A stretch of 54,252 bases of DNA from NCBI GenBank assembly GCA_919902105.1, contig CAKKQO010000004.1, positions 4,180-58,431 of the forward strand. Direction: 5' to 3'. The stretch is from Omnitrophica bacterium GWA2_41_15. GTDB taxonomy: Bacteria > Omnitrophota > Gorgyraeia > Ghiorseimicrobiales > Ghiorseimicrobiaceae. How positions within the stretch are numbered: the stretch's first letter is position 1; each line of letters opens with the position of its first letter. Positions 1 through 54,252 of the stretch are shown here, piece by piece. Made by a program: the position numbers and the translations under genes. Under the pieces are notes generated by a model that saw only the letters and a program-made list of their open reading frames with translations, did no database searches and was not told where the DNA came from.

Positions 1-122
1 AAAGAGGTAAGATCGCCGGCATGAATGATTAAATCCACGCCTTTAAATATACTAAAGACACTTTGAGGAATTTCATCAGCGCTTTGCGGTATATGCGTAT
101 CGGATATTACCCCTATGAGCAT
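1..122 (-). CDS. metallophosphoesterase (YfcE/MJ0936-like), N-terminal fragment cut by window edge
   Basis: Not in ORF track. Minus-strand ATG at 122 reads [40 protein letters not shown], with DxH and GD metallophosphatase motifs. Confidence 0.55.
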
Positions 123-133
123 TTTTTCTAATT

Positions 134-1747
134 CTAAACAAAAATTTCCGGCTGGTTGTAGAATTCAAACAAGGAATTAAGTTCGCCTGTTTCCCAGGTA
201 ATTATTTTTTCTTCCAGGGCTTTTAATTTTGCATTAGTATCTACCTTGTCCAAACTAATGATAACCTTGCGCTGTGGAACAATAGTCTTATACTTTTTGC
301 ATTCTAACATAAACTCTGCTATATCATTTTCTGATAACGCGCCGTTCTTTACTGCAATAATCCAAGAGCTTTCTTGCGCCTTTGCCGAAATCAGGGCATC
401 AAAATTACCGCTGCCTGTTGAAAGAAGCGCAATTTCTTTAAAGCGGGATAAAATGATTTTTTTTCTTTCAATTTGTATAGCTTCGTTTCTGAAAAGATTG
501 AATAATTCCAATATTCTTTCGGTTGTTGTTTTTGCCGTAACTAAGGAAAAATTATTCACCATGTTTAAAAGATTATTTCGGAAATTTATACGTAATACGT
601 TATCGTTAAAATAATCAAGCGCAAACTTGCGGCTATAGACAGAATCAAGCCAGAAAGCAAAAATCTTATCGCCTAAACTTAAGAAGTCGCCGTTTTTTAA
701 GACAATACTCGCCTCATAAAGCCGCGAGAGGCGTTGTTGGATAACTTTTTCCTTTTTATTTAAGCGCTGCGCGATTATTTTTATCTTATTGCCGCCTGAA
801 ATTATACTAGATAAAATCCCGATATAGTCTTCTCTTTGTTTATCAGAAGAAATCTCATTCAATAAATTTATAAATTTTTGATTAAATATCCCCCATTCTT
901 CAAAAAGTAAATCTTGGAATGTTTCAATAAATATATCCTCACTTATTAAATCTCTGCATATTTGCGCCACACGCATAGATAATTCTCTACAAAGAATACC
1001 TAAATAAAAAGGCTGCCCTCCAGTAAAATAGATTAAAAACTTTTTATGGGTATCACTTATGGGAATTTTTAAATTAATGTTTATAAACTCCTCGCTTGTG
1101 CGCATGTTATAAGGCGCAACTTCTAAAACTTCAAAATTTCCGAATAAAAGAGAGAAACCATGTGAAAGAATTTCCCTTGCTTTTATAACGGCAGAGCTAG
1201 CGATTAAATACATAGTATTTTTCTGAATGATAATTTTTTTGCTTAAGTCTGCAAAGATTTCTTCCCCGCCTAAATCTTGTAATTCTTGAAATTCATCCAA
1301 AATAAGCAGGCAGGGGATACCGTTTTCCTCAAAGAAGATTTGCGGCAAATCAAATGTTTCGATTAGCGCCGCATATTCTTTTTCTTTTTCTAAATTATGC
1401 ACTATTGACTTAATTTTAGCTACTGTCTTGGGAAGAAAGGCTTGAGATTTTTCCAACAAGTACTTAAAATCGCCGGAAGTATCTATGCGCTGAGAGGTTA
1501 AGAAATTCCGCAGGATTTGACCGAAAAAAACGCGGATAACCTGCTTTAGGCTGCGGCCCTCTAATTCCATAAATATCGGTATTACCTCAGCAGTATTAAT
1601 ATCGGACAATAACGCCTTCACGATTGAGGTTTTTCCTGTAGAGGGATTGCCGATGAAAGCAATATTCTGACGATACCCTTTTTTAAAACCATCGAGCCGT
1701 TTTTTTATTGCAGAAAGTATTTCTTCCCTGCCGAAAACTTTATCCAT
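134..1747 (-). CDS. AAA-type ATPase (archaeal-ATPase / DUF234-like architecture)
   Basis: Walker A GNPSTGKT, Walker B LLILDEFQ, long C-terminal extension; N-terminus FGREEIL...GKTS typical of the PF01637-like family (recalled). Confidence 0.6.
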
Positions 1748-1772
1748 AATTTGGAAACTCCCAGACTAATGA

Positions 1773-2471
1773 TTATTTAGCAAGAGGCAAATAATGTATG
1801 GGGTTCTGCGGCTTATTACCTTTCCTTATTTCAAAATGCAGCATTGCCACCCCTGCTCTTTCATTCACCCCTACCTTAGCAATAGCCATCCCTTGAGTTA
1901 CGCGATCATTGGCTTTCACTAGGTTTTGAGAATTATAAGCATATATTGTAACAAATCCGTCATTGTGGTCAATGATAATAGTTTTGCCATAGCCGGCCAG
2001 GTTATCAGCGCAAAAACTTACCACCCCGGCACGCGAACTTAGCACATCAGCGCCGAATTTCGCCTTTATATTAACCCCTTTATTAATCAAATGATCCTTT
2101 TCGCTCTTAAAATAAGCAGCAATCTTACCTTTAACCGGCCAGATAAAACCAGAGTTATCATTATAATTTGAAAAAGAAACATCTTTTTTAACGCCGGGAA
2201 TAAAAATATTCTGGCCCGGCTTTATGATAGTGGTATCAGTTATTCTATTTGCCTGGATAATTTTATCTAAATCTAAATTATATATGCGCGAAAGCCTCCA
2301 AAGGGTTTCTCCTCTTTGCACTGTATGCATTATTCCGACTGCGCCAGGCGTAGGCGCCATCTCTAAAGGAAGGTTAGTTTTTACCGCGCAGCCGCTTATT
2401 AATATAGCAGAAAATAGAAAATAGAAAATAGAAAATAGAAAATTACTCAACTGTCCTCTATTATCTGTCAT
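1773..2471 (-). CDS. LysM + M23 peptidase lipoprotein (NlpD-like murein hydrolase activator)
   Basis: Lipobox LISGC; LysM (VQRGETLWRLSRIYNLDLDKIIQANRI); M23 core (GVNIKA...IIDHNDGFVTIYAYN...LHFEIRKG). Confidence 0.85.
   Translation of the reverse strand: MTDNRGQLSNFLFSIFYFLFSAILISGCAVKTNLPLEMAPTPGAVGIMHTVQRGETLWRLSRIYNLDLDKIIQANRITDTTIIKPGQNIFIPGVKKDVSFSNYNDNSGFIWPVKGKIAAYFKSEKDHLINKGVNIKAKFGADVLSSRAGVVSFCADNLAGYGKTIIIDHNDGFVTIYAYNSQNLVKANDRVTQGMAIAKVGVNERAGVAMLHFEIRKGNKPQNPIHYLPLAK
2409..2443. repeat. perfect heptamer tandem repeat (AGAAAAT)x5 inside the signal-peptide coding region of the NlpD-like gene
   Basis: Five identical 7-nt units read directly; encodes NFLFSIFYFLFS. Confidence 0.95.
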
Positions 2472-2484
2472 ATGTTTTCAAAAG

Positions 2485-2555
2485 AGCGAGCGAGGGGAAT
2501 CGAACCCCCATACCCAGCTTGGGAAGCTGGTATTCTACCACTGAATTACGCTCGC
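2485..2555 (-). tRNA. tRNA-Gly (anticodon CCC), no encoded CCA
   Basis: Manual cloverleaf: acceptor GCGAGCG/CGCTCGC, D arm ATTC-AGTGGTA-GAAT, anticodon arm CCAGC-TTCCCAA-GCTGG, T arm GGGGG-TTCGATT-CCCCT, discriminator U. Confidence 0.85.
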
Positions 2556-3847
2556 AAATCTTGCCTGTCGGCAGACAGGCATTCCTCCATTAATTTAATC
2601 GAGCAGTATTTTCCGCACATAGTGCAGACGTCTGAAAGATGCGGCCGTGAAGCCATTCTATATTTTCCTGCCTTTAGCGGGTCGATAGACAAGGCTATTT
2701 GTTTATCCCAAAGCCGTTTTTTTCTGTAGAGAGACATTTTCCTGTCTAATTCGCGAGCTTTTTTAAATTTGACGATATCCGCGGCATGTGCGGCAATCCG
2801 TGAAGCAATCACGCCTTCTTTTACATCATTTATTGAAGGATGCCGCAAATGTTCGGCAGGCGTCAGATAGCATAAAAAATCCGCGCCAAAACTTGCCGCC
2901 AGCGCTCCGCCGATTGCGCCGGTGATATGGTCATATCCAGCCGCGATATCTGTAACCAGCGGGCCCAACACATAAAAGGGAGCTCCGTGGCAAATTTCTT
3001 TTTCTAATGCCACATTCTTTTCTATTTCATTAAGCGGTATATGCCCTGGCCCTTCTATAATCACCGAGACGCCCGCTTTTTGCGCGGCTTTAGCCAGCTT
3101 TCCCAGCATGCGCAATTCCGCCAGCTGAGGCGCGTCGGTCGCATCGGCGATCGCGCCCGGCCTCATTCCATCGCCTAAACTTAAAACAATATCGTATTCC
3201 TTGGCGATTTCGATGACCTGAGCAAAATTCTCGTAAAGAGGGTTTTCCTTTTTGTTAAAATGCATCCACTGGGCAAGTATTGCCCCGCCCCGGCTGACAA
3301 TATCTAAAATCCTTTTTTTCTTTTTTAGGAGACTTAGGGTATCCATAGTTACGCCGGAATGCACCGTAAAAAAATCCACGCCGTCTTCAGCTTGGCGCTC
3401 TAAAACATCTATAATGCTTTCCGCGCTCATCTTCAGAAAATTACCGTATTTATCTTCTGAATCTTTTGCCGCTTCATATATCGGCACTGTCCCAAAAGGC
3501 ACGTCGGTTTTTGAAATAAGGGCTTTTCTTATCTGCCTTAAATTACCCCCCACGCTTAAATCCATTACAGTATCCGCGCCGTATTTTAAGGCCGTTTCAA
3601 GCTTTTTTATTTCATCGGATAGTTCTTTCTTGTCAGGAGATGTGCCGATATTAGCGTTTATCTTAGTGCGCAGGCCGCTGCCTACGCCGCAGATTCTTTT
3701 AAACTTCCTCTTTTTGTTGCGGAAAATCACGGCTTTACCTTGCGCTATTTTCCCGCATAAAACGTCTACATCAACGCCCTCATCTTTAGCAATAAGGCGC
3801 ATTTCAGGGGTGAGGATATTATTTTTTGCTGATTCAAGCTGGGTCAT
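2546..3847 (-). CDS. thiC: phosphomethylpyrimidine synthase ThiC (radical SAM, short form)
   Basis: 433 aa collinear with ThiC; C-terminal CTMCGKYCS (CX2CX4C) cluster motif; stop codon lies 10 nt inside the tRNA-Gly. Confidence 0.9.
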   Translation of the reverse strand: MTQLESAKNNILTPEMRLIAKDEGVDVDVLCGKIAQGKAVIFRNKKRKFKRICGVGSGLRTKINANIGTSPDKKELSDEIKKLETALKYGADTVMDLSVGGNLRQIRKALISKTDVPFGTVPIYEAAKDSEDKYGNFLKMSAESIIDVLERQAEDGVDFFTVHSGVTMDTLSLLKKKKRILDIVSRGGAILAQWMHFNKKENPLYENFAQVIEIAKEYDIVLSLGDGMRPGAIADATDAPQLAELRMLGKLAKAAQKAGVSVIIEGPGHIPLNEIEKNVALEKEICHGAPFYVLGPLVTDIAAGYDHITGAIGGALAASFGADFLCYLTPAEHLRHPSINDVKEGVIASRIAAHAADIVKFKKARELDRKMSLYRKKRLWDKQIALSIDPLKAGKYRMASRPHLSDVCTMCGKYCSIKLMEECLSADRQDLRA

Positions 3848-3855
3848 TTGGAAAA

Positions 3856-3890
3856 TTGTAAGTTATAAGTGATAAGTTGTAAGTGAAAGC
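3856..3890. repeat. degenerate heptamer tandem tract (TTGTAAG/TTATAAG/TGATAAG/TTGTAAG/TGAAAGC) upstream of thiC
   Basis: Five 7-nt units read directly in the thiE-thiC spacer. Confidence 0.8.
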
Positions 3891-3895
3891 AAATA

Positions 3896-4552
3896 TTATT
3901 TTTTGTTCAATTTCCCTTTAAGATTTCTTACGGCATTCTGGATGTTTTTTGCGCGGCAGACGGCTCGCACTACCGCAACCCTATCTGCGCCTGCTCCTAA
4001 AACATCGCTTAGATTATTAGGATTGATTCCGCCGATAGCTACAAAAGGAATCCTTATTTTATTTTTCACTTTCCTTATCAAAGATAAGCCTACTGCCTTA
4101 TATTCGGGCTTAGTCGGAGTTGCAAAAACCGGGCCGACGCTAATATAGTCTGAGCCGAGTTTTTCGGCAAAAAACGCTTGTTTTAAACTATGCGTGGAAA
4201 GGCCGATGATTTTTTCTCGGCCTAATAATTTACGCGCATAGGCATAAGGTATATCATCTTGTCCCAAATGCACACCATCGGCATTTACCAACAGGGCAAC
4301 GTCGAGCCTATCGTTTATTATGAAAATCACATTAAATCTTTTAGCGAGGCGGGCTATTCGGCAGGCATCTTCGAGCACTTTAGATAATTCCATAATCCTG
4401 CCTGACCGGTAGGCAGGATTAAATCTTAACTGGATTATGTCTGCGCCGCCTGAAATTACATTTTCTGCCGCAGAAACAATATTCCTGCCGTCTAATGCAG
4501 CATAATCAAGTATACAGTAAAGTTTAGACTGAACTAATGATTTCTTTTTCAA
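3896..4552 (-). CDS. thiE: thiamine-phosphate synthase ThiE
   Basis: 218 aa TMP-TENI fold: IIQLR, GVHLGQDD, GPVFATPTK, AIGGI motifs. Confidence 0.85.
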   Translation of the reverse strand: MKKKSLVQSKLYCILDYAALDGRNIVSAAENVISGGADIIQLRFNPAYRSGRIMELSKVLEDACRIARLAKRFNVIFIINDRLDVALLVNADGVHLGQDDIPYAYARKLLGREKIIGLSTHSLKQAFFAEKLGSDYISVGPVFATPTKPEYKAVGLSLIRKVKNKIRIPFVAIGGINPNNLSDVLGAGADRVAVVRAVCRAKNIQNAVRNLKGKLNKK

Positions 4553-4943
4553 GAGAATAAAGCCTGAATCTTATTTTTTTAAATCTATCTGAAAGTTTTA
4601 CATCGATTAATTTAGTAAATTCCTCTAAAACCCTAAGGCCCTCTTTTGCGCGTTGAAAGTTCGCTAAGAAAATATCGGCGACGCTATTGCGTTTCTTTTC
4701 TAAATAATCCGGCGCCCTTCCTAAATCGCTGCTGCTATCGCGAAATTTAAGGACTTTTACCGTATCTAAGTTTTCGAGTATTGCTGCCTGCGTAATCGCG
4801 TGCCTTAATCTTTTAATTTTCTTGGTAAGGCGGGCGTTTCTTAAGATAAATCTTGCCGTATCTTCACAAACCCTCAAGCCCTCTTTTACGCGGTTTAAAT
4901 TCGCATCAATTACGGAATATATCTTATCTTGGTTTTTTCTCAA
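4524..4943 (-). CDS. ThiE-associated helical protein (ThiD2-like domain), internally duplicated
   Basis: Two copies of the motif LNRVKEGLRVCED / FQRAKEGLRVLEE; overlaps thiE start; family assignment from memory only. Confidence 0.4.
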   Translation of the reverse strand: MRKNQDKIYSVIDANLNRVKEGLRVCEDTARFILRNARLTKKIKRLRHAITQAAILENLDTVKVLKFRDSSSDLGRAPDYLEKKRNSVADIFLANFQRAKEGLRVLEEFTKLIDVKLSDRFKKIRFRLYSLEKEIISSV

Positions 4944-5421
4944 TGATTTTCCGGATTAATTTAGTGGTTGAAAACCCTTCAATATAAGGGATAACAATAA
5001 CTTTCCCGCCATATTTCGCTATAACATCTGCGCCCACTATTTTATCTTTCTGCCAATCACCGCCTTTAACTAAAATATCCGGCTTTAAAGCGTTAATCAG
5101 ATTATAAGGAGTTTCTTCATTAAAAATAACCACAAAATCTACGCAGGAAAGCTCAGATAGAATATACGCCCTTTGAAATTCTGCGTTTAGGGGGCGGGTT
5201 TTACCTTTGAGCTTTTTGACTGATCTATCACTATTTAAGCCGACAATTAAGGCATCGCCTTTTTTCTTCGCTTGCCGGAGGTATTTGACATGTCCAAAGT
5301 GTAAAATGTCAAAGCAGCCATTGGTAAAAACAACCGTTTTATGCCGTCGTTTTAAACCACGGACTATTTTTATCAGCTGCGCTAAAGTTTTTATTTTAGG
5401 GCACACTAATTTATTCGTCAT
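4924..5421 (-). CDS. hldC: D-glycero-beta-D-manno-heptose 1-phosphate adenylyltransferase (RfaE domain II type cytidylyltransferase)
   Basis: FTNGCFDILHFGHVKYL nucleotidyltransferase HxGH motif; adjacent to gmhA. Confidence 0.8.
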   Translation of the reverse strand: MTNKLVCPKIKTLAQLIKIVRGLKRRHKTVVFTNGCFDILHFGHVKYLRQAKKKGDALIVGLNSDRSVKKLKGKTRPLNAEFQRAYILSELSCVDFVVIFNEETPYNLINALKPDILVKGGDWQKDKIVGADVIAKYGGKVIVIPYIEGFSTTKLIRKIIEKKPR

Positions 5422-5427
5422 TAGGAA

Positions 5428-5997
5428 TTATTTTGTTAGTTCATCTTCTATCAATTCGCACAATATATGCCCAACAGTAATATGAACTTCCTGAATCCGC
5501 GCAGTAATTTTGGAAGGGATAATTAAAGCGATATCGGCTAATTTCGCCAGTTCCCCTCCGCGTTGGCCGGTAAAAGCGATTGTCTTTATGCCGTCTGCCT
5601 TCGCCTTTCTTACAGCGATATTTACATTTTTGGCATTACCGCTGGTGGAAATTGCCAAGACTACGTCTTTTTTATCGGCTAATGCTTCGAGTTGGCGGCT
5701 AAATACCGTTTCATAGCCATAATCGTTAGCTAATGCTGTAAGAACGGATGTATTCGTAGTCAAAGCTAATGCGGCAAGCGCTCTTCGCTCTTTTTGGAAA
5801 CGGCCGATTAATTCTGCGGCAATATGCTGGGCATCAGCGGCTGAACCGCCGTTACCAAAAATAATTAATTTACCGCCGTTCTTTAGCGATGTAATTATTT
5901 GACTGGCAATTTGGGCGATAATATTAATAGAATCGGATAATAACTTTTCTTTTACGTTTATGGAATCCCTGAGAATGTTTTCTATTTTTTTCTTCAT
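5428..5997 (-). CDS. gmhA: phosphoheptose isomerase (SIS domain)
   Basis: GNGGSAADAQHIAAEL, ISTSGN, QEVHI motifs. Confidence 0.85.
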   Translation of the reverse strand: MKKKIENILRDSINVKEKLLSDSINIIAQIASQIITSLKNGGKLIIFGNGGSAADAQHIAAELIGRFQKERRALAALALTTNTSVLTALANDYGYETVFSRQLEALADKKDVVLAISTSGNAKNVNIAVRKAKADGIKTIAFTGQRGGELAKLADIALIIPSKITARIQEVHITVGHILCELIEDELTK

Positions 5998-6049
5998 CTT
6001 CTTTTGCTTCCTTATGTTAATATGTTCATAAGCTAAAAAAGTAGTTTGT

Positions 6050-6077
6050 TTCGGATTTCGAAATTCGGATTTCGGAT
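6050..6077. repeat. heptamer tandem tract TTCGGAT x4 (one degenerate) at the pfk stop
   Basis: Read directly; the last unit plus ATCCGAAA (6081-6088) forms an 8-bp hairpin over the pfk stop codon. Confidence 0.8.
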
Positions 6078-6078
6078 T

Positions 6079-7110
6079 TTATCCGAAAAATACCTTAGCA
6101 ATATCATATAATTCCATATCTAAGGTTTTTATTTTCTCGATGGCCCTGCTAATCGGAATAGAGACTACCCTATTCCCCTGTAAGCTGACCATCGAGCCAA
6201 ATTCTCTCTTCTCTACTAAATCTACCGCCTTTACACCAAAACGTGTGCCTAAAACCCTATCGAAAGCAGTGGGAGTTCCACCCCGTTGGATATGACCAAG
6301 CACGCTGACACGAGTTTCATAACCAGTCCTTTTCTCTATTTCCTGGCCTAATGCCTCTCCTACGCCGCCTAAACGCACATGGCCAAAGGCATCTAATTTT
6401 TGTTCCTGCAGTATCTCATTTCCTTGTTTAAATTTTGCCCCCTCAGCTACAACCACGATGCTAAAGGTTTTACCGCGGGAATGCCTTTTCTTAATTAATT
6501 CAGTAACTTCGTCTAAATCTATAGGTATTTCCGGGACCAAAATTATATCTGCGCCGCCGGCTATTCCGGAATAAGCGGCAATCCATCCCGCATGCCTGCC
6601 CATTACCTCTACAACAATTATACGGTGATGGCTTTCCGCCGTAGTATGCAATCTATCTATGCATTCCGTAGCAATATTTACCGCGGTATCAAAACCAAAG
6701 GTAAAATCCGTGGCGGATAAATCATTATCTATGGTTTTCGGCACACCCACGACGTTTAATCCTTCCTTTGCCAATTTTGCCGCAACTCCCAAGGTATCTT
6801 CTCCGCCAACAACAACTAAACAATAGATGTTTAATTTCTTATAATTAGCTATTACTTTGGCCGCATCATCGCCTTCTTTATAAGGATTGGTGCGGCTAGT
6901 GCCTAATATTGTGCCTCCTTTAGGCAGGATACCCGAGACGCTTGAGAGGCCGAGATTAACCGCATCAAAATCAATCAAGCCTTTCCAGCCGTTTTTAATG
7001 CCGATAATATCATAGCCTAAATTCGAACCCCTTCTGACGACCGCGCGTATAACCGAATTTAATCCCGGACAATCACCGCCGCCAGTAAGTATACCGATTA
7101 TTTTTGCCAT
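6079..7110 (-). CDS. pfk: 6-phosphofructokinase, predicted pyrophosphate-dependent type
   Basis: GILTGGGDCPGLN; GGEDT and PKTIDND where ATP-PFK (E. coli PfkA) has GGDGS and PGTIDND. Confidence 0.9.
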   Translation of the reverse strand: MAKIIGILTGGGDCPGLNSVIRAVVRRGSNLGYDIIGIKNGWKGLIDFDAVNLGLSSVSGILPKGGTILGTSRTNPYKEGDDAAKVIANYKKLNIYCLVVVGGEDTLGVAAKLAKEGLNVVGVPKTIDNDLSATDFTFGFDTAVNIATECIDRLHTTAESHHRIIVVEVMGRHAGWIAAYSGIAGGADIILVPEIPIDLDEVTELIKKRHSRGKTFSIVVVAEGAKFKQGNEILQEQKLDAFGHVRLGGVGEALGQEIEKRTGYETRVSVLGHIQRGGTPTAFDRVLGTRFGVKAVDLVEKREFGSMVSLQGNRVVSIPISRAIEKIKTLDMELYDIAKVFFG

Positions 7111-7245
7111 ATTAATTATCCTCTCAATGACGACACAATTTACAGAAACGAAGTTGATGTAAATTGTCAGTCGGAATTGATCCCGTTGAGTGTATTAAAA
7201 TTAGCGAAGAGAATTTTAATACTTTTTTCGAAACGGGACATTTTT

Positions 7246-7866
7246 TTATCTTCCATAACTCTGAAAAGGAATTGTCGGCTTTTTAAAATCCGCATCTTCT
7301 TTTATTGCTCTATCTTTGCTCTCATGTGAAATTATTTTCGCTACGTGCACTCTTACCGTAATGGTTCCCTCAAGCCCTAATATCTCCTGAATCTTATTTT
7401 TTACCATTTCCTGCAGATTACCGGTTAACTCCTGAATATTCGTCTCAGAACGCAAAATTATCCTTAAGTCCACATTGAGCTCGCCTTTTTTTCCGGCAAT
7501 AACATCAGAACGGGACTCTTTAACCTCCGGTATATTTATGGTTAGTCTTTTAATTAAATCCTCTACGGCAGAAAGGGCAATCGTTACTTGGCCTGTAGGG
7601 TTATTCCAGGCAATAGTTTTTTCTTTCTGTATTTTTCCGGTTAATAAATGCGCAAAGAAAAAAGTCAGGATTATGAGTAATGCGCCTGCCAGGCCTAAAA
7701 TTAAGCTTGAATTATAAGCATTGTTAGAGAGAAATTCTAACGCCGTAGTAATATCCTGCACTTTTAATAAATTTAAAGGCAGGGTGGACAAGACAATCAT
7801 TAAAAAGCCTAACATCGTCAGCACCGTCACATAAAAATAAACTCCTAAGGTATAAAAGAAACGCAT
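7246..7866 (-). CDS. membrane anchor protein downstream of Asp23 (AmaP-like)
   Basis: Two N-terminal TM helices plus soluble domain; immediately follows an Asp23-family gene. Confidence 0.5.
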   Translation of the reverse strand: MRFFYTLGVYFYVTVLTMLGFLMIVLSTLPLNLLKVQDITTALEFLSNNAYNSSLILGLAGALLIILTFFFAHLLTGKIQKEKTIAWNNPTGQVTIALSAVEDLIKRLTINIPEVKESRSDVIAGKKGELNVDLRIILRSETNIQELTGNLQEMVKNKIQEILGLEGTITVRVHVAKIISHESKDRAIKEDADFKKPTIPFQSYGR

Positions 7867-7890
7867 AGTAAAACCCTCCTCAATTAATCT

Positions 7891-8241
7891 TTACCTCTCT
7901 ACTGACTGAATATCTACATTAATATCTTTTATCATTACATCCGTCGTTCTCTCTACAGAAGACTTAATATTTTCCTGAATTCTTCCGGCAACTTCAGGCA
8001 GGTTAAACCCGTATTTTATCACTACCGGAACGTCTATAGTTACGCTGCCATTTTTGTCAAAATTAACTGTGATGCCTGCCGTATTATTTTTTTTACCGAG
8101 TAGTTCATAGGCAATACTCTTAAAACTACTGCCGATTTTTAACACACCTTCAATCTCTACTGTAGCGATGGAAGCTATAGAAGCAATAACATTCTTATAT
8201 ATATTTACTTTTCCTAAACCAGTAGACATTTCCTCTTTCAT
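7891..8241 (-). CDS. Asp23/Gls24 family envelope stress protein
   Basis: VIASIASIATVEIEGV... motif and size (116 aa). Confidence 0.8.
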   Translation of the reverse strand: MKEEMSTGLGKVNIYKNVIASIASIATVEIEGVLKIGSSFKSIAYELLGKKNNTAGITVNFDKNGSVTIDVPVVIKYGFNLPEVAGRIQENIKSSVERTTDVMIKDINVDIQSVER

Positions 8242-8243
8242 TT

Positions 8244-9605
8244 TTATTCCTCCAAATCCGCCTTAATTTTATAAATATTATCTAAGAAGTTGGTAAAAAC
8301 TTCGCCGTCTAAGAATAACCTATTTTCCAGAATATTGCGCTGTAATGAAATCGTGGTTTTAATCGGCTCAATAATTAACTCATCTAAGGCCCTCTTCATC
8401 ACCTTAATTGCCTCATCGCGGTCGCATCCTCTGGCAATAATTTTAGCTAACATTGAGTCGTAATATGGGCTGACAGTATATCCTTGATAAATATGCGTAT
8501 CTACTCTGATACCCGGCCCGGCCGGCAGATTAAGCGTTTCAATCTTACCCGGATTAGGCATAAAATTATTATCCGGATCCTCGGCGTTTATACGGCATTC
8601 TATGCTTGCGCCATTGGCCACCACATCATCTTGGCCTATGTTAAGCTTTTCGCCAGCGGCAATTTTAATCTGCCATTTTATTAAATCAATGCCATACACT
8701 ATCTCGGTAACCGGATGTTCAACCTGAATACGCTTATTTAGTTCCATAAAATAAAATGTGCCGTCCTCATCCAGCAGAAACTCCATTGTGCCGGCACCGC
8801 GGTAATTAACCGCCTTTGCCCCTCTTACAGCCGCCTCGCCTATTTTTTTCCTAAGTCGCCCGTCTAACGCCGGAGAGGGCGTTTCTTCCAAAAGTTTCTG
8901 ATGCCGGCGCTGGATAGAGCAGTCTCTTTCGCCTAAATGAATAATATGGCCATAATTATCACCGAGGAGCTGAAATTCTATATGATGGGCTTTAGTGATA
9001 TATTTTTCGATGTATATATCCGGGCTGCCAAAAGCCGCTTCTGCTTCTGCCTGCGCAGTCATGAACGAACTAATCAGCCGCACATCATTATGGGCAATGC
9101 GCATTCCGCGCCCCCCGCCCCCTAAAGAGGCCTTGATCATTACCGGATACTTGATTCTGCGCGCTATCTTTACGGCTTCGTCCTTGCCTTTTACTAAATT
9201 ATTGCTTCCGGAAACTACGTTTAGGCCTGCCTTACGCATGGTTTCGCGGGCCGTCATTTTGTCTGGCAATAATTTCATTGATTCGGAACTTGCCCCGATA
9301 AAAGTAATCTGACAAGATTCACAAACTTCCGCAAAATGCGTATTTTCGGAAAGAAAACCATATCCCGGATGAATTGCCTCAACATCAGTAATTTCTGCGG
9401 CGCTGATTATGGCGGGAATATTTAAATAACTATTACTGGATGCGGCCGGCCCTATGCAAACAGCTTCATCGGCAAAACGCACATGCAGAGAATCTCTGTC
9501 GGCTTCGGAATAGACCGCTACCGTCTTAATACCTAATTCTTTACAGGCGCGAATAACCCGTAAAGCAATTTCTCCTCTATTGGCAATTAATATCTTGGAA
9601 AACAT
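8244..9605 (-). CDS. accC: biotin carboxylase subunit of acetyl-CoA carboxylase
   Basis: [21 protein letters not shown]..., ATP-grasp GGGGRGMR, 453 aa. Confidence 0.95.
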
Positions 9606-9624
9606 TGGGGTTGGGGTTGTGGCT

Positions 9625-10071
9625 TCACATAGGCTCGATTAAAAACATGGGCTGGCCAAATTCAACGGCTTGAGCATTTTCTACTAAGACCTCTAAAACC
9701 CTGCATCTTATCTCTGACTTGATCTCATTCATTAATTTCATCGCTTCAATAATACAGACAACTTGGCCGGCTTCAACTGTCTGTCCAACATCGATAAAAG
9801 ACGGCGCCTCAGGAGACGGTGCGCGGTAAAAAGTCCCGACCATTGGCGCTTTTATCTCCTGCGTTTTTGCAGCGGTTTTTTCTGCGATTTCCTGTTTAGT
9901 TTCCGAAGGTATTATCCTTTCTTTTGTGATAATAAACGGCGCGGCAGTAGTTGTTAATTCTGGCGGGCCTTTTCTTAGTTTAATGCGCATACCTTCTTTC
10001 TCTATCTCAATTTCGCTAAGGCCGTTTTCGTTCATTAAATTAATTATTTCCTTAATCTCTTTGAGATTCAC
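9625..10071 (-). CDS. accB: biotin carboxyl carrier protein
   Basis: C-terminal biotinyl motif [11 protein letters not shown]; GTG start. Confidence 0.9.
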
Positions 10072-10141
10072 CCCGCCCTTCCTTTCTTATTTTTTCCTAT
10101 AATACCCCAGCTTTTTCCTATCTCATATAGGAAGAGCGGGG
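10071..10141 (-). promoter_or_regulatory. efp-accB intergenic hairpin (13-bp outer stem, 1 mismatch) whose 3' arm contains the accB Shine-Dalgarno
   Basis: CCCCGCCCTTCCT (10071-10083) pairs with AGGAAGAGCGGGG (10129-10141); inner hairpin TTCCTAT-ctcat-ATAGGAA. Confidence 0.5.
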
Positions 10142-10142
10142 T

Positions 10143-10715
10143 TTATTCCGGCCCCGAAACCCTCTCTAAGTATTTACCTTCCTTAGTATCAACTTTAATA
10201 TAATCCCCGGAGTTGACAAATAAGGGGACGGAAATTACGGCTCCGCTCTCAATTTTAGCGGGCTTAAGCGTAGACTTGGCAGTGTCGCCTTTTAGCCCCG
10301 GCTCAGTCTCGGCTACTTTAAAAACAATAGAGTTAGGCAGGACAATGTTAAGTAATTCGTGTTGAAAGAAATAAGCCGTTACTTCCAAATTATCTTTTAA
10401 GTAATCGATATTATTACCCAACTGTTCTTTGGTTAATAAGCTTTCTTCATAGGTTTCCTGATCTATAAAATGGTATGAATCGTGCGAGGCATATTGATAC
10501 TGCAGCTTTTTCTGTTCGATAAAGGCTTCTTCTATTGATTCATTACTTCTAAAAGTGCGCTCTAACACCGTAGCTAACTTCAAGTTCTTAAGCCGTGTGC
10601 GGATAAAGGCCGCTCCTTTGCCGGGTTTTACGTGGTGAACTTCTAAAACCAGAAATACCTGTCCTTCCAAAAAAACAGTCAGTCCTGATTTACATTCTGT
10701 AATCGAGAGTGCCAT
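10143..10715 (-). CDS. efp: elongation factor P
   Basis: HHVKPGKGAAFIRTRLKN motif, 190 aa. Confidence 0.9.
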   Translation of the reverse strand: MALSITECKSGLTVFLEGQVFLVLEVHHVKPGKGAAFIRTRLKNLKLATVLERTFRSNESIEEAFIEQKKLQYQYASHDSYHFIDQETYEESLLTKEQLGNNIDYLKDNLEVTAYFFQHELLNIVLPNSIVFKVAETEPGLKGDTAKSTLKPAKIESGAVISVPLFVNSGDYIKVDTKEGKYLERVSGPE

Positions 10716-11769
10716 TTAAAATCCTTGCTCCTTTATCAGTAATTAAAACCATATCTTCAAGCCTTACGCCAAATTTTTGCGGAAAATAAACTGCAGGTTC
10801 AATAGTAAAAACCATTCCTTTTTTTAGGCGGGAACTATTTTTGCGGCTAATGGGCGGGTCTTCGTGAACTTCTAAACCGACACCATGCCCTAAACTGTGC
10901 CCGAAATTCCTTGACCAGCCGAAGCTTGCTATATATTCTCGGGCGGCCTTATCTATATCTTTCACGGCTACGCCCGGTTTTAGTAAATTGATAGCCTTTC
11001 TTTTTGCCGCAAAAACAACCTGATTCGCCTCTTTAATTTCCTTAGGTATTTTACCCAGAAAGAATATCCGTGTCAAGTCAGATTTATATCCGGAAATCTC
11101 TGCCCCCATATCTACTAATACCGGCTCGTTTTGTGCGATAATTTTGGCGCTGGTCTTAGCATGCGGCAGAGAACTGCGGCTTCCTGAAGCGACAATAATC
11201 TCAAAAGACGGCTTTTGCGCCCCTTTTAAGCGGATAAAACGGTTGGCTTCAGCAGAAACTTCTAACTCTCGCATACCCGGCTTAATAAAACCTTTCAAGA
11301 ATATAAAAGCTTCTTCGGTTAATTTAACCGCTCTCTCAATTTTTGCGAGCTCTTCTTCATCCTTTATTAGGCGCATTCTCTCCACCAAATCATAAAGCGG
11401 AACTAATTCAACCGTCTCTCCTAAGGCGCCGGTTAATCTGCCGTATTCATAAAAAGATAGCCTCCTTGATTCGAAACCTAAACGTCTGATTTTAAGTTTT
11501 TTAACTATAGATGATATGGTTTCAAAAATTGAACCCTTTATTCGCTCAAGGGAAAATTTTATATTTGCCTCTGCCTCTTCAATGTAGCGAAAATCCGTGA
11601 GCAGAAACGTCTGGCGGCGGCACGCCAAAAGATAGGAATCAGAAATTTCGTAATTACATAAGTATGATACGTTGGCAGGATAAGTTAGCAAAAGCGCATC
11701 TATATCCGAATGAACGAGCGCCTTGTAAAGATTATTTATCCGTTGGTTAGTTTGCTTAAATTTAGCCAT
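10690..11769 (-). CDS. Xaa-Pro aminopeptidase (M24 family)
   Basis: M24 metal-ligand blocks DMGAE..YKSD, HSLGHGVGLEVHE, EPAVY; sits between aroQ and efp as in many bacteria. Confidence 0.85.
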   Translation of the reverse strand: MAKFKQTNQRINNLYKALVHSDIDALLLTYPANVSYLCNYEISDSYLLACRRQTFLLTDFRYIEEAEANIKFSLERIKGSIFETISSIVKKLKIRRLGFESRRLSFYEYGRLTGALGETVELVPLYDLVERMRLIKDEEELAKIERAVKLTEEAFIFLKGFIKPGMRELEVSAEANRFIRLKGAQKPSFEIIVASGSRSSLPHAKTSAKIIAQNEPVLVDMGAEISGYKSDLTRIFFLGKIPKEIKEANQVVFAAKRKAINLLKPGVAVKDIDKAAREYIASFGWSRNFGHSLGHGVGLEVHEDPPISRKNSSRLKKGMVFTIEPAVYFPQKFGVRLEDMVLITDKGARILNGTLDYRM

Positions 11770-11784
11770 ACGCGTAGGTCAGCA

Positions 11785-12255
11785 CTATTTTGCAAACGTT
11801 GCAGAGGCCCTTAAACCTAAAATATAGCTCTCAATGCCAAAACCGCAGATTTGGCCTTTCGCTACGGAAGATATTAAAGAGGTATGCCTAAATTCTTCCC
11901 GGGAGTAGATATTGGATAAATGGACTTCAACGGTAGGAACACTGACTGCCGCAACTGCATCTCTTATCGCCACACTGGTGTGAGTATAAGCCGCAGGATT
12001 AATTAAAATCGCGCTGTATTTTTTAGGTGCTTTGCCGATTAAATCGACGATCTCTCCCTCATGATTTGACTGTTTGATATCTAAACTAACACCTAATTCG
12101 TCAGCTAATTTCTTTAATTGCTTATTTATTGCCGCTAAATTTACTTTCCCGTAAACGGAAACTTCCCGTTTACCTAAAAGATTCAGGTTTGGGCCGTGGA
12201 TAACTAATATTTTTTTATTTTTTTTCGTCACCCGGCCCTCCCTCTGCTTCATCAA
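11785..12255 (-). CDS. aroQ: type II 3-dehydroquinate dehydratase
   Basis: [32 protein letters not shown] motifs; true start may be the GTG at 12231. Confidence 0.9.
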
Positions 12256-12391
12256 TTAACATCACTGGTATGCCGTCGCGAATCGGATATTTCCTTCCGC
12301 AAGAAGTACAGACGATTTTATCGTTTTCCAATTTTACATCGCTCTTGCATGCCGGACAGGCAAGAATTTCAAGAAGTTCTTTATCTATCAT
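12215..12391 (-). CDS. Trm112/UPF0434-family small zinc-ribbon protein (58 aa)
   Basis: Not in ORF track. [58 protein letters not shown]; CPxC...CxxC plus YPIxDGIPVML signature. Confidence 0.7.
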
Positions 12392-12426
12392 TTTTACCTC
12401 ACTATTATTTAACCGGTTTACTATTT

Positions 12427-12549
12427 ACCCCGTTAGAGATAGCCCCGCCGCTTGCGGGGTGTCTATTAAGCTAAAACTCCATCAGGGCAAATGCTTCCCA
12501 AAGATAACCCAAACGCGTTAAGTACTTTTGCCGTTATCTCTAACGGGGT
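12427..12549. repeat. 123-bp element bounded by a perfect 15-bp inverted repeat (ACCCCGTTAGAGATA / TATCTCTAACGGGGT), with a subterminal GC hairpin; MITE/REP-like
   Basis: IR arms 12427-12441 and 12535-12549; hairpin CCCCGC-cgctt-GCGGGG at 12443-12459; the right arm supplies the last codons of the DUF1844 gene. Confidence 0.45.
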
Positions 12550-12919
12550 TTACCTTCGCGATATATTTCATCCTTAAGTCGTATAAGACGTTATCCAACA
12601 TACTGTCTTCTTCGCTGGATAGATTGCCGGTAGTTTTTTCTTTCAGCATGCTTAAGTTGTCAATAATAAACTTGGCCTGCATCAGGTTTTCTTCTTTCTG
12701 GTTATTTACAGGATTAGGGATTTCCCCTAAAAATATCGCTGCCTGAAGCGCAAGGGTGGTTAAGAAAAAACTAAAGTCGGCTTGAGGCGGCGTGAACTCT
12801 TCTTTTCCTTCAGTCTTGGCTTCGTTTTTTTCTTTATCTACCGTTTCCTTCCAAGACTCATCTATTGACTTATCATTTTCCGGCATGAAATTCTCCAATC
12901 CTCGCCTTACCAAGGCCAC
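12518..12919 (-). CDS. DUF1844-family protein
   Basis: FSFFLTTLALQAAIFLGEIPNP...AKFIIDNLSMLKEKTTGNL...LYDLRMKY pattern (recalled family); likely start is the ATG at 12886 with a GGAG upstream. Confidence 0.55.
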   Translation of the reverse strand: MALVRRGLENFMPENDKSIDESWKETVDKEKNEAKTEGKEEFTPPQADFSFFLTTLALQAAIFLGEIPNPVNNQKEENLMQAKFIIDNLSMLKEKTTGNLSSEEDSMLDNVLYDLRMKYIAKVNPVRDNGKST

Positions 12920-12967
12920 TGATTTACAGGAAAGCCAGCCTTAAATGAAGAAACTCAAACCCACTTT

Positions 12968-14518
12968 TCACTTTAACGATATGGTCACATATTTCGATGA
13001 AACATCATCAAGAGATATCTTTATCTGCCATGTTCCGTTAGATAAATTCTTAGTCCCTAAATTAAAAATATATTGATTATCAGTAGTGTCATATCTAAAT
13101 AAATTTCCTGTATTTGCTTCTCCCGGAGATTCTGCTTCTATTTCGGTTCCCGCAACATTGTCGCTAACTTTACTAAGATAAATTTTGGCTACCGCTGTGG
13201 AAATATAGTTACCAACATTATCCTTAAGTTGGAATTTTACAGGGATTACCCTCCCCAATTTGAATATGCTTGAGCCGTCTTGATTGATGGGCGGCAAAAC
13301 TCCGCTGTATAAATACCGCACATAATATGTGTGCTGTGCCTCTGTTTTATTGTCAGCATTATCTACTGCCACAACGCTAAAAGTCTTCGTACCAGCTGTC
13401 GCAGTATTAATAGCACTTCCTGAAGCAGTAGTGCCTGTTGCTGACTTGACTCCGGAGAGAAGATCAGTAGCCGACCATGATGCGATAACTTGGCCATTTA
13501 ATAAATATTCAGCTTTATTTTCTGGGGTGGTAATTATAACTTCGGAAGGGGTTTTGTCGAGGTTTAGTTTATGACGATTAGTTTGACCATAATTACCTTC
13601 TTTGTCTATAGCGGCATAAACTAATTCATAACTACCTTCTTTATCAAAAAATATATTAGCCTCGGCACTCTCAACATACTTATCTTGCATATCTCTTGTT
13701 CCCAAAATAGAATAATCAATTTCTCTTATTCCCGAACCTCCTTCATTATCCTGGGCAGTTAAGATTATAGTTAGGTAGCTGTTATGCCAATCGGCTTGGT
13801 TGGCAGAGGGTTGAATGTTTATCTGAATAGTAGGTGGGATGGTTTCAAGAGGGCGGATGCCGGTGGGTTTTTTAACACTGACTTTAGCTGTGCCGCTTAT
13901 ATTTCCTTTGGATACTGTAATAGTCACTTCGCCTAATTTATTGGGTTTAATATTCCCCTGGCTATCTACCGAAACAATCGAAGAGTCGCTGGAGGCAAAA
14001 TTTAAATCTTCTCTTGGGATTTTTCTTGTAATACCGTCAGAATACACTCCCTTCACACGAATATAATCCTTATCTTCAGCCTTGGGATTGCCGTCCCAGT
14101 CAGTAGTAAAATAAAAATGGGTATAGTCTCCGAAGTCAAAAGATATCAAAGAGGCTGTTTGCGCAACCTTAAGTGTTATATCGTCTACAGCTATATTACC
14201 GGAAGCGTCTCTGCTTAATACGCTAACATATGCTTCACCTATGGCCTTGAGGGGTATTTTGTCGGTAAAACTCCAAGGTAGGCTGGTTATTCTTTCATTG
14301 TGTTCTGAGCCGGCAATGTTAGCTATGCCTTCTTGAACTACAAAACCATCCACAGATTCAATGGTCACGGTTATTTCTTGTCCTGGATTTACAGTTGAGT
14401 CGTTAGGAGGGGTGGTAATCTTTATTCCTGGTTCGGCAAAACTAATTCCCAAAAAGATAGCTAATGACAAAACAACATAGAGAGTTATACTTAAAATAAT
14501 TTTCTTAGTTAATCTCAT
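12968..14518 (-). CDS. secreted multi-domain protein with Ig-like (Big_2-type) domains
   Basis: N-terminal signal/TM segment; Big_2-like stretch SSDSSIVSVDSQGNIKPNKLGEVTITV. Confidence 0.45.
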   Translation of the reverse strand: MRLTKKIILSITLYVVLSLAIFLGISFAEPGIKITTPPNDSTVNPGQEITVTIESVDGFVVQEGIANIAGSEHNERITSLPWSFTDKIPLKAIGEAYVSVLSRDASGNIAVDDITLKVAQTASLISFDFGDYTHFYFTTDWDGNPKAEDKDYIRVKGVYSDGITRKIPREDLNFASSDSSIVSVDSQGNIKPNKLGEVTITVSKGNISGTAKVSVKKPTGIRPLETIPPTIQINIQPSANQADWHNSYLTIILTAQDNEGGSGIREIDYSILGTRDMQDKYVESAEANIFFDKEGSYELVYAAIDKEGNYGQTNRHKLNLDKTPSEVIITTPENKAEYLLNGQVIASWSATDLLSGVKSATGTTASGSAINTATAGTKTFSVVAVDNADNKTEAQHTYYVRYLYSGVLPPINQDGSSIFKLGRVIPVKFQLKDNVGNYISTAVAKIYLSKVSDNVAGTEIEAESPGEANTGNLFRYDTTDNQYIFNLGTKNLSNGTWQIKISLDDVSSKYVTISLK

Positions 14519-14530
14519 TTATCTTACCTC

Positions 14531-16927
14531 CTACTGAAGAGGGAAGCCCTCCTCAAATAAATTACTATCTGTTGGTATATTCAAAAGTTCAATTACTCTA
14601 TTTGCCACATTTCCTCTAGTAACGTTCATATGGTGATGTTCAAAACTACTGGAAGCCAAAAAACCTAAGCTGCCGGTTTGGCTTTCCACAGATATCACCA
14701 AGTCAGAGTGATTTTCCACTACATACGGCCTTGTGTCATAGCCTAAAGTACTTAAAGTCCGGTGCGCCCAACCCAAAGTACCCGGCAAGAACCAAAATTC
14801 AAAATTACCTACCGGATAATCCCCGATAATAACATGGTTTGGTGTATGTATGCTCAATTTATTCATTTGTCTAATAGGGTCGCTCACGACCATTAAATCT
14901 TCTATTGCTCCTTCATCTAAAGGCATTCGCTGGTCCCTAAACTGCCTTAAAACCCATTCTCTTACGCTCGGATTTAAATTGTTAATACATTCTATTCCTA
15001 TATCCGCAAAAAAAGACCCATAATGCGGAGAATCAAGGGTGATGAGTTTGTTGATGTCGCCAGCCCAAAAATTGTCATCACGTTTATATTTTACATCAGC
15101 ATACATCTTATCACTCGCTGAGTATATTCGTGCCAATAATCCACCCATACTGTGTCCTAAAACATCTACTTGAACCATGGCGATTCCTTCTGGATAGGCT
15201 TGTTTTAAGCGGTATTGTTCCCTTATTTTTGCTATTATATCTTTTATTTTATTCTTATTAACATCAAAATGTCTAGCATTAGTATCTTCGTAATCAACCC
15301 TAAAAATCAAAATTCCAGGCCATTCACTAGCGAGAGCAAGAACGAAACCGTTCTCCCACCACATCTCCGGCCCTGACCACAGCCCATGCACCAACACCAC
15401 AGGCGGCCTTACTAATTTAATCTCTTGGGTAAATTCAAAATCTGGTGAGCGGTTGGATTTTACTTTTAAAGAGATTGTCCTTTCGGATACTTGTTGGTCT
15501 TCCGGGTGGTCCTGCCGGGCGAAGTTTTCAGGGGCCTGATATATGGCAAAGGCGATTTCGCCCTGAGAAGTATTAGAGCTGGTTACTATTATAGAGTTTC
15601 CTTCCTGCGAGCCGTCAATAGCGCGCAAGGTGCCGTTCTCGCCGGGATTAGCTTCGCCTTCTAATGAAAAGGTTAATTCATCAAGGCCGCTAAGAGGCAA
15701 CTTTAATAATAAACGTGTAATGCCGTCTGCTGTTGCCCCTATTACAACTGTCCCTTTCGTGGCAGCAAGTCTTTCAAGATCGTTAGAAATTTCCCTTCCC
15801 GCGCTAAAATCAACGCCGTCTAAAACTTCAAGCGCGGCCTTTGGTTTAGCCAAATATATCTCATAGTCACTCCCATCATAACCACGCCAGACTACTTGGC
15901 CGTTATGGATTTGAGGGTCATAATCATTATAATTATTATTAGTGAGTTGGATTATTTGCTTGCCATCGTAAAGATATATCTCATAATCATGGCCATCCCA
16001 GCCCCTCCAAACTACCTGACCACCGTAAATCTGGGGATCCTTATTTCCGTAAGTGCCCGTAAGTTGGATTGTTTGAACACCATCATAAAAAAGTACTCTG
16101 CCGCCAGATAGCCAAATTATCTGACCATTGTGGATTTTGGGATACTCATCAGGATAACTATTATTTGTAAGTTGCTTAATCTGACTGCCATCATAAAGGA
16201 ATATTTCGCTACGATCAGAAGAATAAGAAGAAGGCATTGCAAACCAAACTACTTGACCATTATGAATGTAGGGATAACCATCCCAATAGTCATTATTGGT
16301 CAGTTGAATGGTTCGTATGCCATCATAGAGGAATATCTCAGGATCATTACCATCATACCGCCACCAAACCACCTGGCCATTATGGATCTCGTAGCCAGCA
16401 AGCGCAGAAAAATCCATAAGCTGAAAAGTCTGGATGCCATCATAAAAAAATATAAAACTCTGCCACCAGCCCCAGCTATCCATCTCGTAGTGACACCACA
16501 CTACTTGCCCATTATGAATTTTAGGATCACTGTCCGGAGAATTATTATTCGTAAATTGGACGGTCTGGTTACCATCATAGAGAAATATCTCGTAGTCATT
16601 GCCGTCCCAGCCATACCAGACAACCTGGCCATTCTGGATTTGGGGTACATAATCATTATAAGCATTATCCGTAAGTCGATTAACCATAACTCCATTATAA
16701 ACAAATATCTCGTAGTCATTGCCGTCCCAGCCATACCAGGTAACCTGGCTATTATTGAGCCGGGGACTGTAATCCTGATAATTATTATTGCTGAGCTGGG
16801 TAATCGTGTATTCCGCAGCATAGAGATTAATGGCTGTAAAAAGAAAATAGCCGAAAGCAAAAGAAATAAAGATAAGAAATTTATTTTTTAAGATATGCAT
16901 TGAATATTTACTGTGTTTGCGTTTCAT
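14531..16927 (-). CDS. secreted protein: 8 tandem ~40-aa propeller-like repeats + C-terminal alpha/beta-hydrolase (lipase/esterase)
   Basis: Repeat consensus TNNxYxDxxPxIHNGQVVWxGxDGxDYEIFLYDGxQxxQL x8 (DNA approx 15830-16810); nucleophile elbow VLGHSMGG. Confidence 0.6.
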   Translation of the reverse strand: MKRKHSKYSMHILKNKFLIFISFAFGYFLFTAINLYAAEYTITQLSNNNYQDYSPRLNNSQVTWYGWDGNDYEIFVYNGVMVNRLTDNAYNDYVPQIQNGQVVWYGWDGNDYEIFLYDGNQTVQFTNNNSPDSDPKIHNGQVVWCHYEMDSWGWWQSFIFFYDGIQTFQLMDFSALAGYEIHNGQVVWWRYDGNDPEIFLYDGIRTIQLTNNDYWDGYPYIHNGQVVWFAMPSSYSSDRSEIFLYDGSQIKQLTNNSYPDEYPKIHNGQIIWLSGGRVLFYDGVQTIQLTGTYGNKDPQIYGGQVVWRGWDGHDYEIYLYDGKQIIQLTNNNYNDYDPQIHNGQVVWRGYDGSDYEIYLAKPKAALEVLDGVDFSAGREISNDLERLAATKGTVVIGATADGITRLLLKLPLSGLDELTFSLEGEANPGENGTLRAIDGSQEGNSIIVTSSNTSQGEIAFAIYQAPENFARQDHPEDQQVSERTISLKVKSNRSPDFEFTQEIKLVRPPVVLVHGLWSGPEMWWENGFVLALASEWPGILIFRVDYEDTNARHFDVNKNKIKDIIAKIREQYRLKQAYPEGIAMVQVDVLGHSMGGLLARIYSASDKMYADVKYKRDDNFWAGDINKLITLDSPHYGSFFADIGIECINNLNPSVREWVLRQFRDQRMPLDEGAIEDLMVVSDPIRQMNKLSIHTPNHVIIGDYPVGNFEFWFLPGTLGWAHRTLSTLGYDTRPYVVENHSDLVISVESQTGSLGFLASSSFEHHHMNVTRGNVANRVIELLNIPTDSNLFEEGFPLQ

Positions 16928-16944
16928 GGTTTTTGCGCCTGAGG

Positions 16945-17448
16945 CTATTCAATATCCATTACCAGGCTTTGTTCCTTAATCCCCCATTTTGCTAAGGCCT
17001 CTACAACGGCAATGAGCTCATATTTGTTTTTATCTGAGATTATTACTCGGAATGTAAATTCTTTGGCTATGCCTGTTTCTAAAGGCCCTACCCATAATTC
17101 TATTTTTTGTGTATATACCGGCTGGTTTGGGCCATCAGAGAAAAACTGACCCCTATCATCATAAGGTAATATTATAATACCTTCTTTCCTTATCGGTTCT
17201 ATACCTTCGGGCAAAAGACAACTGATATCCGCATGCATATCTTCTTGAGGCGTTACCTTAAGCTTTAATACTGTTTCTGTGTCTATGCTGGGAGCATTTT
17301 CTGTAGTGAATTCAATATTTACAGGTGGGGGTAAGGGTTCGGCAGCGCCTGCTGTAATATTCCAGACGGGACCAAAAAAGAAATATATTATCCCGATGGC
17401 TACTATGCTGAAAACGCAATTTGATGACCTTTTTGTTCTACCGTGCAT
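16945..17448 (-). CDS. hypothetical secreted protein
   Basis: N-terminal hydrophobic segment; co-directional with the two upstream secreted proteins; no recognisable motif. Confidence 0.35.
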   Translation of the reverse strand: MHGRTKRSSNCVFSIVAIGIIYFFFGPVWNITAGAAEPLPPPVNIEFTTENAPSIDTETVLKLKVTPQEDMHADISCLLPEGIEPIRKEGIIILPYDDRGQFFSDGPNQPVYTQKIELWVGPLETGIAKEFTFRVIISDKNKYELIAVVEALAKWGIKEQSLVMDIE

Positions 17449-17507
17449 ATATCTTCTCCAATCTTATTATAAATTCGACTTTTATTATACCATAATCTTA
17501 GATAAAT

Positions 17508-18323
17508 TCAACTGATGATTGCCCCGGCATAGCCCACTACCGAGCTATAGTCGCCGGTAGTATCGCCGCTATTTTCATATTTTATAAGTTCGGCTTTTTT
17601 TGCTCCTAAGTTACGCGCTGCCTCAAGCATAATAATTGCCGGAATATAACCGCACATCGAAATATCCTTCTCCTTGACTGTTTTATAAAGCAAATCCGGG
17701 TCTAATTTAAGTAGAGCGGAAATCGCCAGAGCGTCTTTCTCTTGGGCAACTTTTGCTTCTTCATAATGCGTCATATCGCTTGAGGCGATAATCTGCACTT
17801 GGTCAATCAGTTTTAACTCTTTAATCGCCTCGGAAATCCCCTTACCTATCTCTTTATAAATCTCTAATTTCCCGCCTCCGATAACAATCGGGACAAAACT
17901 AAAATTTTTATCACTTTTCAAATATTGCAGGAAGGGTAATTCTACTTCTACGGAGTGCTCATAGCGATGTGCCTGGGTGTCTTTTTTTAAAGAGGGGCAT
18001 TTTTTGAGGAGCTCTTCGGCCAAGGCTGAATTAATTTCTATTTTGCCTAAGGGTGTCTGCCAAACCTCCTCTATATCAAGGCTAAAAGGCTCTCCTATCC
18101 CGGTATGGTTAGGCCCGATAATTACAAAAATATCTTTAAGGTTAACGGTTGAGGCGGTTAATCCTGCAACCCTGCCGGAATACATATATCCGGCATGAGG
18201 AAGCAATAAACCGATTGCCTCTTTCTTTGTTTTAACCCCCACGCAAAGTTCGCTTACTTCGCGCTCAAGACTGTTTGCGGCAAGAGGATAAAACTGTCCT
18301 GCCATTACCGCTGCTCTAACCAT
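17508..18323 (-). CDS. MEMO1-family protein (AmmeMemoRadiSam system protein B)
   Basis: AGQFYP, LLPHAGYMYSG, SSDMTHY motifs. Confidence 0.8.
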   Translation of the reverse strand: MVRAAVMAGQFYPLAANSLEREVSELCVGVKTKKEAIGLLLPHAGYMYSGRVAGLTASTVNLKDIFVIIGPNHTGIGEPFSLDIEEVWQTPLGKIEINSALAEELLKKCPSLKKDTQAHRYEHSVEVELPFLQYLKSDKNFSFVPIVIGGGKLEIYKEIGKGISEAIKELKLIDQVQIIASSDMTHYEEAKVAQEKDALAISALLKLDPDLLYKTVKEKDISMCGYIPAIIMLEAARNLGAKKAELIKYENSGDTTGDYSSVVGYAGAIIS

Positions 18324-18326
18324 AAC

Positions 18327-19244
18327 CTAACCTAATGCCTGTTCTAAATGACGCCTTGCATCAATAATATCTTCAATTGTAGACGGTGCGTGCGCCTCAA
18401 TTACCTTGAGAATAGAATTAGAAATATATGGTTTTAATTTAGCAAAATCCAAGTCTCCTTTTAGCGGCGCAAGGTGATCGCGGCAGAGCTTTACGTCGTG
18501 GATATGTAAACCTATTAAACTTCTCCCGTAGCACTTCAAGAAATCGTAAGTTGAAACCACGAAACCTAAGTTTTCCATGACCTGCGCATGGCCCGTATCA
18601 TGCCAGTAAAAAATATTTTGGTTTTGAAAATGCGCAAGTATTATTCCGATTTCTTCAAAATTAGGGATTTCGCGGATATAAAAGCGGTTTTCAACGCCTA
18701 ACGCCACACCCAGCTTTTGCGAATAGTTGCTTAACTCTTCTAAGCTCTTAATTGCCTGCGAAAGATACTTCCTGGATTTAAGCTTTCTTTCTTCCTGCGT
18801 TCGATTTTTTAGCGCGGTAAATTCTTGGCTTTCTTTTAACCCTTGCGAATACAGCTCTATCAAAGTGCGAGTATTCTCCTGAATCAAAACATAGCCGCAA
18901 TGCAGGACTAACGCCTGTGCCTTAAACTTAGCGCAATAATCAATGCTTTTCTTGGTAAAATAAACTGCAGTTTTTCGTTCTTTTTCGTCAAGAGAAGCCA
19001 AGGAATAAACATCGGGCAGGGCATACTCTCTGGCTAACCTTTTAGGTATGGGGCAGTAATTATGCAGGCTAACGACTCTAATTTCCTTCTGATGCGCAAG
19101 GCGCAGGATATCTTTAACTATTTTTCCCGTAAGATTAAAACTAAGCTCTACCTCATCAAAACCCGCTTCTTTAATCTCACCTATGATACCTGAACCTTGA
19201 GAAAACCTTGCGGCATTCCAAGAAGTAGAAAGAGCGTAACTCAC
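18327..19244 (-). CDS. sugar phosphate isomerase/epimerase (xylose-isomerase-like TIM barrel)
   Basis: AP-endonuclease-2/TIM barrel pattern (GFDEVEL, LHCG, VENRF, HDTGH, HIHD); GTG start. Confidence 0.65.
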   Translation of the reverse strand: MSYALSTSWNAARFSQGSGIIGEIKEAGFDEVELSFNLTGKIVKDILRLAHQKEIRVVSLHNYCPIPKRLAREYALPDVYSLASLDEKERKTAVYFTKKSIDYCAKFKAQALVLHCGYVLIQENTRTLIELYSQGLKESQEFTALKNRTQEERKLKSRKYLSQAIKSLEELSNYSQKLGVALGVENRFYIREIPNFEEIGIILAHFQNQNIFYWHDTGHAQVMENLGFVVSTYDFLKCYGRSLIGLHIHDVKLCRDHLAPLKGDLDFAKLKPYISNSILKVIEAHAPSTIEDIIDARRHLEQALG

Positions 19245-19246
19245 TT

Positions 19247-19411
19247 TTATATCCTACTCGTTCTACCTTTTTTTCTCTTACGTTCGCTCGGTTTTTCGTA
19301 ATGCTTGCGCTCCCTGACTTCTCTTAAAATACCGTCTTTTTCAATTTGACGTTTAAATCTTCTCAAGGCCGATTCGAACGATTCATCTTTTCTTACTTCA
19401 ATCTGCGACAT
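19247..19411 (-). CDS. rpsU: 30S ribosomal protein S21
   Basis: Not in ORF track. [54 protein letters not shown] (54 aa). Confidence 0.85.
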
Positions 19412-19560
19412 ACTTTATCCCCCATAACTTACGCCCTAATTTATACCATGTAAGCATAACACTGTCAACTCTTAATCCTACAAGGATAGGCCATCCTAAT
19501 ACCTTTACCCAGCAGGGTAGACTTTCTACTCCTTTGAAGGAAAGGTCTAAAAGGATGGGC

Positions 19561-20241
19561 CTAATCCAACTTAAAGGCAATAATAACCTTAAACGATAAT
19601 TCCGGATAATCCAACTCCTGAGGAATTAGGGGAAACGGAGAAGCATCCTTGATACTTTTTATGGCTATTTCTTTAAGATAGTTATTCTGTGCTGATTTCT
19701 CATCAATAATCCTTAATTCTTTCAAATTACCGTCGGAGATAACCGTAAAAGAGAGATAAATCTCTCCGGAGTAGGCGCGGTTATAATTATAATAAGCATA
19801 ATGCCGGATTTTCTCTCTGATTGCCTGATAATACTTTAAATAAATGGGATTTTTGGGTAAAGTCCCCTGCCCAGAAACAGACTCTTCTAATAAAGCCACT
19901 TTCTTGGCTCTAGCCGCAATAGATTTATCATCATAATAAACTACCGGCTTCTTCATCGGCTCTGTCTCTAGTTTAGACTTAAGAAAATAGTCGTTAAAGT
20001 TCGGGGGCGGATTTTTGGCGATATTCAACTGCTCTATTCTCTTTAGTGGCTCAATTCGGCGGCTCTCGTTAACCTTAACTTGGTCTTTTTCTATGGGAGT
20101 AATTTTCTGATAAGCAACTTCTATTTTTTGAAAGGTATTCTTATCCGGGGCTAAATTCAATGAAGGCAGGCTAATGAGAAAAGCCGTGTGCGCCGCCAAA
20201 GAAAGAAGTAAAGATATGATAAATAATCTATCTTTTAACAT
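19561..20241 (-). CDS. TonB-like energy-transducer C-terminal domain protein
   Basis: N-terminal TM, linker, C-terminal GEIYLSFTVISDGNLKELRIIDEKS...AIKSIKDASPFPLIP resembling TonB_C. Confidence 0.5.
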   Translation of the reverse strand: MLKDRLFIISLLLSLAAHTAFLISLPSLNLAPDKNTFQKIEVAYQKITPIEKDQVKVNESRRIEPLKRIEQLNIAKNPPPNFNDYFLKSKLETEPMKKPVVYYDDKSIAARAKKVALLEESVSGQGTLPKNPIYLKYYQAIREKIRHYAYYNYNRAYSGEIYLSFTVISDGNLKELRIIDEKSAQNNYLKEIAIKSIKDASPFPLIPQELDYPELSFKVIIAFKLD

Positions 20242-20386
20242 TTACTGTTGTGCGCCCCTGAAAACGCTTTCTTAAACTGGTATTTTCTATCTTGTTTTTT
20301 AAGGCGCTTATGGCATACTTATTATAGAATCTAAAAGATGGAGGGCAAGATAGCGCAAGCACCTTGAGGCCTATCGCCTCTCCTTA

Positions 20387-20411
20387 GGCCCGTAAAACCG
20401 GGCCTTTTTTT
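20387..20411 (+). terminator. intrinsic terminator on the plus strand with no upstream plus-strand gene
   Basis: GGCCCG-taaaac-CGGGCC followed by TTTTTTT. Confidence 0.6.
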
Positions 20412-20484
20412 ATTATACTCCTCTATCTATTAATCGCAAGCAGAAAAAAATGAGGCGGAAAAAGCAAAAAGGCAGTATAATATC

Positions 20485-20759
20485 TACTGAGCCTCCGAGA
20501 AATAATGGGCACATTGGAGGCTTAGGTTTGAGCCAGATGCAAGGCGCGACGACGAAGGCGTGCCCAATGTGGCACGCAGAGGAGGAGCAACGAAGCAGCA
20601 GGCCAAAGATAAGCCTCCCCTTCGGGGCTGGCCGCTTTTGGGCTGCGACTGCGTCGTTCGTCCTTGGCGTAGTGCATAGACTACGCCGGCGTCCTCACTT
20701 CTTGTCTCGCTCCAAAATCGTCACAGCCAATGTACTCATTATTTCTCGGAGGCTCAGTA
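20485..20759 (+). promoter_or_regulatory. GC-rich structured 5' leader (~275 nt) of the DUF362 gene; the closing helix sequesters the SD
   Basis: 33-nt arms 20485-20517 / 20727-20759 (31 Watson-Crick pairs + 1 GU + 1 mismatch); TATAAT at 20476-20481; internal helices 20518-20534/20601-20616, C(UUCG)G hairpin at 20618-20627, 8-bp hairpin 20666-20687; GGAGG 20748-20752 pairs with CCTCC 20492-20496. Confidence 0.6.
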
Positions 20760-20760
20760 A

Positions 20761-21825
20761 ATGAAAAGCGATGTTTATTTTATCGAAACAAAAACTAACG
20801 ATTTAACTTCTCGCAAATCTTGCCTGTTAAAATTATTAGCGAATCTCCAAGACAATTTCAAATATCAGAAAGATGAATTAGTGCCGGTAAAGTTGACTAT
20901 CGGGGACTCTCTCTGTACTTACAATCTCAGCCCGGACTTAGTAAAAATAGTTATTGCGCAGATAAAGGCAAAAAAGGCAAATCCGTTTCTCTTTGACACC
21001 AATGTAATTTATAGCGGCGAACGCCAGAATGCCGTAGACCATCTAACACTTGCTCAAAATAAAGGTTTTGCGCAGGTAAAAACCGGTGCCCCTTATATCG
21101 TCGCAGACGGGCTATTTGGCCAAGACGGCAAGGAATTTGCGCTCGACTCAAAGGTAATTAAAAAAATAAAGGTCCCTTCATTTATCGGAATATTAGAGAG
21201 CTTGGTTGTCCTCTCGCACGCTACCGGGCATATCGTTTCCGGATATGCCGGCGCAATAAAGAATGTGGCGATGGGAATGGTAGCTCGCCCCACAAAACTG
21301 ACGCTTCATTCCTCTATTAAACCGCATACCATAGAAGATAAATGCACGCTCTGTAAGATTTGTATCGCAAACTGCCCGGCTGGCGCGATGGAAGTTAAAG
21401 CTGAATGCGTAGTTATTAATCCGGATTTATGTATTGGCTGCGGCGAATGTTTATGTGCCTGTAAATTTAACGCCATTTTTATCAATTGGAGTGAGGATGC
21501 GGACATTTTTGCCAAGCGCCTGGTTGATGCGGCGCAATTTATCCTCTCACAATTTAAACATAGGTTTTTTATCAATTTCGCCTTTGATATCACTAAGGAA
21601 TGCGACTGCATTTCAGATAAAAACGATAAAATGCTCTCAAGCGATATCGGAATCCTGGCATCAAGTGATCCGCTAGCAATAGATAAAGCTACGATGGATT
21701 TGATTGACCAAAGGCAGGGAAGACTCCGCAGGGAACGGCCGCAGGGAGTATTCACTAAAATGTTTTCTTATGCACAGGAAAAGGGGTTGGGTAATTTAGA
21801 ATATAATTTAATTAAGTATGACTAA
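20761..21825 (+). CDS. DUF362 domain protein with inserted 2x[4Fe-4S] ferredoxin domain
   Basis: CTLCKICIANCP and CIGCGECLCACK cluster motifs inside a DUF362-like scaffold. Confidence 0.75.
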   Translation: MKSDVYFIETKTNDLTSRKSCLLKLLANLQDNFKYQKDELVPVKLTIGDSLCTYNLSPDLVKIVIAQIKAKKANPFLFDTNVIYSGERQNAVDHLTLAQNKGFAQVKTGAPYIVADGLFGQDGKEFALDSKVIKKIKVPSFIGILESLVVLSHATGHIVSGYAGAIKNVAMGMVARPTKLTLHSSIKPHTIEDKCTLCKICIANCPAGAMEVKAECVVINPDLCIGCGECLCACKFNAIFINWSEDADIFAKRLVDAAQFILSQFKHRFFINFAFDITKECDCISDKNDKMLSSDIGILASSDPLAIDKATMDLIDQRQGRLRRERPQGVFTKMFSYAQEKGLGNLEYNLIKYD

Positions 21826-22355
21826 TCCTTGCGCTCTTCGACCTTATCAAGATAGAATAGCTTGCCTTTTTTTGCTAAGGTTGCAATCAATTTACGGCCT
21901 TCCAACGTAGAATAGCCAACCTGCACAGAGAAAGATTCGTTTATTAAGTGAGGTATTATCTTATTCGTCACTTGCGGCAGGCTTATACCTCCATCGTCAA
22001 ATACTTCATAATCTAATCTAATTTCTCCTTTCGGTTTTAGAAATTCTACGTTTTTAATCTTGATTAGTAAAATCTGTTTAAAACCAGAATCGCTTATTGC
22101 AGCCTTCGTGTCTATAAAATTTATATCTTTTATAGCAAAGTCGCTTTCATTCAATAAGTAGAAGCCGTATTTTTCATCTTTGATATTATCGATCAATTTT
22201 AAGCTAACCAGCGGCAGGTGCCTTTTTGTAATTTCTTTCCCCAGCCGCCTTTTTAAATACAAAATATAAAACATACATAGGGATATAAGCAAAAAAGATG
22301 CTTCTATGGTCATCTCTTTATTTATGAGAAAGGTTACTAATTTATTCATATACAC
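21822..22355 (-). CDS. hypothetical membrane-anchored protein
   Basis: Single N-terminal TM; overlaps the end of the glycerol-3-P dehydrogenase gene by 10 nt. Confidence 0.35.
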   Translation of the reverse strand: MYMNKLVTFLINKEMTIEASFLLISLCMFYILYLKRRLGKEITKRHLPLVSLKLIDNIKDEKYGFYLLNESDFAIKDINFIDTKAAISDSGFKQILLIKIKNVEFLKPKGEIRLDYEVFDDGGISLPQVTNKIIPHLINESFSVQVGYSTLEGRKLIATLAKKGKLFYLDKVEERKD

Positions 22356-23797
22356 AAGCTCCTTCTAACCTCTTCTTTATATCTGTTTATTTCAAAAACT
22401 TTGCCTGTATTATTCCAGCCAAGATAGCCAGACATAATCCGGGCATATTCTTCAAGGCGGTCAAGGCCATGCGAAGGCGTAAAAAAAACTTGCAGCCGGC
22501 GCACCAAGAGATCACTTAGACTATTAGCCATTTCATTTTTTACTGCCTGCTCTATAACTTTTGATAAGTCAGTTTTATCAAGTTCGCCTAAAGGCGAATA
22601 TGGCCCAACGTTGCCGGTAATGCATTCTTTAAAATTACTTTTTCCTAATTTAGAAAGCAGAACGTCTACCACTTGTTCGGCAAGGCGCCGGTAGGTAGTA
22701 TATTTTCCCCCGATGAGAGAAACCAGCCCTGAGGGCGAGATGCAGATTAAATGCTCGCGCGAAACTTGGCTTGCGGGCCTGCCTTGTGTATTTACCAATG
22801 GCCTTAAGCCGGCATAAGTAGTAATTATTCCTTTTCTATCTATGTTCTCGGACGGGAAAATACGGCGTGTTTCTTCAAGCAGGTATTCCAGATCATCAAA
22901 ATCAGCATAAACTTCATCGAAAGAGCCGCAGTAATCTGTATCCGTTGTCCCAATCAGTGAAAATCCGCGCCAAGGGATAATAAAAAATATCCTTTTATCT
23001 TTACGGGCCGATAAGACAATTGCGTGTTTGTGGGGAAGTTTCCTGTAAATTATATGCACCCCTTTAGTAGGACGAGTAATAGGACAGGCCTCCCGATTAT
23101 CCATTTTTATAATCCGGTTTGACCAGGCGCCTGTAGCGTTAACGATAGCCCTTGCGCGGATAATAAGTTTTTCTTTAGTTAAATTATCCTGCGCCGTAAC
23201 TCCGTAAACCCTTCCATTTTCTTTGATAAACCCCGTTACCTCTAACTTATTCGCTACGCAACAACCCGCGTCATATGCTGAAATTGCATTATCTAAACAA
23301 AGCCGGATATCATCCACTGTCGCATCAGAATAGATAACCCCGCCTTTTAAGTTGTGCGGCTCAATATTTGCCTCAAGTGCAATTAAATCATCTCTTTTAA
23401 GGGCGCGATGCTTACGGATATTTTCCCTTACTGCCAGTAAATCGTAAAGAAAAACACCGCTTTTTATCTTGAATAACGGACGGGGGCCGCCTTTATAAAC
23501 AGGAATGATAAATTCAAGAGGTTTAACTAAATGCGGAACTGTTTTTAAAAGTATGGCGCGTTCATGGAGCGCTTCGTATACCAGCTTAAAATTGAATTGC
23601 TCTAAATAGCGTATACCGCCATGGATAAGCTTGGTAGTCTTTCCGCTGGCGCCAGATGCAAAATCATTTTTTTCGATTAGCGCAGCTTTTGCGCCTCTTA
23701 GGGATGCATCGCGGGCAATGGCGCAGCCGTTAATCCCGCCGCCAATAACCAGCAAATCAAAAATTTTGTTCTTAAGTTGTTCTATATCGCGTTTCAT
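22346..23797 (-). CDS. glpD: FAD-dependent glycerol-3-phosphate dehydrogenase
   Basis: DLLVIGGGINGCAIARDASLRG dinucleotide fold; downstream of glpK. Confidence 0.85.
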   Translation of the reverse strand: MKRDIEQLKNKIFDLLVIGGGINGCAIARDASLRGAKAALIEKNDFASGASGKTTKLIHGGIRYLEQFNFKLVYEALHERAILLKTVPHLVKPLEFIIPVYKGGPRPLFKIKSGVFLYDLLAVRENIRKHRALKRDDLIALEANIEPHNLKGGVIYSDATVDDIRLCLDNAISAYDAGCCVANKLEVTGFIKENGRVYGVTAQDNLTKEKLIIRARAIVNATGAWSNRIIKMDNREACPITRPTKGVHIIYRKLPHKHAIVLSARKDKRIFFIIPWRGFSLIGTTDTDYCGSFDEVYADFDDLEYLLEETRRIFPSENIDRKGIITTYAGLRPLVNTQGRPASQVSREHLICISPSGLVSLIGGKYTTYRRLAEQVVDVLLSKLGKSNFKECITGNVGPYSPLGELDKTDLSKVIEQAVKNEMANSLSDLLVRRLQVFFTPSHGLDRLEEYARIMSGYLGWNNTGKVFEINRYKEEVRRSLCI

Positions 23798-23806
23798 TCG
23801 GCTATT

Positions 23807-25291
23807 CTATAGCCTTGCTTTCTCAACTGCCTTAAGCCAACCCGTGTAAAGTTTATTTCTTTGCGGGTTTTTCATTTGAGGCAAGAATATCCTTTCAGTT
23901 CTGATAGTCTTTTTTAATTCCGAAACACTCCTCCAGAAACCAGCGCCTAAACCTGCCAGCATTGCAGCACCCCTGGCAGTAGTCTCAGTTACTTTAGGCC
24001 GCAGTATATTTACGCCTAAAATATCTGCCTGAAACTGCATTAAAAAATTATTGCCGGCCGCTCCGCCATCTACCCGCAGCGCATACAATCTCTCTTTTGT
24101 TTCTTTCTCCATAACACCTACCACATCTTTTACCTGATAGGCAATTGCCTCTAATGTTGCACGTATAATATGATTCCTATTAGTCCCGCGGGTAATGCCG
24201 GTAATGGTGCCGCGCGCAGAAGAATCCCAATACGGCGCACCCAGCCCGACAAATGCCGGCACAAAATATACGCCTTTGGTATTAGGAACTTTTTTGGCTA
24301 AGGATTCGCTCTCAGAAGCTGTTTTAATGATTTTTAACTCATCCCTTAGCCACTGCACTGCCGCCCCAGTAATAAATACCGCCCCCTCTAACGCATAGAC
24401 CGGTTTACCTTTGCTATCACAGGCAAGCGTGGTCAATAAGCCATTTTTAGATAAAATGTACTTTGCGCCGGTATTTAATAAGAAAAAACAACCGGTGCCA
24501 TAGGTATTTTTCATTTGGCCGGGTAAAAAGCAACCCTGCCCAAAAAGCGCCGCCTGCTGGTCGCCGGCAACGCCAAAAATCGGTATGCCTGAAATAAGGC
24601 CGCAGGCGCCTTTGGTAGTTTTACCGAAGAACGAACTAGAAGCATTAACCTTCGGCAGAATCCCTCGTGGGATATTAAAAATTTTTAGTAGTTCCCTATC
24701 CCATTTTTTCTCTTTGATATTAAATATCAAGGTACGCGAGGCATTTGTATAGTCAGTTATATGCGCACTCCGGCCGGTCAAGTTCCAAATCAACCAAGAG
24801 TCAACCGTGCCAAAACAAATTTCACCGGCGAGAGCTTTAGCGCGCAATCCTTTTATGTTATCAAGAAGCCACTTGATTTTAGTCCCTGAAAAATAGGCAT
24901 CGAGCACCAGCCCGGTCTTTTTATGAAAAATTTCGGCGTAACCGGCGTTTTTTAGTTTTTCGCATATATCTTTAGTGCGCCGGCATTGCCAGACAATCGC
25001 ATTATGCACAGGCCTGCCGGTCTTTCTCTCCCAGAGAATGGTTGTTTCGCGTTGGTTAGTGATACCTATTGCCGCAATTTCGGCTGGCTTGATCTGTTTA
25101 CGTTTGAGCGCTTCTTTAACCACAAATTCAACCGACTGCCAGAGCTCTAAAGGATTGTGTTCCACCCAGCCGGGATGAGGATAAATCTGGCGGAACTCCT
25201 TATAGGAGCTGGATACAATATTGCCGCGCTTATCAAAGATAAATGCGCGGCTTCCCGTTGTCCCCTGGTCTATGGCTAAAATATATTTCAT
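23807..25291 (-). CDS. glpK: glycerol kinase
   Basis: MKYILAIDQGTTGSRAFIFD... FGGY kinase; start moved to the internal ATG (ORF track starts 45 nt upstream). Confidence 0.95.
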   Translation of the reverse strand: MKYILAIDQGTTGSRAFIFDKRGNIVSSSYKEFRQIYPHPGWVEHNPLELWQSVEFVVKEALKRKQIKPAEIAAIGITNQRETTILWERKTGRPVHNAIVWQCRRTKDICEKLKNAGYAEIFHKKTGLVLDAYFSGTKIKWLLDNIKGLRAKALAGEICFGTVDSWLIWNLTGRSAHITDYTNASRTLIFNIKEKKWDRELLKIFNIPRGILPKVNASSSFFGKTTKGACGLISGIPIFGVAGDQQAALFGQGCFLPGQMKNTYGTGCFFLLNTGAKYILSKNGLLTTLACDSKGKPVYALEGAVFITGAAVQWLRDELKIIKTASESESLAKKVPNTKGVYFVPAFVGLGAPYWDSSARGTITGITRGTNRNHIIRATLEAIAYQVKDVVGVMEKETKERLYALRVDGGAAGNNFLMQFQADILGVNILRPKVTETTARGAAMLAGLGAGFWRSVSELKKTIRTERIFLPQMKNPQRNKLYTGWLKAVEKARL

Positions 25292-25405
25292 ATCTATTGA
25301 GAAACGTATAAGCAATAGAAATATCTGTTCGCACACGAAATTTTTTGCCGTCTGCTACGGTTTACCGCTCACAGTTGTTTCCATCGCTTATGCGTAACTA
25401 TATAG

Positions 25406-25774
25406 TTAGTAAGTTATCTTCTCTAATATGCTTTCGAGTTTATTTTGCTTAAAAATTAACTCGTAACGTTCCCGTCCCAGCGGTATCAGCGGCGTCAAAA
25501 TAGCTATCCATCTAAAACCCTCTTTATAATACAGATAGATTATTTTATCGCCTTTAGTAATAATCTTGGAGGGCTCTCCTATATTTGCTTTTACTTCTTC
25601 AGTAGTCATCCCTATAGATAAATTAGGAGGGTTATTCCATTTATTTAAGATAACCTCCCCCTTATCATTGCGCACAAGGTTTATTTGTTCCGTTCTGTAG
25701 GTTGTGGGAAAGGCACAGCCGTTTAATATTAAGCATAATAATAATACCGAGAGGTTTTTCATTACTTTTTTCAT
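25406..25774 (-). CDS. lipoprotein, unknown function (122 aa from internal ATG)
   Basis: MKKVMKNLSVLLLCLILNGC lipobox; ATGA overlap with the preceding small ORF. Confidence 0.5.
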   Translation of the reverse strand: MKKVMKNLSVLLLCLILNGCAFPTTYRTEQINLVRNDKGEVILNKWNNPPNLSIGMTTEEVKANIGEPSKIITKGDKIIYLYYKEGFRWIAILTPLIPLGRERYELIFKQNKLESILEKITY

Positions 25775-25905
25775 TTTTGGGTTGCCTGGTAAATACCGTA
25801 AGCTGCAGCCGCGCTCAAAGCCGTGCTTAATAGGGCGCAGCCAGAAATACCTAGTGTTAATAATACTACTGCCGTCCAAGTAAAGATCAATTGTTTTTTA
25901 TTCAT
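25771..25905 (-). CDS. small lipoprotein/membrane peptide (44 aa)
   Basis: Not in ORF track. MNKKQLIFTWTAVVLLTLGISGCALLSTALSAAAAYGIYQATQK; GAAGGAGAAAAATG start context; lipobox ISGC. Confidence 0.5.
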   Translation of the reverse strand: MNKKQLIFTWTAVVLLTLGISGCALLSTALSAAAAYGIYQATQK

Positions 25906-25945
25906 TTTTCTCCTTCAATAAACACACGATTTCTTGCTTGAGATT

Positions 25946-26080
25946 TCAAAATGCCCGAGGATGAAGCAGAACCCCTCCTTCTTCAACCTTTGCTTTCGCC
26001 TCATGCTCTTTCTTTTTCTTAAGGCACTTCTTAAAGTCGCATGCCTTCTTCTTTTTCGGCCCGAACGCTTTCCTTCCCAT
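25946..26080 (-). CDS. small Lys-rich protein (44 aa) with CX5C
   Basis: Not in ORF track. MGRKAFGPKKKKACDFKKCLKKKKEHEAKAKVEEGGVLLHPRAF; AAGGAGG 6 nt upstream of ATG; own promoter. Confidence 0.45.
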   Translation of the reverse strand: MGRKAFGPKKKKACDFKKCLKKKKEHEAKAKVEEGGVLLHPRAF

Positions 26081-26113
26081 AGGTATCCTCCTTAAATGGA
26101 TAATAATGATTAA

Positions 26114-26141
26114 TTATACCAAATTTCTACAGGCAAACAAG
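26114..26141 (-). promoter_or_regulatory. sigma70-like promoter for the small Lys-rich ORF
   Basis: Minus-sense TTGTTT (26141-26136), 16-nt spacer, TATAAT (26119-26114). Confidence 0.4.
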
Positions 26142-26176
26142 TTATAATCATTATACTGTCGCCTTTGCCGTATAAA

Positions 26177-26207
26177 CAAAAAAGCCGGACAATTAAGTCC
26201 GGCTTTT
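26177..26207 (-). terminator. bidirectional intrinsic terminator after the Met-rich membrane protein gene
   Basis: AGCCGGAC-aattaa-GTCCGGCT flanked by A-run and T-run. Confidence 0.7.
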
Positions 26208-26232
26208 ATAGTTCAACTATTAGGATAAGCTA

Positions 26233-26457
26233 TTATTTAGCCGCAGGCATTTCTGTGCCGCTAACCGGGCATTCCATTGCACCCTTGCCGCCCATCATCC
26301 CGCTCATTGCGCCCTTGCCGCTTTTCCAGCATAAATGTTTCTTGCTCATATATAAGTGTTTGCAAGCCACTCCGACAAGCAAGACTATCGCAATAATAGT
26401 CAGTAAGATATTGGTGTATTTAAGAGAAGACAAAATTCCCTTTTCTTCATTCGCCAT
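26233..26457 (-). CDS. small membrane protein with Met/Gly-rich C-terminal tail (74 aa)
   Basis: GAGGAGG 5 nt upstream of the ATG at 26457; one TM; tail GKGAMSGMMGGKGAMECPVSGTEMP. Confidence 0.5.
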   Translation of the reverse strand: MANEEKGILSSLKYTNILLTIIAIVLLVGVACKHLYMSKKHLCWKSGKGAMSGMMGGKGAMECPVSGTEMPAAK

Positions 26458-26572
26458 ACCCACCTCCTCAATCCCGCGAGTAGCGGAAAAATTTAAAGCC
26501 GATTTATTTCTTAATGCGTATTGTACCTTAATATTGCTTATCTCGCAAGTAAAATTATGGTATGCTTATAAT

Positions 26573-27471
26573 ATGGACGCCTGCCAAAAAGAATTTAACC
26601 GCCTTAAAAGAATAAAGATATTGGTGGCTAAAAATTTTTCTCATTTCGGGCTGAACAAAAAACAGGAAATCAAGCGCCTCATTTATGAAATCTCCAAACG
26701 CGACAACTTAAACCCGGCTAAGGTTATCCGCGGCGCTCAAACAGGGGAATTTAACAGGATAAAAGAATATCTTATAAGCCGCCGTTTTCCTTATGCATAT
26801 GCTCATCGCGAAATCTCAAAAATTTACCTGCCCAGCATCGAACTTGCGGCTCTCGACGCCTTTAATCCTCCGAAGAACAAGTTTTATCCTAAAAAAATCT
26901 TTATAGAAAGACAAGTTAAAGGCTCTTATTTAGCCAAACGTTTTAAAAACGCTTTCCCAAAGGCAGATTTTTGCCAAATTTCGACGCTAAAAGATTACCT
27001 CAAGCCAGAAAAAAGATACGACACTGTAGATTATAACGCGCGGCGTGACACGGTTTTTAATGTGCGCAAGCAGGATATCGGATAGGGTTTCATTTTGACC
27101 CGGTGTTTTATTTTCCCGCCACTAATACTTCGGCGGGATGGAAGAAAGAATACGCTCAGGTTATCGAGAACCTTTTTGCTCACGTTAAGCCGCGTTCTCT
27201 TGCCTGGATAAGTATCGACACCTTTCGCTTTAAGCCGGAATTAAAAAAGATCATTGAGGCGCGTTTTCCGCAAAATAGAATTTTAGACGAAGAACTGCTT
27301 CTCGGCTACGACAATAAATTAAGATACCCTGATAGCCTAAGATACGATATTTATAAATTCCTTATTGAAACTATGAAAAAACACGCCAAGCAATTACCAA
27401 TTTACCTCTGTATGGAAGAAAAAGCTGTCTGGCAAAGACTTAACCTACGTTTCCCATTCTATATAAGATAG
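26573..27471 (+). pseudogene. spore-photoproduct-lyase-family radical SAM gene with internal deletion of the CX3CX2C core and a frameshift
   Basis: Frame 1 ends ...YNARRDTVFNVRKQDIG* (compare B. subtilis SplB YRNAKSTLVIGVRK). Frame 2 opens at 27061 as CAQAGYRIGFHFDPVFY...GWKKEY...LAWISIDTFRFKPELKKIIEARFP (compare SplB AKAGYPLGF...EGWEEGY). About 170 aa between the two are missing. Confidence 0.65.
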
Positions 27472-28316
27472 CCCGCGATTAGGGTAAAGCTGACAAAAAG
27501 ATAGATAATTAATGTGTTGCGGATGGTGGGGATAAATTGCGTTGCCTTATCGTAGGTTTTTCTTGCTTTTAGAGCGGTGTAGACAGCGAAAGGAAAGATA
27601 AGGAAAACCAAGATAGAGAATATCGGGATTAGTTTTAGGGCAAAAGCAATTGCCAGCATAAGGAAACTAAGAAAAATCACTGCCTGATAAAGTATAATCG
27701 CGCGCTGCTTGCCTAATCTGACCACCAGGTTTTTTTTACCAACCAGCCCATCCTGATAATAATCCGGAATTTCATTAACCAACGCCAAGGCGAGTATCAA
27801 GAAACCAAAAATTAAGGAAACTAAAAATGGCCCCAGGCCGATTCGTTGCGCCTGGACATAATAACTGCCTAAAACCATTAAAGGGCCGTAGGCAAAAAAT
27901 ATGGCGAACTCACCAAAACCGCGATAAGCCAATCTTAGTGGCGGGCCGACATAGAAGCAGGCGGCGATAAATCCCAAAATGGCAAATACGGCAATGCTTA
28001 AGCCGATTTTTAGGCTAAGGTATCCGGCAATAATCCCCGCTAAAATAAAAGCTAAACACCCCAGGTAAAATATATAATCAGGGATATTTTCTTTATCCTC
28101 GAGAAAAACCCTATCCGAGCCAAGCCGGGCATCAAAATACTCATTAAACGTTTCTACGCCTACCAATGATAAGGCAATCCCGATAAATGCTACGGCAAAG
28201 TAGTAAAAATTAAATGTCTTATGCGCGGAGAAAGACATGCTTGCGCCAAGAAAAAAAGGCAGGATTCCCGCAAACAGAAAAAACCGATAGCGCAGGAGCC
28301 GAAAAAAAGAAAACAT
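27459..28316 (-). CDS. UbiA-superfamily aromatic prenyltransferase, MenA-like
   Basis: NEYFDARLGSD and DYYQDGLVGKKNLVVRLG motifs (compare E. coli MenA NDYGDAVKGSD); 8-9 TM helices. Confidence 0.75.
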   Translation of the reverse strand: MFSFFRLLRYRFFLFAGILPFFLGASMSFSAHKTFNFYYFAVAFIGIALSLVGVETFNEYFDARLGSDRVFLEDKENIPDYIFYLGCLAFILAGIIAGYLSLKIGLSIAVFAILGFIAACFYVGPPLRLAYRGFGEFAIFFAYGPLMVLGSYYVQAQRIGLGPFLVSLIFGFLILALALVNEIPDYYQDGLVGKKNLVVRLGKQRAIILYQAVIFLSFLMLAIAFALKLIPIFSILVFLIFPFAVYTALKARKTYDKATQFIPTIRNTLIIYLFVSFTLIAGYLI

Positions 28317-28322
28317 TTAAGG

Positions 28323-29312
28323 TTAGATATCTAATTCTATCCAGGTATTGGATTGGGCCAAGAGGGTATGGTCTTTGATGACTTTTTGCGTAAATTCAAG
28401 CACATCTCTCCTCTTCCAGGCCTGTTTATAGCGCTGCCAAATTTCTTTTAAAGAGTGTTTTCTTAAATCTCCGCATAGATAGGGAAGCGGTCCGATAAGT
28501 TTTACTTTGCCGTTGGGGATGATTAAGAGACTGGCCGAAGGATTATACATGCGGTATTTTAATTCTTCCACGACATCATAAGGATAATAATATACCTTCA
28601 TCTTGCCTTTATACTCTGCTTCTTTTTTCTGCAAAACATTAAAAAAATCTTCGTAATCTTTCTCGCTTGGTGCGAGTTTATCCCAATTTTTAGCGGCTCT
28701 GCCGATGCGCATAATCTTTCCGGTGTAAAAGCCGTATACGCCCAAAGAGGCGGCGAGGTCGATCATTTGGGAGGTTTCTTTTAGGTTAAATTTTGTAGGT
28801 ACAAAGACTATCTCAGTATTTATTCCTCTTTTTACCAAGCGTTTTACCGCATCTATTGCTTTCTGCCAGTCTCCTTTTATACGCATTGCTTCATGCGTTT
28901 TGGGGGTTACGCCGTCTATACTTATCTGCACAGAGCGGAAACCGAACTCTTTAAACTTGTCTGCTGTTTTTTCATCAATGAAGTGGCCGTTGGTCTCTAC
29001 TTTGAGGCTTATTCCGTTATCGGTAATTACTTTAGCCGCATCAAAGAAATACGGACAAAGCATGGGCTCGCCGCCGGAAATCGCCGCGTAAGGAATATCC
29101 ATCTCAGTAATCTGACGGCATAAATCTAAGGCTTCATCTTTGGTTAATTCATTAGGCATTTGATACCCCGCCTCTTCACAGCAGTGCAGGCAGTCTAAAT
29201 TACAGAGGGAATTTATCTGCCAGGCGATAAATAAAGGGGAAGATAAATCTTCGATGTCAACCGAAGACGGCCTTACGTCTTGCTCTAAGAGGGAAACTTC
29301 TTTTACTTTCAT
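28323..29312 (-). CDS. radical SAM enzyme of the PqqE/NirJ/MoaA class, without SPASM auxiliary-cluster cysteines
   Basis: CNLDCLHC (CX3CX2C), SGGEP, ETNG motifs; only one Cys (YLCGDL) after the core. Confidence 0.8.
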   Translation of the reverse strand: MKVKEVSLLEQDVRPSSVDIEDLSSPLFIAWQINSLCNLDCLHCCEEAGYQMPNELTKDEALDLCRQITEMDIPYAAISGGEPMLCPYFFDAAKVITDNGISLKVETNGHFIDEKTADKFKEFGFRSVQISIDGVTPKTHEAMRIKGDWQKAIDAVKRLVKRGINTEIVFVPTKFNLKETSQMIDLAASLGVYGFYTGKIMRIGRAAKNWDKLAPSEKDYEDFFNVLQKKEAEYKGKMKVYYYPYDVVEELKYRMYNPSASLLIIPNGKVKLIGPLPYLCGDLRKHSLKEIWQRYKQAWKRRDVLEFTQKVIKDHTLLAQSNTWIELDI

Positions 29313-29314
29313 TG

Positions 29315-29563
29315 TTATTTAACAACTTTTAAGTTTTCTAATTCTTGCAGAAATTCTGAAACTTCTTTTTCAATAGTTTCAGCATCAGAGCGATAATTCT
29401 CTTCTAAGTCGTCAATGATTTCTTCTTTGCTCTTGCCTTGTTTAATTAAGTTTAAAATCTCGCCTGCGGTTTCATTAGTTACATAGACCTTTTCTTTTAG
29501 CGTATCAAAAACCACAGAGCCAAACTTCTCATTACGCAACTTTACAAATTCAGCAAATTGCAT
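29315..29563 (-). CDS. PqqD-family peptide chaperone (RiPP recognition element)
   Basis: 82 aa; VTNETAGEILNLIKQGKSKEEIIDDLEENY...EKEVSEFLQEL parallels PqqD LNETAAAILELVDG...DVVEFL. Confidence 0.8.
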   Translation of the reverse strand: MQFAEFVKLRNEKFGSVVFDTLKEKVYVTNETAGEILNLIKQGKSKEEIIDDLEENYRSDAETIEKEVSEFLQELENLKVVK

Positions 29564-29616
29564 TTAGAGCACCTCTTAAGTTATCTTAAACTAAAGAATC
29601 TGGATTAAATGAAGAA

Positions 29617-29778
29617 TTAAGTAAATCTTATGTATGGCTGGGCCATTATCTTTCCGGATACATCCTCCAGGCATGGTTTTTGCCACTTTTTTTTGCTTAA
29701 CTCTGGATGGTGTTTCTCCGAAGCCCGCATATGCCTGCTCGCAAGCGGTTCCTCTTTATTAATTTCTCTTGTCTGCAT
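29617..29778 (-). CDS. PqqA-like precursor peptide candidate (53 aa)
   Basis: GGAGGAG SD before the ATG at 29778; the C-terminal WQKPCLEDVSGKIMAQPYIRFT aligns gaplessly with PqqA WKKPAFIDLRLGLEVTLYISNR. Confidence 0.55.
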   Translation of the reverse strand: MQTREINKEEPLASRHMRASEKHHPELSKKKWQKPCLEDVSGKIMAQPYIRFT

Positions 29779-29842
29779 AACTCCTCCTCTTTTTCTTAAC
29801 ACCGAGTATCTTAACATAAAAATTTTTTTTGTCCATTGTTTT

Positions 29843-30628
29843 TTAGGTTATTTTAAAATATCCGCGCGGAGTAATCATATAGCCGTTTTTTAAGTAGGTT
29901 TTGGAATTACCCACTATCACGGTGGTAGTCATATCAATATTGTCTAACGCCATTGCTTTTTTTAAAGTAGTGATGATAATTTCTTGGCCGGAGCGGAAGG
30001 CATTTTTAACTATGCCGACGGGCGTATTAAGCGGCAGGCGCTTGGCAATAATCCGCCAGGCCATTTTTAGCGGTTCTATCCGCTTTTTACTTTTCGGGTT
30101 ATATAGCACAATTACAAAATCGGATTGGGAGGCCGCCTTCAATCTTTTTATGATATCATTTTTATCTGTCAAGAGGTCGCTGAGCGAGATTACCGCAAAA
30201 TCATTAGCAAGCGGCGCTCCTAAAAGGCTTGCGCAGGCTGTCGCTGATGGCACGCCGGGAATGACTTCTATTCTTAGTGTATCTATGTCTTTTTTATTTA
30301 AAAGCTCTAATACCAAACCAGCCATGCCGTAGATACCGGGGTCACCGCTTGAGATAACAGAAACGTTTTTGCCTTCTTTGCCTTTCTGTATCGCTTCTTG
30401 CGCCCGTTTTATTTCCTCGGTCATGCCTGAAGAAATAACCTCTTTGCCCTTAGTTAAATTTCCCAACAGCGCGATATAGGTCTTATAACCGACAATAACT
30501 TGCGAGCATTTTATTGTCTGCCTTGCTTTTTGCGTTAGGCAGCTTAAGTCGCCCGGCCCGATGCCAACGATGCTTAATTTTCCTTGGCAACTGCCACGGT
30601 AACGCCGTTGATGGCTTGTTTTTGACAT
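29843..30628 (-). CDS. cbiH: cobalt-factor III / precorrin-3B C17-methyltransferase
   Basis: LSIVGIGPGDLSCLT, SSGDPGIYG tetrapyrrole methylase motifs; order within the cbi cluster. Confidence 0.85.
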   Translation of the reverse strand: MSKTSHQRRYRGSCQGKLSIVGIGPGDLSCLTQKARQTIKCSQVIVGYKTYIALLGNLTKGKEVISSGMTEEIKRAQEAIQKGKEGKNVSVISSGDPGIYGMAGLVLELLNKKDIDTLRIEVIPGVPSATACASLLGAPLANDFAVISLSDLLTDKNDIIKRLKAASQSDFVIVLYNPKSKKRIEPLKMAWRIIAKRLPLNTPVGIVKNAFRSGQEIIITTLKKAMALDNIDMTTTVIVGNSKTYLKNGYMITPRGYFKIT

Positions 30629-31305
30629 ATTAATTTTGCTTTTTTCCCTACGAGTATTGCTACCGGTTCACAAACGCCGTCTAAGCCGATATAGCGCTTG
30701 ACTACTTCTGATAAGGAGACGCTTTTAAAATTGGCTATGTCTTCTTTTGGGATAAAAACCAGCGGTAGGTTTAATTCAGAGCAGGCCTTTATTAATCCGG
30801 CTTCTTTCTTTTTTAAATCAATGGTAGCTATTAGGCGAATTTTATCTAAACTAATCTGTGTTTTCTTGAGCGTAGATAAAATGGCATTTTTGACTTTGTC
30901 TGCGTTTATACCGCGACGGCATCCAATCCCTAAAATAATTTTTTTATGCACCTCTGTGCCTGTGGTTATTATCGGCTGTGCCCCTAAATAACCCGCCACT
31001 AAATACGTAAGCGCATTCGCTCCTCCTTCGTGGCCAGAGAGTAGGCTTATGGCAAAACGTGCGGCTGTATCCACACAGACCACCGCCGGATCCATCAGTT
31101 TATTTTTAATAAATGGGCTGATTAGGCGCGCGCAAATACCTAACGCGGAAACAAATATCAGCCCATCATAGTCATTAAATATTTTTTCTACTTTTTTCGC
31201 TTCGTCCTTTTCTAGGCGCATAACCGCGCAATTCTTAAAGTCTGCCTTTAGCTTACGCGCTATGCTTTCTCCAGCCTTATTTATAGTCAAAACCGCTATC
31301 TTCAT
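30574..31305 (-). CDS. cbiG: cobalt-precorrin-5A hydrolase (short CbiG: N and C domains)
   Basis: LLSGHEGGAN, GIGCRRG, GVCEPVA motifs. Confidence 0.8.
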   Translation of the reverse strand: MKIAVLTINKAGESIARKLKADFKNCAVMRLEKDEAKKVEKIFNDYDGLIFVSALGICARLISPFIKNKLMDPAVVCVDTAARFAISLLSGHEGGANALTYLVAGYLGAQPIITTGTEVHKKIILGIGCRRGINADKVKNAILSTLKKTQISLDKIRLIATIDLKKKEAGLIKACSELNLPLVFIPKEDIANFKSVSLSEVVKRYIGLDGVCEPVAILVGKKAKLICQKQAINGVTVAVAKEN

Positions 31306-31323
31306 TTTAGCTTACATCTCCAT

Positions 31324-31354
31324 AACCATATCAACCGCGTAGGTTGACATGGTT
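31324..31354. repeat. intergenic hairpin, family AACCATRTCRACC-N5-GGTYGACATGGTT (cbiF/cbiG spacer)
   Basis: AACCATATCAACC gcgta GGTTGACATGGTT, 13-bp stem with 1 mismatch. Confidence 0.8.
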
Positions 31355-32111
31355 AGTTTGCCACCCTAAATCCATGAGAAAAAGTTTTGTTGTATAGGCA
31401 GCTTTTTTTAAAGCCTGCTTTAGCCAAAACTTCTCCTACAAAAATCAATGCCTGTTTTTTAATGCCGGATTTTTTAACTTTCACCGCTATGTCAGAAAGC
31501 GTGCCGCTGACTATTTTTTCGTCCGGCCAGGAAGCCCGATACACTACCGCGACTGGAGTATTGCGGCCATATCCGGAAAGTAATTTTTTTATGACTTCCC
31601 CTATTTTATCCACGCTTAAAAATATGACCAAGGTCGCTTTGATTTTCGCTAATCGCGCCAAATCTTCTTTTTTAGGTACTTCTGTCCTGCCAGCAGCGCG
31701 GGTTAATATCACTGTCTGGCTGATATTCGGCAGCGTAAGCTCTTGTTTTAATCCTGCTGCTGCCGCGCAAAAAGAGCTGACTCCGGGAATAACGTTATAT
31801 TCTATCCCTTCTTTATCACAGAAATCCATCTGCTCCTGTATTGCGCCGTAAATAGACGGCTCGCCGCTATGAACCCTGGCGATTGTTTTATCGGTTGATT
31901 TTTCTTTGCGGATAATACCGAGTATTTCTTCTAAATTCATCCGTGAAGAATCATAAAGCTTAGCACCATTTTTGGCAGATTCAAGTATAGTTTTATTTAT
32001 TAGCGAGCCAGCATAGATAACGATATCAGCTAATTTTATGATCTTAGCTGCTTTAAGAGTTAAAAGCTCTGGATCGCCGGGCCCCGCGCCGATGAAGTAA
32101 ACTTTTGTCAT
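31353..32111 (-). CDS. cbiF: cobalt-precorrin-4 C11-methyltransferase
   Basis: KVYFIGAGPGDPELLTLKA, HSGEPSIYGA. Confidence 0.9.
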   Translation of the reverse strand: MTKVYFIGAGPGDPELLTLKAAKIIKLADIVIYAGSLINKTILESAKNGAKLYDSSRMNLEEILGIIRKEKSTDKTIARVHSGEPSIYGAIQEQMDFCDKEGIEYNVIPGVSSFCAAAAGLKQELTLPNISQTVILTRAAGRTEVPKKEDLARLAKIKATLVIFLSVDKIGEVIKKLLSGYGRNTPVAVVYRASWPDEKIVSGTLSDIAVKVKKSGIKKQALIFVGEVLAKAGFKKSCLYNKTFSHGFRVAN

Positions 32112-32830
32112 TTTTTTACCCTTACGATTATCACCGACAAATATCCTAATCTTTTATCCTCAATTGACGCAATATCCCGGATAATCCGTTCATCAGGATG
32201 GCCGACGCGGCTGACTAAAACAGAATTTTCTATAAGTTTGAGTCTTTTGAGCAGGTTAGTTATTTTGCTTAACGTTGCGCCGACCTTCATCAAAACAATT
32301 GTATCAAATTCTTTTAAGGTTTTTTCTATTACCGCCATATCCCTGCCCAGCGGTAAAACCGCTAATCTTTCGTTCTGCTTTACCAACGGTATACCAGAAA
32401 CACAGCTTGCGGCGCAAAATGAGGTGATGCCGGGGATGGTTTCTGATGCTATATCTGGATAGCCTTTTTTCAACGCCTCTAAGAGATAAATATATGTGCT
32501 ATAGACAAACGGGTCGCCAATTGTTACAAAGGCAGCACTTTTTTCTCTTAGTATTGTTTGGGCAACTTTTTTCGCGGCTGTCTGCCATGAAAGATTTAAT
32601 TTCTTTCTATCTTTAGTCATCGGGAAAACAAGTTCCACGTATTTTTTGGGTTTTTTAATCACCTTGCTTAATATAGACCGCGCGCACGATGCCTCAGCGT
32701 CTTTTGCTTTAGGGACAAAGATGGTATGGACGCTGTCTAATATCTTTTTTGCCCTTAAAGTAAGCAGTTTTGGGTCTCCGGGTCCGACACCAACCCCATA
32801 TAACTTCATTTTTTTATGATCATTACGCAT
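32108..32830 (-). CDS. cbiL: cobalt-factor II C20-methyltransferase
   Basis: LYGVGVGPGDPKLLTLRA, IGDPFVYST. Confidence 0.85.
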   Translation of the reverse strand: MRNDHKKMKLYGVGVGPGDPKLLTLRAKKILDSVHTIFVPKAKDAEASCARSILSKVIKKPKKYVELVFPMTKDRKKLNLSWQTAAKKVAQTILREKSAAFVTIGDPFVYSTYIYLLEALKKGYPDIASETIPGITSFCAASCVSGIPLVKQNERLAVLPLGRDMAVIEKTLKEFDTIVLMKVGATLSKITNLLKRLKLIENSVLVSRVGHPDERIIRDIASIEDKRLGYLSVIIVRVKK

Positions 32831-33456
32831 AAAGCAAAACCATCCATTTTTGATAGGTTCTTCAAATCTGTTGCGATAATTCGCTCATTCGGATAGCTCA
32901 AATTTTCAAAGACAAACGCCTGCTTATTTTTTATTCCTTTATCCAGTAAATATCGCGCGACTTTTTGGGGAGGAAATTTAGCATCAAGGAATAAAAACAT
33001 TTTCCGGCTATTTTTTGCCTCTTCTATTAAGTTTTGCGGCTTTCTACCGTGAAGAGATATGATTTTCGCGTCTTCCCAGCTTTCGCCTATCTTCGCGAAG
33101 GCAAGCTGTAAGGAGCTGATACCGGAAATAACCGCATAATCTTTTTTTTTAAACGCCCGGCTTATCTTGCCTAAAAAACTATACAATCCTGCGTCACCTG
33201 AAACTAAAACCGCGATTTTTTTCTCTCCGAGATTATTTTTTATAAAAGGGGTAATCTTATCAATATGCCCCTCAAAATAAACTTTTTCTTTTTTGGGGTA
33301 ATTAAACTGGCTTAATACCCGCCTCGCCCCCATTAAGCAATCCGCCTCTTCAATCGCCTTTTTAGCAATCGGCAGCAAATAATCTCTATTGCCTGGCCCT
33401 GTGCCAATTATCTGAACCGTATTCTTAAACATTTTTAGCGCGAACCTGTTTTTCAC
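32806..33456 (-). CDS. cbiE: cobalt-precorrin-7 C5-methyltransferase (CbiE only, no CbiT domain)
   Basis: IIGTGPGNRDYL, VSGDAGLYS; 216 aa. Confidence 0.8.
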   Translation of the reverse strand: MKNRFALKMFKNTVQIIGTGPGNRDYLLPIAKKAIEEADCLMGARRVLSQFNYPKKEKVYFEGHIDKITPFIKNNLGEKKIAVLVSGDAGLYSFLGKISRAFKKKDYAVISGISSLQLAFAKIGESWEDAKIISLHGRKPQNLIEEAKNSRKMFLFLDAKFPPQKVARYLLDKGIKNKQAFVFENLSYPNERIIATDLKNLSKMDGFALCVMIIKK

Positions 33457-33481
33457 TCCCAGAGGGGAAACAGTTGTTATC

Positions 33482-34567
33482 TTATTTTGTACATAATCTG
33501 CTATTTAGGTCAAGAAGCAGGCAATGAACCTTTAGTTTATTATTGGTTAAGCGGTTTATTTTAGTCATTATATCACGTTTAATTGTTTTAAAAACCTTAT
33601 TTAGCCGGTTTTTCTGTAAGATAGCGACTACGGCTTCGGCAGTGGTTTGACGTAATATTTCCTTAATAATTTCTTTTTTTGCCCGGCAGAGTTTAGCGTA
33701 TCGCGCGAAGGTTTCAATACGTTTATCTCCAAAATCAATATGGGTATTGAATTGATTGTTGATAAGTTTAATCAGCTTGCCGATATATCCTGCCAAAATA
33801 ACCTCGTTTATACCTTTTTTTACGCATTCTTTTAACATAAAACCGACATGGTCTCCGATTTTAATAATGGCTCCGGAGTTAACTTTTAACGTTTCTTTGG
33901 CAAATTTCTCGCCTACATAGCCCAAAACCAACACCGGTTTTTTGCTTCTCTGCGCTTTCAATATATCTAATTGCATTGATAAAGACGTCTTGTACGCCTC
34001 GGTTGACTTTGGCTCAACGATTCCTGTAGTACCGATAATAGATATGCCGCCGACTATACCAATTTGGGGGTTAAAGGTCCTTTTTGCGATTTTTTCGCCT
34101 TTCGGAGCTGTAATTGTTATTTCTAATCCTTTTTTATTCCGCACACCGCACTCAGCATTCCGCATTTCCCTTATAATCATCTTTCTGGGGACTGGATTAA
34201 TAGCGTATTCACCCACAGGAATAGGTAACCCTGGCTTAGTGGCTCTGCCAATGCCCTTGCCTCCTCGTATGTTAATGCCCGGATTTTTAGAAAAAGACAC
34301 CCGCGCGTAAATCTTTATTCTGTTAGTTACATCATAAGGGTCGCTCCCTGCGTCTTTAATCACGCCACATTCGGCAAAATTCCTGCCGATTTTTTGTCCA
34401 ATAAGCTTTAAATTTAATTTTTTACCCGATGAGGTCGTTATCTGAACGTTTTTGACTAATTTTCGGCCAATCAGCATATTTACTGCTCCTTTAGCCGCCG
34501 CTTGCGCGCAAGAACCGGTAGTGAATCCGGGACGAAGTTTTTGCATTTTACATTTTGCAATTTGCAT
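33482..34567 (-). CDS. cbiD: cobalt-precorrin-5B C1-methyltransferase
   Basis: LRPGFTTGSCAQAAAKGA, GIVGGISIIGTTGIVEP; start may be the ATG at 34546 (MQKLRPG). Confidence 0.9.
   Translation of the reverse strand: MQIAKCKMQKLRPGFTTGSCAQAAAKGAVNMLIGRKLVKNVQITTSSGKKLNLKLIGQKIGRNFAECGVIKDAGSDPYDVTNRIKIYARVSFSKNPGINIRGGKGIGRATKPGLPIPVGEYAINPVPRKMIIREMRNAECGVRNKKGLEITITAPKGEKIAKRTFNPQIGIVGGISIIGTTGIVEPKSTEAYKTSLSMQLDILKAQRSKKPVLVLGYVGEKFAKETLKVNSGAIIKIGDHVGFMLKECVKKGINEVILAGYIGKLIKLINNQFNTHIDFGDKRIETFARYAKLCRAKKEIIKEILRQTTAEAVVAILQKNRLNKVFKTIKRDIMTKINRLTNNKLKVHCLLLDLNSRLCTK
34136..34170. repeat. degenerate heptamer tract (ATTCCGC/ACACCGC/ACTCAGC/ATTCCGC/ATTTCCC) inside cbiD
   Basis: Read directly; encodes MRNAECGVRNK. 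Confidence 0.75.
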
Positions 34568-34573
34568 TTTGCA
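34539..34573. repeat. heptamer tract TTTTGCA x5 (two degenerate) at the cbiO/cbiD junction
   Basis: Read directly; supplies the cbiO C-terminus and the cbiD N-terminus (MQIAKCKMQ). Confidence 0.8.
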
Positions 34574-35405
34574 TTGTTTTTAATATTTCCTGCCTTGCCT
34601 CTCCTATTGTCAGCGGGATTTTTTCAAAATGAAGATTATCTTCGTGTTTTAGGCGCCAAATAAGCTCGGCTATCTGAGGCAGGCGCAGTTTTACATCCGC
34701 CATATCCTCTGGCGCGGTAAATACCTCTTCTGGAGTTCCGCTTCTGGTAACGCTGCCTTTACTTAGAATATAAAGCTTATCCAGAAAAAGCGGTACAAGG
34801 TCAACACTGTGCGTTGCCATAAGTATTGTTACGCCGCATTCTTTATTTAATTTAGTCAAAAGGCACATCATTTTATACTCACCCATTGGGTCAAGCCCTG
34901 CGGTCGGCTCATCTAAAAGCAGTATTTCATGCCCCATAGCCAGAAGCCCGGCAATACAGGCTCTTTTTTTCTGGCCAAAGCTTAAATTATGATTAGATTT
35001 ATGTTCAAACCCCAGGAGTTCTGTTTGTTCTAGGGCATCTGATACCCGTTTTTTTACTTCGGCTGCAGAAAAACCCATATTCAGCGGGCCAAAGGCGACG
35101 TCTTCAAAAAGCGTGGGCGCAAAAAGCTGCTCATCCGGGTTTTGAAAAACCAGTCCGACTTTTTTATAAATTTGCCGCGGAGAGAGCTTCGCGATATTAT
35201 CGCTGTCAAGGTAGGCGTTGCCATCAAAATTTTTGATTAGCCCATCAATTAACTTGAGAAGCGTGGTTTTACCGGAGCCGTTTGCGCCGAGTATACCGGC
35301 GAACTCGCCTTTTTTAATCGCAAGATTTATATCCGAAAGGGCAATTGTTCCATCAGGATACTTAAACGAATTTATCTTCGCGGATAAACGGATCATATTT
35401 TCCAT
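34548..35405 (-). CDS. cbiO: cobalt ECF transporter ATPase
   Basis: GANGSGKTT Walker A, LSFGQKKR signature, LLLDEPTAGLD Walker B. Confidence 0.85.
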   Translation of the reverse strand: MENMIRLSAKINSFKYPDGTIALSDINLAIKKGEFAGILGANGSGKTTLLKLIDGLIKNFDGNAYLDSDNIAKLSPRQIYKKVGLVFQNPDEQLFAPTLFEDVAFGPLNMGFSAAEVKKRVSDALEQTELLGFEHKSNHNLSFGQKKRACIAGLLAMGHEILLLDEPTAGLDPMGEYKMMCLLTKLNKECGVTILMATHSVDLVPLFLDKLYILSKGSVTRSGTPEEVFTAPEDMADVKLRLPQIAELIWRLKHEDNLHFEKIPLTIGEARQEILKTMQNANCKM

Positions 35406-36148
35406 ATAAATGCGAATAAAGCAATGGTTGCGGCAGATAAAATAATTTCATGCGCCTTAAACGGCTTATGCTTTAATACCGGAATATTACCATCATAGCC
35501 CCTTTGAATCATCGCTACAGTCAAATTCTGGTTATGTTCAAATGCTTTTAGCACCAAAGACCCTGAAAGAATGCCAAAGGATGATAATCCGCGCCGGACA
35601 TTTGAATATCCGAGGCGGTTTTTTTGGGCGTTATAGATAACCTGCGCTTCATCAGATAAGACAAAGATGTAGCGATAGGCAAACATTAGTATCTCGATAA
35701 AGCCCTTTGGCGCCTTTAGCCATGATAAGGCGGCGATAAGCTCGGTAAAAAGAGTTGTGAACCCTAAAATTGCCACGATAGAAACCGCAGCAAGGATACG
35801 GCAGGCGATGCGTAAGCCCTCATAAAGCCCTTCTGAATACCCGATTATTTTAAACCCGGCGAAATTCAGCGTGAATATAGAAGTTTCGCCGCTAAAGAAA
35901 AACTTAAGCAAAATTAAGATACCCGCGATAAATAACGGCTCGCAAAATCGCAAGAGAAAAACTTTTAGCGGCAGACGCAGGCGCAGACATATCGCGGCAG
36001 ACGCGACAAGAATGAATAACAAAAAAAAGAACCCGTTATAGCTTAAGACCATGGCAAGTAGAACAAGGGTAAAGATGAGCTTTACTCTTGCATCTAACGT
36101 GTAAATTCTGCTTTTTTCTCTTTTAAAGTGTTCAGCGAATAAGTGCAT
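35393..36148 (-). CDS. cbiQ: cobalt ECF transporter T component
   Basis: 251-aa multi-TM protein between cbiM and cbiO; AQKNRLG loop typical of CbiQ/EcfT. Confidence 0.8.
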   Translation of the reverse strand: MHLFAEHFKREKSRIYTLDARVKLIFTLVLLAMVLSYNGFFFLLFILVASAAICLRLRLPLKVFLLRFCEPLFIAGILILLKFFFSGETSIFTLNFAGFKIIGYSEGLYEGLRIACRILAAVSIVAILGFTTLFTELIAALSWLKAPKGFIEILMFAYRYIFVLSDEAQVIYNAQKNRLGYSNVRRGLSSFGILSGSLVLKAFEHNQNLTVAMIQRGYDGNIPVLKHKPFKAHEIILSAATIALFAFIWKI

Positions 36149-37149
36149 TATTTTGGTTTTTGTTCGGTTAGTTTTCGCCAGTAGTAGCCGCCGACAAATC
36201 CGCCGATTGCTCCAGCCAAGAGAAAAACAAAGAGCAAGAGGTCTCCTTGGTCGGTGTTTATCAAAGGCGCTCGCGCGGCCCTGCCATGTTCCTCGGCATA
36301 TTTTTCTACCACGGTTTCATCAACTCCCGGCCATTCCGCGGCATTTGCTAGTGAAAAACAACTTATAAAAAAAATAGAGAGAAACACAACAACAGCCTTC
36401 GTCACCTTTAAAACTTTCATTTTAATCAGTAAATCCGGCCTTTTTTTATACAAGAGCATAATCATTCCGCTGGTCATCGCGCCTTCAAGGATTCCAAGAG
36501 GCAGCTGTGTCGGTATGAAAGCAACAATAATTTTCCAAAAAAGCGGTAAAAAAGGCGCGCTTCCTTTTATGCCTGCGGTAAGTTCGACTGATGTGGCAAG
36601 ATATGTCGCCCAATCGGCAAATAGCCCAGCAAAAAACGCGGAAACTGCCAAATTTATTTTTAATAAACGTAATGCCTTGAATGTCAAAAATCCCGCGAAT
36701 GAACCTACGACACCCATAGATACTATGTCTGCTCCCCACGTGCTCAAGCCACCGTGTGCCAGGAACAATGCCTGAATCAGGAGTGCCACTGCGGTAATTA
36801 ATATGCTGATAGCCGGGCCGAGAAGTATTCCTGAAATCCCGGTTCCACAGGGATGGCTGCATGTGCCTGCTGTTGGCACAGGTATAGGCATACAGGAAAT
36901 AATAAACACAACTGCTGCCATAAGCCCAACAAGCGGCTTAAATGATATGTCTGAGTTTGAAATCTTCTTTAGCCGGTATAATCCATATGCCACAAATGGC
37001 ACAGCAATCAAAAACCACAATAGCGCCCAGTTGAAGGGTAATATGCCTTCGGAGATGTGCATCGCGCGTGCCGCGCGCGAAAATAGAAAATCGAAAGTTG
37101 AGATTAGACAAAAACAAAAAACAAATTTTAACAACTTAATTCTTTTCAT
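36148..37149 (-). CDS. cbiM: cobalt ECF transporter substrate component, CbiM fused to a CbiN-like C-terminal segment
   Basis: Signal peptide ...SRAARA followed by MHISEGILP (the metal-binding N-terminus of CbiM); C-terminal TDQGDLLLFVFLLAGAIGGFVGGYYW resembles CbiN. Confidence 0.8.
   Translation of the reverse strand: MKRIKLLKFVFCFCLISTFDFLFSRAARAMHISEGILPFNWALLWFLIAVPFVAYGLYRLKKISNSDISFKPLVGLMAAVVFIISCMPIPVPTAGTCSHPCGTGISGILLGPAISILITAVALLIQALFLAHGGLSTWGADIVSMGVVGSFAGFLTFKALRLLKINLAVSAFFAGLFADWATYLATSVELTAGIKGSAPFLPLFWKIIVAFIPTQLPLGILEGAMTSGMIMLLYKKRPDLLIKMKVLKVTKAVVVFLSIFFISCFSLANAAEWPGVDETVVEKYAEEHGRAARAPLINTDQGDLLLFVFLLAGAIGGFVGGYYWRKLTEQKPK
37079..37106. repeat. degenerate heptamer tract (GAAAATA/GAAAATC/GAAAGTT/GAGATTA) in the cbiM signal-peptide region
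   Basis: Read directly; same GAAAATA unit as at 2409-2443. Confidence 0.65.
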
Positions 37150-37786
37150 CAGATAATTTTAACAACGCATTTACAATCGCCGCGGCGACTGTGCTGCCGC
37201 CTTTTCTGCCTAACGCGGTAATGAACGGGTATTGTGTGCGCGCAAGTTCATCCTTTGACTCAACCGCCCTGACAAAACCGACTGGAACGCCGATAATAAG
37301 GGGTAAGGTGTAAGGGGTACGGGGTAAGGAAAATGCAGCTAAAAGCTTAAGTACTTTAAAAAGCGCGGTGGGGGCGTTGCCGATAGCAATGATGCCGATA
37401 TTTTTATTTTCTCTTAGCCCTATTTCTATCCCTCTCTCCGACTTCGTCTCTCTAATTTTTTCTGTCCCCTGTCTTCTGTCTTCTGTCTTCTGAAGATAGC
37501 AGATTACTCTCCCGCCCCATTTTCCAAGCAATTGCTTATTTATCCCTGCTTCTACCATACGCACGTCAACAAGGATATCTTTGCCATTCTTTATTGCTTC
37601 TATTCCTGTTTCTACTGCCTTTGGGTGGAAGCGCAGGTTTTTTGCAAAGTCAAAATCCGCGGTTGTATGGATTACCCGTTTGACAATCGGCAGTTCAATA
37701 TCGCGAAAGCTGTTTTTTCCCAGCTCTTGAGTAATTATCTTAAAGCTTTCCAGCTCGATTTCGTTCGGGGCTAAAATGTCGGACAT
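37136..37786 (-). CDS. cbiC: cobalt-precorrin-8 methylmutase
   Basis: VIHTTADFDF, GNAPTAL, GVPVGFV, GRKGGSTVAAAIVNAL. Confidence 0.9.
   Translation of the reverse strand: MSDILAPNEIELESFKIITQELGKNSFRDIELPIVKRVIHTTADFDFAKNLRFHPKAVETGIEAIKNGKDILVDVRMVEAGINKQLLGKWGGRVICYLQKTEDRRQGTEKIRETKSERGIEIGLRENKNIGIIAIGNAPTALFKVLKLLAAFSLPRTPYTLPLIIGVPVGFVRAVESKDELARTQYPFITALGRKGGSTVAAAIVNALLKLSDEKN
37300..37327. repeat. heptamer tract GGGGTAA x4 (degenerate) inside cbiC
   Basis: Read directly; encodes an extra loop (LPRTPYTLP) between GNAPTAL and GVPVGFV relative to Salmonella CbiC. Confidence 0.8.
37463..37490. repeat. heptamer tract TGTCTTC x3 perfect + 1 degenerate inside cbiC
   Basis: Read directly; encodes QKTEDRRQG. 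Confidence 0.85.
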
Positions 37787-38412
37787 TATATTGCCTCTCT
37801 TATGCGATCTATGACTATATCACATATGCGCGTATCCGGGCCTAAATTTTGAGCGTAGATAAATTTAATCCGCGGATATTTGTCCATTTCATTTTTAATT
37901 GCCTTCGGCAGATCAAAACTAACATGGTTGCCTTTAAAAAGGAAAAACGGGACAATAATTATCTTTTTGCATTTTTTAACGGCAATGTAGCGCACCACCT
38001 TAGCTAAATCCGGCTGATGAAATTGTAAATACGCGGAATAAACATCTTTTAGGCCCAATTCTTTTTTGGCGGCGCTAACAATCTTACGCATGGTGCTGTT
38101 TGCGCTTTTTAGTTTGCTTCCGTGGCTAAGGATAATCACCCCTGTTTTTTCATAGATTTTCACCGGTTTCGCCGCTTGTGGCTTATATTTATCGCGGATT
38201 AACTGAAAAATTTCGTCTACCACGCTTTTTTGATGAATCCAGTTACAATTCTGACAGGACCAAATCTCGCGTTTATCCCTCGCCTGAATAAAATTGCCAC
38301 GGCTTCTGTTTAGGCAGGGATAAAATGGGCAGTAACAGAATGTGCAGTCCTCTAACTTAACATGGCAGGGAAAATATTTACACGCCTTATTTATCCGAAA
38401 TATATTTTTCAT
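37786..38412 (-). CDS. cbiX: small CbiX-type sirohydrochlorin cobaltochelatase fused to an N-terminal Cys-rich domain
   Basis: N-terminal ~60 aa with 10 Cys (CKYFPCH...CTFCYCPFYPC...CQNC); C-terminal GVIILSHGS...IIVPFFLFKGNHV CbiX(S) core. Confidence 0.7.
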   Translation of the reverse strand: MKNIFRINKACKYFPCHVKLEDCTFCYCPFYPCLNRSRGNFIQARDKREIWSCQNCNWIHQKSVVDEIFQLIRDKYKPQAAKPVKIYEKTGVIILSHGSKLKSANSTMRKIVSAAKKELGLKDVYSAYLQFHQPDLAKVVRYIAVKKCKKIIIVPFFLFKGNHVSFDLPKAIKNEMDKYPRIKFIYAQNLGPDTRICDIVIDRIREAI

Positions 38413-38429
38413 TTTTTACCTCTTTTTTA

Positions 38430-38460
38430 ACCATGTCGACCGCGGGGGTCGACATGGTTT
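38430..38460. repeat. intergenic hairpin of the same family as 31324-31354 (cbiA/cbiX spacer)
   Basis: AACCATGTCGACC gcggg GGTCGACATGGTT, perfect 13-bp stem. Confidence 0.85.
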
Positions 38461-38522
38461 TTAGGGGCTAAAATTTTTGCAAGCAGTGATAAAGTTTTTG
38501 GGCCACAAAAGTATTTGTGGCA

Positions 38523-39932
38523 TTACGCAAAATCTAAACGCCAGTTGGCAGATTTTGCGCTACGAAATTTATAATTACGGCATGCTAATATAAAATTTTT
38601 CACAAATTTTATATTAGCCGCGAAATGTAGGTGGGCGTAACCGGCTAATACATTTTTTTTAATTAAGCCATCATAGAAAATGTTACCATTTTTTTCACAT
38701 TGATACGCCCAGTTATTACGCGGCGTCTCAATAAAATGCGACCAATGAAACATATGCGCCCTGATCTTATCGCCCATTTTAGTCAAAACGTTATCGCGCA
38801 ATGCCGTAAGTGTTGCATAACCAAGCCCTGCACGTTTTTTGCCCATCTTTATTTTAGCATTAAAAATCCCTGTAAATGGAAATTTCCGCCCTTTTAAATC
38901 AGTTATTTCTTTGGCCAAATACATTAAGCCGCCGCATTCGGCATATACCGGCATTCCGGCTTTTGCTTTTAGGCGTATATCGCGCATTAATTTTTGATTC
39001 CGCGATAATTTTTGCGCGAAAATTTCGGGAAATCCACCCCCGATATAAATGCCATCAATATTATCCGGCAGCTTTTTATCTGTTAGCGGACTAAAATCCA
39101 CTAAACGCGCGCCAAATTGGCGCAAAATATCAAAATTATCCTGATAATAAAAGTTAAACGCCGCGTCATATGCCACGGCAATAGTTGTTTTCCACGGCAA
39201 AGGATTTTTTGTAAAAATTTTCGCTTTAAAAGGCGCTATCGGTTTAGCCGCGCGCGCGATCGCGATAATTTTTGCGATATCAATATTTTCTTCGGCTTTT
39301 TTCGCTAAAATCCGGCAGAACTTATTAAACGCCTTCTTTTCATAAACCGGAAGGAGCCCAAGATGCCGCTCATCTAACTTTAATTTTTCATCATGCGGCA
39401 GAAATCCCAAAACAGGGATTTTTGCCTGTTCTTCAATGCTCTTTCGCGCAGCTTGGTAGTGCGTTTGGCTCGCAATATTATTTAAAATTACCCCTATCAG
39501 GTTAATTTTCCGGTCAAATTTCTGATACCCTAAGGCCAATGCCGCCAAACTTCTTGAAGATGAACGAGCGTTTATCGCTAAAATTACCGGGGCATTAAGG
39601 ATCTTAGCTAACTCTGCTGTTGAGCCGGCCTCACTATCGCCGGCACCGTCATATAAGCCCATTACGCCTTCAATTAAGGAAATATCCGCTTTTTCTGCCC
39701 GGTGCGCGAATAGTTCCTTTACGGCATCTTCGCAGAGCATCCAACTATCAAGGTTTGCGCAATGCCTTCTGCTTGCGTAACTATGATAGGCACAGTCAAT
39801 ATAATCCGGGCCTGCCTTAAACGGTTGGACTTTTAATCCTCTTTTTGCTAGCGCCAAAGTCAACCCTAGAGTTAGCGTAGTTTTACCCGAACCGCTGTTT
39901 GCGCCTGCTAATATAACTCTTGGGTAACTCAT
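38523..39932 (-). CDS. cbiA: cobyrinate a,c-diamide synthase
   Basis: ILAGANSGSGKTTLTLGL, C-terminal glutamine amidotransferase (YAECGGLMY). Confidence 0.9.
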   Translation of the reverse strand: MSYPRVILAGANSGSGKTTLTLGLTLALAKRGLKVQPFKAGPDYIDCAYHSYASRRHCANLDSWMLCEDAVKELFAHRAEKADISLIEGVMGLYDGAGDSEAGSTAELAKILNAPVILAINARSSSRSLAALALGYQKFDRKINLIGVILNNIASQTHYQAARKSIEEQAKIPVLGFLPHDEKLKLDERHLGLLPVYEKKAFNKFCRILAKKAEENIDIAKIIAIARAAKPIAPFKAKIFTKNPLPWKTTIAVAYDAAFNFYYQDNFDILRQFGARLVDFSPLTDKKLPDNIDGIYIGGGFPEIFAQKLSRNQKLMRDIRLKAKAGMPVYAECGGLMYLAKEITDLKGRKFPFTGIFNAKIKMGKKRAGLGYATLTALRDNVLTKMGDKIRAHMFHWSHFIETPRNNWAYQCEKNGNIFYDGLIKKNVLAGYAHLHFAANIKFVKNFILACRNYKFRSAKSANWRLDFA

Positions 39933-40888
39933 TTTTTTATCAGCCAGAATATGCTGGCACCAATAGCTAATGCAATAAATGATACTATATACATAATCCT
40001 ATTTGCTGTTTTTATGGCCTCGCTGGTCAAAGAATTTTTATCTCTCCCCATAAAAGGCACACAGACCGCTATCCCTTGATAATAATTTATTCCACCCAGC
40101 CGCACTCCCAACAATTCCGCCATAGCGCTCTCTGGAATACGCGAACTTTGGCCGATAATAAACTCTTTTTTTAAAATGACATTTTTAAGCACCGCTTTCG
40201 CGTTTTGGCGTAAGCATATGCCTGTGATAAAAAATAAAACGCCGCTTATTCGCGCCGGGATATAGTTTAACAACTCATCAAGCTTTGCCGATGCCCAGCC
40301 AAAGTCCTTATATTTTTCGTTGCGGCTACCTAGCATCGAATCCAAAGCATTCACGGCCTTATAGGCAACGCAGAGCGGCGCTCCCCCTAAAAAAGCGAAA
40401 AATAAAGGCGAAATAACGCCGTCCACCGTGCTTTCCGCTATGGTTTCAACAGTTGCGCGGGTAATTTCTTTTTCATTAAGGTTATTAGTATCCCTTCCCA
40501 CTATCATTGAGAGATTGCCGCGCGCAGAGCCAATGTCTTTTTTAGAAAGCGCCCAATGAACACGCATACTCTCATCCCGCAGGTCTTTTATGGATAAACA
40601 TACATAGATTAAGAATACCGAAACGAATGCACCGGCTAAATAATTAATCCGATAAAAAAGATTTATAGCGCCAAAACTTACCACGTAGCTTGCGCCCACA
40701 ACAAGTAAAACAACCAACTGTCCGGCTTCCCGCTTATTTTCAAAATGATAAAACATTTTTTCAAAAAAACTGATTAAGCATCCCATCAGGCGCATTGGAT
40801 GCCAGCGCCACTGGGGATCGCCGAATAGCAAATCCATTATAAAGGCAGAGATAATTATAACCGGTTGATTCATCATCGCGTTAATCAT
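39929..40888 (-). CDS. cbiB: adenosylcobinamide-phosphate synthase
   Basis: CobD/CbiB membrane protein pattern (GDPQWRWHPMRLMG, IVGRDT, TVESTVDGV). Confidence 0.9.
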   Translation of the reverse strand: MINAMMNQPVIIISAFIMDLLFGDPQWRWHPMRLMGCLISFFEKMFYHFENKREAGQLVVLLVVGASYVVSFGAINLFYRINYLAGAFVSVFLIYVCLSIKDLRDESMRVHWALSKKDIGSARGNLSMIVGRDTNNLNEKEITRATVETIAESTVDGVISPLFFAFLGGAPLCVAYKAVNALDSMLGSRNEKYKDFGWASAKLDELLNYIPARISGVLFFITGICLRQNAKAVLKNVILKKEFIIGQSSRIPESAMAELLGVRLGGINYYQGIAVCVPFMGRDKNSLTSEAIKTANRIMYIVSFIALAIGASIFWLIKK

Positions 40889-40893
40889 TCAAT

Positions 40894-40951
40894 GGTTGCG
40901 TAGCTAGAAACGTCTTACGCTAAACGCATAACGATTCGAGTTACGCAACCG
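40894..40951. repeat. 58-nt hairpin-forming repeat, copy A (after the SPASM gene)
   Basis: GGTTGCGTAGCTAGAAACGTC-[15 nt]-AACGATTCGAGTTACGCAACCG; its ends pair (GGTTGCGTAGCT / AGTTACGCAACC). Confidence 0.85.
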
Positions 40952-40963
40952 ATAAACGTACAA

Positions 40964-42274
40964 CTATGCTCGATATTCATACCTAAGATTATTCATCAAT
41001 TCCTTGCGCAAAATATATTTTTCCTTGCCTTGGGCTATCAGTTTAAAGGCGTGGCGGATTATCGCCTTATAAAAATTGCAGAATACTGATTTTTGGCGAA
41101 ATTTCCCCAGCGAATATAATTCTGCCGGACAAGGCGAGCCGCAGATATTTCGGAATTCGCAAAGATTACATTCTTCTACATTTTCCACAAACCTGCCGCG
41201 TACTTTTTTAAATGGCGCTGAATCCAACGCCTGCTTTATGCCGCCTTTGAAGATGTTGCCGCCAGAAAAGTCCTTTAACCCGATAAATTCGCCGCAGGGA
41301 ATCATTTCTCCTTTAGCGGTAATGGTAAAAAAACACCTTCCGCCTCCGCAAGGCGAGATATCACACATCAGCCGGCGGGCAAACGGTGAAACAATACCCA
41401 GAAGAATATTAGCAAAGTTGGCGATAATTATCTGCCTGCCTGTCTTCTGTGTAAGCGCAATCGCTGTATCCACTGCTTTTATAAACTCTTTAGTTAGCGC
41501 ATTTTCGTCCGGTTTTAATTTTCGCGAGTATTTCTGCGTAAAACGCATGGGGTTTAACAACAGGCAGGGAACTTTTTTGTTATGCATGAATTTTACGATT
41601 TTAGAAAGATTCGCAACGTTATATTTAGTAAGCGTCGTAATCACGTTTAGTCCGGCATAGCCGTCAAACCATTCCAGCGCCTTTATGACTTTATTGAAAT
41701 TACCGCTCCTTAAACGGTTATTTATTTTCCGGCTATACGAATCAAGCGACAGCCCTACGCCAACTCGGTTTTTAATCAAAAACTCCACGTCTTCTTTTTC
41801 CAGGAGAATGCCGTTTGTCTGCAGACCGAATAAAAATTTATCTTTGAACTTTTCTATTGCGGAAAATACAACGTCTTTCACTAATAAGGGTTCACTGGCA
41901 TGGAAAACGATTACTAATTTTTTACGCCGTAGCCCGATATATTGATAAATTTTATTTAAAATAAGTTCGAGTTCATTTTTTGTCATTGAGCGGCCGTCTC
42001 TACGTATCTTAGGCGGCACATAACAATACGGGCAATTGGCGTTGCATCTATCAGTAGGGTCTATATATACGGCGGACAGCTCTACGCCAAAACGGAAATC
42101 GCGCATTTCTCTATCTAAGCCGGCACCTATCCGGTTATAAGACGATAAAACATTCCTTGGAATTATGGTTGAGCCATTATTGGATTTGGGCAATATTGAC
42201 CAAAAAACATTATCGGCATCAAGGGCAATTTTACGATTATTTGTATTTTCGAATATATTTAAGCCGGTTTGCAT
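40964..42274 (-). CDS. radical SAM / SPASM-domain peptide-maturase-like enzyme
   Basis: CNANCPYC (CX3CX2C); C-terminal CDISPCGGGRC...IPCGEF...CNLCEFRNICGSPCPAE...FCNFY; start set at the ATG at 42274 (GGAG upstream), the ORF track starts at the GTG at 42298. Confidence 0.8.
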   Translation of the reverse strand: MQTGLNIFENTNNRKIALDADNVFWSILPKSNNGSTIIPRNVLSSYNRIGAGLDREMRDFRFGVELSAVYIDPTDRCNANCPYCYVPPKIRRDGRSMTKNELELILNKIYQYIGLRRKKLVIVFHASEPLLVKDVVFSAIEKFKDKFLFGLQTNGILLEKEDVEFLIKNRVGVGLSLDSYSRKINNRLRSGNFNKVIKALEWFDGYAGLNVITTLTKYNVANLSKIVKFMHNKKVPCLLLNPMRFTQKYSRKLKPDENALTKEFIKAVDTAIALTQKTGRQIIIANFANILLGIVSPFARRLMCDISPCGGGRCFFTITAKGEMIPCGEFIGLKDFSGGNIFKGGIKQALDSAPFKKVRGRFVENVEECNLCEFRNICGSPCPAELYSLGKFRQKSVFCNFYKAIIRHAFKLIAQGKEKYILRKELMNNLRYEYRA

Positions 42275-42312
42275 ATTTGCTCCGTGATTAACCAACACGT
42301 TGAACGTAATAC

Positions 42313-42370
42313 GGTTGCGTAGCTGGAAACGTCAAGCGTTTAACGTAAAACGATTCGAGTTACGCAACCG
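42313..42370. repeat. 58-nt hairpin-forming repeat, copy B (between the 51-aa ORF and the SPASM gene)
   Basis: Identical to copy A over 20/21 left and 22/22 right positions; the central 15 nt differ. Confidence 0.85.
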
Positions 42371-42389
42371 CAATACGATAGTCGGATTT

Positions 42390-42545
42390 TTATACAGGCG
42401 ATTCGTTCTTCGGCGCGTCTCCATACATCACGAAATGCGATAGGCCGTTGCCGGTTTTAGCGCATTTTAAACGGTAAGCAATACTACCGTCATTGCTCTT
42501 TTTGCAGTTACTTTGCTTACGAGCTTTTTTTAATTTAGCCGCCAT
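42390..42545 (-). CDS. 51-aa ORF, candidate precursor peptide for the adjacent SPASM enzyme
   Basis: Not in ORF track. AGGAGGG 4 nt upstream of ATG; MAAKLKKARKQSNCKKSNDGSIAYRLKCAKTGNGLSHFVMYGDAPKNESPV. Confidence 0.5.
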   Translation of the reverse strand: MAAKLKKARKQSNCKKSNDGSIAYRLKCAKTGNGLSHFVMYGDAPKNESPV

Positions 42546-42568
42546 ATACCCTCCTTTCTAGTTAATAT

Positions 42569-44089
42569 TTATTTTAATAAGCCGTACAAATAACCAAGAT
42601 CAATATTTTTTTTGACTAAATCCGCTAATTTATCAAATTCTTTTTCACGGTTGAAGTCCGAAAATACTAAATCCCTATGAAGACAATTCTTTCCCTTCGC
42701 GGCGTTGATTAAAAACCTTCTTCTGAAATCTTTATTGTCAAAAATTCCGTGGATATACGTGCCCCAGATACGGTTGTCAGGGCTGATGCATCCGTCTTTC
42801 AACGAAACACGCGCGTTATTCCGCCTTATGACTTTAAAAGCCGGCATATGTTTTTTAATTATAGTTTCGCCATGATGAATTTCGTAACCAGATACATTCG
42901 TATCCCATATCAAATCTCTTCCTTTTACTTGGGATGTTTTCTTGGTTTTTGACAGGCGCGTCTCCATATCAAATAACCCCAAGCCGTCTATCTGCGCGCG
43001 TGAAGATTCTATTCGATATGGGTCATTTATCGTTTTGCCGAGCATCTGAAACCCACCGCAAATGCCGATTAAAATAGTTGTGAGTTGTGGGTTGCGAGTT
43101 GTGAGTATCTTTTCAGCTAAGCCAGATAGCTGCAGCCATTTTAAATCGCCAATGGTGTTTTTAGTACCAGGGAGAATAATGACGTCTGAGCCATCTAATT
43201 CTTGCGGCGTTTTTACATAACGTAAATTTACCATTGGTTCATTTTTTAAGGCATCGAAATCCGTAAAGTTGGAGATATGGGGTAGTTTGATTACGGCAAT
43301 ATTTATTCGATTCTTTTGTATTGTGTATTGTGTATTATGTATTATGTTATCATCGAGTGACACCGAATCTTCTTCGCCTATTTTTATATTATTGTAATAG
43401 GGAATAACGGCTAAAACTTTCTTGCCGGTTTTTTTCTCTAAAAACCTCAAGCCCCCTTGCAGCAATCTTTTATCCCCGCGGAATTTATTAATAATAAAAC
43501 CTTTAATCCTATCGCGCTCATTTTCATCCAGAAGCTCTAAGGTTCCGATAATAGAAGCAAATACGCCACCCTTATCTATATCGCCGACTAAAATTACTTT
43601 AGCATCGGCATATTCCGCCATTTTCATATTTACAAAATCATGTTGCTTTAGGTTTATCTCTGCCGGGCTTCCCGCGCCCTCAATAACAATAATCCTATAG
43701 TTTTGCGCTAGATTTTCATATGACTGATAAACCTTTTTGAGCAGTGATTTTTTGCGCCGCGCGTACTCAACAGCACTCATACTGCCTATTGATACACCCT
43801 GTACAATTACTTGCGCGCGCCTATCCGCGCTGGGTTTAAGCAGTACGGGGTTCATATGTACGTTTGGAGCAATCCCCGCGGCATAAGCCTGTTCTGCCTG
43901 GGCTCTGCCGATTTCTCCGCCGTCAGACGTAACATATGAATTAAGCGCCATATTCTGCGCCTTAAACGGAGCAACCTTAAAACCATCTTGCTTAAATATG
44001 CGGCACAAGGCGGCAGTAATTATGCTTTTACCTACCCCAGAACCTGTCCCGCATATTTGTATTGCTTTTGTCATTATAGTTGCAGACAT
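42569..44089 (-). CDS. cobQ: cobyric acid synthase
   Basis: ICGTGSGVGKSIITAALCR, FKAQNMALNS, C-terminal GATase (ICGGFQMLG). Confidence 0.9.
   Translation of the reverse strand: MSATIMTKAIQICGTGSGVGKSIITAALCRIFKQDGFKVAPFKAQNMALNSYVTSDGGEIGRAQAEQAYAAGIAPNVHMNPVLLKPSADRRAQVIVQGVSIGSMSAVEYARRKKSLLKKVYQSYENLAQNYRIIVIEGAGSPAEINLKQHDFVNMKMAEYADAKVILVGDIDKGGVFASIIGTLELLDENERDRIKGFIINKFRGDKRLLQGGLRFLEKKTGKKVLAVIPYYNNIKIGEEDSVSLDDNIIHNTQYTIQKNRINIAVIKLPHISNFTDFDALKNEPMVNLRYVKTPQELDGSDVIILPGTKNTIGDLKWLQLSGLAEKILTTRNPQLTTILIGICGGFQMLGKTINDPYRIESSRAQIDGLGLFDMETRLSKTKKTSQVKGRDLIWDTNVSGYEIHHGETIIKKHMPAFKVIRRNNARVSLKDGCISPDNRIWGTYIHGIFDNKDFRRRFLINAAKGKNCLHRDLVFSDFNREKEFDKLADLVKKNIDLGYLYGLLK
43077..43104. 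repeat. heptamer tract GTTGTGA x4 (degenerate) inside cobQ
   Basis: Read directly; encodes TTRNPQLTT. Confidence 0.8.
43317..43351. repeat. heptamer tract TGTATTG/TGTATTA x4 + 1 degenerate inside cobQ
   Basis: Read directly; encodes IIHNTQYTIQ. Confidence 0.85.
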
Positions 44090-44091
44090 TA

Positions 44092-44132
44092 CACACCTAC
44101 GCGGTGTGCATAGCGCACACCGCGTAGGTGTG
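44092..44132. repeat. perfect 18-bp-stem hairpin spanning the cobD stop codon and ending 3 nt from the cobQ start
   Basis: CACACCTACGCGGTGTGC atagc GCACACCGCGTAGGTGTG. Confidence 0.9.
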
Positions 44133-45224
44133 ATTGGTTAAAATGTTTTTTAAAGCATAAAGTAGCCGCTTATTTTCTCTTCTTGTCTTGACCGCTACCC
44201 TAAAATAGCTGTTATTCAATCCGCGAAAGTTACTGCAGTCTCGGATAAAAATACCCTGCCGCGCTAACTTCGTAAATAAGCCTTTAGAGTTAATTTTTTT
44301 GTTATTTATGCGGCAGAGGATAAAATTTACTGAAGGATAAAATGGCGTAATTTGGCCAATCTCGCTTAATTTTTTGAATAAAAAGTCCTTTTCTTTTTTG
44401 ATAAACGTGCGTGTCCGATTTATGTAGTCAGTTTCAGAAATAACCGAAATTACTGTGTCTTGCGCCAAAGAATTAACGGCCCAAGGAAAGCAAAATTTGC
44501 TTAATCGGTTAATCATCTTTTTATGCGCGGTAATATAGCCGATTCTTAAACCGGCAAGGGCAAAAAATTTCGTTAATGAACCCAAGACAATAATATTCTT
44601 ATGGTTAGGTCGGTATTCCAGCAAAGAAGCTTTAGCCGGCTCATCCAGAAAATCAATAAATGCCTCATCTACTACTAAAATTGCGTTCTCTCGCGCGCAT
44701 TTTTTTGCCAAATAGAACAAATCTTCCCGCGCTAAGGTTGTGCCGGTGGGATTATTGGGGTTACAAATAAAAAGTGCCCCTCTGCCGGGTATTTTTTTTG
44801 CCAGCCGGTCAATGTTTAGCCTAAACCCATTTTGCTGGGTGGTATTAAAATATAGACACCTGCCTCCGTTCATTTTAATTGCCCGTTCGTATTCGCTAAA
44901 TGTAGGAGTAACAATAAGAGAGAGCTTCTTTGTCATAAGACGGCTAGTAAGATATATGGCTTCAATTGAGCCGTTAGTAATTAAAAGGCTGCTTTTACCT
45001 ATGCCTGCGCGCTGGGCGATTTTTTCGCGCGCACTTTGAGAATAATCTTGGGGGTAATTAGCGGCAAGATGGAAATTATCACGTAATAATTTCTTTATTG
45101 CGCCAGGCGGACCCAACGGATTAAGGCTGGCGCTAAAATCAAGGATTTTGCTCCCAGATAAATCAAACTTCTTCTTCCATGTGTCTATGTTTGCGCCGTG
45201 AGCTTGCACCGTTAGAGATGACAT
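44097..45224 (-). CDS. cobD: threonine-phosphate decarboxylase (class I/II aminotransferase fold)
   Basis: HGANI, CNPNNPTG, SLTKFFALAGLRIGY motifs; the last 11 codons are hairpin sequence. Confidence 0.8.
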   Translation of the reverse strand: MSSLTVQAHGANIDTWKKKFDLSGSKILDFSASLNPLGPPGAIKKLLRDNFHLAANYPQDYSQSAREKIAQRAGIGKSSLLITNGSIEAIYLTSRLMTKKLSLIVTPTFSEYERAIKMNGGRCLYFNTTQQNGFRLNIDRLAKKIPGRGALFICNPNNPTGTTLAREDLFYLAKKCARENAILVVDEAFIDFLDEPAKASLLEYRPNHKNIIVLGSLTKFFALAGLRIGYITAHKKMINRLSKFCFPWAVNSLAQDTVISVISETDYINRTRTFIKKEKDFLFKKLSEIGQITPFYPSVNFILCRINNKKINSKGLFTKLARQGIFIRDCSNFRGLNNSYFRVAVKTRRENKRLLYALKNILTNHTYAVCAMHTA

Positions 45225-45296
45225 ATATACTAGTTATGCTTTATTTTTGTTTAATATGGAAAATATTCTGTTTTGCGATTATCCCTATTGTTGACG

Positions 45297-45332
45297 GTCG
45301 CCACATCGGCGACCTATCTCTAACTGGGTAAA
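45297..45332. repeat. GC hairpin + conserved 18-mer TATCTCTAACTGGGTAAA (second copy of the module at 12424-12459)
   Basis: GGTCGCC-acatc-GGCGACC then an 18-mer matching the reverse complement of 12424-12441 at 17/18. Confidence 0.6.
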
Positions 45333-45334
45333 GA

Positions 45335-46081
45335 TTAGATAAATCTATTTAAAATTATTAAAATAAATAAAACAAGAACTTCTATAATTTCATTTATTGC
45401 GCCGAGCGTGTCTCCAGTAAGTCCGCCGAACCGCGATGAAAAAAACTTACCGAGTAAAAATGCAAAAATAGTTACCGCAAGAAATAAGTAGATTCCATTA
45501 AGCCATAGTAACAGAATAGATAATAATAACGTGATAAATCCGGCAACCAAAAATATTCTGTTATTCATCGCTGAAAAAAATACTTTTGCCTTTCCGCTAT
45601 CTCTGGCATAGCTAAACCCATGTATGCAGAAAACCTGTGTCCACCGGCTTAAGGCGCACATGCTTAATAAGGCGGGGAACTTTATAAAACTGCCTGTCTC
45701 GGAAAGAAACAATATTTTAAGAAGCATAACGTTGATAAGCGCTAAAACTCCCATTGTGCCGATATGGCTATCACGCATAACCTCGAGCTTTCCGGCTCTG
45801 TCGCGGTTTACGGATAACGCATCGAAAGTATCGGCTAACCCGTCTAAATGTAAACCACCGCTAATCAATGCCGAGAGAATAACTACAATCGTGCTGCTTA
45901 CAAGCGGGCTTGCGTATAACGTTGATCTGAGCGCCTTATCGGCTATGAACAAGATTAATCCGATAACGAGTCCGGCCAAAGGAAAAAATACGCAAGATGC
46001 GGCGAGCTCATCGTCTTTGGCGCGCGGCGTCTTTATGGGGATAATGGTTAAAAATTGAAGTGCGATTAAAAAAGCAGCCAT
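45335..46081 (-). CDS. cobS: adenosylcobinamide-GDP ribazoletransferase (cobalamin synthase)
   Basis: LQFLTIIP, GGLHLDGLADTFD motifs; 248-aa multi-TM protein. Confidence 0.85.
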   Translation of the reverse strand: MAAFLIALQFLTIIPIKTPRAKDDELAASCVFFPLAGLVIGLILFIADKALRSTLYASPLVSSTIVVILSALISGGLHLDGLADTFDALSVNRDRAGKLEVMRDSHIGTMGVLALINVMLLKILFLSETGSFIKFPALLSMCALSRWTQVFCIHGFSYARDSGKAKVFFSAMNNRIFLVAGFITLLLSILLLWLNGIYLFLAVTIFAFLLGKFFSSRFGGLTGDTLGAINEIIEVLVLFILIILNRFI

Positions 46082-47181
46082 TACTTATCCTTCTCTGATA
46101 CGCCGGCATCTTTAAAGGTAGCCATTTGATTTAAAATTTTTACACTTGCCTCAATAATGCTCATACCTAAGGCAGCGCCTGTTCCCTCGCCAAGCCGTAG
46201 ATTTAAATCCAGAATTGGGCTAAGCCCCAAATATTTTAAGACTGCTTTATGCCCGATTTCAACTGAACAATGCGCGGCTAGCATATAATCTTTTGTTTTT
46301 GGCTCAACCAGATAAGCAATCAATGCCGCCGAGCCCGAAATAAAACCATCGATTACAACCGGAACCTTATGGGATGCCGCCGCTAAAATCACACCCGCCA
46401 ATCCCCCGATTTCAAAACCGCCGACTTTAGCTAAAATATCGAGCGCGTCATTAGGATTCGGCCGGTTAACATTTATTGCCTCTTTTATTACCCTGATTTT
46501 ATTCACCAGGCCTTTATCGTCAATTCCGGTGCCGCGGCCGGTAACATCTTCTACTTTTTGCATAGTAATTACCGCGGTTATGGCGCTTGCGGCAGTAGTA
46601 TTAGCAATGCCCATTTCTCCGGTTCCAATAATATCAATGCCTTTTCCGCCAAAGGCGGATCCGCCTCCGGCGGAAAACTCCTCCTCAAATATTCCTATAC
46701 CGGCTTCAATTGACTTTATTGCCTCATCTTTCGTCATCGCCGGGCCTTTCACCATATTCTTCGTTCCGAAGGCAATTTTCTTCTCATGAAATTTTTCATT
46801 TTTTCCGCCTTCTGCGGAAATTTTCTCTGTGACGCCTAAATCCACAACCACAACCTGCGCGCCAACGTGCTTCGCTAAAACATTTATCCCCGCTCCCCCG
46901 CGCAAGAAATTATAAACCATCTGCGCGGTTACCGCTTGCGGAAAGGCGCTTACGCCTTCCGCCGCTACGCCATGGTCGGCGGCAAAGGTAAAAATTACTT
47001 TGTTTTTTAACAAAGGTGTTTCTTCTCCGGTCATGCCAACGATAACCTTTGCGATTTCTTCAAGCCGTCCCAAACTTCCCCGTGGTTTGGTAAGGTTATC
47101 AAGCCGCGCCTGCGCCTTGTCCATCAATGTCATATCAATATTGGTTATTTTTTTAACCGTTTGTTCGATTATGCCTGTCAT
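46081..47181 (-). CDS. cobT: nicotinate-nucleotide--dimethylbenzimidazole phosphoribosyltransferase
   Basis: KPRGSLGRLEE, GTGEMGIANTT, LGEGTGAAL motifs. Confidence 0.9.
   Translation of the reverse strand: MTGIIEQTVKKITNIDMTLMDKAQARLDNLTKPRGSLGRLEEIAKVIVGMTGEETPLLKNKVIFTFAADHGVAAEGVSAFPQAVTAQMVYNFLRGGAGINVLAKHVGAQVVVVDLGVTEKISAEGGKNEKFHEKKIAFGTKNMVKGPAMTKDEAIKSIEAGIGIFEEEFSAGGGSAFGGKGIDIIGTGEMGIANTTAASAITAVITMQKVEDVTGRGTGIDDKGLVNKIRVIKEAINVNRPNPNDALDILAKVGGFEIGGLAGVILAAASHKVPVVIDGFISGSAALIAYLVEPKTKDYMLAAHCSVEIGHKAVLKYLGLSPILDLNLRLGEGTGAALGMSIIEASVKILNQMATFKDAGVSEKDK
46645..46674. repeat. tandem pair of 15-nt palindromic units TCCGCC-NNN-GGCGGA inside cobT
   Basis: TCCGCCaaaGGCGGA TCCGCCtccGGCGGA; encodes the Gly-rich loop SAGGGSAFGG. 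Confidence 0.8.
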
Positions 47182-47192
47182 TTGCGTCCTTT

Positions 47193-47711
47193 CTATTTTA
47201 TCTTCATCGGGATGCCCGAGGCCACAAAAAACACCTCATCGGCGCCTCTCGCCATAATCTGGTTTACTTTGCCGGCGATATCGCGGAAATCCCGCGCTAA
47301 TTTATTCTCCGGCACAATTCCCATGCCGACTTCGTTAGAAATAATTATCGCGTTTGCTTTAGAACTTTTAGCCGCGGCGACTATTTCTTTGGCTCTTTTG
47401 GCAATTGTCTTCTGGCTTAATCCGCCTAAACTGAGCTTGGAAACCAAAAGCGTCAGGCAATCAATTAACAGGCAATCAAAACTTTTGGCTATTTTTTTAA
47501 TTAATGGCACCGGATTACACGGCTCTTCAAAGGTTTTCCAACCCCTGGGCCTTGTTTTTTTATGCAGTGCGATACGTGCCCTCATTTCATTATCTAAGGG
47601 CTCGGCTGTCGCGATAAAAGCAACTTTTTGTTTGTATGCTTTCGCTAATTTTAAAGCGAAAGTGCTTTTTCCGCTTCTGGCACCCCCTAAAATAAGAGTT
47701 AATTTTCCCAT
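47193..47711 (-). CDS. cobU: adenosylcobinamide kinase / adenosylcobinamide-phosphate guanylyltransferase
   Basis: LILGGARSGKS P-loop, 172 aa. Confidence 0.9.
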   Translation of the reverse strand: MGKLTLILGGARSGKSTFALKLAKAYKQKVAFIATAEPLDNEMRARIALHKKTRPRGWKTFEEPCNPVPLIKKIAKSFDCLLIDCLTLLVSKLSLGGLSQKTIAKRAKEIVAAAKSSKANAIIISNEVGMGIVPENKLARDFRDIAGKVNQIMARGADEVFFVASGIPMKIK

Positions 47712-48310
47712 TAGTTTAGATGATTAGTATCGTTAAACAGCGCTATTTTTAGCTTTCTATTTTTGTATTCTATTATCGTGATACTGGCTGAGTGAGGGAT
47801 GTGCTTCCAAAAATCTTTTTTACCCAATATATGGGTAATAAATACGCTGATTACACCGCCATGGCAAACTATCGCGGTAGATCTGCCGGAATTTTTCCGG
47901 GTAATCGCTTTAAACTCAGAAATAACCCTTTTCCTAAAATCGATTAATTTTTCCCCTTTCGGCGCATGATTTTTATAGGGGTCACTTAGCCATTTTTTAT
48001 AAACAGCGGCATATTTTCTTAGGATTTGTTTGTGGGTTAGCCCCTCAAAACGGCCAAAGTGAATTTCACGTAAATCAGGGATTTTTTCTATCACTTTTGA
48101 GCCATTGAATATAATTTTAGCGGTTTGCACAGCGCGCTTACGGTCGCTTGTATAAACCCTATGGACGATTTCGTCTTTTAACCGGTGGCGAAGTTTTTCT
48201 GCTTGTATCTTCCCCTTTTTGCTTAAGCCGATATCATTAGTGCCGCAATAGCGCTTTTTGGCATTCCAAACCGTTTCTCCATGGCGGATTAAGATTAATT
48301 TTGTCGACAT
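47711..48310 (-). CDS. cobC: alpha-ribazole phosphatase (histidine phosphatase family)
   Basis: LILIRHGETVWN; start set at MSTKL because the ORF-track extension overlaps the riboswitch terminator. Confidence 0.8.
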   Translation of the reverse strand: MSTKLILIRHGETVWNAKKRYCGTNDIGLSKKGKIQAEKLRHRLKDEIVHRVYTSDRKRAVQTAKIIFNGSKVIEKIPDLREIHFGRFEGLTHKQILRKYAAVYKKWLSDPYKNHAPKGEKLIDFRKRVISEFKAITRKNSGRSTAIVCHGGVISVFITHILGKKDFWKHIPHSASITIIEYKNRKLKIALFNDTNHLN

Positions 48311-48316
48311 AAATAT

Positions 48317-48357
48317 AAAACCCCCGTATCTTGCGTTATCATGCAAAACAGCGGGGG
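48317..48357 (-). terminator. riboswitch expression-platform terminator
   Basis: Minus-sense CCCCCG...CGGGGG stem followed by UUUUAUAUUU, ending 7 nt before the cobC ATG. Confidence 0.6.
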
Positions 48358-48406
48358 TCGCACCCTAATTTAAGCTATCGCCCTTCCGCGCGGAAATAAT
48401 CCCAAA

Positions 48407-48550
48407 TATAGGCAGGTCTTCTGGCTACCGGATCACTCTAATTGCCAAGCCTTCCCGGCCCGAAACTTCTGGTCAGTGGCATCTTTGGCTTTCGTCCCCG
48501 GATACAGCGGCGGGACCGCTCCTGCTTCCACAGGATTCCCTTTACCTATA
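48407..48550 (-). promoter_or_regulatory. cobalamin riboswitch aptamer
   Basis: Minus-sense UAUAGGUAAAGGGAAUCCUGUGGAAGCAGGAGCGGUCCCGCCGCUGUA...GCCACUG...GGGAAGGC...AGCCAGAAGACCUGCCUAUA: conserved GGGAA, GCCACUG and AGCCAG-N-ACCUGCC (B12 box) blocks, P1 UAUAGG/CCUAUA. Confidence 0.85.
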
Positions 48551-48566
48551 ACTAATTGTTCTTATA

Positions 48567-48595
48567 ACAATACTACTTTAAATTTAATCTGTCAA
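48567..48595 (-). promoter_or_regulatory. sigma70-like promoter driving the riboswitch and cob operon
   Basis: Minus-sense TTGACA (48595-48590), 17-nt spacer, TATTGT (48572-48567). Confidence 0.5.
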
Positions 48596-48620
48596 TGATT
48601 TTATACGTTTTATACGTTTT

Positions 48621-49265
48621 TTATTCGCGATGATAGCCGTATTTCCCCAGTAAAGGCACAAAGGCGCAGCCGCAGATTTGTTCTTCTTTTAAGCCATCTT
48701 CCTTTTTCTCTATTAAGGTCAGTACCTGGGAAAAGCTCCCTCCCAAAGGAAGAACTAACTTGCCGCCTTCACTTAATTGTTTAACTAATGGCGGCGGGAC
48801 ATTGTCAGATGCGGCAGTTACAATGATTGCCTGATAAGGAGAAAATTCTTCCCAGCCTAAAGTGCCGTCACCTAACTTAGTAGATATATTGATGATGCCT
48901 AAATCCTTAAAAATTTCCTTTGCCCTTGCAAGTAATACCTCTATGCGCTCTACAGTATAAACATGGGCAGATAATCTTGCCAAAATTGCCGTCTGATAAC
49001 CTGAGCCCGTACCGATTTCTAACACTTTATCTTCGGCGTTCAACCTCAAACTTTCAGTCATCAGGGCAACAATATAAGGTTGAGAAATGGTCTGTCCTTG
49101 CCCTATGCTTAAAGGGCAATCTTCGTAACTATCACTCTCTAAATCCTGGGGGACAAATTTATGCCGCGGTACTTCCCTTAAAGCGCAGATTACTCTTTCA
49201 TCTCTTATCCCGCGGTGAACAATTTGGCGCTCTACCATTAATTGCCTTAATCTATCGAAATCCAT
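48621..49265 (-). CDS. pcm: protein-L-isoaspartate O-methyltransferase
   Basis: VPRHKFVP, ISQPYIVALM, VLEIGTGSGYQTAILA. Confidence 0.9.
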   Translation of the reverse strand: MDFDRLRQLMVERQIVHRGIRDERVICALREVPRHKFVPQDLESDSYEDCPLSIGQGQTISQPYIVALMTESLRLNAEDKVLEIGTGSGYQTAILARLSAHVYTVERIEVLLARAKEIFKDLGIINISTKLGDGTLGWEEFSPYQAIIVTAASDNVPPPLVKQLSEGGKLVLPLGGSFSQVLTLIEKKEDGLKEEQICGCAFVPLLGKYGYHRE

Positions 49266-50004
49266 GCTGTTCTTTTTTTGTAAAAAGCAATCTCAGATAA
49301 GTTTTGATAAAACGCAGGGTGTCTAACACCGGGTGGATTTGGCTCTTTTCGCCTTGATATATAGTTTCAATAGGAAGAGATTCAATCTTATATCCTTTTT
49401 TTGCCGCCTCAATTAATATTTCGGATTCCATATCGTATCTGGCAGCCAAAAGGGTAATGTTTTCTAGCACTATTTTCTGGATAAGACGGAAACCGCATTG
49501 TGTATCGGGGATATTTTGGCCTGAGGCGCGGGAAATCAACCAAGACATAAACCTATTGGTAATAATCCGGGCGAGCGGCATATTTTCGGTATTACGCATC
49601 CGGTTGCCCACCACCATATCGGCATTGGTCTTCTTGCGCATCTGGATAAAATCTTTTATAGACTCCGGGTTATGCTGACCGTCAGCATCCAAGGTAACGA
49701 TAGTCTGATATTGGGATTTTAAGGCATATTCAAAGCCGCGCCGAAGAGCGGACCCCTTACCTTGATTCTTCTCGCTTTTTAATACCACTGCCCCTTTTGC
49801 CTGGGCCATATCCGCAGTGGCATCGCTAGAGCCGTCATCAACTACCACTACAGTTAACCCGATGTTTTTTATACGCTCTATCAGCGAGGCAATAACCTTT
49901 TCTTCATTATAAGCTGGAATAATTACGCAAGTATCATTCATTTTCGAGATTAATCGCAGGCATTCATATCCACCGGCTCCCAGAATCTTCTGAACATCAA
50001 CCAT
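49252..50004 (-). CDS. family 2 glycosyltransferase (polyprenyl-phosphate sugar synthase-like)
   Basis: VIIPAYNEE, VVVDDGSSD, LDADGQH; start may be the ATG at 49941. Confidence 0.8.
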   Translation of the reverse strand: MVDVQKILGAGGYECLRLISKMNDTCVIIPAYNEEKVIASLIERIKNIGLTVVVVDDGSSDATADMAQAKGAVVLKSEKNQGKGSALRRGFEYALKSQYQTIVTLDADGQHNPESIKDFIQMRKKTNADMVVGNRMRNTENMPLARIITNRFMSWLISRASGQNIPDTQCGFRLIQKIVLENITLLAARYDMESEILIEAAKKGYKIESLPIETIYQGEKSQIHPVLDTLRFIKTYLRLLFTKKEQHGFR

Positions 50005-50828
50005 TGCTCAGGGCAAAGCCTAATATATTTTTCCAATATACTGATGTATTTCTTGGTAAGCTCTCTTATATCTTTTTCTTCATCGCCGCTGGGTGTGATC
50101 TCTACCGGGCCTTCATATTTAAACTTAAACCTGCCTTTTTTTTCTCTTAACATTATGCCTACTAACAGAGAAGCGTTAGTTTTCAGGGAAAATGCCGCAG
50201 GGCCCTTGGGTATAATCGTAGGCTTACCAAAGAAATCTATAGAGATACCAGCTTGGGTAAAATCCCGGTCGCCTACTAAAGCCAGCATTTTGTTATCCTT
50301 TAATGCATATATGCATCTAAATGCGGCATTTCCCAGAGGGATAACTCCAAGGCCCTTACGCTCTCTCTGATTAGTGAAGAAGTCGTTGATGCGAATATTA
50401 CGATGCGTAAGCGCAACGCAGACTATAGGGTATCCAAGAATCGCCATCGTAATACCGGCCAATTCCCAATTACCGATATGCGCAGTAACGACAATTACGC
50501 CGTTGCCCTTACTAAACGCTTTATCTACTATATCTAACCCCTCGATGGAAACTCTCTCTTTAATATAGTTTTTATCTATACGTTCAAAGCGGAAAAAATC
50601 TATTAGATATTTAGCAAAATTCCGAAAAACCTCCTTGGTATAAACTTTTATTAACTTATCGTCTGCCCCGGGTAAAACAAACTTAAGATTATCCCTTACG
50701 GCAGCTCTATCAACAGCCGAAAATAAACGATGTAAGTCTGCTAAAAAAACTGCTAACCCATAAGAAAGCCATAACGGAAAAATTACTGCCAGTTTTTCTC
50801 CTATTCGGTATAGAATAAAATTAAGCAT
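49950..50828 (-). CDS. LpxL/HtrB-family lysophospholipid / lipid A acyltransferase
   Basis: VVTAHIGNWELAG (HX4E-type motif of PF03279-like acyltransferases). Confidence 0.7.
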   Translation of the reverse strand: MLNFILYRIGEKLAVIFPLWLSYGLAVFLADLHRLFSAVDRAAVRDNLKFVLPGADDKLIKVYTKEVFRNFAKYLIDFFRFERIDKNYIKERVSIEGLDIVDKAFSKGNGVIVVTAHIGNWELAGITMAILGYPIVCVALTHRNIRINDFFTNQRERKGLGVIPLGNAAFRCIYALKDNKMLALVGDRDFTQAGISIDFFGKPTIIPKGPAAFSLKTNASLLVGIMLREKKGRFKFKYEGPVEITPSGDEEKDIRELTKKYISILEKYIRLCPEQWLMFRRFWEPVDMNACD

Positions 50829-51930
50829 TTTTTAAGATGAGGTCAGCGATGTCAAAAGCGGATTTTGGCTTGGCGATATATTTTAAGTTTTGCTGTATTA
50901 TAGCATATTTCTCTCTATCAGAAATTAAATTTTCCACTATTACCCCGACATCTTCGGCATTTTTTGCCCGAAAAGCAGAATTGTGCTTAAGCAGGTATTT
51001 TGTATTGTTTTCTTCTTGGCCCGGTATAGGATTAACGATAACAGGTATAACTCCTTTGGCTAAGGCCTCAGAAATTGTTAATCCGCCGGGCTTCGTAACT
51101 ATTATGGAAGAGACTTCCATTAATTCATCCACATTATCGGCGTAACTTAATAAAAAGTGTTTATTGCAAATTGGCATTTTTCTTAATTCATTATAAAGCT
51201 TGGTATTTGTCCCGGTTACTATAACTAATTGCAACTTAACGCCGATGCCATCCAAAGACTCGACTATTTTCTTTATCGGCCCTAAACCCTGTCCGCCGCC
51301 CATTACCAAGATTACCGGAAGAGTTACGTCCAGTCCGAGTCTTTGGGCTATTTCAACCTTATCTAACGATGTAGAGAACTTTGGATTTATGGGAATGCCA
51401 AGTAATTTAATTTTTTTGTCTTCCACGCCTAACTCAATCAGCCTATTTTTTGATTCTTCATTAGCCACGCTATAATAATCCACATTTTGATACAGCCAAT
51501 AAGAATGCGGGAGGAAATCGGTAACTATTGCTATAAGTGGCGTATTTAAACGATAGATCTTCTTAAAATCGGCAAACATCCCGCAAGGAAATGCCTGCGT
51601 ACAGGCAATAACATCCGGCTTAAATTCATCAAAGAGTTTTTTAATCTTTTTGGCATTAAATTTATGGATAAGGTTTTTGGCGTATTTAGTGCTTTTTACT
51701 ATTTTTGGGTTATCGTAAAGATGCTCCCAAATCTGAGGTATCCTTTTAATTATTGCCATATATAAACGATTAACGAATCGTTCTGAGTAAGGATTGGTGT
51801 AGTTAAAAAGGTTGGTGCTTAATACCGAGGCAGATGGTTCAATTATTTTTAACGCTTTTTCTACTGCATCTGCGGCAGCCTTATGTCCCGAGACATCGGA
51901 AATATGTGCGAGCAATACGCTTTTAGGCAT
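50821..51930 (-). CDS. MGDG-synthase-like diacylglycerol glycosyltransferase (GT28)
   Basis: N-terminal MGDG_synth-like region plus C-terminal GT-B (GGGQGLGP, TKPGGLTISEA); start set at the internal MPKSVLL. Confidence 0.7.
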   Translation of the reverse strand: MPKSVLLAHISDVSGHKAAADAVEKALKIIEPSASVLSTNLFNYTNPYSERFVNRLYMAIIKRIPQIWEHLYDNPKIVKSTKYAKNLIHKFNAKKIKKLFDEFKPDVIACTQAFPCGMFADFKKIYRLNTPLIAIVTDFLPHSYWLYQNVDYYSVANEESKNRLIELGVEDKKIKLLGIPINPKFSTSLDKVEIAQRLGLDVTLPVILVMGGGQGLGPIKKIVESLDGIGVKLQLVIVTGTNTKLYNELRKMPICNKHFLLSYADNVDELMEVSSIIVTKPGGLTISEALAKGVIPVIVNPIPGQEENNTKYLLKHNSAFRAKNAEDVGVIVENLISDREKYAIIQQNLKYIAKPKSAFDIADLILKNA

Positions 51931-51963
51931 AGAAAATATGATAACACAATTAATAAATAGAGT

Positions 51964-52077
51964 AAATAGGGACACATCCTATTTTTATCTTTAGAGGGAT
52001 TTATTATCTGGGGATTTGGATAGCCGAAAAAAAATAACAGATTTTCAAGGAAATAAAAATAGGATGTGTCCCTATTT
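51964..52077. repeat. 23-bp perfect inverted repeat separated by 68 nt
   Basis: AAATAGGGACACATCCTATTTTT (51964-51986) / AAAAATAGGATGTGTCCCTATTT (52055-52077). Confidence 0.9.
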
Positions 52078-52414
52078 ATTTATGGTTAGTAGTTGCCGAT
52101 ACTGGCGTAAGATTAATGGTGAGAGAGTGTGAAAATACTACAAAAAATAACTTGTTGTTGTTTACAAGATATAATCCCCCTTTGACACGGCAGAAAAATT
52201 TTTCATGATTGGTACGGGAATCTTTGATTTTTAATACATAAACCCTAGGGATGGGGAGTTCATCTTTTTTGGAGTCAGCGATGCTTTTAACTATATAGAC
52301 AAAACTTCTCCTAATCCTTGTCAAAACACCTTTATTCTCTACCACTTCACAGGTGGAAAGGATTCTTCTTTTTTTTGAGGTAGAAGTTAAATTTTTAAAA
52401 ACGATATTGCGCAT
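52076..52414 (-). CDS. hypothetical protein (112 aa)
   Basis: Open frame only; no recognisable motif; its stop lies in the right arm of the inverted repeat. Confidence 0.3.
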   Translation of the reverse strand: MRNIVFKNLTSTSKKRRILSTCEVVENKGVLTRIRRSFVYIVKSIADSKKDELPIPRVYVLKIKDSRTNHEKFFCRVKGGLYLVNNNKLFFVVFSHSLTINLTPVSATTNHK

Positions 52415-52580
52415 TTTTCGACCCCTTATTTATAAGGCCGGATCTTTTAAATTTTTCCCTTTCTGATACATTTTATATCGATCCGGCCCCTTTAGCTCCC
52501 CATGGCTGGTGGGAATAAAAAAGTCCTTTTTTAAAGTATAACATTTATATAGAGTGATTCAATAACTTAGAGGGCTAATT

Positions 52581-52609
52581 TTGAAAGCGTTTTCTTATCC
52601 GCCTATAAT
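52581..52609 (+). promoter_or_regulatory. near-consensus sigma70 promoter on the plus strand, bracketed by a 9-bp inverted repeat
   Basis: TTGAAA (52581-52586), 17-nt spacer, TATAAT (52604-52609); TTATCCGCC (52595-52603) / GGCGGATAA (52620-52628). Confidence 0.55.
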
Positions 52610-52628
52610 GCTTACTTTTGGCGGATAA

Positions 52629-52754
52629 CCCCGAGGAGTATACCGAAATTGTCGAACCCTCTGGAATTTCACTTCGTGAAATTCCGAGGACTCAGTCCCG
52701 GGAATTCTTTCGAATTCCTCGGGGGAGAATTTCGGTATATCTTACGAGTCGGGG
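52629..52754 (+). ncRNA. three-way-junction palindromic element (candidate small RNA or operator array); strand uncertain
   Basis: Closing stems 52629-52634/52749-52754 and 52640-52650/52728-52738; hairpin GGAATTTCAC-ttc-GTGAAATTCC (52663-52685); hairpin CCCGGGAATTC-tttc-GAATTCCTCGGG (52697-52723). Confidence 0.35.
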
Positions 52755-52779
52755 GTCACTAGAAAAAGTGCCTTTGGTT

Positions 52780-53439
52780 TCAGTTTCGGGAAAAGATTTT
52801 CCGGAAGGAGTTTAACGGGTTAAACCTATGTTCTTCGTTGCGTAACAACCTGTGAATATTAGGCTTATGGCGAAAAATAATAAATATTGCTAAAATGACG
52901 CTCAATATGGCTAATTCAACGGGCGCTTTTAAAAAAAACATAGAGAGAGGAAAGAGGCTTGCGGAAACAATTGAAGCCAAAGAGACGAAACCAGTAGATA
53001 AAAATGTAACTATCCAGGCTAAAATTACCAATGTTAAAGCTACCCTTAATGGGCTGACTATGATTGCCAGGCCGATAATGACGCCTAAACTGGTTGCTAC
53101 GCCTTTTCCTCCTTTAAAGTTAAGGAATAAGGTCCAGTTATGGCCGATTACAGCCGTCAGACCCAAAATAATCCGTAAGCTTAAACCCCAAGAGAGATTA
53201 TCGGCTAAGCCTAAGAAACTCGCAACTAACGTGGTACTAATTAAACCTTTAGCAATATCAAATAGCAGTGCTGCACTACCGAATATAGGCCCTAAGACCC
53301 TAAAGGCATTTGTAGCCCCGATATTTCCTGAGCCATACTTTCGGATATCTATTCCCTTAAAGGCCCTGCCTAATATGTATGCCGAAGGTATTGAGCCGAG
53401 AAAATAACTAACGAGTAGGCTTAGAATTATTCTTGCCAT
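52780..53439 (-). CDS. plsY: glycerol-3-phosphate acyltransferase PlsY
   Basis: GSGNIGATNAFR, HNWTLFLNFKGGKGVAT. Confidence 0.9.
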   Translation of the reverse strand: MARIILSLLVSYFLGSIPSAYILGRAFKGIDIRKYGSGNIGATNAFRVLGPIFGSAALLFDIAKGLISTTLVASFLGLADNLSWGLSLRIILGLTAVIGHNWTLFLNFKGGKGVATSLGVIIGLAIIVSPLRVALTLVILAWIVTFLSTGFVSLASIVSASLFPLSMFFLKAPVELAILSVILAIFIIFRHKPNIHRLLRNEEHRFNPLNSFRKIFSRN

Positions 53440-53986
53440 CTATTGCGCTTAAGGTAAGCACTCCTTTTCTGACATAATCAATACCGGAAAGAATAGTAAA
53501 GAAGACCGCGATATTCCAAATAATCGTTACAAAATTAAGCCTTAACAGGAAACTAACAACGGTCATCATTTGAAAAAAAGTAGTAAATTTACCGAAGTTC
53601 GAAGGAACTACGTTTAAGTCCTGTTTCATAATATAAATAATTACTGCTCCCAATAAAATAATCGTATCACGGCTTATTACGACTAAGACTACCCAAAGCG
53701 GGAAAAATAACCCGGGATAAAGATTATTTTTGGAATAGAGGGCAATGAAGGAAGTAATCAGCAGTAACTTATCTGCCAGCGGGTCTGCAATGGAGCCGAA
53801 TTTAGTCTTTTGTTTTTTAACCCTGGCAATATAGCCGTCAATAAAATCGGAAACCACTGCCAATAAAAAAATCCCCAGAGCGACAAAACGCAAGATATCC
53901 CTCTGGGGATCATAATATAACACTACTCCTAAAAAAAATGGGATGCTGATTACGCGGAAGATAGAAACTTTATTAGCAAAATTCAT
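53408..53986 (-). CDS. pgsA: CDP-alcohol phosphatidyltransferase (PgsA-like)
   Basis: DFIDGYIARVKKQKTKFGSIADPLADKLL (DGx2ARx8Gx3Dx3D). Confidence 0.85.
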   Translation of the reverse strand: MNFANKVSIFRVISIPFFLGVVLYYDPQRDILRFVALGIFLLAVVSDFIDGYIARVKKQKTKFGSIADPLADKLLLITSFIALYSKNNLYPGLFFPLWVVLVVISRDTIILLGAVIIYIMKQDLNVVPSNFGKFTTFFQMMTVVSFLLRLNFVTIIWNIAVFFTILSGIDYVRKGVLTLSAIDGKNNSKPTR

Positions 53987-54252
53987 TACTTATTTATATC
54001 CTTAAGCGCTGTCCCATCTACAGGGCAATAGGTGGTGCCCGAAGTAAAGTGCTTTCCGCAGGTAGGGCAGAATTTTTTATCCATCTGCTCTCCCGCTAAA
54101 GCCCCTGCCGCAGCGCCTCCTAAACCGCCGATAATTGCTCCTTCAGCAGTATGGCCTGATTGATGGCCAATAATTGCTCCTAGTCCTGCCCCTGCCGCAG
54201 CGCCTATGCCCGCACCTTTCTGAGTAGTAGAGCATCCCAATAAACAAAATAA
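53986..54252 (-). CDS. glycine-zipper lipoprotein with C-terminal zinc ribbon; 5' end beyond the window
   Basis: The frame stays open to the window edge (LFCLLGC lipobox); GAGIGAAAGAGLGAIIG glycine zipper; CPTCG...CPVDG. Confidence 0.6.
   Translation of the reverse strand, partial: LFCLLGCSTTQKGAGIGAAAGAGLGAIIGHQSGHTAEGAIIGGLGGAAAGALAGEQMDKKFCPTCGKHFTSGTTYCPVDGTALKDINK

Follow-up and report, generated by a model that had tools for sequence, protein, structure and literature searches.

To our knowledge, PQQ and mycofactocin are the only cofactors built by a PqqD-family chaperone together with a radical SAM (rSAM) enzyme. The PQQ precursor is a short ribosomal peptide with a W-x-x-P motif and a Tyr located 17 residues after the Trp and five from the C-terminus; in PqqA of M. 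extorquens the leader reads MKWAAPIVSEICVGM, and the cross-link joins Glu16 to Tyr20. Mycofactocin is likewise a peptide-derived redox cofactor with a conserved C-terminal Tyr-containing core, its precursor MftA ending in Gly-Val-Tyr. Other rSAM peptide maturases such as SkfB, SuiB, and CteB carry a fused RiPP recognition element (RRE) and auxiliary Fe-S clusters, and yield peptides of variable core that serve as antimicrobials or signals. Isoprenoid lipidation of ribosomal peptides is represented by ComQ/ComX and by the cyanobactin F-type and lanthipeptide prenyltransferases, all soluble ABBA or isoprenyl-synthase-like enzymes using short prenyl donors, and we know of no UbiA-family enzyme that accepts a peptide. 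The ring of tyrosine does become a prenylated membrane quinone head group through UbiA-family enzymes, in the plastoquinone/tocopherol routes (via homogentisate) and in caldariellaquinone of Sulfolobus, but these routes start from free tyrosine rather than a ribosomal peptide and involve neither PqqD nor an rSAM enzyme.

The locus described here lies in a 54,252-nt stretch of DNA (the window) from Omnitrophica bacterium GWA2_41_15 (GCA_919902105.1 CAKKQO010000004.1:4180-58431). ORF calling placed its four genes, encoding a peptide, a PqqD-family protein, an rSAM enzyme, and a UbiA-superfamily prenyltransferase, on the minus strand (Table 1), with the same boundaries and the same gaps of 2 nt (PqqD/rSAM) and 6 nt (rSAM/UbiA) that an earlier sequence-only reading had given. 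The upstream neighbour is, as in that reading, cbiH (29843-30628; TIGR01466 with cutoff 246, score 305.8 bits), the last gene of a 19 kb cobalamin cluster that has a B12 riboswitch (48394-48564) at its head. Between cbiH and the peptide gene lies a weakly supported promoter-like site, TGGACA, 16 nt including a TG, and TAAGAT, the consensus scan having returned as many sites as expected from shuffled sequence. The locus has the co-located genes of a generic RiPP-type pathway, namely those for a precursor, an RRE, and a modifying enzyme; no description of the cassette was found in the literature, and as a set it is undescribed.

Table 1. Features of the cassette, numbered from the first nucleotide of the window.
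Feature	Position	Strand	Evidence or remark
Precursor peptide gene, 53 aa	29617..29778	(-)	ORF, Shine-Dalgarno sequence, and start codon
Shine-Dalgarno sequence AGAGGAGGAG of the peptide gene	29781..29790	(-)	sequence reading
W-x-K-P leader motif	29674..29685	(-)	Trp codon 29683-29685, 17 residues before Tyr
Core MAQPYIRFT	29620..29646	(-)	identity across loci
Core Met codon	29644-29646
Core Tyr codon	29632-29634
Stop codon	29617-29619		directly after the core
PqqD-family peptide chaperone (RRE), 82 aa	29315..29563	(-)	PF05402
Radical SAM enzyme, 329 aa	28323..29312	(-)	PF04055
UbiA-superfamily MenA/UBIAD1-like membrane polyprenyltransferase, 285 aa	27459..28316	(-)	PF01040
Promoter-like site between cbiH and the peptide gene	29808..29835	(-)	consensus scan, weak

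Related loci were collected in two ways, through the rSAM enzyme (about 60 GTDB species genomes) and through the peptide core (at least 120 metagenome contigs), all carriers being uncultured MAGs or metagenome contigs. The PqqD, rSAM, and UbiA genes are co-linear in nearly all of the former, with the PqqD gene syntenic in at least 55 loci, and the core-bearing contigs also hold the enzymes, apart from three orphan exceptions. The sequence-only reading had proposed looking for synteny in relatives, and the same genes proved to be linked in essentially every relative with enough sequence (about 180 loci in total); given this linkage in other genomes and metagenomes, the four-gene neighbourhood is not due to chance. 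Two layouts were observed, namely type A, that of the window (peptide, PqqD, rSAM, UbiA), and type B of Burkholderiales/Casimicrobiaceae (PqqD, rSAM1, UbiA, rSAM2, peptide, rSAM3), which differ in order while keeping the gene set. The type B UbiA gene shares overlapping stop and start codons with the rSAM gene on either side. The peptide gene was found upstream of PqqD in every related locus with room for it. The cassette occurs in many bacterial phyla, with thousands of homologues in soils and sediments.

The precursor is composed of a Lys-rich leader, the segment W-Q-K-P-C-L-E-D-V-S-G-K-I, and the core M-A-Q-P-Y-I-R-F-T, which the stop codon follows. A strong Shine-Dalgarno sequence stands before its ATG at 29778, and a public gene caller also predicted the 53-aa product; an alternative start at 29817 would give 66 aa. 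Profile searches with the peptide returned no Pfam or NCBIfam match, including none to Pfam PqqA. The label PqqA-like, which it had been given at the outset, was borne out by the Trp-x-x-Pro motif and the 17-residue Trp-to-Tyr spacing, both exactly as in PqqA, and neither the leader Trp (-22) nor the leader Pro (-19) varies among related loci. The core is identical in all 52 of the 52 rSAM-found loci and in five type B loci found through rSAM3, and it is the same across more than 10 phyla, even though type A and type B enzymes share just 38-43% identity. Its codons vary synonymously at every position, Arg, for instance, being encoded by five different codons and Ala, Pro, and Thr by four each. 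As judged from these sequence comparisons, protein-level purifying selection on the peptide shows the precursor gene to be translated. A small ORF ending in MAQPYIRFT-stop is also a marker by which the cassette is simple to search for.

The initial family assignments of the three proteins stood at superfamily level, while at equivalog level every score fell below cutoff. The PqqD protein matched PF05402 (E = 1.8e-15; 57.5 bits against 23.4) and scored 37.3 against the PqqD equivalog TIGR03859 (cutoff 46) and 16.5 against that of MftB (cutoff 33). The rSAM enzyme is a member of the radical SAM superfamily, as seen from its PF04055 match (E = 4.6e-26), its SkfB/PqqE-like fold, and its CxxxCxxC cluster motif, represented by CNLDCLHCC at residues 37-45 with C37, C41, and C44 invariant in the family alignment. 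Its C-terminal domain is SPASM/twitch-like but lacks the cluster cysteines, only one near-invariant Cys remaining in the alignment, and it scored 14.7 bits against the SPASM Pfam model (threshold 21.5). AhbD was the top NCBIfam match (131.5 against a cutoff of 500) and MftC the second-best HMM match (124.3 against 265); scores were also below cutoff for NirJ (105.7 against 515), AhbC (82.6 against 650), and the PqqE model TIGR02109 (77.4 against 381). The AF2 model (pLDDT 87) gave the peptide maturases SkfB, PqqE, and SuiB as top folds, and among PDB entries SkfB was best both by sequence (E = 3.8e-25) and by fold (1.6e-18); SkfB, SuiB, and CteB, the closest PDB matches, also act on peptides, although the cassette enzyme has neither their fused RRE nor their auxiliary clusters. 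Assignment to AhbC, AhbD, or NirJ, which the sequence-only reading had singled out for checking, was consequently rejected, the scores lying far below cutoff and the closest folds being peptide maturases.

The UbiA protein belongs to the UbiA superfamily on the basis of PF01040 (E = 1e-22), two Asp-rich motifs, and a multi-helix membrane fold model. The motifs noted earlier, NEYFDARLGSD and DYYQDGLVGKKNLVVRLG, are both present and conserved across the family, where NEyFDxxxGxD, YRGxGE, and NExPDyxqD recur with the Asp motifs intact. The all-helical AF2 model (pLDDT 92) matched UBIAD1 (8djk) best, followed by DGGGP synthase and AfUbiA. With MenA and UBIAD1 it shares the UbiA fold, the motifs N-E/D-x-x-D-x-x-x-G-x-D and N-x-x-x-D-x-x-x-D, and a frequently adjacent long-chain polyprenyl-diphosphate (polyprenyl-PP) synthase gene; in contrast to them, it is always linked to peptide, PqqD, and rSAM genes and was never seen beside men/mqn genes. 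It also differs from the known peptide prenyltransferases in being an integral-membrane UbiA-family enzyme paired with a long-chain synthase. MenA models gave 105 (NF004751, cutoff 264) and 78.6 (TIGR00751, cutoff 102.15), and the protein falls in a sub-clade of its own, with 38-48% identity inside the clade and at most 36% to a MenA-like next tier of relatives, which scores higher on the MenA models.

Compared with PQQ biosynthesis, the cassette shares a separate PqqD-family chaperone, a PqqE-like radical SAM fold, and a core whose conservation resembles that of a cofactor precursor. On the other hand, an invariant Met occupies the position of the cross-linked Glu of PqqA, so that Glu-X3-Tyr is absent, the rSAM enzyme has no SPASM auxiliary-cluster cysteines (77 bits versus 381 for PqqE), a membrane prenyltransferase is added, and no PqqB, PqqC, or PqqF was found with the cassette. 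PqqB and PqqC occurred neither among the scanned ORFs of the window nor among the recurrent neighbour families of the approximately 180 loci. The cassette, moreover, is embedded in respiratory operons and its hosts are largely anaerobes or facultative anaerobes. A PQQ system was rejected on the PqqE equivalog score, the lack of SPASM cluster cysteines, and the missing Glu-X3-Tyr. Mycofactocin offers a PqqD-family chaperone, an rSAM enzyme, and a conserved Tyr-containing core as points of likeness; however, the Tyr of the cassette is not C-terminal, MftD, MftE, and MftF are lacking, and prenylation stands in place of glycosylation as the tailoring step. This system was likewise rejected (MftC 124.3 versus 265, MftB 16.5 versus 33, and a peptide end of IRFT).

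Respiratory genes recur around the related loci. The nqrABCDEF genes lie immediately upstream of the cassette in L006, L007, L014-L016, L026, and L027, the cassette sits between nqrE and nqrF in L047, L048, and L163, and NqrF is encoded 3' of UbiA, immediately so in L052 and L053 and at a distance of about 1.2 kb in L055. A polyprenyl-PP synthase gene adjoins the cassette in about 19 loci. Neighbours in type B include NapC/NirT (19 loci) and MtrA/MtrB (8-11 loci). SdhC-SdhA-SdhB is located immediately upstream in L189 and L191 and, with dctPQM intervening, in L187, L188, and L190; DsbB follows in L187 and L188, which are near-identical. About 60% of the type A loci with usable flanks have no respiratory neighbour, and the window itself is without nqr, apbE, and polyprenyl-synthase genes. 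Consistent linkage to a protease, hydroxylase, or methyltransferase was not seen in the related loci, a methyltransferase following UbiA in L056 only, and no exporter, leader protease, or immunity gene was recurrent among them. Across the approximately 180 loci, neither cbi/cob families nor, within 10 kb of the cassette, men/mqn families recurred; the position after cbiH is not conserved in relatives and is probably incidental. In a single locus (L002), cobO and a NirD/L-like gene occur near the cassette.

We propose, with a probability of roughly 0.55, that the cassette encodes a self-contained, O2-independent biosynthesis of a peptide-derived, polyprenylated, quinone-like membrane electron carrier that serves quinone-dependent respiratory enzymes. 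This supports the interpretation of the sequence-only reading, whose refuting conditions on synteny, MenA identity, and a tetrapyrrole enzyme were examined without any of them going against it. After translation of the 53-aa precursor, PqqD would bind the W-x-K-P...DVS leader and offer the C-terminal core to the rSAM enzyme, as its family and the PqqA-like spacing suggest. The rSAM enzyme would then alter the core at or around Tyr(-5), most likely by forming a carbon-carbon cross-link to Met(-9), these two residues standing at the position of the Glu16-Tyr20 link made by PqqE. Subsequently, the MenA/UBIAD1-like enzyme would add to the electron-rich aromatic ring a long polyprenyl chain, which may be supplied by the often-adjacent polyprenyl-PP synthase, and the neighbourhood suggests NQR, NapC/NirT-type quinol dehydrogenases, and fumarate reductase/succinate dehydrogenase as likely membrane partners of the lipid-anchored product. 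The three diverged rSAM paralogues of type B suggest up to three radical steps, and the invariance of all nine core residues argues that much of the nonapeptide is kept or used. As no protease, hydroxylase, or methyltransferase is consistently linked, it is not apparent how Tyr would become a true quinone. Counter to the proposed carrier, the rSAM enzyme is devoid of the auxiliary clusters on which oxidative cross-linking of the PqqE type depends; the redox bookkeeping must therefore differ from that of PqqE. The type A loci lacking a respiratory neighbour, the window among them in having no nqr gene, also count against it.

The product could instead be a lipidated RiPP without redox function, a cross-linked and prenylated nonapeptide that stays anchored in the membrane and might be a small subunit, assembly factor, or regulator of respiratory complexes. 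We regard this as unlikely, if the most serious competitor: nine invariant core residues and an invariant stop position alongside enzymes about 40% identical would fit a retained peptide contacting a conserved partner, and the lack of a linked protease and the operonic arrangement with nqr agree with it, but quinol head groups are the substrates of the MenA/UBIAD1 branch, in which the prenyltransferase falls, and four unrelated systems (NQR, NapC/NirT, Sdh/Frd, and DsbB) have the quinone pool rather than a subunit in common. A secreted or antimicrobial prenylated RiPP would agree with the generic gene set of short precursor, RRE, and rSAM enzyme, but against it stand a core identical in more than 10 phyla where antibiotic RiPPs have hypervariable ones, the lack of a recurrent exporter, leader protease, or immunity gene, and an embedding in housekeeping respiratory operons; such a product is very improbable. 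A membrane redox cofactor is favoured over a prenylated antibiotic in view of the recurrent NQR, polyprenyl-PP synthase, NapC/NirT, fumarate reductase/succinate dehydrogenase, and DsbB neighbours.

The sequence-only reading had itself raised two further alternatives. If the UbiA protein were an ordinary MenA making menaquinone from DHNA, the product of the peptide, PqqD, and rSAM genes would be unrelated and merely co-located or co-regulated. The MenA-type Asp-rich motifs, the MenA models as best HMM matches, and NQR and polyprenyl synthase as expected menA neighbours all accord with this. The protein nevertheless reaches no MenA cutoff, its next tier of relatives is more MenA-like, it accompanies the peptide and rSAM genes through about 180 loci and two gene orders with no men/mqn gene recurrent within 10 kb, and the type B hosts are Burkholderiales, which are generally without menaquinone (PMC11707229). 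In both layouts, translation of the UbiA gene is interleaved with that of the rSAM genes, for which reason this explanation is disfavoured and appears improbable. Tailoring of a corrinoid or tetrapyrrole was suggested by the position after cbiH, where the cassette ends a riboswitch-headed cobalamin cluster, and could also draw on AhbD as best NCBIfam match (131 bits) and on the gene content of L002. It leaves a dedicated peptide and RRE unexplained, however, and the AhbD, NirJ, and AhbC scores (83-131 bits versus 500-650) and absent SPASM cysteines speak against it; with cbi adjacency peculiar to the window and no cbi/cob family recurrent elsewhere, it is largely refuted by the absence of conserved synteny and is the least probable of the explanations weighed here.

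Fumarate reduction requires low-potential quinones of the menaquinone type, which Pseudomonadota lost early (PMC11707229), and CymA, of the NapC/NirT family, is specific for menaquinol (PMC3340143). More tentatively than for the carrier itself, the cassette may represent a third route to a respiratory lipoquinone, ribosomal-peptide-based and O2-independent, apart from the chorismate-derived men/mqn and ubi pathways. Its head group would be formed from Tyr, and perhaps Met, by rSAM chemistry and then prenylated by a MenA-like enzyme, giving NQR, fumarate reductase, and NapC/Mtr electron export a low-potential carrier in anaerobic Planctomycetota, Omnitrophota, Elusimicrobia, and Lentisphaerae and in ubiquinone-type Burkholderiales.

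Read conservatively, the cassette would still contribute new RiPP chemistry, in the form of a membrane lipopeptide associated with respiratory complexes. Should the product prove to be a redox-active lipid, it would found a new class among membrane electron carriers, the first to come from a ribosomal peptide, and the peptide would be the first such substrate of a UbiA-family enzyme; the carrier could then explain by what means Mtr-type extracellular electron transfer, NQR, and fumarate reductase operate in some uncultured anaerobes and some ubiquinone-type Burkholderiales.

The four cassette genes, encoding a peptide, a PqqD-like protein, a radical SAM (rSAM) enzyme and a UbiA-family prenyltransferase, are minus-strand ORFs exactly where the sequence-only reading had placed them, with gaps of 2 nt between the PqqD-like and rSAM genes and 6 nt between the rSAM and UbiA genes. 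The peptide's ATG at 29778 is preceded by a strong Shine-Dalgarno sequence, AGAGGAGGAG (29781-29790), and the 53-aa product is also predicted by a public gene caller; an alternative start at 29817 is possible. The family names proposed for the enzymes hold at the superfamily level and fail at the level of specific models, where all scores fall below cutoff. Thus, the PqqD-like protein scores 37 bits with its best specific model, PqqD TIGR03859 (cutoff 46), and the rSAM enzyme scores 131, 124 and 77 bits with AhbD, MftC and PqqE (cutoffs 500, 265 and 381, respectively). Membership in the PQQ, mycofactocin, AhbD/NirJ or GeoRSP systems was rejected, every equivalog HMM lying far below cutoff, and the assignment to AhbC, AhbD or NirJ that would have spoken for a tetrapyrrole enzyme was not obtained. 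The peptide has no match in Pfam or NCBIfam, and a protein-database search with it returned just 19 entries, all "hypothetical", because ORFs so small are rarely called. Promoter and terminator scans around the cassette performed no better than on shuffled sequence. Two consecutive plus-strand ORFs without Pfam or NCBIfam match (26165-27085 and 27103-27471) converge on the cassette, the second sharing 13 nt with the 3′ end of the UbiA gene, and a strong hairpin with a following T-run lies at 26180-26207.

Coordinates of the cassette genes, the cobalamin riboswitch and a recurrent NQR-associated protein (window positions unless an L-numbered locus is named; L numbers denote related loci from GTDB species genomes or metagenome contigs)
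Feature	Position	Strand	Basis
Precursor peptide	29617-29778	-	ORF, 53 aa
PqqD-like protein	29315-29563	-	ORF; PF05402, E = 1.8e-15
Radical SAM enzyme	28323-29312	-	ORF; PF04055, E = 4.6e-26
UbiA-family protein	27459-28316	-	ORF; PF01040, E = 1e-22
Cobalamin riboswitch	48394-48564	-	RF00174, 94 bits
KKIKAMDYF protein	L047:13049-13504; L048:13011-13463; L014:8705-9139; L006:3277-3738; L027:8910-9401		

The last 22 residues of the peptide follow the pattern W-x-[KRTA]-P-x-[LFIW]-x-D-V-S-x-x-[VI]-M-A-Q-P-Y-I-R-F-T-stop, and the nine C-terminal residues, the core, are identical in 52 of 52 loci found through the rSAM enzyme. This invariance is an observation and not a search artefact, because the core was no part of the first search pattern. 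Among 53 distinct DNA versions, synonymous positions are free to vary: Ala, Pro, Thr and Val are each written with four codons and Arg with five, and each of the three stop codons occurs. Selection therefore acts on the protein. The precursor is translated and strongly constrained. Numbered from the C-terminus, the residues Trp(-22), Pro(-19) and Tyr(-5) match the layout of PqqA without a gap. In M. extorquens PqqA (leader MKWAAPIVSEICVGM), Trp3 stands 17 residues ahead of Tyr20, and PqqE makes the Glu16-Tyr20 cross-link; the position four residues before the tyrosine is Glu in PqqA, whereas it is an invariant Met in the cassette peptide.

In the rSAM enzyme, C37, C41 and C44 form the canonical cluster motif. 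The C-terminal domain can be aligned with SPASM/twitch domains, but C280 is its sole near-invariant cysteine, and C280 too is absent from the type B paralogues described below. The closest folds to its AF2 model (pLDDT 87) are SkfB (E = 1.6e-18), PqqE and SuiB, all peptide maturases, and a sequence search of the PDB likewise returned SkfB and PqqE.

Homologues of the rSAM enzyme number in the hundreds at 56-69% identity. An rSAM alignment, scanned against GTDB with a single genome for each species, gave 60 true loci, a lower bound because two peptide patterns were used, and every one is a MAG; the carriers are all uncultured. By their labels, some of which may be binning errors, they belong to Planctomycetota (including Sedimentisphaerales and Brocadiaceae bins), Omnitrophota, Elusimicrobia, Lentisphaerae, Acidobacteriota/Aminicenantia, WOR-3, Calditrichaceae, Thermodesulfobacteriota, Nitrospirota, Nitrospinota and a few archaeal bins. 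The synteny in relatives that the sequence-only reading had called for is borne out: the order PqqD-rSAM-UbiA is kept in nearly every locus with room for it, and a small ORF precedes PqqD in every such locus (type A). One exception is L022, a 3.6 kb contig of an Omnitrophota bin, where the family rSAM gene is followed directly by a polyprenyl synthase gene and PqqD, peptide and UbiA genes are missing; the contig may represent a rearranged variant or may have been misassembled. Three type A loci (L019, L031, L036) carry two tandem rSAM paralogues, 55-66% identical, with CxxxCxxC in both copies.

A metagenome scan with the back-translated core plus stop codon matched at least 120 contigs and revealed a second arrangement, type B, in which PqqD, rSAM1, UbiA, rSAM2, peptide and rSAM3 genes follow one another with overlapping stop and start codons. 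Type B, a layout of Burkholderiales/Casimicrobiaceae, is frequent in high-GC soil contigs; metagenome contigs that carry it are L083, L080, L151, L187-L191 and about 90 others. Its rSAM, UbiA and PqqD proteins are about 40%, 43% and 38% identical to those of type A, and the identity among its three rSAM paralogues is also about 40%. At E <= 1e-30, rSAM3 has 2032 homologues, of which those with names come from Casimicrobiaceae/Burkholderiales MAGs, and peptides reached through rSAM3 have the same ending, ...EDVSEQVMAQPYIRFT, and the same core. Among the listed metagenome matches with enough flank, the enzymes are present in all but three. These orphan peptide genes (L108, L144, L166) have no cassette within the available flanks; that of L108 follows a 2Fe-2S/NuoG-like gene, as in L001. 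The precursor, an RRE chaperone, a MenA/UBIAD1-like prenyltransferase and between one and three single-cluster rSAM enzymes are obligately linked.

The cassette is repeatedly embedded among quinone-pool enzymes and a polyprenyl synthase, as found by clustering the neighbours at related loci and identifying the families by HMM. In type A, complete nqrABCDEF operons lie directly upstream of the peptide in seven loci (L006, L007, L014, L015, L016, L026, L027), and in three more (L047 from a Brocadiaceae bin, L048, L163) the cassette sits inside the operon, between nqrE and nqrF. Gaps between nqr genes and cassette in L048 are <= 13 nt; its NqrB and NqrD score above NCBIfam cutoffs, its NqrE and NqrF 1-10 bits below. 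In L052 and L053, NqrF is encoded directly 3′ of UbiA; in L055 its gene lies about 1.2 kb downstream. By counts that depend on simple ORF calls and on the clustering of short contigs, the NQR link holds in about 14 of ~40 informative GTDB loci and 10 of 19 type A metagenome contigs, and about 19 loci have a gene for a HepT/IspB-like long-chain polyprenyl-diphosphate synthase either immediately after UbiA or ahead of nqrA. ApbE is also recurrent near type A cassettes. In five NQR operons, a ~150-aa protein ending in KKIKAMDYF, without family match, directly follows nqrF whether the cassette lies before or after that gene.

Type B cassettes neighbour a NapC/NirT tetrahaem cytochrome in 19 loci (PF03264, E = 2.6e-56) and MtrA-like decahaem cytochromes with MtrB/PioB porins in 8-11. 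In five long type B contigs, two of them near-identical, the genes for a succinate:quinone oxidoreductase/fumarate reductase of three subunits (cytochrome b subunit of 268-271 aa) lie upstream of the cassette in the same orientation, directly adjacent in L189 and L191 and separated by dctPQM in L187, L188 and L190; DsbB is encoded downstream in the near-identical L187 and L188. NQR, NapC/NirT, Mtr, the succinate/fumarate enzymes, DsbB and the polyprenyl synthase are otherwise unrelated; their common ground is the quinone pool of the membrane, with its polyprenyl side chain. No protease, transporter, hydroxylase or methyltransferase recurs among the neighbours; a methyltransferase follows UbiA in L056 only, and an HdrB/HdrA-like pair occurs in L020 only.

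Two other explanations had been offered for the cassette. Tailoring of a corrinoid was suggested by the position of the cassette behind cbiF, cbiG and cbiH, the end of a ~19 kb same-strand cobalamin biosynthesis and cobalt-transport cluster that runs from its riboswitch down to cbiH at 29843 (cobC, cobU, cobT, cobS, cobD, cobQ, an rSAM/SPASM gene, cbiB, cbiA, cbiX, cbiC, cbiMQO, cbiD, cbiE, cbiL, cbiF, cbiG, cbiH). No cbi family recurs at related loci, so the corrin adjacency is local to the window genome, and this explanation was rejected. The sole other locus with tetrapyrrole-related neighbours is L002/L018, from an Aminicenantia bin, where cobO (corrinoid adenosyltransferase) and a fused NirD/L-like (AhbA/B-type) regulator or decarboxylase flank the cassette. 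Within the window, no nqr, polyprenyl-synthase or apbE genes were found. The SPASM-domain protein between cobQ and cbiB (444 aa, 40964-42298, minus strand) is a second radical SAM protein. Elsewhere in the window, a PRK02615-like thiamine-phosphate synthase is split over overlapping minus-strand ORFs (3896-4552 and 4524-4943), one matching profile positions 8-137 and the other 142-346, which could reflect a frameshift, a sequencing error or a natural split, and a tRNA gene (2485-2555, minus strand) has thiC on one side and a gene for an M23/LysM peptidase on the other.

The second explanation, an ordinary MenA that happens to sit beside the peptide genes, draws on the prenyltransferase itself, which keeps the motifs NEyFDxxxGxD, YRGxGE and NExPDyxqDxLvGKrN and has UBIAD1, the human MenA homologue, as its best match in both sequence and fold. 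It was rejected. The membership test failed, the best specific model, MenA NF004751, giving 105 bits against a cutoff of 264. In a search of 1.84 billion representatives, the prenyltransferase has a clade of about 25 clusters at 38-48% identity, followed by a long tail at 29-36% that scores above the clade on MenA models; similarity declines gradually towards MenA-like proteins, with no sharp gap.

The cassette is instead rated as belonging with the peptide-derived cofactor pathways built by PqqD and rSAM proteins. Its first steps are like those of PQQ and mycofactocin, although the membership tests for both failed. Briefly, PqqD would bind the W-x-x-P leader, the rSAM enzyme would act on the core, with a Met(-9)-Tyr(-5) link most plausible by analogy with PqqE, and the UbiA enzyme would prenylate the activated aromatic ring, the product being a lipid-anchored and probably redox-active carrier. 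Since the rSAM enzyme is without auxiliary clusters, its radical chemistry cannot simply copy that of PqqE. The invariance of all nine core residues and the fixed C-terminus speak for the use or retention of much of the nonapeptide. Prenylated quinones derived from tyrosine exist, such as plastoquinone, made via homogentisate, and caldariellaquinone.

The cassette as such has no match in NCBIfam or Pfam. Full-text literature searches for the core motif, and for PqqD, UbiA, rSAM, prenyltransferase, NQR and quinone in various combinations, found no description of it, and no account was found of a UbiA-family enzyme in a RiPP-type cassette or of such a cassette inside nqr/sdh operons. Nothing was found in the literature on the quinones of Omnitrophota, Phycisphaerae or Casimicrobiaceae. 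As a ribosomal route to a respiratory lipoquinone, the cassette would be new in category; this reading is tentative, with a probability of about 0.35. Pseudomonadota lost low-potential quinones early, and fumarate reduction requires such quinones (PMC11707229); CymA-type cytochromes are menaquinol-specific (PMC3340143). A low-potential quinone role for the product in type B hosts fits both of these points.

Follow-up and report, generated by a model that had tools for sequence, protein, structure and literature searches.

The radical SAM protein encoded at positions 28323..29312 (minus strand) of the window, the whole stretch of 54,252 nucleotides analysed here, is probably best explained as a full-length, predicted catalytically competent enzyme with a single [4Fe-4S] cluster, which descends from SPASM/twitch peptide maturases, has kept their C-terminal fold while losing the ligands of the auxiliary clusters, and acts on a peptide in the manner proposed below. 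To our knowledge, radical SAM maturases that depend on an RRE or PqqD partner almost always carry a SPASM/twitch domain. The gene is part of a cassette encoding a peptide, a PqqD protein, the radical SAM enzyme (in one to three paralogous copies) and a MenA-like UbiA protein; this cassette was recovered at about 70 of the 80 loci, from more than 10 phyla, that were kept out of 96 found when each species was represented by a single genome.

The open reading frame encodes a PqqE-like protein of 329 aa, which we annotate from PF04055 and an AF2 model as a predicted single-cluster peptide maturase. Its core contains the motifs CNLDCLHC (29181..29204, minus strand), in which C37, C41 and C44 form the CX3CX2C radical SAM cluster motif and are followed by C45, SGGEP (residues 79-83) and ETNG (residues 106-109), and the Pfam Radical_SAM model PF04055 scores 92.4 bits (threshold 29.5), which places the protein in the radical SAM superfamily. 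C37, C41 and C44 are invariant among 134 aligned sequences, as are G80-G81-E82 and T107-N108-G109 in the homologue alignment. From these core motifs an earlier note on this DNA had assigned the protein to the PqqE/NirJ/MoaA class, and NCBIfam, PDB sequence and fold matches indeed put it near PqqE, MftC, AhbD and SkfB. No NCBIfam equivalog model reached its cut-off, the best scores being those of AhbD (TIGR04545; 131 versus 500 bits), MftC (TIGR03962; 124 versus 265 bits), NirJ2 (TIGR04055; 117 versus 500 bits) and PqqE (TIGR02109; 77.4 versus 381 bits), and the neighbours of the protein in the ESM Atlas are clusters of 'hypothetical protein'.

Alignment, hhalign and superposition on SkfB identify residues 255-329 (28326..28550, minus strand) as a SPASM/twitch remnant consisting of a beta-hairpin and three helices. 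The canonical cysteine pattern of SPASM domains is CX9-15GX4C ... CX2CX5CX3C ... C, with twitch domains comprising the first half and three to four cysteines. These ligands are absent from the window protein: beyond residue 86, its only cysteine is C280 (in PYLCGDL; codon at 28473..28475, minus strand), 49 aa from the protein end, and the Pfam SPASM model PF13186 scores 14.7 bits over residues 259-297, below its threshold of 21.5. In an alignment of 54 sequences, which includes SPASM-bearing relatives and also served as input for the AF2 model, the cysteine column of 'CxAG' falls on the P258/S259 region and that of the 'DGxVxPC' hairpin on Ile273, so that structure prediction and alignment, the check proposed in the earlier note, have located the lost ligand columns; a segment of about 33 aa (CX2CX5CX3C...C) is deleted and two helices are found in its stead, which agrees with the note's report that the block after the core is missing. 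When the last 75 residues were compared with SPASM-bearing relatives by hhalign, residues 260-293 aligned with the hairpin (probability 95.5%, E 1.4e-8) and C280 was placed beside a conserved G-[DN]-L, away from any ligand column. The note had seen in C280 a lone cysteine within a SPASM-like hairpin. Judged by these profiles, the stretch around C280 is indeed homologous to the first SPASM beta-hairpin, but the cysteine lies off the canonical ligand position and is not a relic ligand.

The AF2 model is confident up to the last residues (pLDDT 94.6, pTM 0.90) and contains, past the core, beta strands at residues 261-264, 269-271 and 278-282 and helices at residues 288-298, 302-313 and 315-320. 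It superposes on SkfB (6efn) with a Z score of 29.9 and an rmsd of 2.5 A over 277 residues (model residues 16-321; Foldseek E 2e-19), and further fold matches include SuiB (Z 25.9), PqqE (6c8v; Z 24.7), viperins (Z about 24), BlsE (Z 23.4), anSME, MoaA and DesII (Z about 22) and EpeE (Z 20). A hairpin followed by a helix and packed on the partial TIM barrel, as in the SPASM/twitch fold, is thus recovered by hhalign, the AF2 model and the SkfB superposition. Sequence matches in the PDB cover the core only (SkfB, E 6e-25; PqqE, E 2.5e-12), and when the C-terminal domain was searched against PDB sequences by itself, only noise was returned. As the superposition on SkfB spans the twitch region while the ligands are absent, the SPASM/twitch fold seems to have been kept and its metal sites lost.

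The absence of these cysteines extends well beyond the window. A search of 5.8 billion proteins produced 781 matches, and the best 120 of the 781, which were examined for a common loss as the note had proposed, share it: they are 61-94% identical to the window protein, measure 313-353 aa, have the same end point, all contain PF04055 and in no case PF13186, and carry 0-3 cysteines in the tail after the core. Across phyla, the identity of the enzyme is 60-69%. In a FastTree phylogeny of the cassette copies and the nearest 50%-identity cluster representatives, the cassette enzymes form a single clade that lies among Cys-poor representatives and separately from SPASM-bearing representatives (support 0.76); full-length sequences among the 150 nearest such representatives have either at most three (69 of 118) or at least seven (41 of 118) tail cysteines in most cases. 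No NCBIfam names were found for ten Cys-poor representatives, and the sister representative P0137 had no match in a metagenome scan. Because the loss is family-wide and reaches into a larger clade, it points to an old, stable design and not to a degenerate copy, and in sequence space it appears both ancient and widespread. The notion of a degenerate, cluster-less domain therefore holds for the ligand-less, SPASM/twitch-shaped tail and fails where degeneration of this particular copy was implied.

An alignment of 21 homologues shows C37, C41, C44, C45, C65 and C280 to be invariant; among the 116 cassette paralogues of the 80 loci, only C37, C41 and C44 are universal. Within these 116 copies, C45 is replaced by Ile or Leu in rSAM1 and by Phe in two second copies, position 65 is Cys, Leu or Ala, and position 86 is Cys, His or Val, while C280 is found without exception in the single-copy clade and in paralogues 1 and 2 of proteobacteria and gives way to Pro in every rSAM3. 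The gene order in Betaproteobacteria and Rhodovibrio is PqqD, rSAM1, UbiA, rSAM2, peptide, rSAM3; two tandem enzyme copies are present at some loci of Planctomycetota, Nitrospirota and Thermodesulfobacteriota, and the extra copies of all multi-copy loci belong to the same Cys-poor family. Three-paralogue cassettes (L058-L080, e.g. L072:5729-9927) encode a peptide core identical to that of single-enzyme cassettes. Their cysteine losses are complementary, C45 being gone from rSAM1 and C280 from rSAM3, with single-copy enzymes retaining both; this would fit subfunctionalisation of a multi-step ancestor.

Two explanations that would deprive the missing ligands of their meaning have to be weighed against these data. 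The window copy might be a SPASM enzyme cut short by truncation or a frameshift, or a pseudo-enzyme without activity, and its short tail is the only argument for this. Just 6 nt separate the TAA stop of the gene from the ATG of the conserved UbiA-family gene, which leaves no space for a frameshifted cysteine block, and the other reading frames 3' of the stop are the UbiA gene out of frame; in addition, the length and the end of the protein recur in more than 100 homologues spread over many phyla, its SAM-binding motifs are all conserved, and the AF2 model is confident to its last residues. The adjacent start and the same-length homologues reduce this explanation to a negligible probability, so that the frameshift named in the earlier note as a possible refutation is ruled out. 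Alternatively, a second Fe-S cluster could be bound in a non-canonical manner by C45, C65, C86 (His in many orthologues) and C280, or at a subunit interface. The window protein and its Planctomycetota orthologues have exactly four extra cysteines, and the alternation of Cys and His at position 86 is a swap typical of metal ligands. However, many orthologues and paralogues have Leu or Ala at position 65 and Val at position 86, some copies lack C45 or, as in paralogue 3, C280, and no triad is independent of the copy; moreover, the AF2 model distributes the four residues over the cluster loop (C45), helix 1 (C65), the loop after strand 2 (C86) and the C-terminal hairpin (C280), and the PqqD protein contributes no cysteine. 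We consider such a cluster highly improbable. Because no three extra ligands are shared by all copies, we regard an auxiliary cluster held by cysteines as very unlikely, and the sequences argue that the enzyme lacks a second Fe-S cluster.

The order of the cassette genes is similar at about 70 of the 80 loci, with PqqD upstream of the enzyme, UbiA downstream and a small open reading frame close by. In the window, the PqqD-family peptide chaperone (RRE; 29315..29563, minus strand; 82 aa; PF05402, 57.5 bits) is separated from the ATG of the enzyme by a 2-nt spacer and is translationally coupled to it, and the two genes adjoin at about 72 of the 80 loci; this bears out the partnership with PqqD assumed in the note, and the conserved synteny suggests that the enzyme depends on the chaperone. 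Gene co-location thus provides both a PqqD partner and a co-encoded precursor, the two marks of an RRE (PqqD)-dependent RiPP maturase. The precursor peptide (29617..29778, minus strand) has no match in Pfam or NCBIfam; its last 22 aa, WQKPCLEDVSGKIMAQPYIRFT, are PqqA-like and finish with the core VMAQPYIRFT, directly followed by the stop. The C-terminal MAQPYIRFT is identical at 74 of 75 loci, and the C-terminal pattern across loci reads W-x-x-P-x-[LFM]-x-[DE]-V-S-x-x-[VI]-M-A-Q-P-Y-I-R-F-T-stop. The sole core variant, VIAQPYIRFT with Ile for Met, was observed in a Steroidobacteraceae MAG (L074:7190-7264) and bears on the question whether the core Met takes part in the chemistry. The window peptide (29617-29685) contains a cysteine in WQKPCLEDV, at a position occupied by Lys, Thr or others in further species; given this lack of conservation, the residue probably plays no part in cluster binding.

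The fourth member of the cassette is a MenA-like membrane prenyltransferase of the UbiA family (27459..28316, minus strand; 285 aa; PF01040, 81.1 bits), which scores below the cut-offs of the MenA models and whose gene adjoins the cassette enzyme at 67 loci at least. Carriers of the cassette include Planctomycetota, Omnitrophota, Elusimicrobiota, Lentisphaerota, Aminicenantia, WOR-3, Nitrospirota, Thermodesulfobacteriota, Brocadiaceae and Acidobacteriota as well as, at about 40% identity, Betaproteobacteria (Usitatibacter, Casimicrobiaceae) and Rhodovibrio. Within the window's phylum, the enzyme family is encoded by only 2 of the 151 genomes sampled, which indicates that the cassette is patchily distributed and probably mobile between lineages. 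A bacterial-type cassette (62% identity) was also detected in a MAG labelled Hadarchaeota archaeon (L029, CAYFIY010000011.1), where the peptide gene lies past UbiA on the opposite strand; faulty binning or a transfer between domains could account for this. At an omnitrophotal locus (L020:591-2594), a polyprenyl synthase gene directly follows the enzyme, and no PqqD or UbiA match was present on the 3.6-kb contig. Our literature searches found nothing on the cassette, the peptide motif or cluster-less RiPP maturases, and the cassette is apparently undescribed in the curated families and the literature searched.

Among neighbour clusters shared by at least three of the 80 loci, genes connected with polyprenyl and electron transfer functions are frequent: a polyprenyl synthase occurs near the cassette at 16-18 loci, an NqrF-like reductase at 15, NqrD/E at 9, NqrB at 8, NqrC at 6 and a fumarate reductase/SDH flavoprotein at 6, together with a histidine kinase at 14 and a response regulator at 9 loci. 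The window genome (1.45 Mb, about 90% complete) encodes an NqrB/RnfD-like gene and a polyprenyl synthase together on another contig (G000:C81:16484-21875), about 3.5 kb apart; the synthase there appears as two adjacent matches in open frames of 232 aa and 199 aa, which may reflect a frameshift or a split gene, and similar genes flank the cassette in other genomes. The cassette UbiA gene is the sole UbiA-family gene of the window genome, in which MqnA/D were not found and neither MenB nor UbiE/MenG was detected above cut-off. In five other carrier genomes, MqnA/D were likewise not found and MenB was not above cut-off; most of these five, including the betaproteobacterium, possess further UbiA genes. 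We therefore rejected the interpretation of the cassette UbiA as the MenA of an ordinary menaquinone pathway, whose markers were not found in the six carrier genomes. Two open reading frames on the plus strand (26165-27471) converge on the window cassette, the second with a weak match to the C-terminal domain of spore photoproduct lyase (PF20903, E 0.0012), and no homologues of them were found beside the cassette at the 80 other loci. Taken together, the genomic context is compatible with a prenylated, peptide-derived membrane molecule tied to quinone-dependent respiration.

The same context bears on the possibility that the substrate is not a peptide at all, but a small molecule (e.g. a tetrapyrrole) or a lipid part; in the lipid variant, a radical would be added to, or cyclised on, a polyprenyl olefin, and no auxiliary cluster would be needed. 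AhbD and NirJ2 are among the top-scoring NCBIfam models, the window cassette gene follows and is co-directional with a cbi operon (cbiD-cbiH), UbiA adjoins and a polyprenyl synthase often does so too, and HpnH-type clusters are found among the ESM Atlas feature neighbours. Yet the AhbD and NirJ2 scores are far below the cut-offs of 500 bits, and it is NQR, SDH/fumarate reductase or two-component genes that flank the cassette elsewhere; cbi genes are absent from the neighbour clusters recurring in at least three of the 80 other loci, and we rejected a functional cbi link on this ground. PqqD and an invariant peptide accompany the enzyme at about 70 of the 80 loci. A substrate other than the peptide is thus improbable in our view.

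We prefer to regard the protein as a single-cluster maturase of SPASM/twitch descent, which probably acts on the peptide; like the modified residue, the order of steps and the dependence on PqqD, this substrate is inferred from synteny and homology. The cassette as a whole probably makes a lipid-anchored molecule from the small, almost invariant peptide. In the proposed sequence of events, the PqqD-like chaperone would bind the PqqA-like peptide at its conserved W-x-x-P-x-L-E-D-V-S stretch and hand over the invariant core VMAQPYIRFT to the enzyme, where the 5'-deoxyadenosyl radical would take a hydrogen atom from a core residue. As the enzyme has no internal electron conduit, the substrate radical would have to be resolved by addition to Tyr, by thiol quenching or by other chemistry. 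In the first case, it would add to the Tyr ring and yield a PqqE-like C-C crosslink from Met, whose C-gamma radical would be sulfur-stabilised, and the electron would return to the radical SAM cluster or pass to an external acceptor; a crosslink to Tyr is possible, although we would not yet count on it. The Ile at the position of the core Met at one locus (L074) speaks against a role of Met in the crosslink, and the analogy to AhbD, MftC, PqqE and SkfB, all of which use auxiliary clusters, argues that oxidative chemistry needs one. In the second case, the thiol of Cys280 or Cys45 would quench the radical, resulting in a redox-neutral change such as epimerisation, an outcome we judge unlikely; each of the two cysteines is lost in some paralogues, and neither can be a universal hydrogen atom donor. 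Finally, the MenA-like prenyltransferase would add a polyprenyl chain, probably on the electron-rich Tyr-derived ring, to give a membrane-anchored product.

The role of auxiliary clusters in radical SAM enzymes is still debated (PMC8326336). A large, conserved and cluster-less sister family acting on a defined peptide would be a natural control for this role and could reveal what radical chemistry on peptides an enzyme can achieve without an electron conduit of its own. The Cys-poor family is at the same time the key enzyme of a cassette that often lies beside NQR or polyprenyl synthase genes and that may serve to make a new, lipid-anchored cofactor for anaerobic respiration. At its most far-reaching, which we put forward tentatively and consider somewhat unlikely, this reading would make the cassette the source of a new class of ribosomally derived, polyprenylated redox carrier, crosslinked with the radical SAM cluster only, to which the electron would be returned, and used by NQR- or fumarate reductase-type enzymes in bacteria without menaquinone pathways; such a cluster-less oxidative crosslink would be a mechanism undocumented for RRE-dependent peptide maturases. 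Direct testing is possible, as some carriers are in culture (Rhodovibrio sodomensis DSM 9895, members of Usitatibacter and of Casimicrobiaceae).

Of the known systems, PqqE/PqqA/PqqD resembles the cassette in its separate PqqD chaperone gene upstream and in a radical SAM core of the same class. The last 22 residues of the window precursor align without gaps to what we take to be the PqqA pattern, W-x-K-P ... D-[LV] ... Y. In contrast to the E-X3-Y of PqqA, however, the peptide has M-X3-Y, with Met at the place of the crosslinking Glu; PqqE has two auxiliary clusters, whereas the SPASM cysteines are absent from the window enzyme, and the cassette has a prenyltransferase where the PQQ system has PqqB/C/F. 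The window genome, about 90% complete, gave no match for pqqB or pqqC; for pqqC this absence carries little weight, given that the PqqC control was positive in 0 of 14 control genomes. The low TIGR02109 score, the M-X3-Y peptide and the lack of a pqqB/pqqC match led us to reject a PQQ pathway. MftC and AhbD, the highest-scoring NCBIfam models over the core although far below their cut-offs, carry SPASM auxiliary clusters and catalyse oxidative decarboxylation. The cofactor mycofactocin is derived from the invariant C-terminal core of a peptide with the help of a PqqD-type chaperone, two features shared by the cassette; its precursor ends in Val-Tyr, while the window peptide ends in Arg-Phe-Thr. 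An identity with MftC was rejected on the basis of its score and this peptide end, and one with AhbD or NirJ on the basis of the scores given above.

Viperin, BlsE and DesII, which as far as is known work with the radical SAM cluster alone, are similar in fold (Z 22-24, covering part of the C-terminal extension), but act on nucleotides or sugars and have no peptide, PqqD or prenyltransferase partner. Like the enzyme proposed here, the epimerases PoyD and YydG/EpeE are peptide-modifying radical SAM enzymes, in which a conserved protein cysteine serves as hydrogen atom donor, PoyD having a single strictly conserved one (PMC8326336). The lone conserved Cys280 in the C-terminal domain of the window enzyme is reminiscent of this arrangement; unlike in these epimerases, it is replaced by Pro in paralogue 3, and the fold match to EpeE is a lower one. 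The closest match in both sequence and structure among solved proteins is SkfB, and this resemblance includes the twitch region. SkfB differs in that its RRE is fused to the N-terminus, instead of being encoded as a separate PqqD, and in that its twitch domain binds an auxiliary cluster via three cysteines (PMC8326336), all three of which are absent from the window enzyme.

Follow-up and report, generated by a model that had tools for sequence, protein, structure and literature searches.

We analysed a small open reading frame (ORF) in a 54,252-nucleotide window, by which we mean the whole stretch of DNA under study. The ORF lies on the reverse strand, opens with an ATG at 29778-29776, closes with a TAA at 29619-29617 and translates as MQTREINKEEPLASRHMRASEKHHPELSKKKWQKPCLEDVSGKIMAQPYIRFT (53 aa). 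This product is identical to that given in an initial annotation of the DNA, which had also placed a Shine-Dalgarno sequence 4 nt from the start. This distance holds when it is counted from the AGGAGG core and is 2 nt for the whole AGGAGGAG run. A longer ORF is possible from an ATG at 29817, but the 53-aa start is preferred on the basis of the public gene calls on the same contig and of the nearest homologues, which likewise open with MQT. The N-terminal ~28 residues are variable and Lys-rich, while the conserved region spans residues 29-53. In operon order the peptide gene is followed by genes for a PqqD-family chaperone, a radical SAM enzyme and a MenA/UBIAD1-like prenyltransferase, separated by gaps of 2-53 nt (Table 1). 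Rfam gave no match in the region of the peptide gene.

Table 1 Positions of the peptide gene, its motifs and signals, and the cassette enzymes in the window.
Feature	Position	Strand	Evidence
Precursor peptide gene, 53 aa and stop	29617..29778	(-)	Sequence; called on public contigs; homologues in 299 species genomes
Shine-Dalgarno AGGAGGAG, 5' of ATG 29778	29781..29788	(-)	Read from sequence
Weak sigma-70-like promoter match, TGGACA/16 nt/TAAGAT with TG extension, between cbiH stop and peptide gene	29808..29835	(-)	Motif match
Invariant C-terminal core M45-T53 (MAQPYIRFT), presumed modification site	29620..29646	(-)	82-locus codon analysis
W32-V40 codons (WQKPCLEDV), PqqA-like putative recognition motif for the PqqD-family chaperone	29659..29685	(-)	82-locus conservation and hhalign
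PqqD-family peptide chaperone (RRE-type, 82 aa)	29315..29563	(-)	PF05402, E 1.8e-15
Radical SAM enzyme, 329 aa, CxxxCxxC at C37/C41/C44	28323..29312	(-)	PF04055, E 4.6e-26
MenA/UBIAD1-like integral-membrane prenyltransferase, UbiA superfamily, 285 aa	27459..28316	(-)	PF01040, E 1e-22

The cassette forms the last piece of a long same-strand string of cbi/cob genes that starts after a cobalamin riboswitch at 48394-48564(-), and the peptide gene begins 64 nt past the cbiH stop. A further pair of peptide and radical SAM genes, of the CbpA/CbpB type, lies within the same operon, and a cobA-type gene is found ~2 kb from the cassette in locus L003. Taken together, these positions would make the cassette part of cobalamin metabolism. 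We regard this as very improbable and rejected it, since no cobalamin gene family is found among the recurrent neighbours of 80 other loci. The radical SAM enzyme also lacks a B12-binding domain, and a promoter-like site lies 5' of the peptide gene. This site is a hint only, because eight promoter-like matches were found in the region against 7.4 expected from shuffles, and read-through from the cbi operon into the peptide gene is equally possible.

Relatives of the peptide were found in 299 of 185,579 species genomes by a peptide-alignment search of genome contigs, whereas the same kind of search with the radical SAM protein alone returned no relative. The family is spread over at least ten phyla, judged by record titles, including Omnitrophota, Planctomycetota, Elusimicrobiota and Proteobacteria, with one cultured carrier, Rhodovibrio sodomensis DSM 9895, and its profile matched 95 clusters (50% identity). 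MAQPYIRFT followed directly by the stop ends all 82 loci examined, with no amino-acid change and with synonymous sites saturated; every synonymous codon occurs, including the six Arg codons. The peptide gene is thus under extreme selection at the protein level, and the family matches a core housekeeping protein in the strictness of its conservation. Upstream of the core, the W, P and V of the W32-V40 segment are invariant and its E and D/E are nearly so. The Shine-Dalgarno sequence, the operon gaps, the homologues and this protein-level conservation together establish the ORF as a real gene for a genuine precursor-type peptide. Its short length and its overlap with plus-strand ORFs (29630-29893 and 29634-29762) are what a chance ORF might show, but the probability of this is negligible. 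The codon analysis of the 82 loci rejects it, with a protein that is conserved despite synonymous variation, alongside the Shine-Dalgarno sequence and fixed synteny. The peptide family has no Pfam or NCBIfam model and is annotated as "hypothetical protein" if it is called at all, and the literature searched gave no description of the peptide or its cassette.

Rare variants of the family retain P-[Y/F]-I-R-F-[T/S]. The Met four residues before the Tyr (Tyr-4), which the initial annotation took as the key difference from PqqA, is present in 82/82 loci, but rare variants have Val or Thr there, and in variant P0213 both this Met and the Gln at Tyr-2 are replaced. Thus, the Met is probably not a crosslink partner. 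In one lineage with a seemingly intact cassette (L096, found in two samples) the Tyr itself is replaced by Phe, so the phenol OH may not be required, which weakens a version of the product based on a Tyr phenol or quinone. The basic leader of ~31 aa noted for this ORF is real here but is a variable appendage, with 4-60 residues of unconserved sequence elsewhere. In the W-x-K-P motif that had been pointed out, the W and P hold throughout, while many loci have T, A, S, Q or R in place of the K.

We compared the peptide with PqqA, to which the initial annotation had likened its tail. The Klebsiella PqqA sequence used there is correct (100% match to annotated pqqA). The W-to-Y spacing that it described was confirmed: seven real PqqA sequences have 16 residues between W and Y, end at Y+4 and carry E at Y-4 in 7/7, and the ORF has the same spacing and the same end (W32, Y49, T53). 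The PqqA profile models suggested there as a check (PF08042 in Pfam, TIGR02107 in NCBIfam) did not recover the resemblance, with no match at E<=10 for the full peptide or four 24-aa cores. However, hhalign of the family-core alignment against a real PqqA alignment gave a probability of 69-70% (P 4e-5, score 19.3, 14 columns), and 400 column permutations all fell short of that score (mean 7.3, sd 1.9, max 15.6). It pairs KWQKPCLEDVSGKI with MWKKPAFIDLRLGL, in the register originally proposed, and the W32-V40 segment is aligned with PqqA WKKPAFIDL. Within the conserved region, only the N-terminal (recognition) half is similar. Thus, the W-x-x-P-x-hydrophobic-x-acidic-hydrophobic half, which aligns beyond permutations, is PqqA-like and the core is not.

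The core contains no Glu (MAQPY in 82/82 loci), PqqB, PqqC and PqqF/G are found neither within +/-10 kb of the cassette in the window nor among the recurrent neighbours of 80 loci, and cysteines for auxiliary clusters are not conserved in the radical SAM enzyme. The cassette is therefore not a PQQ system and the peptide cannot make PQQ, in agreement with the initial annotation. Its reading of the ORF as a PqqA relative holds for the precursor nature and for the PqqA-like segment, but not for kinship as a degenerate PqqA: the peptide is a separate, unnamed family. The most informative features lie outside the region which that annotation covered, namely the prenyltransferase, the polyprenyl-diphosphate synthases, the link to the Na+-NQR and a radical SAM enzyme without auxiliary cysteines.

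Comparison of the loci reveals two architectures, peptide-PqqD-radical SAM-UbiA (type 1) and PqqD-radical SAM-UbiA-radical SAM-peptide-radical SAM (type 2). The additional type-2 radical SAM paralogues are absent from the window. Rhodovibrio sodomensis DSM 9895 carries the type-2 form, at locus L080. The UbiA homologue co-occurs with the peptide in both architectures, and PqqD, radical SAM and UbiA genes are present in nearly all loci with enough flanking sequence, which shows an obligatory linkage of the peptide gene to the three enzymes. The PqqD-family protein, found in essentially every locus with enough sequence, scores 37.3 bits with the PQQ-specific model TIGR03859, below the cut-off of 46, and nominally passes TIGR04353 (PqqD_rel_X; 38.5 bits against a cut-off of 35). 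The domain is short and generic, and this pass is probably a cross-hit. Membership of the HPr-rel-A system was rejected, since HprK-like kinases were found neither within +/-10 kb in the window nor among the genes that recur beside the cassette.

The radical SAM enzyme belongs to the peptide-maturase lineage. Its AF2 model (pLDDT 88.8) has SkfB, PqqE and SuiB as top Foldseek matches, which are its closest solved relatives. The C-terminal domain has a SPASM/twitch fold without conserved cluster cysteines: among 116 family members the only conserved Cys are those of CxxxCxxC, C45 and C280. An auxiliary cluster built from Cys at the alignment columns of window residues 93, 156 and 214 was considered and rejected, since 68-83% of type-1 enzymes have these Cys but neither the window protein nor any type-2a orthologue does. 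Crosslink-forming radical SAM peptide maturases normally carry auxiliary clusters. A search at E<=1e-20 returned 774 homologues, and all NCBIfam equivalogs score far under their cut-offs on this enzyme. Tetrapyrrole chemistry of the AhbD/NirJ type was likewise rejected, with top NCBIfam matches of 105-131 bits against cut-offs of at least 500 and with a PqqD chaperone and a peptide in the cassette.

These enzymes bear on whether the peptide might be a PqqA paralogue whose Tyr is crosslinked to a neighbouring residue by a PqqE-like enzyme, giving a soluble cofactor that is PQQ-like, but not PQQ itself. The PqqA-like leader half, the W-to-Y spacing and Y+4 C-terminus, the PqqD-family partner and the place of PqqE among the closest solved structures would all suit such a product. 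We nevertheless find it improbable. The peptide is not matched by PqqA HMMs, and the radical SAM enzyme scores 77.4 bits with the PqqE model TIGR02109 against a cut-off of 381 and lacks the SPASM cysteines that PqqE needs. PqqB, PqqC and PqqF are missing beside the cassette in the window and among the recurrent neighbours, the positions at Tyr-4 and Tyr-2 are replaced in P0213, and the obligatory prenyltransferase is left out of account.

The prenyltransferase looks competent and MenA-like from its sequence. MenA models are its best NCBIfam matches, although all scores fall below their cut-offs (TIGR00751, 78.6 against 102.15; NF004751, 105 against 264), and its nearest PDB sequence is UBIAD1. 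The two Asp-rich motifs, which in the UbiA superfamily bind Mg2+ and diphosphate, read NEYFDARLGSD (at residue 58) and DYYQD (at residue 185). Across 64 homologues, N58, E59, D62, D68, D185 and D189 each reach a conservation of at least 95%. A polyprenyl synthetase gene (PF00348) adjoins the cassette in 22 loci, in both architectures; the best matches of these synthases are heptaprenyl-, solanesyl- and octaprenyl-diphosphate synthases, all below curated cut-offs. The prenyltransferase therefore resembles that of MenA/UBIAD1 menaquinone prenylation in its best matches and in its two conserved Asp-rich motifs, and the wider setting, with long-chain synthase genes of the HepT/IspB type and a quinone reductase (NQR) nearby, is also shared. 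It differs in scoring below all curated MenA cut-offs and in lying always inside a cassette of peptide, PqqD and radical SAM genes, a unit that is part of no known quinone pathway. We know of no UbiA-superfamily enzyme that acts on a peptide.

Of ~45 type-1 loci, 13 (from 12 genomes) have Na+-NQR genes next to the cassette; no type-2 locus does. nqrB-F lie directly upstream of the peptide gene in loci from Planctomycetota and Omnitrophota MAGs. The cassette is placed between nqrE and nqrF in at least two genomes, a Planctomycetaceae MAG (L023) and a Lentisphaeria MAG (L029 and L035), and in a Brocadiaceae contig (L032), which holds no nqrE, nqrF comes directly after UbiA.

The genes that recur around the cassette include no transporter, immunity gene or dedicated protease, and this lack of recurrent export machinery fits an intracellular or membrane product. 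The cassette does have RiPP-type features, with a small precursor co-located with a PqqD/RRE protein and a modifying enzyme, a conserved core and a variable N-terminus. This gene layout, with a radical SAM protein as the modifying enzyme, is typical of RiPP clusters and could also serve a conventional secreted RiPP, a bacteriocin or signal that is possibly lipidated. Such a product is highly improbable given neighbours that are respiratory and isoprenoid genes and that include no recurrent exporter, immunity gene or leader peptidase. The core is also invariant across at least ten phyla, whereas antimicrobial and signalling RiPPs diversify fast.

The constant PqqD, radical SAM and MenA-like partners and the frequent NQR neighbours indicate that the ORF is probably the precursor of an undescribed membrane-bound, peptide-derived cofactor. 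In its full form, our preferred reading is that the product of the undescribed four-gene cassette is a peptide-derived cofactor, prenylated and bound to the membrane, with a role tied to quinone-dependent respiration, and to this reading we give about an even chance. We infer every chemical step of the pathway proposed here. By analogy with PqqA and PqqD, and from the profile alignment, the PqqD-like protein would bind the PqqA-like W-x-x-P-x-hydrophobic-E-[D/E]-V segment and present MAQPYIRFT to the radical SAM enzyme. This enzyme, with no conserved auxiliary Fe-S site, would abstract an H atom in or near P-Y-I-R-F-T and remodel the motif, in chemistry that may be redox-neutral or may use the conserved Cys280 or Cys45. 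The HepT/IspB-type synthase, whose gene adjoins the cassette in many genomes, would supply a long polyprenyl chain, which the MenA-like enzyme would then attach to the remodelled peptide or to a part of it. The aromatic ring of Tyr49 is the most likely acceptor and the C-terminal carboxylate a less likely one. Tyr is the source of isoprenoid-quinone head groups in plastoquinone and tocopherol (through homogentisate), in eukaryotic ubiquinone (through 4-hydroxybenzoate) and in caldariellaquinone. The gene neighbourhood suggests that the product would be a membrane-anchored peptide-derived cofactor or a quinone-like lipid in quinone-dependent electron transport, notably that of the Na+-NQR.

Several observations count against a prenylated cofactor. 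The NQR link is limited to the 13 type-1 loci. The radical SAM family is without auxiliary clusters, unlike the usual crosslink formers. Phe replaces Tyr in the intact-looking cassette L096, and the cassette of the window, positioned 3' of the cobalamin operon, adjoins neither nqr nor a polyprenyl synthase gene. Finally, the invariance of nine residues exceeds what would be expected for the donor of a single side chain, and fits better with a product that retains much of the peptide.

Part of this evidence would also suit a different division of labour, in which the UbiA homologue is the organism's ordinary MenA-type menaquinone enzyme and does not act on the peptide, while peptide, PqqD and radical SAM enzyme together make a compound without a prenyl chain. 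This could be a soluble cofactor, say, or a small peptide that is epimerised or otherwise altered, and it would aid or regulate quinone biosynthesis or the assembly of respiratory complexes. MenA and UBIAD1, the nearest relatives of the homologue, have small naphthoquinols as their known substrates. The lack of auxiliary clusters suits redox-neutral chemistry such as epimerisation, with the one conserved C-terminal Cys as a possible H donor, and the Tyr-to-Phe variant is tolerated. In 12 genomes the cassette sits at the 3' end of the nqr operon, the usual place of accessory genes; apbE, nqrM and similar genes are normally found there. We consider this division of labour unlikely. UbiA is embedded in both architectures, and in type 2 lies between two radical SAM genes, across phyla with enzymes that are 40-60% identical. 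Linkage this tight and ancient is hard to explain without a shared pathway, and the homologue scores under every curated MenA cut-off, as given above for TIGR00751.

Returning to the prenylated cofactor, comparison with known systems indicates what it would share with them. To our knowledge, PQQ and mycofactocin are the only well-established redox cofactors derived from ribosomal peptides, and both are soluble. With the PQQ system the cassette shares a small precursor with W-x-x-P-x-hydrophobic-x-[D/E]-hydrophobic, a Tyr 16 residues past the Trp and an end at Tyr+4. Also common to both are a stand-alone PqqD-family chaperone, radical SAM enzymes of one structural lineage and, presumably, a product that is a cofactor and not an antibiotic. 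The cassette differs in having no Glu-x-x-x-Tyr, no match to PqqA HMMs, no PqqB, PqqC or PqqF, and a radical SAM enzyme without SPASM cysteines that is far under the PqqE cut-off. The MenA-like prenyltransferase is obligatory here and absent from PQQ systems, and the last nine residues of the peptide never vary, whereas PqqA cores differ from one another at several positions.

Mycofactocin is likewise a redox cofactor derived from a ribosomally made peptide, one whose C-terminus is conserved and includes a Tyr; MftB is its PqqD-like chaperone and MftC its radical SAM maturase. The MftC model TIGR03962 is one of the two best NCBIfam matches of the radical SAM enzyme, at 124 bits against an unmet cut-off of 265, but MftC has auxiliary clusters. 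The Tyr is not C-terminal here (the peptide ends in PYIRFT and MftA in Gly-Val-Tyr), and MftD, MftE and MftF are absent from the cassette neighbours in the window and at other loci. A prenyltransferase takes the place of the glycosyltransferase, and the genomic link is to NQR and polyprenyl synthase genes rather than to nicotinoprotein dehydrogenases. Mycofactocin, too, was first recognised by comparative genomics alone.

In the cysteine tryptophylquinone system of QHNDH, where QhpD acts on the small subunit QhpC, a radical SAM enzyme modifies a small ribosomal polypeptide, which is then retained and bears the redox-active aromatic group. A modified peptide that was kept as the carrier in this way would explain the many invariant residues. 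However, QhpD is a SPASM enzyme that forms thioethers, there is no prenylation, and QhpC is a subunit of a soluble periplasmic dehydrogenase; sequence similarity between QHNDH proteins and the cassette was not detected.

We tentatively suggest, as a possible but doubtful extension, that the product represents a new class of respiratory lipid, with a gene-encoded, radical-SAM-tailored, polyprenylated aromatic head group or as a short lipopeptide. In Omnitrophota, Planctomycetota, Elusimicrobiota and some Proteobacteria it would serve the Na+-NQR and similar membrane complexes as electron acceptor or bound cofactor. It would then be the first isoprenoid quinone-like carrier with a gene-encoded head group. 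A prenylated peptide-derived carrier would mean that membrane electron carriers can be built by a new biosynthetic logic and that peptides are among the substrates of the UbiA superfamily, and it could explain gaps in the respiratory chains of poorly understood anaerobic phyla. Even with a different product, a radical SAM maturase family without auxiliary clusters that acts on an invariant nonapeptide is a clear target for enzymology.

The 53-codon ORF, correctly translated in the initial annotation, encodes the precursor peptide for a maturation system that has no name yet and belongs to the peptide-derived-cofactor type. It is followed on its 3' side by three same-strand genes, with gaps of 53, 2 and 6 nt, encoding a PqqD-family chaperone, a radical SAM enzyme and a MenA/UBIAD1-like UbiA prenyltransferase. 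This operon ends after the UbiA gene, since the next gene converges from the opposite strand. An upstream ATG at 29817 permits a longer version of the ORF. The 53-aa start is used by public gene calls on contigs identical to that of the window, which stems from Hainich groundwater metagenomes, and the nearest homologues likewise start with MQT. Almost all of the best named AccC homologues, which share 70-79% identity, belong to Candidatus Omnitrophota. We count the cassette as the same kind of system as PQQ and mycofactocin, as a variant of it. The peptide is annotated as a hypothetical protein in the source records and has no model in Pfam (newest models 2025) or NCBIfam 20.0 (June 2026), which also hold no equivalog for the radical SAM enzyme or the prenyltransferase. 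A search of the full-text literature found no description of peptide or cassette.

Features of the peptide cassette and the adjoining cobalamin gene string
Feature	Position	Strand	Evidence
Peptide ORF, ATG to TAA, 53 codons	29617-29778	-	read from sequence
AGGAGGAG 5' of peptide ATG	29788-29781	-	read from sequence
PqqD-family protein, 82 aa	29315-29563	same as peptide	PF05402, E 1.8e-15
Radical SAM enzyme, 329 aa	28323-29312	same as peptide	PF04055, E 4.6e-26
UbiA-superfamily prenyltransferase, 285 aa	27459-28316	same as peptide	PF01040, E 1e-22
51-aa ORF MAAKLKKARKQSNCKKSNDGSIAYRLKCAKTGNGLSHFVMYGDAPKNESPV, 5' of CbpB-type gene	42390-42545	-	CbpA precursor model, weak: 21 bits vs 35
Radical SAM/SPASM protein, 436 aa, in cobalamin operon	40964-42274	-	TIGR04163 (CbpB), 507 bits vs cut-off 375
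Cobalamin riboswitch	48394-48564	-	RF00174, 94 bits

Relatives of the peptide were found in 299 genomes by a peptide-alignment scan of one genome per species, and a word-free profile search gave 95 clusters at 50% identity. By record title, the carriers belong to the Planctomycetota, Omnitrophota, Aminicenantia, Elusimicrobiota, Lentisphaerae, Acidobacteriota, Hydrogenedentota, WOR-3, Armatimonadota, Bacillota and Alpha-, Beta- and Gammaproteobacteria, the proteobacteria including cultured Rhodovibrio sodomensis DSM 9895; a few archaeal MAGs hold relatives too. Three of three randomly chosen contexts have the order small ORF, PqqD, radical SAM, UbiA, with small ORFs ending in W[QK]KPxLEDVSG[KR]VMAQPYIRFT. 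The C-terminal nonapeptide MAQPYIRFT is free of amino-acid changes across 82 loci, and the stop codon directly follows the Thr (82/82), despite the use of all four codons each for Ala, Pro and Thr and six for Arg. This motif is therefore under unusually strong protein-level purifying selection. V40 is invariant too, and E38, D/E39 and S41 almost so. Of the WxKP motif proposed initially, W and P are invariant in these loci but K is not conserved, and the N-terminal extension, described as a leader and present in the ORF, elsewhere spans ~4-60 residues with neither sequence nor length conserved. Rare variants change MAQ to VLR, M to T, T to S, W to L or G, and Y to F. Those with VLR and Phe are located in complete cassettes, thus the irreducible motif is P-[Y/F]-I-R-F-[T/S]-stop. 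The Phe variant (L096 356-478, a locus from Logan SRR24079482; …KIMAQPFIRFT, in place of an otherwise invariant Tyr) occurs with an intact type 1 cassette in two samples.

We compared the peptide with PqqA, to which its tail had been likened. The Klebsiella PqqA sequence used for that purpose is correct, matching an annotated pqqA at 100%. Each of seven authentic PqqA sequences, from annotated records of plasmids or chromosomes, has 16 residues between W and Y, as in the ORF, and its C-terminus at Y+4, the same geometry as W32, Y49 and T53. The peptide gives no match to PqqA HMMs. When the 25-column core of the family was compared with the seven sequences profile to profile, the proposed gapless register was recovered, KWQKPCLEDVSGKI opposite MWKKPAFIDLRLGL (probability 69-70%, P 4e-5, score 19.3), and 0/400 column-shuffled profiles reached this score (mean 7.3, sd 1.9, max 15.6). 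The resemblance is thus confined to one half of PqqA, which we take to be the PqqD-binding segment. The alignment holds for this recognition-type half but not for the reactive core, where EVTxY of PqqA and MAQPY are not alignable. We read the sequences as a shared PqqD-recognition motif, possibly homologous, fused to a different core.

Homologues of the radical SAM enzyme number 774 at E<=1e-20, and the top 120 share 60-69% identity, the named ones being mainly Planctomycetota. The enzyme scores below all curated NCBIfam cut-offs (AhbD 131 bits vs 500, MftC 124 vs 265, PqqE 77 vs 381); among solved structures, both by sequence and by fold, it comes closest to the peptide maturases SkfB, PqqE and SuiB (AF2 model, pLDDT 88.8). 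Among 116 family members the CxxxCxxC triad is the sole universally conserved Cys set, Cys45 beside it and the C-terminal Cys280 are kept in most subgroups, and no SPASM or twitch cysteine set was found. The absence of this set means that the family almost certainly lacks an auxiliary Fe-S cluster, in contrast to PqqE, MftC, SkfB and SuiB. In NCBIfam the prenyltransferase matches MenA models best, under their cut-offs, and its closest PDB sequence is UBIAD1. Both Asp-rich motifs are kept, and N58, E59, D62, D68, D185 and D189 each show conservation of 95% or more (64 sequences).

Two gene orders occur. The window, Omnitrophota, Planctomycetota and others have type 1 (pep-PqqD-rSAM-UbiA), and Elusimicrobiota and Proteobacteria have type 2 (PqqD-rSAM-UbiA-rSAM-pep-rSAM). 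In a neighbour-joining tree, the type 1 radical SAM enzyme, the single family member in the window, is sister to the type 2 enzyme that comes after PqqD, and the remaining two type 2 paralogues form separate clades. In a betaproteobacterial MAG (L069) the peptide adjoins one radical SAM paralogue only. Planctomycetota MAG JADFJC01 (L036 7222-7299, L012 8001-8132) has a complete cassette and a second, orphan peptide copy that has neither PqqD nor radical SAM nor UbiA genes beside it.

All flanking ORFs of the loci were clustered and the clusters labelled with Pfam. Both architectures include loci, 22 in total, where a polyprenyl synthetase adjoins the cassette; it matches heptaprenyl-, solanesyl- and octaprenyl-diphosphate synthases best, without reaching any of their curated cut-offs. 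Na+-NQR genes directly adjoin 13 type 1 loci from 12 genomes (Planctomycetota, Omnitrophota, Lentisphaeria), most commonly as nqrB-C-D-E-F, then peptide. L023, from a Planctomycetaceae MAG, reads polyprenyl synthase, nqrA-like, B, C, D, E, peptide, PqqD, radical SAM, UbiA, nqrF; the cassette likewise lies between nqrE and nqrF on two contigs of one Lentisphaeria MAG (L029, L035), and in locus L032 UbiA is followed directly by nqrF. No recurrent transporter, immunity gene or peptidase was found among the flanking ORFs. The NqrA-like first subunit of L023 (3564-4952, +), with an RnfC-like N-terminus and a C-terminal 4Fe-4S dicluster domain, is an Rnf/Nqr intermediate form. PilS-like 6-TM histidine kinase genes adjoin ~16 loci (including L006, L007, L009, L012, L013 and L030), a BLAST cluster that may mix unrelated kinases.

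Our evidence is solely genetic, and from it we infer each chemical step. Most likely, the PqqD-like chaperone would bind the PqqA-like motif, the radical SAM enzyme would then remodel the invariant C-terminal motif and the MenA-like enzyme would then attach a polyprenyl chain, giving a membrane-bound carrier or cofactor that serves quinone-dependent respiration, e.g. NQR. The product stands a real chance of being a membrane electron carrier of a new kind. In the main competing reading, the prenyltransferase serves to make an ordinary quinone, and the peptide product only assists that pathway or NQR assembly. The main caveats to a prenylated cofactor are that a Tyr-to-Phe lineage exists, that the window cassette has no nqr or polyprenyl-synthase linkage, that we know of no UbiA enzyme with a peptide as its substrate and that the invariance of nine residues points to a peptide that is largely retained, or is contacted by several partners.

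In the window, two adjacent ORFs (306 and 122 aa, 26165-27471, +) converge on the UbiA gene. Weak similarity to the C-terminal region of spore photoproduct lyase (PF20903, E 1.2e-3) is all that they show, and neither has the CxxxCxxC motif; together they could represent a radical SAM/SPL-like gene that is degraded or has diverged strongly. On the 5' side of the peptide lies a long same-strand string of cobalamin (cbi/cob) genes, ~21 kb from its leading riboswitch down to the cassette, with a weak promoter-like site in the cbiH-peptide interval. The string includes a gene of the CbpB ('cobopeptide' maturase) type and its candidate precursor, and thus, together with the cassette at its end, contains two different radical SAM peptide systems.

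Follow-up and report, generated by a model that had tools for sequence, protein, structure and literature searches.

The stretch of Omnitrophica bacterium GWA2_41_15 DNA studied here (contig CAKKQO010000004.1; 54,252 nucleotides, hereafter the window) contains a cobalamin riboswitch that leads a same-strand run of cob/cbi genes (Table 1). Behind the riboswitch the genes follow in the order cobC-cobU-cobT-cobS-cobD-cobQ-cbpA-cbpB-cbiB-cbiA-cbiX-cbiC-cbiM-cbiQ-cbiO-cbiD-cbiE-cbiL-cbiF-cbiG-cbiH. The junction between cobQ and cbiB thus holds two additional genes in minus-strand orientation: an orf of 51 aa, designated here cbpA, and a radical SAM/SPASM gene, cbpB. The original prediction had reported exactly this arrangement; the identity of both flanking genes was confirmed by HMM searches, and the coordinates and the sequence quoted for the small orf proved to be exact. 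The start of cbpA lies 23 nt from the stop of cobQ, and 115 nt separate its end from the ATG of cbpB. In the window, the two genes are alone between cobQ and cbiB, with no peptidase or further tailoring gene located there.

Table 1. Position of the genes and other features in the window
Feature	Position	Strand	Evidence and remarks
cbiB (adenosylcobinamide-phosphate synthase)	39929..40888	-	TIGR00380, 203 bits; neighbour downstream of cbpB
Second hairpin copy, cbpB-cbiB spacer	40894..40950	-	within 93-nt direct repeat
cbpB, radical SAM/SPASM, predicted peptide maturase	40964..42274 (ATG)	-	TIGR04163, Pfam, Cys motifs
Long imperfect hairpin, cbpA-cbpB spacer	42305..42377	-	inverted repeat; without U-tract
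cbpA, 51-aa precursor-like peptide	42390..42545	-	orf, conservation, sub-cut-off TIGR04164 match
Shine-Dalgarno sequence AGGAGGG of cbpA	42549..42555	-	sequence; ATG 3 nt further on
cobQ (cobyric acid synthase)	42569..44089	-	HMM, 638 bits; neighbour upstream of cbpA
Cobalamin riboswitch	48394..48564	-	RF00174, 94 bits; leads same-strand cob/cbi gene run

The spacer between cbpA and cbpB forms a long hairpin (MFE -37.6 kcal/mol, z -4.7). A strong hairpin was found in this spacer in all eight loci that were folded, while its sequence is unrelated in the seven others. It has no match in Rfam even at E<=1 and no U-tract terminator, and promoter-like sites are no more frequent in it than expected by chance. 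The hairpin is not taken as a sign of attenuation of the kind known from RiPP clusters, since equally strong or only slightly weaker folding occurs in two further spacers of the operon. The second hairpin copy belongs to a 93-nt direct repeat around cbpB (40866-40958 and 42285-42377, 76% identity). The repeat was also considered as an insertion scar, and this was rejected because its copies flank cbpB only and not the cbpA-cbpB unit, and because the second copy is missing in the close relatives (loci L001, L082 and L083). Judging from this comparison, the second copy is specific to the present lineage.

The small orf and its conservation beside cbpB

The start codon of cbpA is preceded by a strong Shine-Dalgarno sequence. 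The spacing of 4 nt given for it originally holds only if AGGAGG is counted as its core, and it is otherwise 3 nt; a related AAAGGAG is kept in loci L081-L083. Residues 1 to about 20 of the peptide form a variable Lys-rich tail, followed by a near-invariant core at residues 22-46, IAYRLKCAKTGNGLSHFVMYGDAPK, with the motif YRLKCAKTxNGLSHFVMYGD. The peptide contains two Cys, as had been noticed, and two Tyr rather than one; C28 is conserved and C14 lies within the variable tail. In the alignment of 74 sequences 12 residues of the core are invariant, and Cys, His, Tyr and Asp are among the positions that never vary in this clade. After clustering at 50% identity, C28, G34, L35 and H37 were invariant in 21 of 21 clusters. 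D43 is not invariant across the whole family. A Planctomycetia variant does not contain MYGD, and Y41, G42 and D43 are dispensable there. AlphaFold2 predicts a beta-hairpin with strands at residues 23-30 and 36-44 (pLDDT 79-90 across residues 21-40).

Searches with the peptide gave no meaningful match in Pfam or among PDB sequences. Its comparison with the NCBIfam model TIGR04164 gave 21.2 bits (E 1.5e-4), which does not reach the cut-off of 35; residues 22-39 were aligned with model positions 2-19 of 25. The same model was matched at E<=1 by 31 of 45 relatives of the peptide (best E 5.5e-7), and on these scores the similarity is specific though sub-threshold. We detected 707 homologues with a length of 42-90 aa, and the only label that they bear in GenBank/NCBI is 'hypothetical protein'. 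Since the peptide falls below the cut-off and its homologues carry this label, the curated CbpA model evidently under-covers the Omnitrophota/Nitrospirota/Planctomycetota clade.

In 74 of 80 loci cbpA immediately precedes cbpB in the same orientation: 72 of these loci were revealed by a tblastn search (E<=1e-5) with the small orf as query, and two carry a divergent copy. These loci come from Omnitrophota, Nitrospirota, Planctomycetota, Hydrogenedentota, Firestonebacteria and one Bacillota MAG. At three loci (L005, L056 and L057) no peptide gene adjoins cbpB despite enough upstream sequence. The orf is also predicted by independent gene callers in L081-L087. The pair occupies different places in otherwise collinear cob clusters, namely cobQ|AB|cbiB in the window and cbiB|AB|cbiA, cobU|AB|cobT and AB|cbiD elsewhere; as judged from these gene orders, cbpA and cbpB move within cob clusters as one unit. 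All loci inspected in detail contained cob, cbi or btu genes. In total, at least 596 species genomes of Omnitrophota, Nitrospirota, Planctomycetota and other phyla carry the peptide and the maturase within cob clusters.

It should be mentioned that the position of the pair relative to the steps of the pathway is not uniform: it adjoins late or salvage genes in L084 and L085, but cbiD and ring genes in L062 and L063, and a link of the pair with early or late steps only does not emerge from these loci.

Comparison of core codons 21-51 of cbpA from four relatives revealed 20 variable nucleotide columns, and the changes in all 20 of them were synonymous (these and the locus-wide statistics were counted manually from alignments). 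This pattern indicates that cbpA is under strong purifying selection. The orf is short and, as noted above, its homologues remain without a name, and so the conserved stretch could be thought of as an untranslated RNA or regulatory element for cbpB. We regard this as extremely improbable: besides the synonymous changes and the strong and conserved Shine-Dalgarno sequence, the amino-acid motif is kept across phyla at low DNA identity, and nothing in Rfam was matched. Based on the co-conservation upstream of cbpB, the exclusively synonymous changes in the core, its near-invariance and the movement of the pair as a unit, the 51-aa orf is, by all these sequence criteria, a real gene of a ribosomally made peptide.

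The CbpB enzyme and its likely substrate

The reading frame of cbpB is open from a GTG at 42298 (444 aa) and from the ATG at 42274 (436 aa). The latter is the likelier start, as suggested by a GGAG 5 nt upstream and by the length of the database copy P0001, also 436 aa, and it agrees with the size of the protein that had been proposed. The product matches NCBIfam TIGR04163 ('peptide-modifying radical SAM enzyme CbpB') with 507.1 bits, well over the cut-off of 375, across model positions 9-427 of 428, and its homologues are named CbpB by NCBI. The Pfam families Radical_SAM and SPASM both exceed their cut-offs (26.3 versus 21.5 bits for SPASM).

The cysteine motifs noticed in the original prediction are all present. 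The CNANCPYC motif (CX3CX2C; C85, C89 and C92 in the 444-aa numbering) is invariant, and among the nine SPASM cysteines (C312, C317, C322, C335, C377, C380, C386, C390 and C407) eight are invariant and C322 nearly so in 19 homologues. The N-terminal extension, estimated previously at about 75 aa, is real and comprises about 70 aa, the radical SAM core beginning at about residue 75; it occupies the same position as the ~96 residues that precede the core of CteB. Residues 1-75 matched no Pfam family even at E<=10, an RRE/PqqD signal included, and the domain had no meaningful match among PDB sequences. In the AlphaFold2 model, which is mediocre as a whole (pLDDT 64.5), it is predicted to consist of three strands and one helix with a pLDDT of about 60.

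Some SPASM enzymes modify tetrapyrroles. Accordingly, the original prediction had offered as an alternative that the enzyme may work on a corrin intermediate in the manner of AhbC, AhbD and NirJ, and that the small orf may be unrelated. More generally, the substrate could be a corrinoid or tetrapyrrole intermediate; in another version the peptide would assist the enzyme, for instance as a chaperone or carrier, without being its substrate. The location of the pair within cob/cbi/btu clusters at all loci inspected in detail and the three loci at which cbpB has no adjoining peptide gene are consistent with such a role. However, CbpB fails the models of these families (53.7 bits for NirJ2 and 50.6 bits for AhbD, both against cut-offs of 500) and does not cluster with tetrapyrrole or sulfatase maturases. 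The best HMMs other than CbpB itself (not above 107 bits) are all of peptide maturases, and the top structural matches, anSME, CteB, ChlB, TigE, SkfB and SuiB, all modify peptides or proteins. The version with an unrelated orf is excluded by the co-conservation of the peptide with cbpB and their joint movement, whereas the version with a partner peptide, like action on a corrinoid as such, appears improbable. The precursor/maturase reading preferred in the original prediction is, in contrast, supported by the family of CbpB, the co-conservation and the purifying selection, and neither of the two outcomes named there as refuting it was observed.

Taken together, these matches and distributions identify the pair as the already catalogued CbpA/CbpB, which hundreds of anaerobic bacteria carry inside their B12 gene clusters. 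The statement that this is not a recognised cob/cbi gene is correct for the canonical pathway, while NCBIfam models named for this operon context exist. The novelty implied by it is, on the evidence of these models, overstated: the locus adds a member to a known family. A full-text search of the literature found no experiment or paper on CbpA/CbpB.

A putative cobamide-linked role of the pair

The explanation that we consider probable is that CbpA is a peptide and CbpB its likely radical SAM/SPASM modifier, and that together they serve a cobamide-related role. Both genes are presumably co-transcribed with the cob/cbi operon, and CbpA and CbpB would therefore be made under cobamide scarcity. 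The conserved ~70-aa N-terminal domain of CbpB may partly hold the peptide, the CX3CX2C cluster would cleave SAM with a hydrogen taken from the beta-hairpin core of CbpA, and the two auxiliary clusters would help to close an intramolecular cross-link.

As to the nature of this link, our preferred but tentative guess is a thioether between the invariant Cys28 and a residue of the opposite strand. A cyclophane or another link at the invariant His37 or at the YRL/HFV triads is our second choice and seems rather unlikely. A specific PapB-like thioether between Cys28 and Asp43 was down-weighted, given the Planctomycetia variant and the variation of D43 in the family.

The product is most likely an intracellular modified mini-protein for cobamide synthesis, salvage or handling, and not an antibiotic. 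This is suggested by the lack of a linked protease, exporter or immunity gene and by the fact that the conserved part of CbpA corresponds to the mature part and not to a leader; the core nearly frozen across phyla and the setting of B12 riboswitch and cob genes likewise point to a conserved job inside the cell that is tied to cobamides. From the classic order of precursor and maturase genes, from PapB and CteB being the nearest characterised relatives of CbpB, and from the cationic character of CbpA, one could propose a RiPP (a sacti- or ranthipeptide) that is exported for antimicrobial action or signalling and resides in the cob operon by chance. Yet the inspected loci all lack a transporter or exporter, a leader peptidase or other protease, and an immunity gene beside the pair, the near-identical core and variable N-terminal 'leader' are the opposite of the pattern of antibiotic RiPPs, and the position inside riboswitch-controlled cob clusters is systematic rather than accidental. 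We find such an origin very unlikely.

It is conceivable, though we hold it to be doubtful, that anaerobic cobamide biosynthesis or salvage includes the CbpA hairpin modified by CbpB as a dedicated component that has so far gone unrecognised. Such a component might be a cross-linked mini-protein handling cobalt or a corrinoid by its invariant Cys and His; alternatively, it might escort intermediates between CobQ, CbiB, CobS and CobT. The anaerobic B12 pathway is considered essentially complete, and if the idea of a dedicated component is true, the textbook version of it misses a peptide factor in several phyla. Identifying the job of the pair would reveal a new kind of player in cofactor biosynthesis together with a new radical SAM reaction. 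Two points matter in practice for annotation: the curated model of CbpA recovers too few of the peptides in this large clade, and the genes of these peptides are presently tagged 'hypothetical'.

Comparison with known peptide-modifying systems

The locus shares with the CbpB/CbpA family (TIGR04163 rSAM_cobopep and TIGR04164 cobo_pep) the passing of the equivalog cut-off by the enzyme, the peptide gene upstream of it and the cobalamin operon, and differs in that the peptide scores below the cut-off of the CbpA model.

The PqqA/PqqE and MftA/MftC systems likewise combine a small peptide with a SPASM enzyme in a metabolic rather than antibiotic setting, and in PqqA and MftA, too, it is the C-terminal portion and not the leader that is conserved. 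By analogy with PQQ and mycofactocin, CbpA could be a sacrificial scaffold, one or two residues of which are converted into a small molecule for cobamide synthesis, such as the precursor of a ligand or linker. The conserved C-terminal core, the clade-invariant Cys, His, Tyr and Asp, the strict cob context and the genes of Dph6-like, Asn-synthase-like and small radical SAM proteins located nearby in some Nitrospirota clusters would fit this scheme. We nevertheless give it little weight. Those systems possess a separate RRE protein (PqqD or MftB), a peptidase and tailoring enzymes, none of which is linked to cbpAB, peptidase or additional tailoring genes being not consistently present; CbpA has about 25 conserved residues against two in PqqA and MftA, far above the need of a two-residue precursor; and Y41, G42 and D43 can be lost, as in the Planctomycetia variant.

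Returning to a peptide that is modified and retained, several characterised enzymes resemble CbpB in part. anSME is its top Foldseek match (E 3e-14, TM 0.58-0.68) and has the same twin auxiliary clusters. However, the anSME model gave 92.6 bits, under its cut-off of 349.45, anSME does not have the N-terminal extension that CbpB has, and its substrate motif C/S-x-P/A-x-R does not occur in CbpA, which has C-A-K-T-G instead.

CteB, the maturase of SCIFF, is the best match of CbpB among PDB sequences (5wgg, E 9.5e-23), and PapB is the top-scoring HMM apart from CbpB (106.8 bits, under the cut-off of 340); the SCIFF/CteB and StsB models gave 80.1 and 55.3 bits, under cut-offs of 425 and 625, respectively. 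Both CteB and PapB have in common with CbpB the radical SAM core, the full SPASM domain and an extra N-terminal domain at the same position. In comparison with the sacti- and ranthipeptides made by these systems CbpA is atypical, having one conserved Cys instead of several and no Cys-X3-Asp repeats, and the context is that of cob genes and not of a RiPP cluster.

Finally, the cyclophane synthase ChlB is the second-best PDB match of CbpB (E 5e-21), while the triceptide synthase models scored under their cut-offs (YhhB, 100.7 versus 445 bits; GrrM, 73.4 versus 310; AmcB, 63.9 versus 425; FxsB, 60.1 versus 370). Cyclophane synthases (ChlB, YhhB and GrrM/OscB) link aromatic-X-X triads, and CbpA carries YRL and HFV; the substrates of these enzymes, however, are built of repeated short motifs, whereas the triads of CbpA are located inside a long invariant hairpin.

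Family of the radical SAM/SPASM enzyme

The original prediction placed a small ORF and a radical SAM/SPASM gene between cobQ and cbiB. This observation was confirmed: the translation of the 51-aa ORF (cbpA) agrees exactly with the sequence quoted, the Cys motifs are present, and the enzyme (CbpB) scores above the thresholds for Pfam Radical_SAM and SPASM. Read from a GTG, the cbpB ORF encodes 444 aa; an ATG at 42274, with GGAG 5 nt upstream, yields a 436-aa protein, as in the database copy. In the numbering of the longer form, the radical SAM motif is C85-x3-C89-x2-C92. The C-terminal Cys-rich region contains C312, C317, C322, C335, C377, C380, C386, C390 and C407, and this set is invariant in an alignment of 19 homologues, except for the nearly invariant C322. 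The N-terminal domain is conserved as well (invariant D27, N30, F32, W33, Y54 and F68-R69-F70).

HMM subfamily assignment, a check proposed with the prediction, gave NCBIfam TIGR04163 ('peptide-modifying radical SAM enzyme CbpB') with 507 bits (cut-off 375) and nearly full model coverage. The next-best NCBIfam models were all peptide maturases (PapB 107, YhhB 101, DynA 99 and HxsB 94 bits), and the anSME model scored 93 bits. Database homologues with 57-83% identity, mostly from Candidatus Omnitrophota, Nitrospirota and Hydrogenedentota MAGs, carry the NCBI label CbpB. Judged by sequence, the enzyme thus belongs to the known family CbpB. The implied novelty was overstated, since this family is curated, and the pair is an ordinary member of the experimentally uncharacterised CbpA/CbpB family.

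The peptide CbpA and its co-inheritance with CbpB

The cbpA start codon lies 23 nt after the cobQ stop and is preceded by AGGAGGG at 3 nt. By genome scan, CbpB has relatives in at least 596 species genomes; 80 loci were kept. A tblastn search with the 51-aa ORF, also among the checks proposed, matched the same strand immediately upstream of cbpB in 72 of them. Two Planctomycetia loci encode a shorter variant (43 aa), ...VSYRLKC(D/K)RTANGLSHYVPAEKKALV. In three loci (L005, L056, L057) no recognisable peptide ORF was found in the ~300-450 nt upstream of cbpB, enough upstream sequence being present; these genes encode either orphan maturases or enzymes whose peptide is encoded elsewhere. The remaining three have little or no sequence upstream of cbpB. 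In seven further contigs, a 51-53-aa gene upstream of cbpB was called by independent gene callers.

Residues 20-51 of CbpA are identical in the window and three relatives whose CbpB proteins are 80-83% identical. Over codons 21-51 their DNA differs at 20 columns, 19 of them third positions and one a synonymous Leu first position. All differences are synonymous, which marks cbpA as translated and under strong purifying selection; an untranslated small ORF is effectively refuted, and cbpA is a real, co-inherited gene. The main reading proposed originally, a precursor/maturase pair, therefore proved right. Co-conservation excludes the 'unrelated ORF' half of its alternative, a tetrapyrrole-tailoring enzyme beside an unrelated ORF, and the tetrapyrrole-enzyme models NirJ2 (54 bits) and AhbD (51 bits) did not reach their cut-offs of 500. 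That CbpB acts on a corrinoid, with the peptide as partner and not substrate, seems improbable to us.

A comparison of 74 CbpA peptides shows a variable, Lys-rich N-terminal tail of ~20 residues, into which the second Cys of the window's CbpA, C14, falls. K27, C28, T31, N33, G34, L35, H37, F38, M40, Y41, G42 and D43 are invariant in these peptides; across all 21 clusters (50% identity) only C28, G34, L35 and H37 are. The Planctomycetia variants retain YRLKCxRTANGLSHYV and lack the MYGD segment invariant in other CbpA, so that the essential core can be confined to the Cys...GL-x-His part. In the AF2 prediction the tail is disordered and a beta-hairpin follows (strands 23-30 and 36-44, turn at T-G-N-G-L; pLDDT 79-90 across residues 21-40). 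CbpA matches the partner model TIGR04164 below its cut-off of 35 (21.2 bits, E 1.5e-4), 31 of 45 relatives match it weakly, and GenBank labels such peptides 'hypothetical protein'; TIGR04164 thus under-covers this clade.

Genomic context of the pair

In the window, a cobalamin riboswitch heads the minus-strand run cobC, cobU, cobT, cobS, cobD, cobQ, cbpA, cbpB, cbiB, cbiA, cbiX, cbiC, cbiM, cbiQ, cbiO, cbiD, cbiE, cbiL, cbiF, cbiG, cbiH. The CbiM domain is confined to part of its ORF and the C-terminal part is a separate matching segment in other loci, which points to a probable CbiM-CbiN fusion. The CbiX-zf-like fusion also occurs in relatives L081, L082, L086 and L087. Past a ~530-nt gap beyond cbiH, a second radical SAM gene and a UbiA-family gene probably form a separate quinone or heme-related unit.

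Coordinates of features in the window and, where named, in loci of other genomes
Feature	Position	Strand	Remarks
Second radical SAM gene (329 aa) and UbiA-family prenyltransferase	27459-29312	-	
cbiM ORF	36148-37149	-	333 aa; CbiM domain at residues 31-240
cbiX-type chelatase	37786-38412	-	fused to N-terminal Cys-rich 'zf-like' domain (PF04071)
cbiA-cbiX spacer	38413-38522	-	two stable hairpins, z -6.5
cbiB	39929-40888	-	3' neighbour of cbpB
93-nt direct repeat, two copies	40866-40958; 42285-42377	-	76% identity; flanks cbpB
cbpB	40964-42298	-	radical SAM/SPASM ORF
cbpA	42390-42545	-	51-aa ORF
cobQ	42569-44089	-	5' neighbour of cbpA
cobS-cobD spacer	45225-45334	-	GC-rich 7-bp stem, z -2.3
Cobalamin riboswitch	48394-48564	-	RF00174, 94 bits
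CbpA variants, Planctomycetia	L079 5809-5940; L080 5783-5914		43 aa
Dph6-like, Asn-synthase-like and small radical SAM genes	L084 6101-7739 and 9352-10071; L085 14795-15466		

Each locus examined closely has the pair in the midst of cob, cbi or btu genes, and the slot varies: cobQ/cbiB (window, L001, L002, L081-L083), cbiB/cbiA (L004, L006, L086, L087), cobU/cobT (L085), after cbiQ/cbiO or before cbiD (Nitrospirota loci, L062, L063), before cobT (L020, L074, L075), or within an uptake/salvage cluster with BtuFCD, BtuR, CobU and CobT (L084). L085 (GCA_021733565.1; compared region 8001-9332) shares with the window (49252-51975) the upstream MGDG-synthase, lipid A acyltransferase and GT2 genes and the cob gene order; relocation of the pair within this collinear operon indicates that cbpA and cbpB move as a unit.

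It should be mentioned that a Dph6-like ATP pyrophosphatase gene (PF01902) adjoins cbiB in two Nitrospirota-type cob/btu clusters (L084 and L085), and that cbpAB in L084 has an Asn-synthase-like gene and a second, small radical SAM gene on its flanks. All of them may be further uncharacterised cobamide-linked genes.

The 93-nt repeat, present in only two copies in the 54-kb window, puts the same long imperfect hairpin (stems GGTTGCGTA...TACGCAACC; z-scores -4.7 and -4.8) 3' of cbpA and again 3' of cbpB, each copy adding about 28 nt that reach the next gene start. It matched no Rfam family and had neither a U-tract nor a promoter signal. The cbpA-cbpB spacer of relatives also forms a strong hairpin, unrelated in sequence, and the copy on the cbpB-cbiB side is absent in close relatives L001, L082 and L083. 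Since the cbiA-cbiX and cobS-cobD spacers fold strongly too, this operon seems to favour structured spacers in general, and the hairpin was not counted as specific evidence of precursor/maturase stoichiometry control.

Putative modification and comparison with known enzymes

Beyond what is established (CbpB family membership, CbpA co-inheritance and translation, the cob context and the riboswitch heading the same-strand run), we propose that cbpA-cbpB would share the transcript of the cob/cbi operon and hence respond to B12. CbpB would bind CbpA, generate a 5'-deoxyadenosyl radical and cross-link the hairpin intramolecularly. None of the loci inspected has an exporter, leader peptidase or immunity gene beside the pair. 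Together with conservation of the mature part rather than the leader, the missing export machinery indicates that the product most likely stays inside the cell and serves the synthesis, salvage or handling of cobamides. An exported antibiotic RiPP would be very unlikely. We give little credence to CbpA as a scaffold for a small molecule, as no processing genes are linked to the pair. The interest lies in the role of a frozen, putatively radical-SAM-modified hairpin peptide in B12 operons of several phyla.

By sequence, the solved structures closest to CbpB are the thioether synthase CteB, the multiple cyclophane synthase ChlB and anSME. Foldseek matches of its AF2 model (mediocre, pLDDT 64.5) were anSME, CteB, ChlB, TigE, SkfB and SuiB, every one a peptide- or protein-modifying enzyme. 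Our first guess for the cross-link is a thioether that joins the single invariant Cys of CbpA to the opposite strand; it would suit the logic of sactipeptide-like hairpins and the nearness of CteB and PapB. As a second guess, the enzyme would form a cyclophane or another bond at invariant His37 or in the triads YRL or HFV, which would agree with its neighbours ChlB and YhhB. A Cys-Asp link of the PapB kind is unlikely, given that one clade dispenses with MYGD. In CteB, ~96 N-terminal residues precede the radical SAM core, and the N-terminal domain of CbpB occupies the equivalent position.
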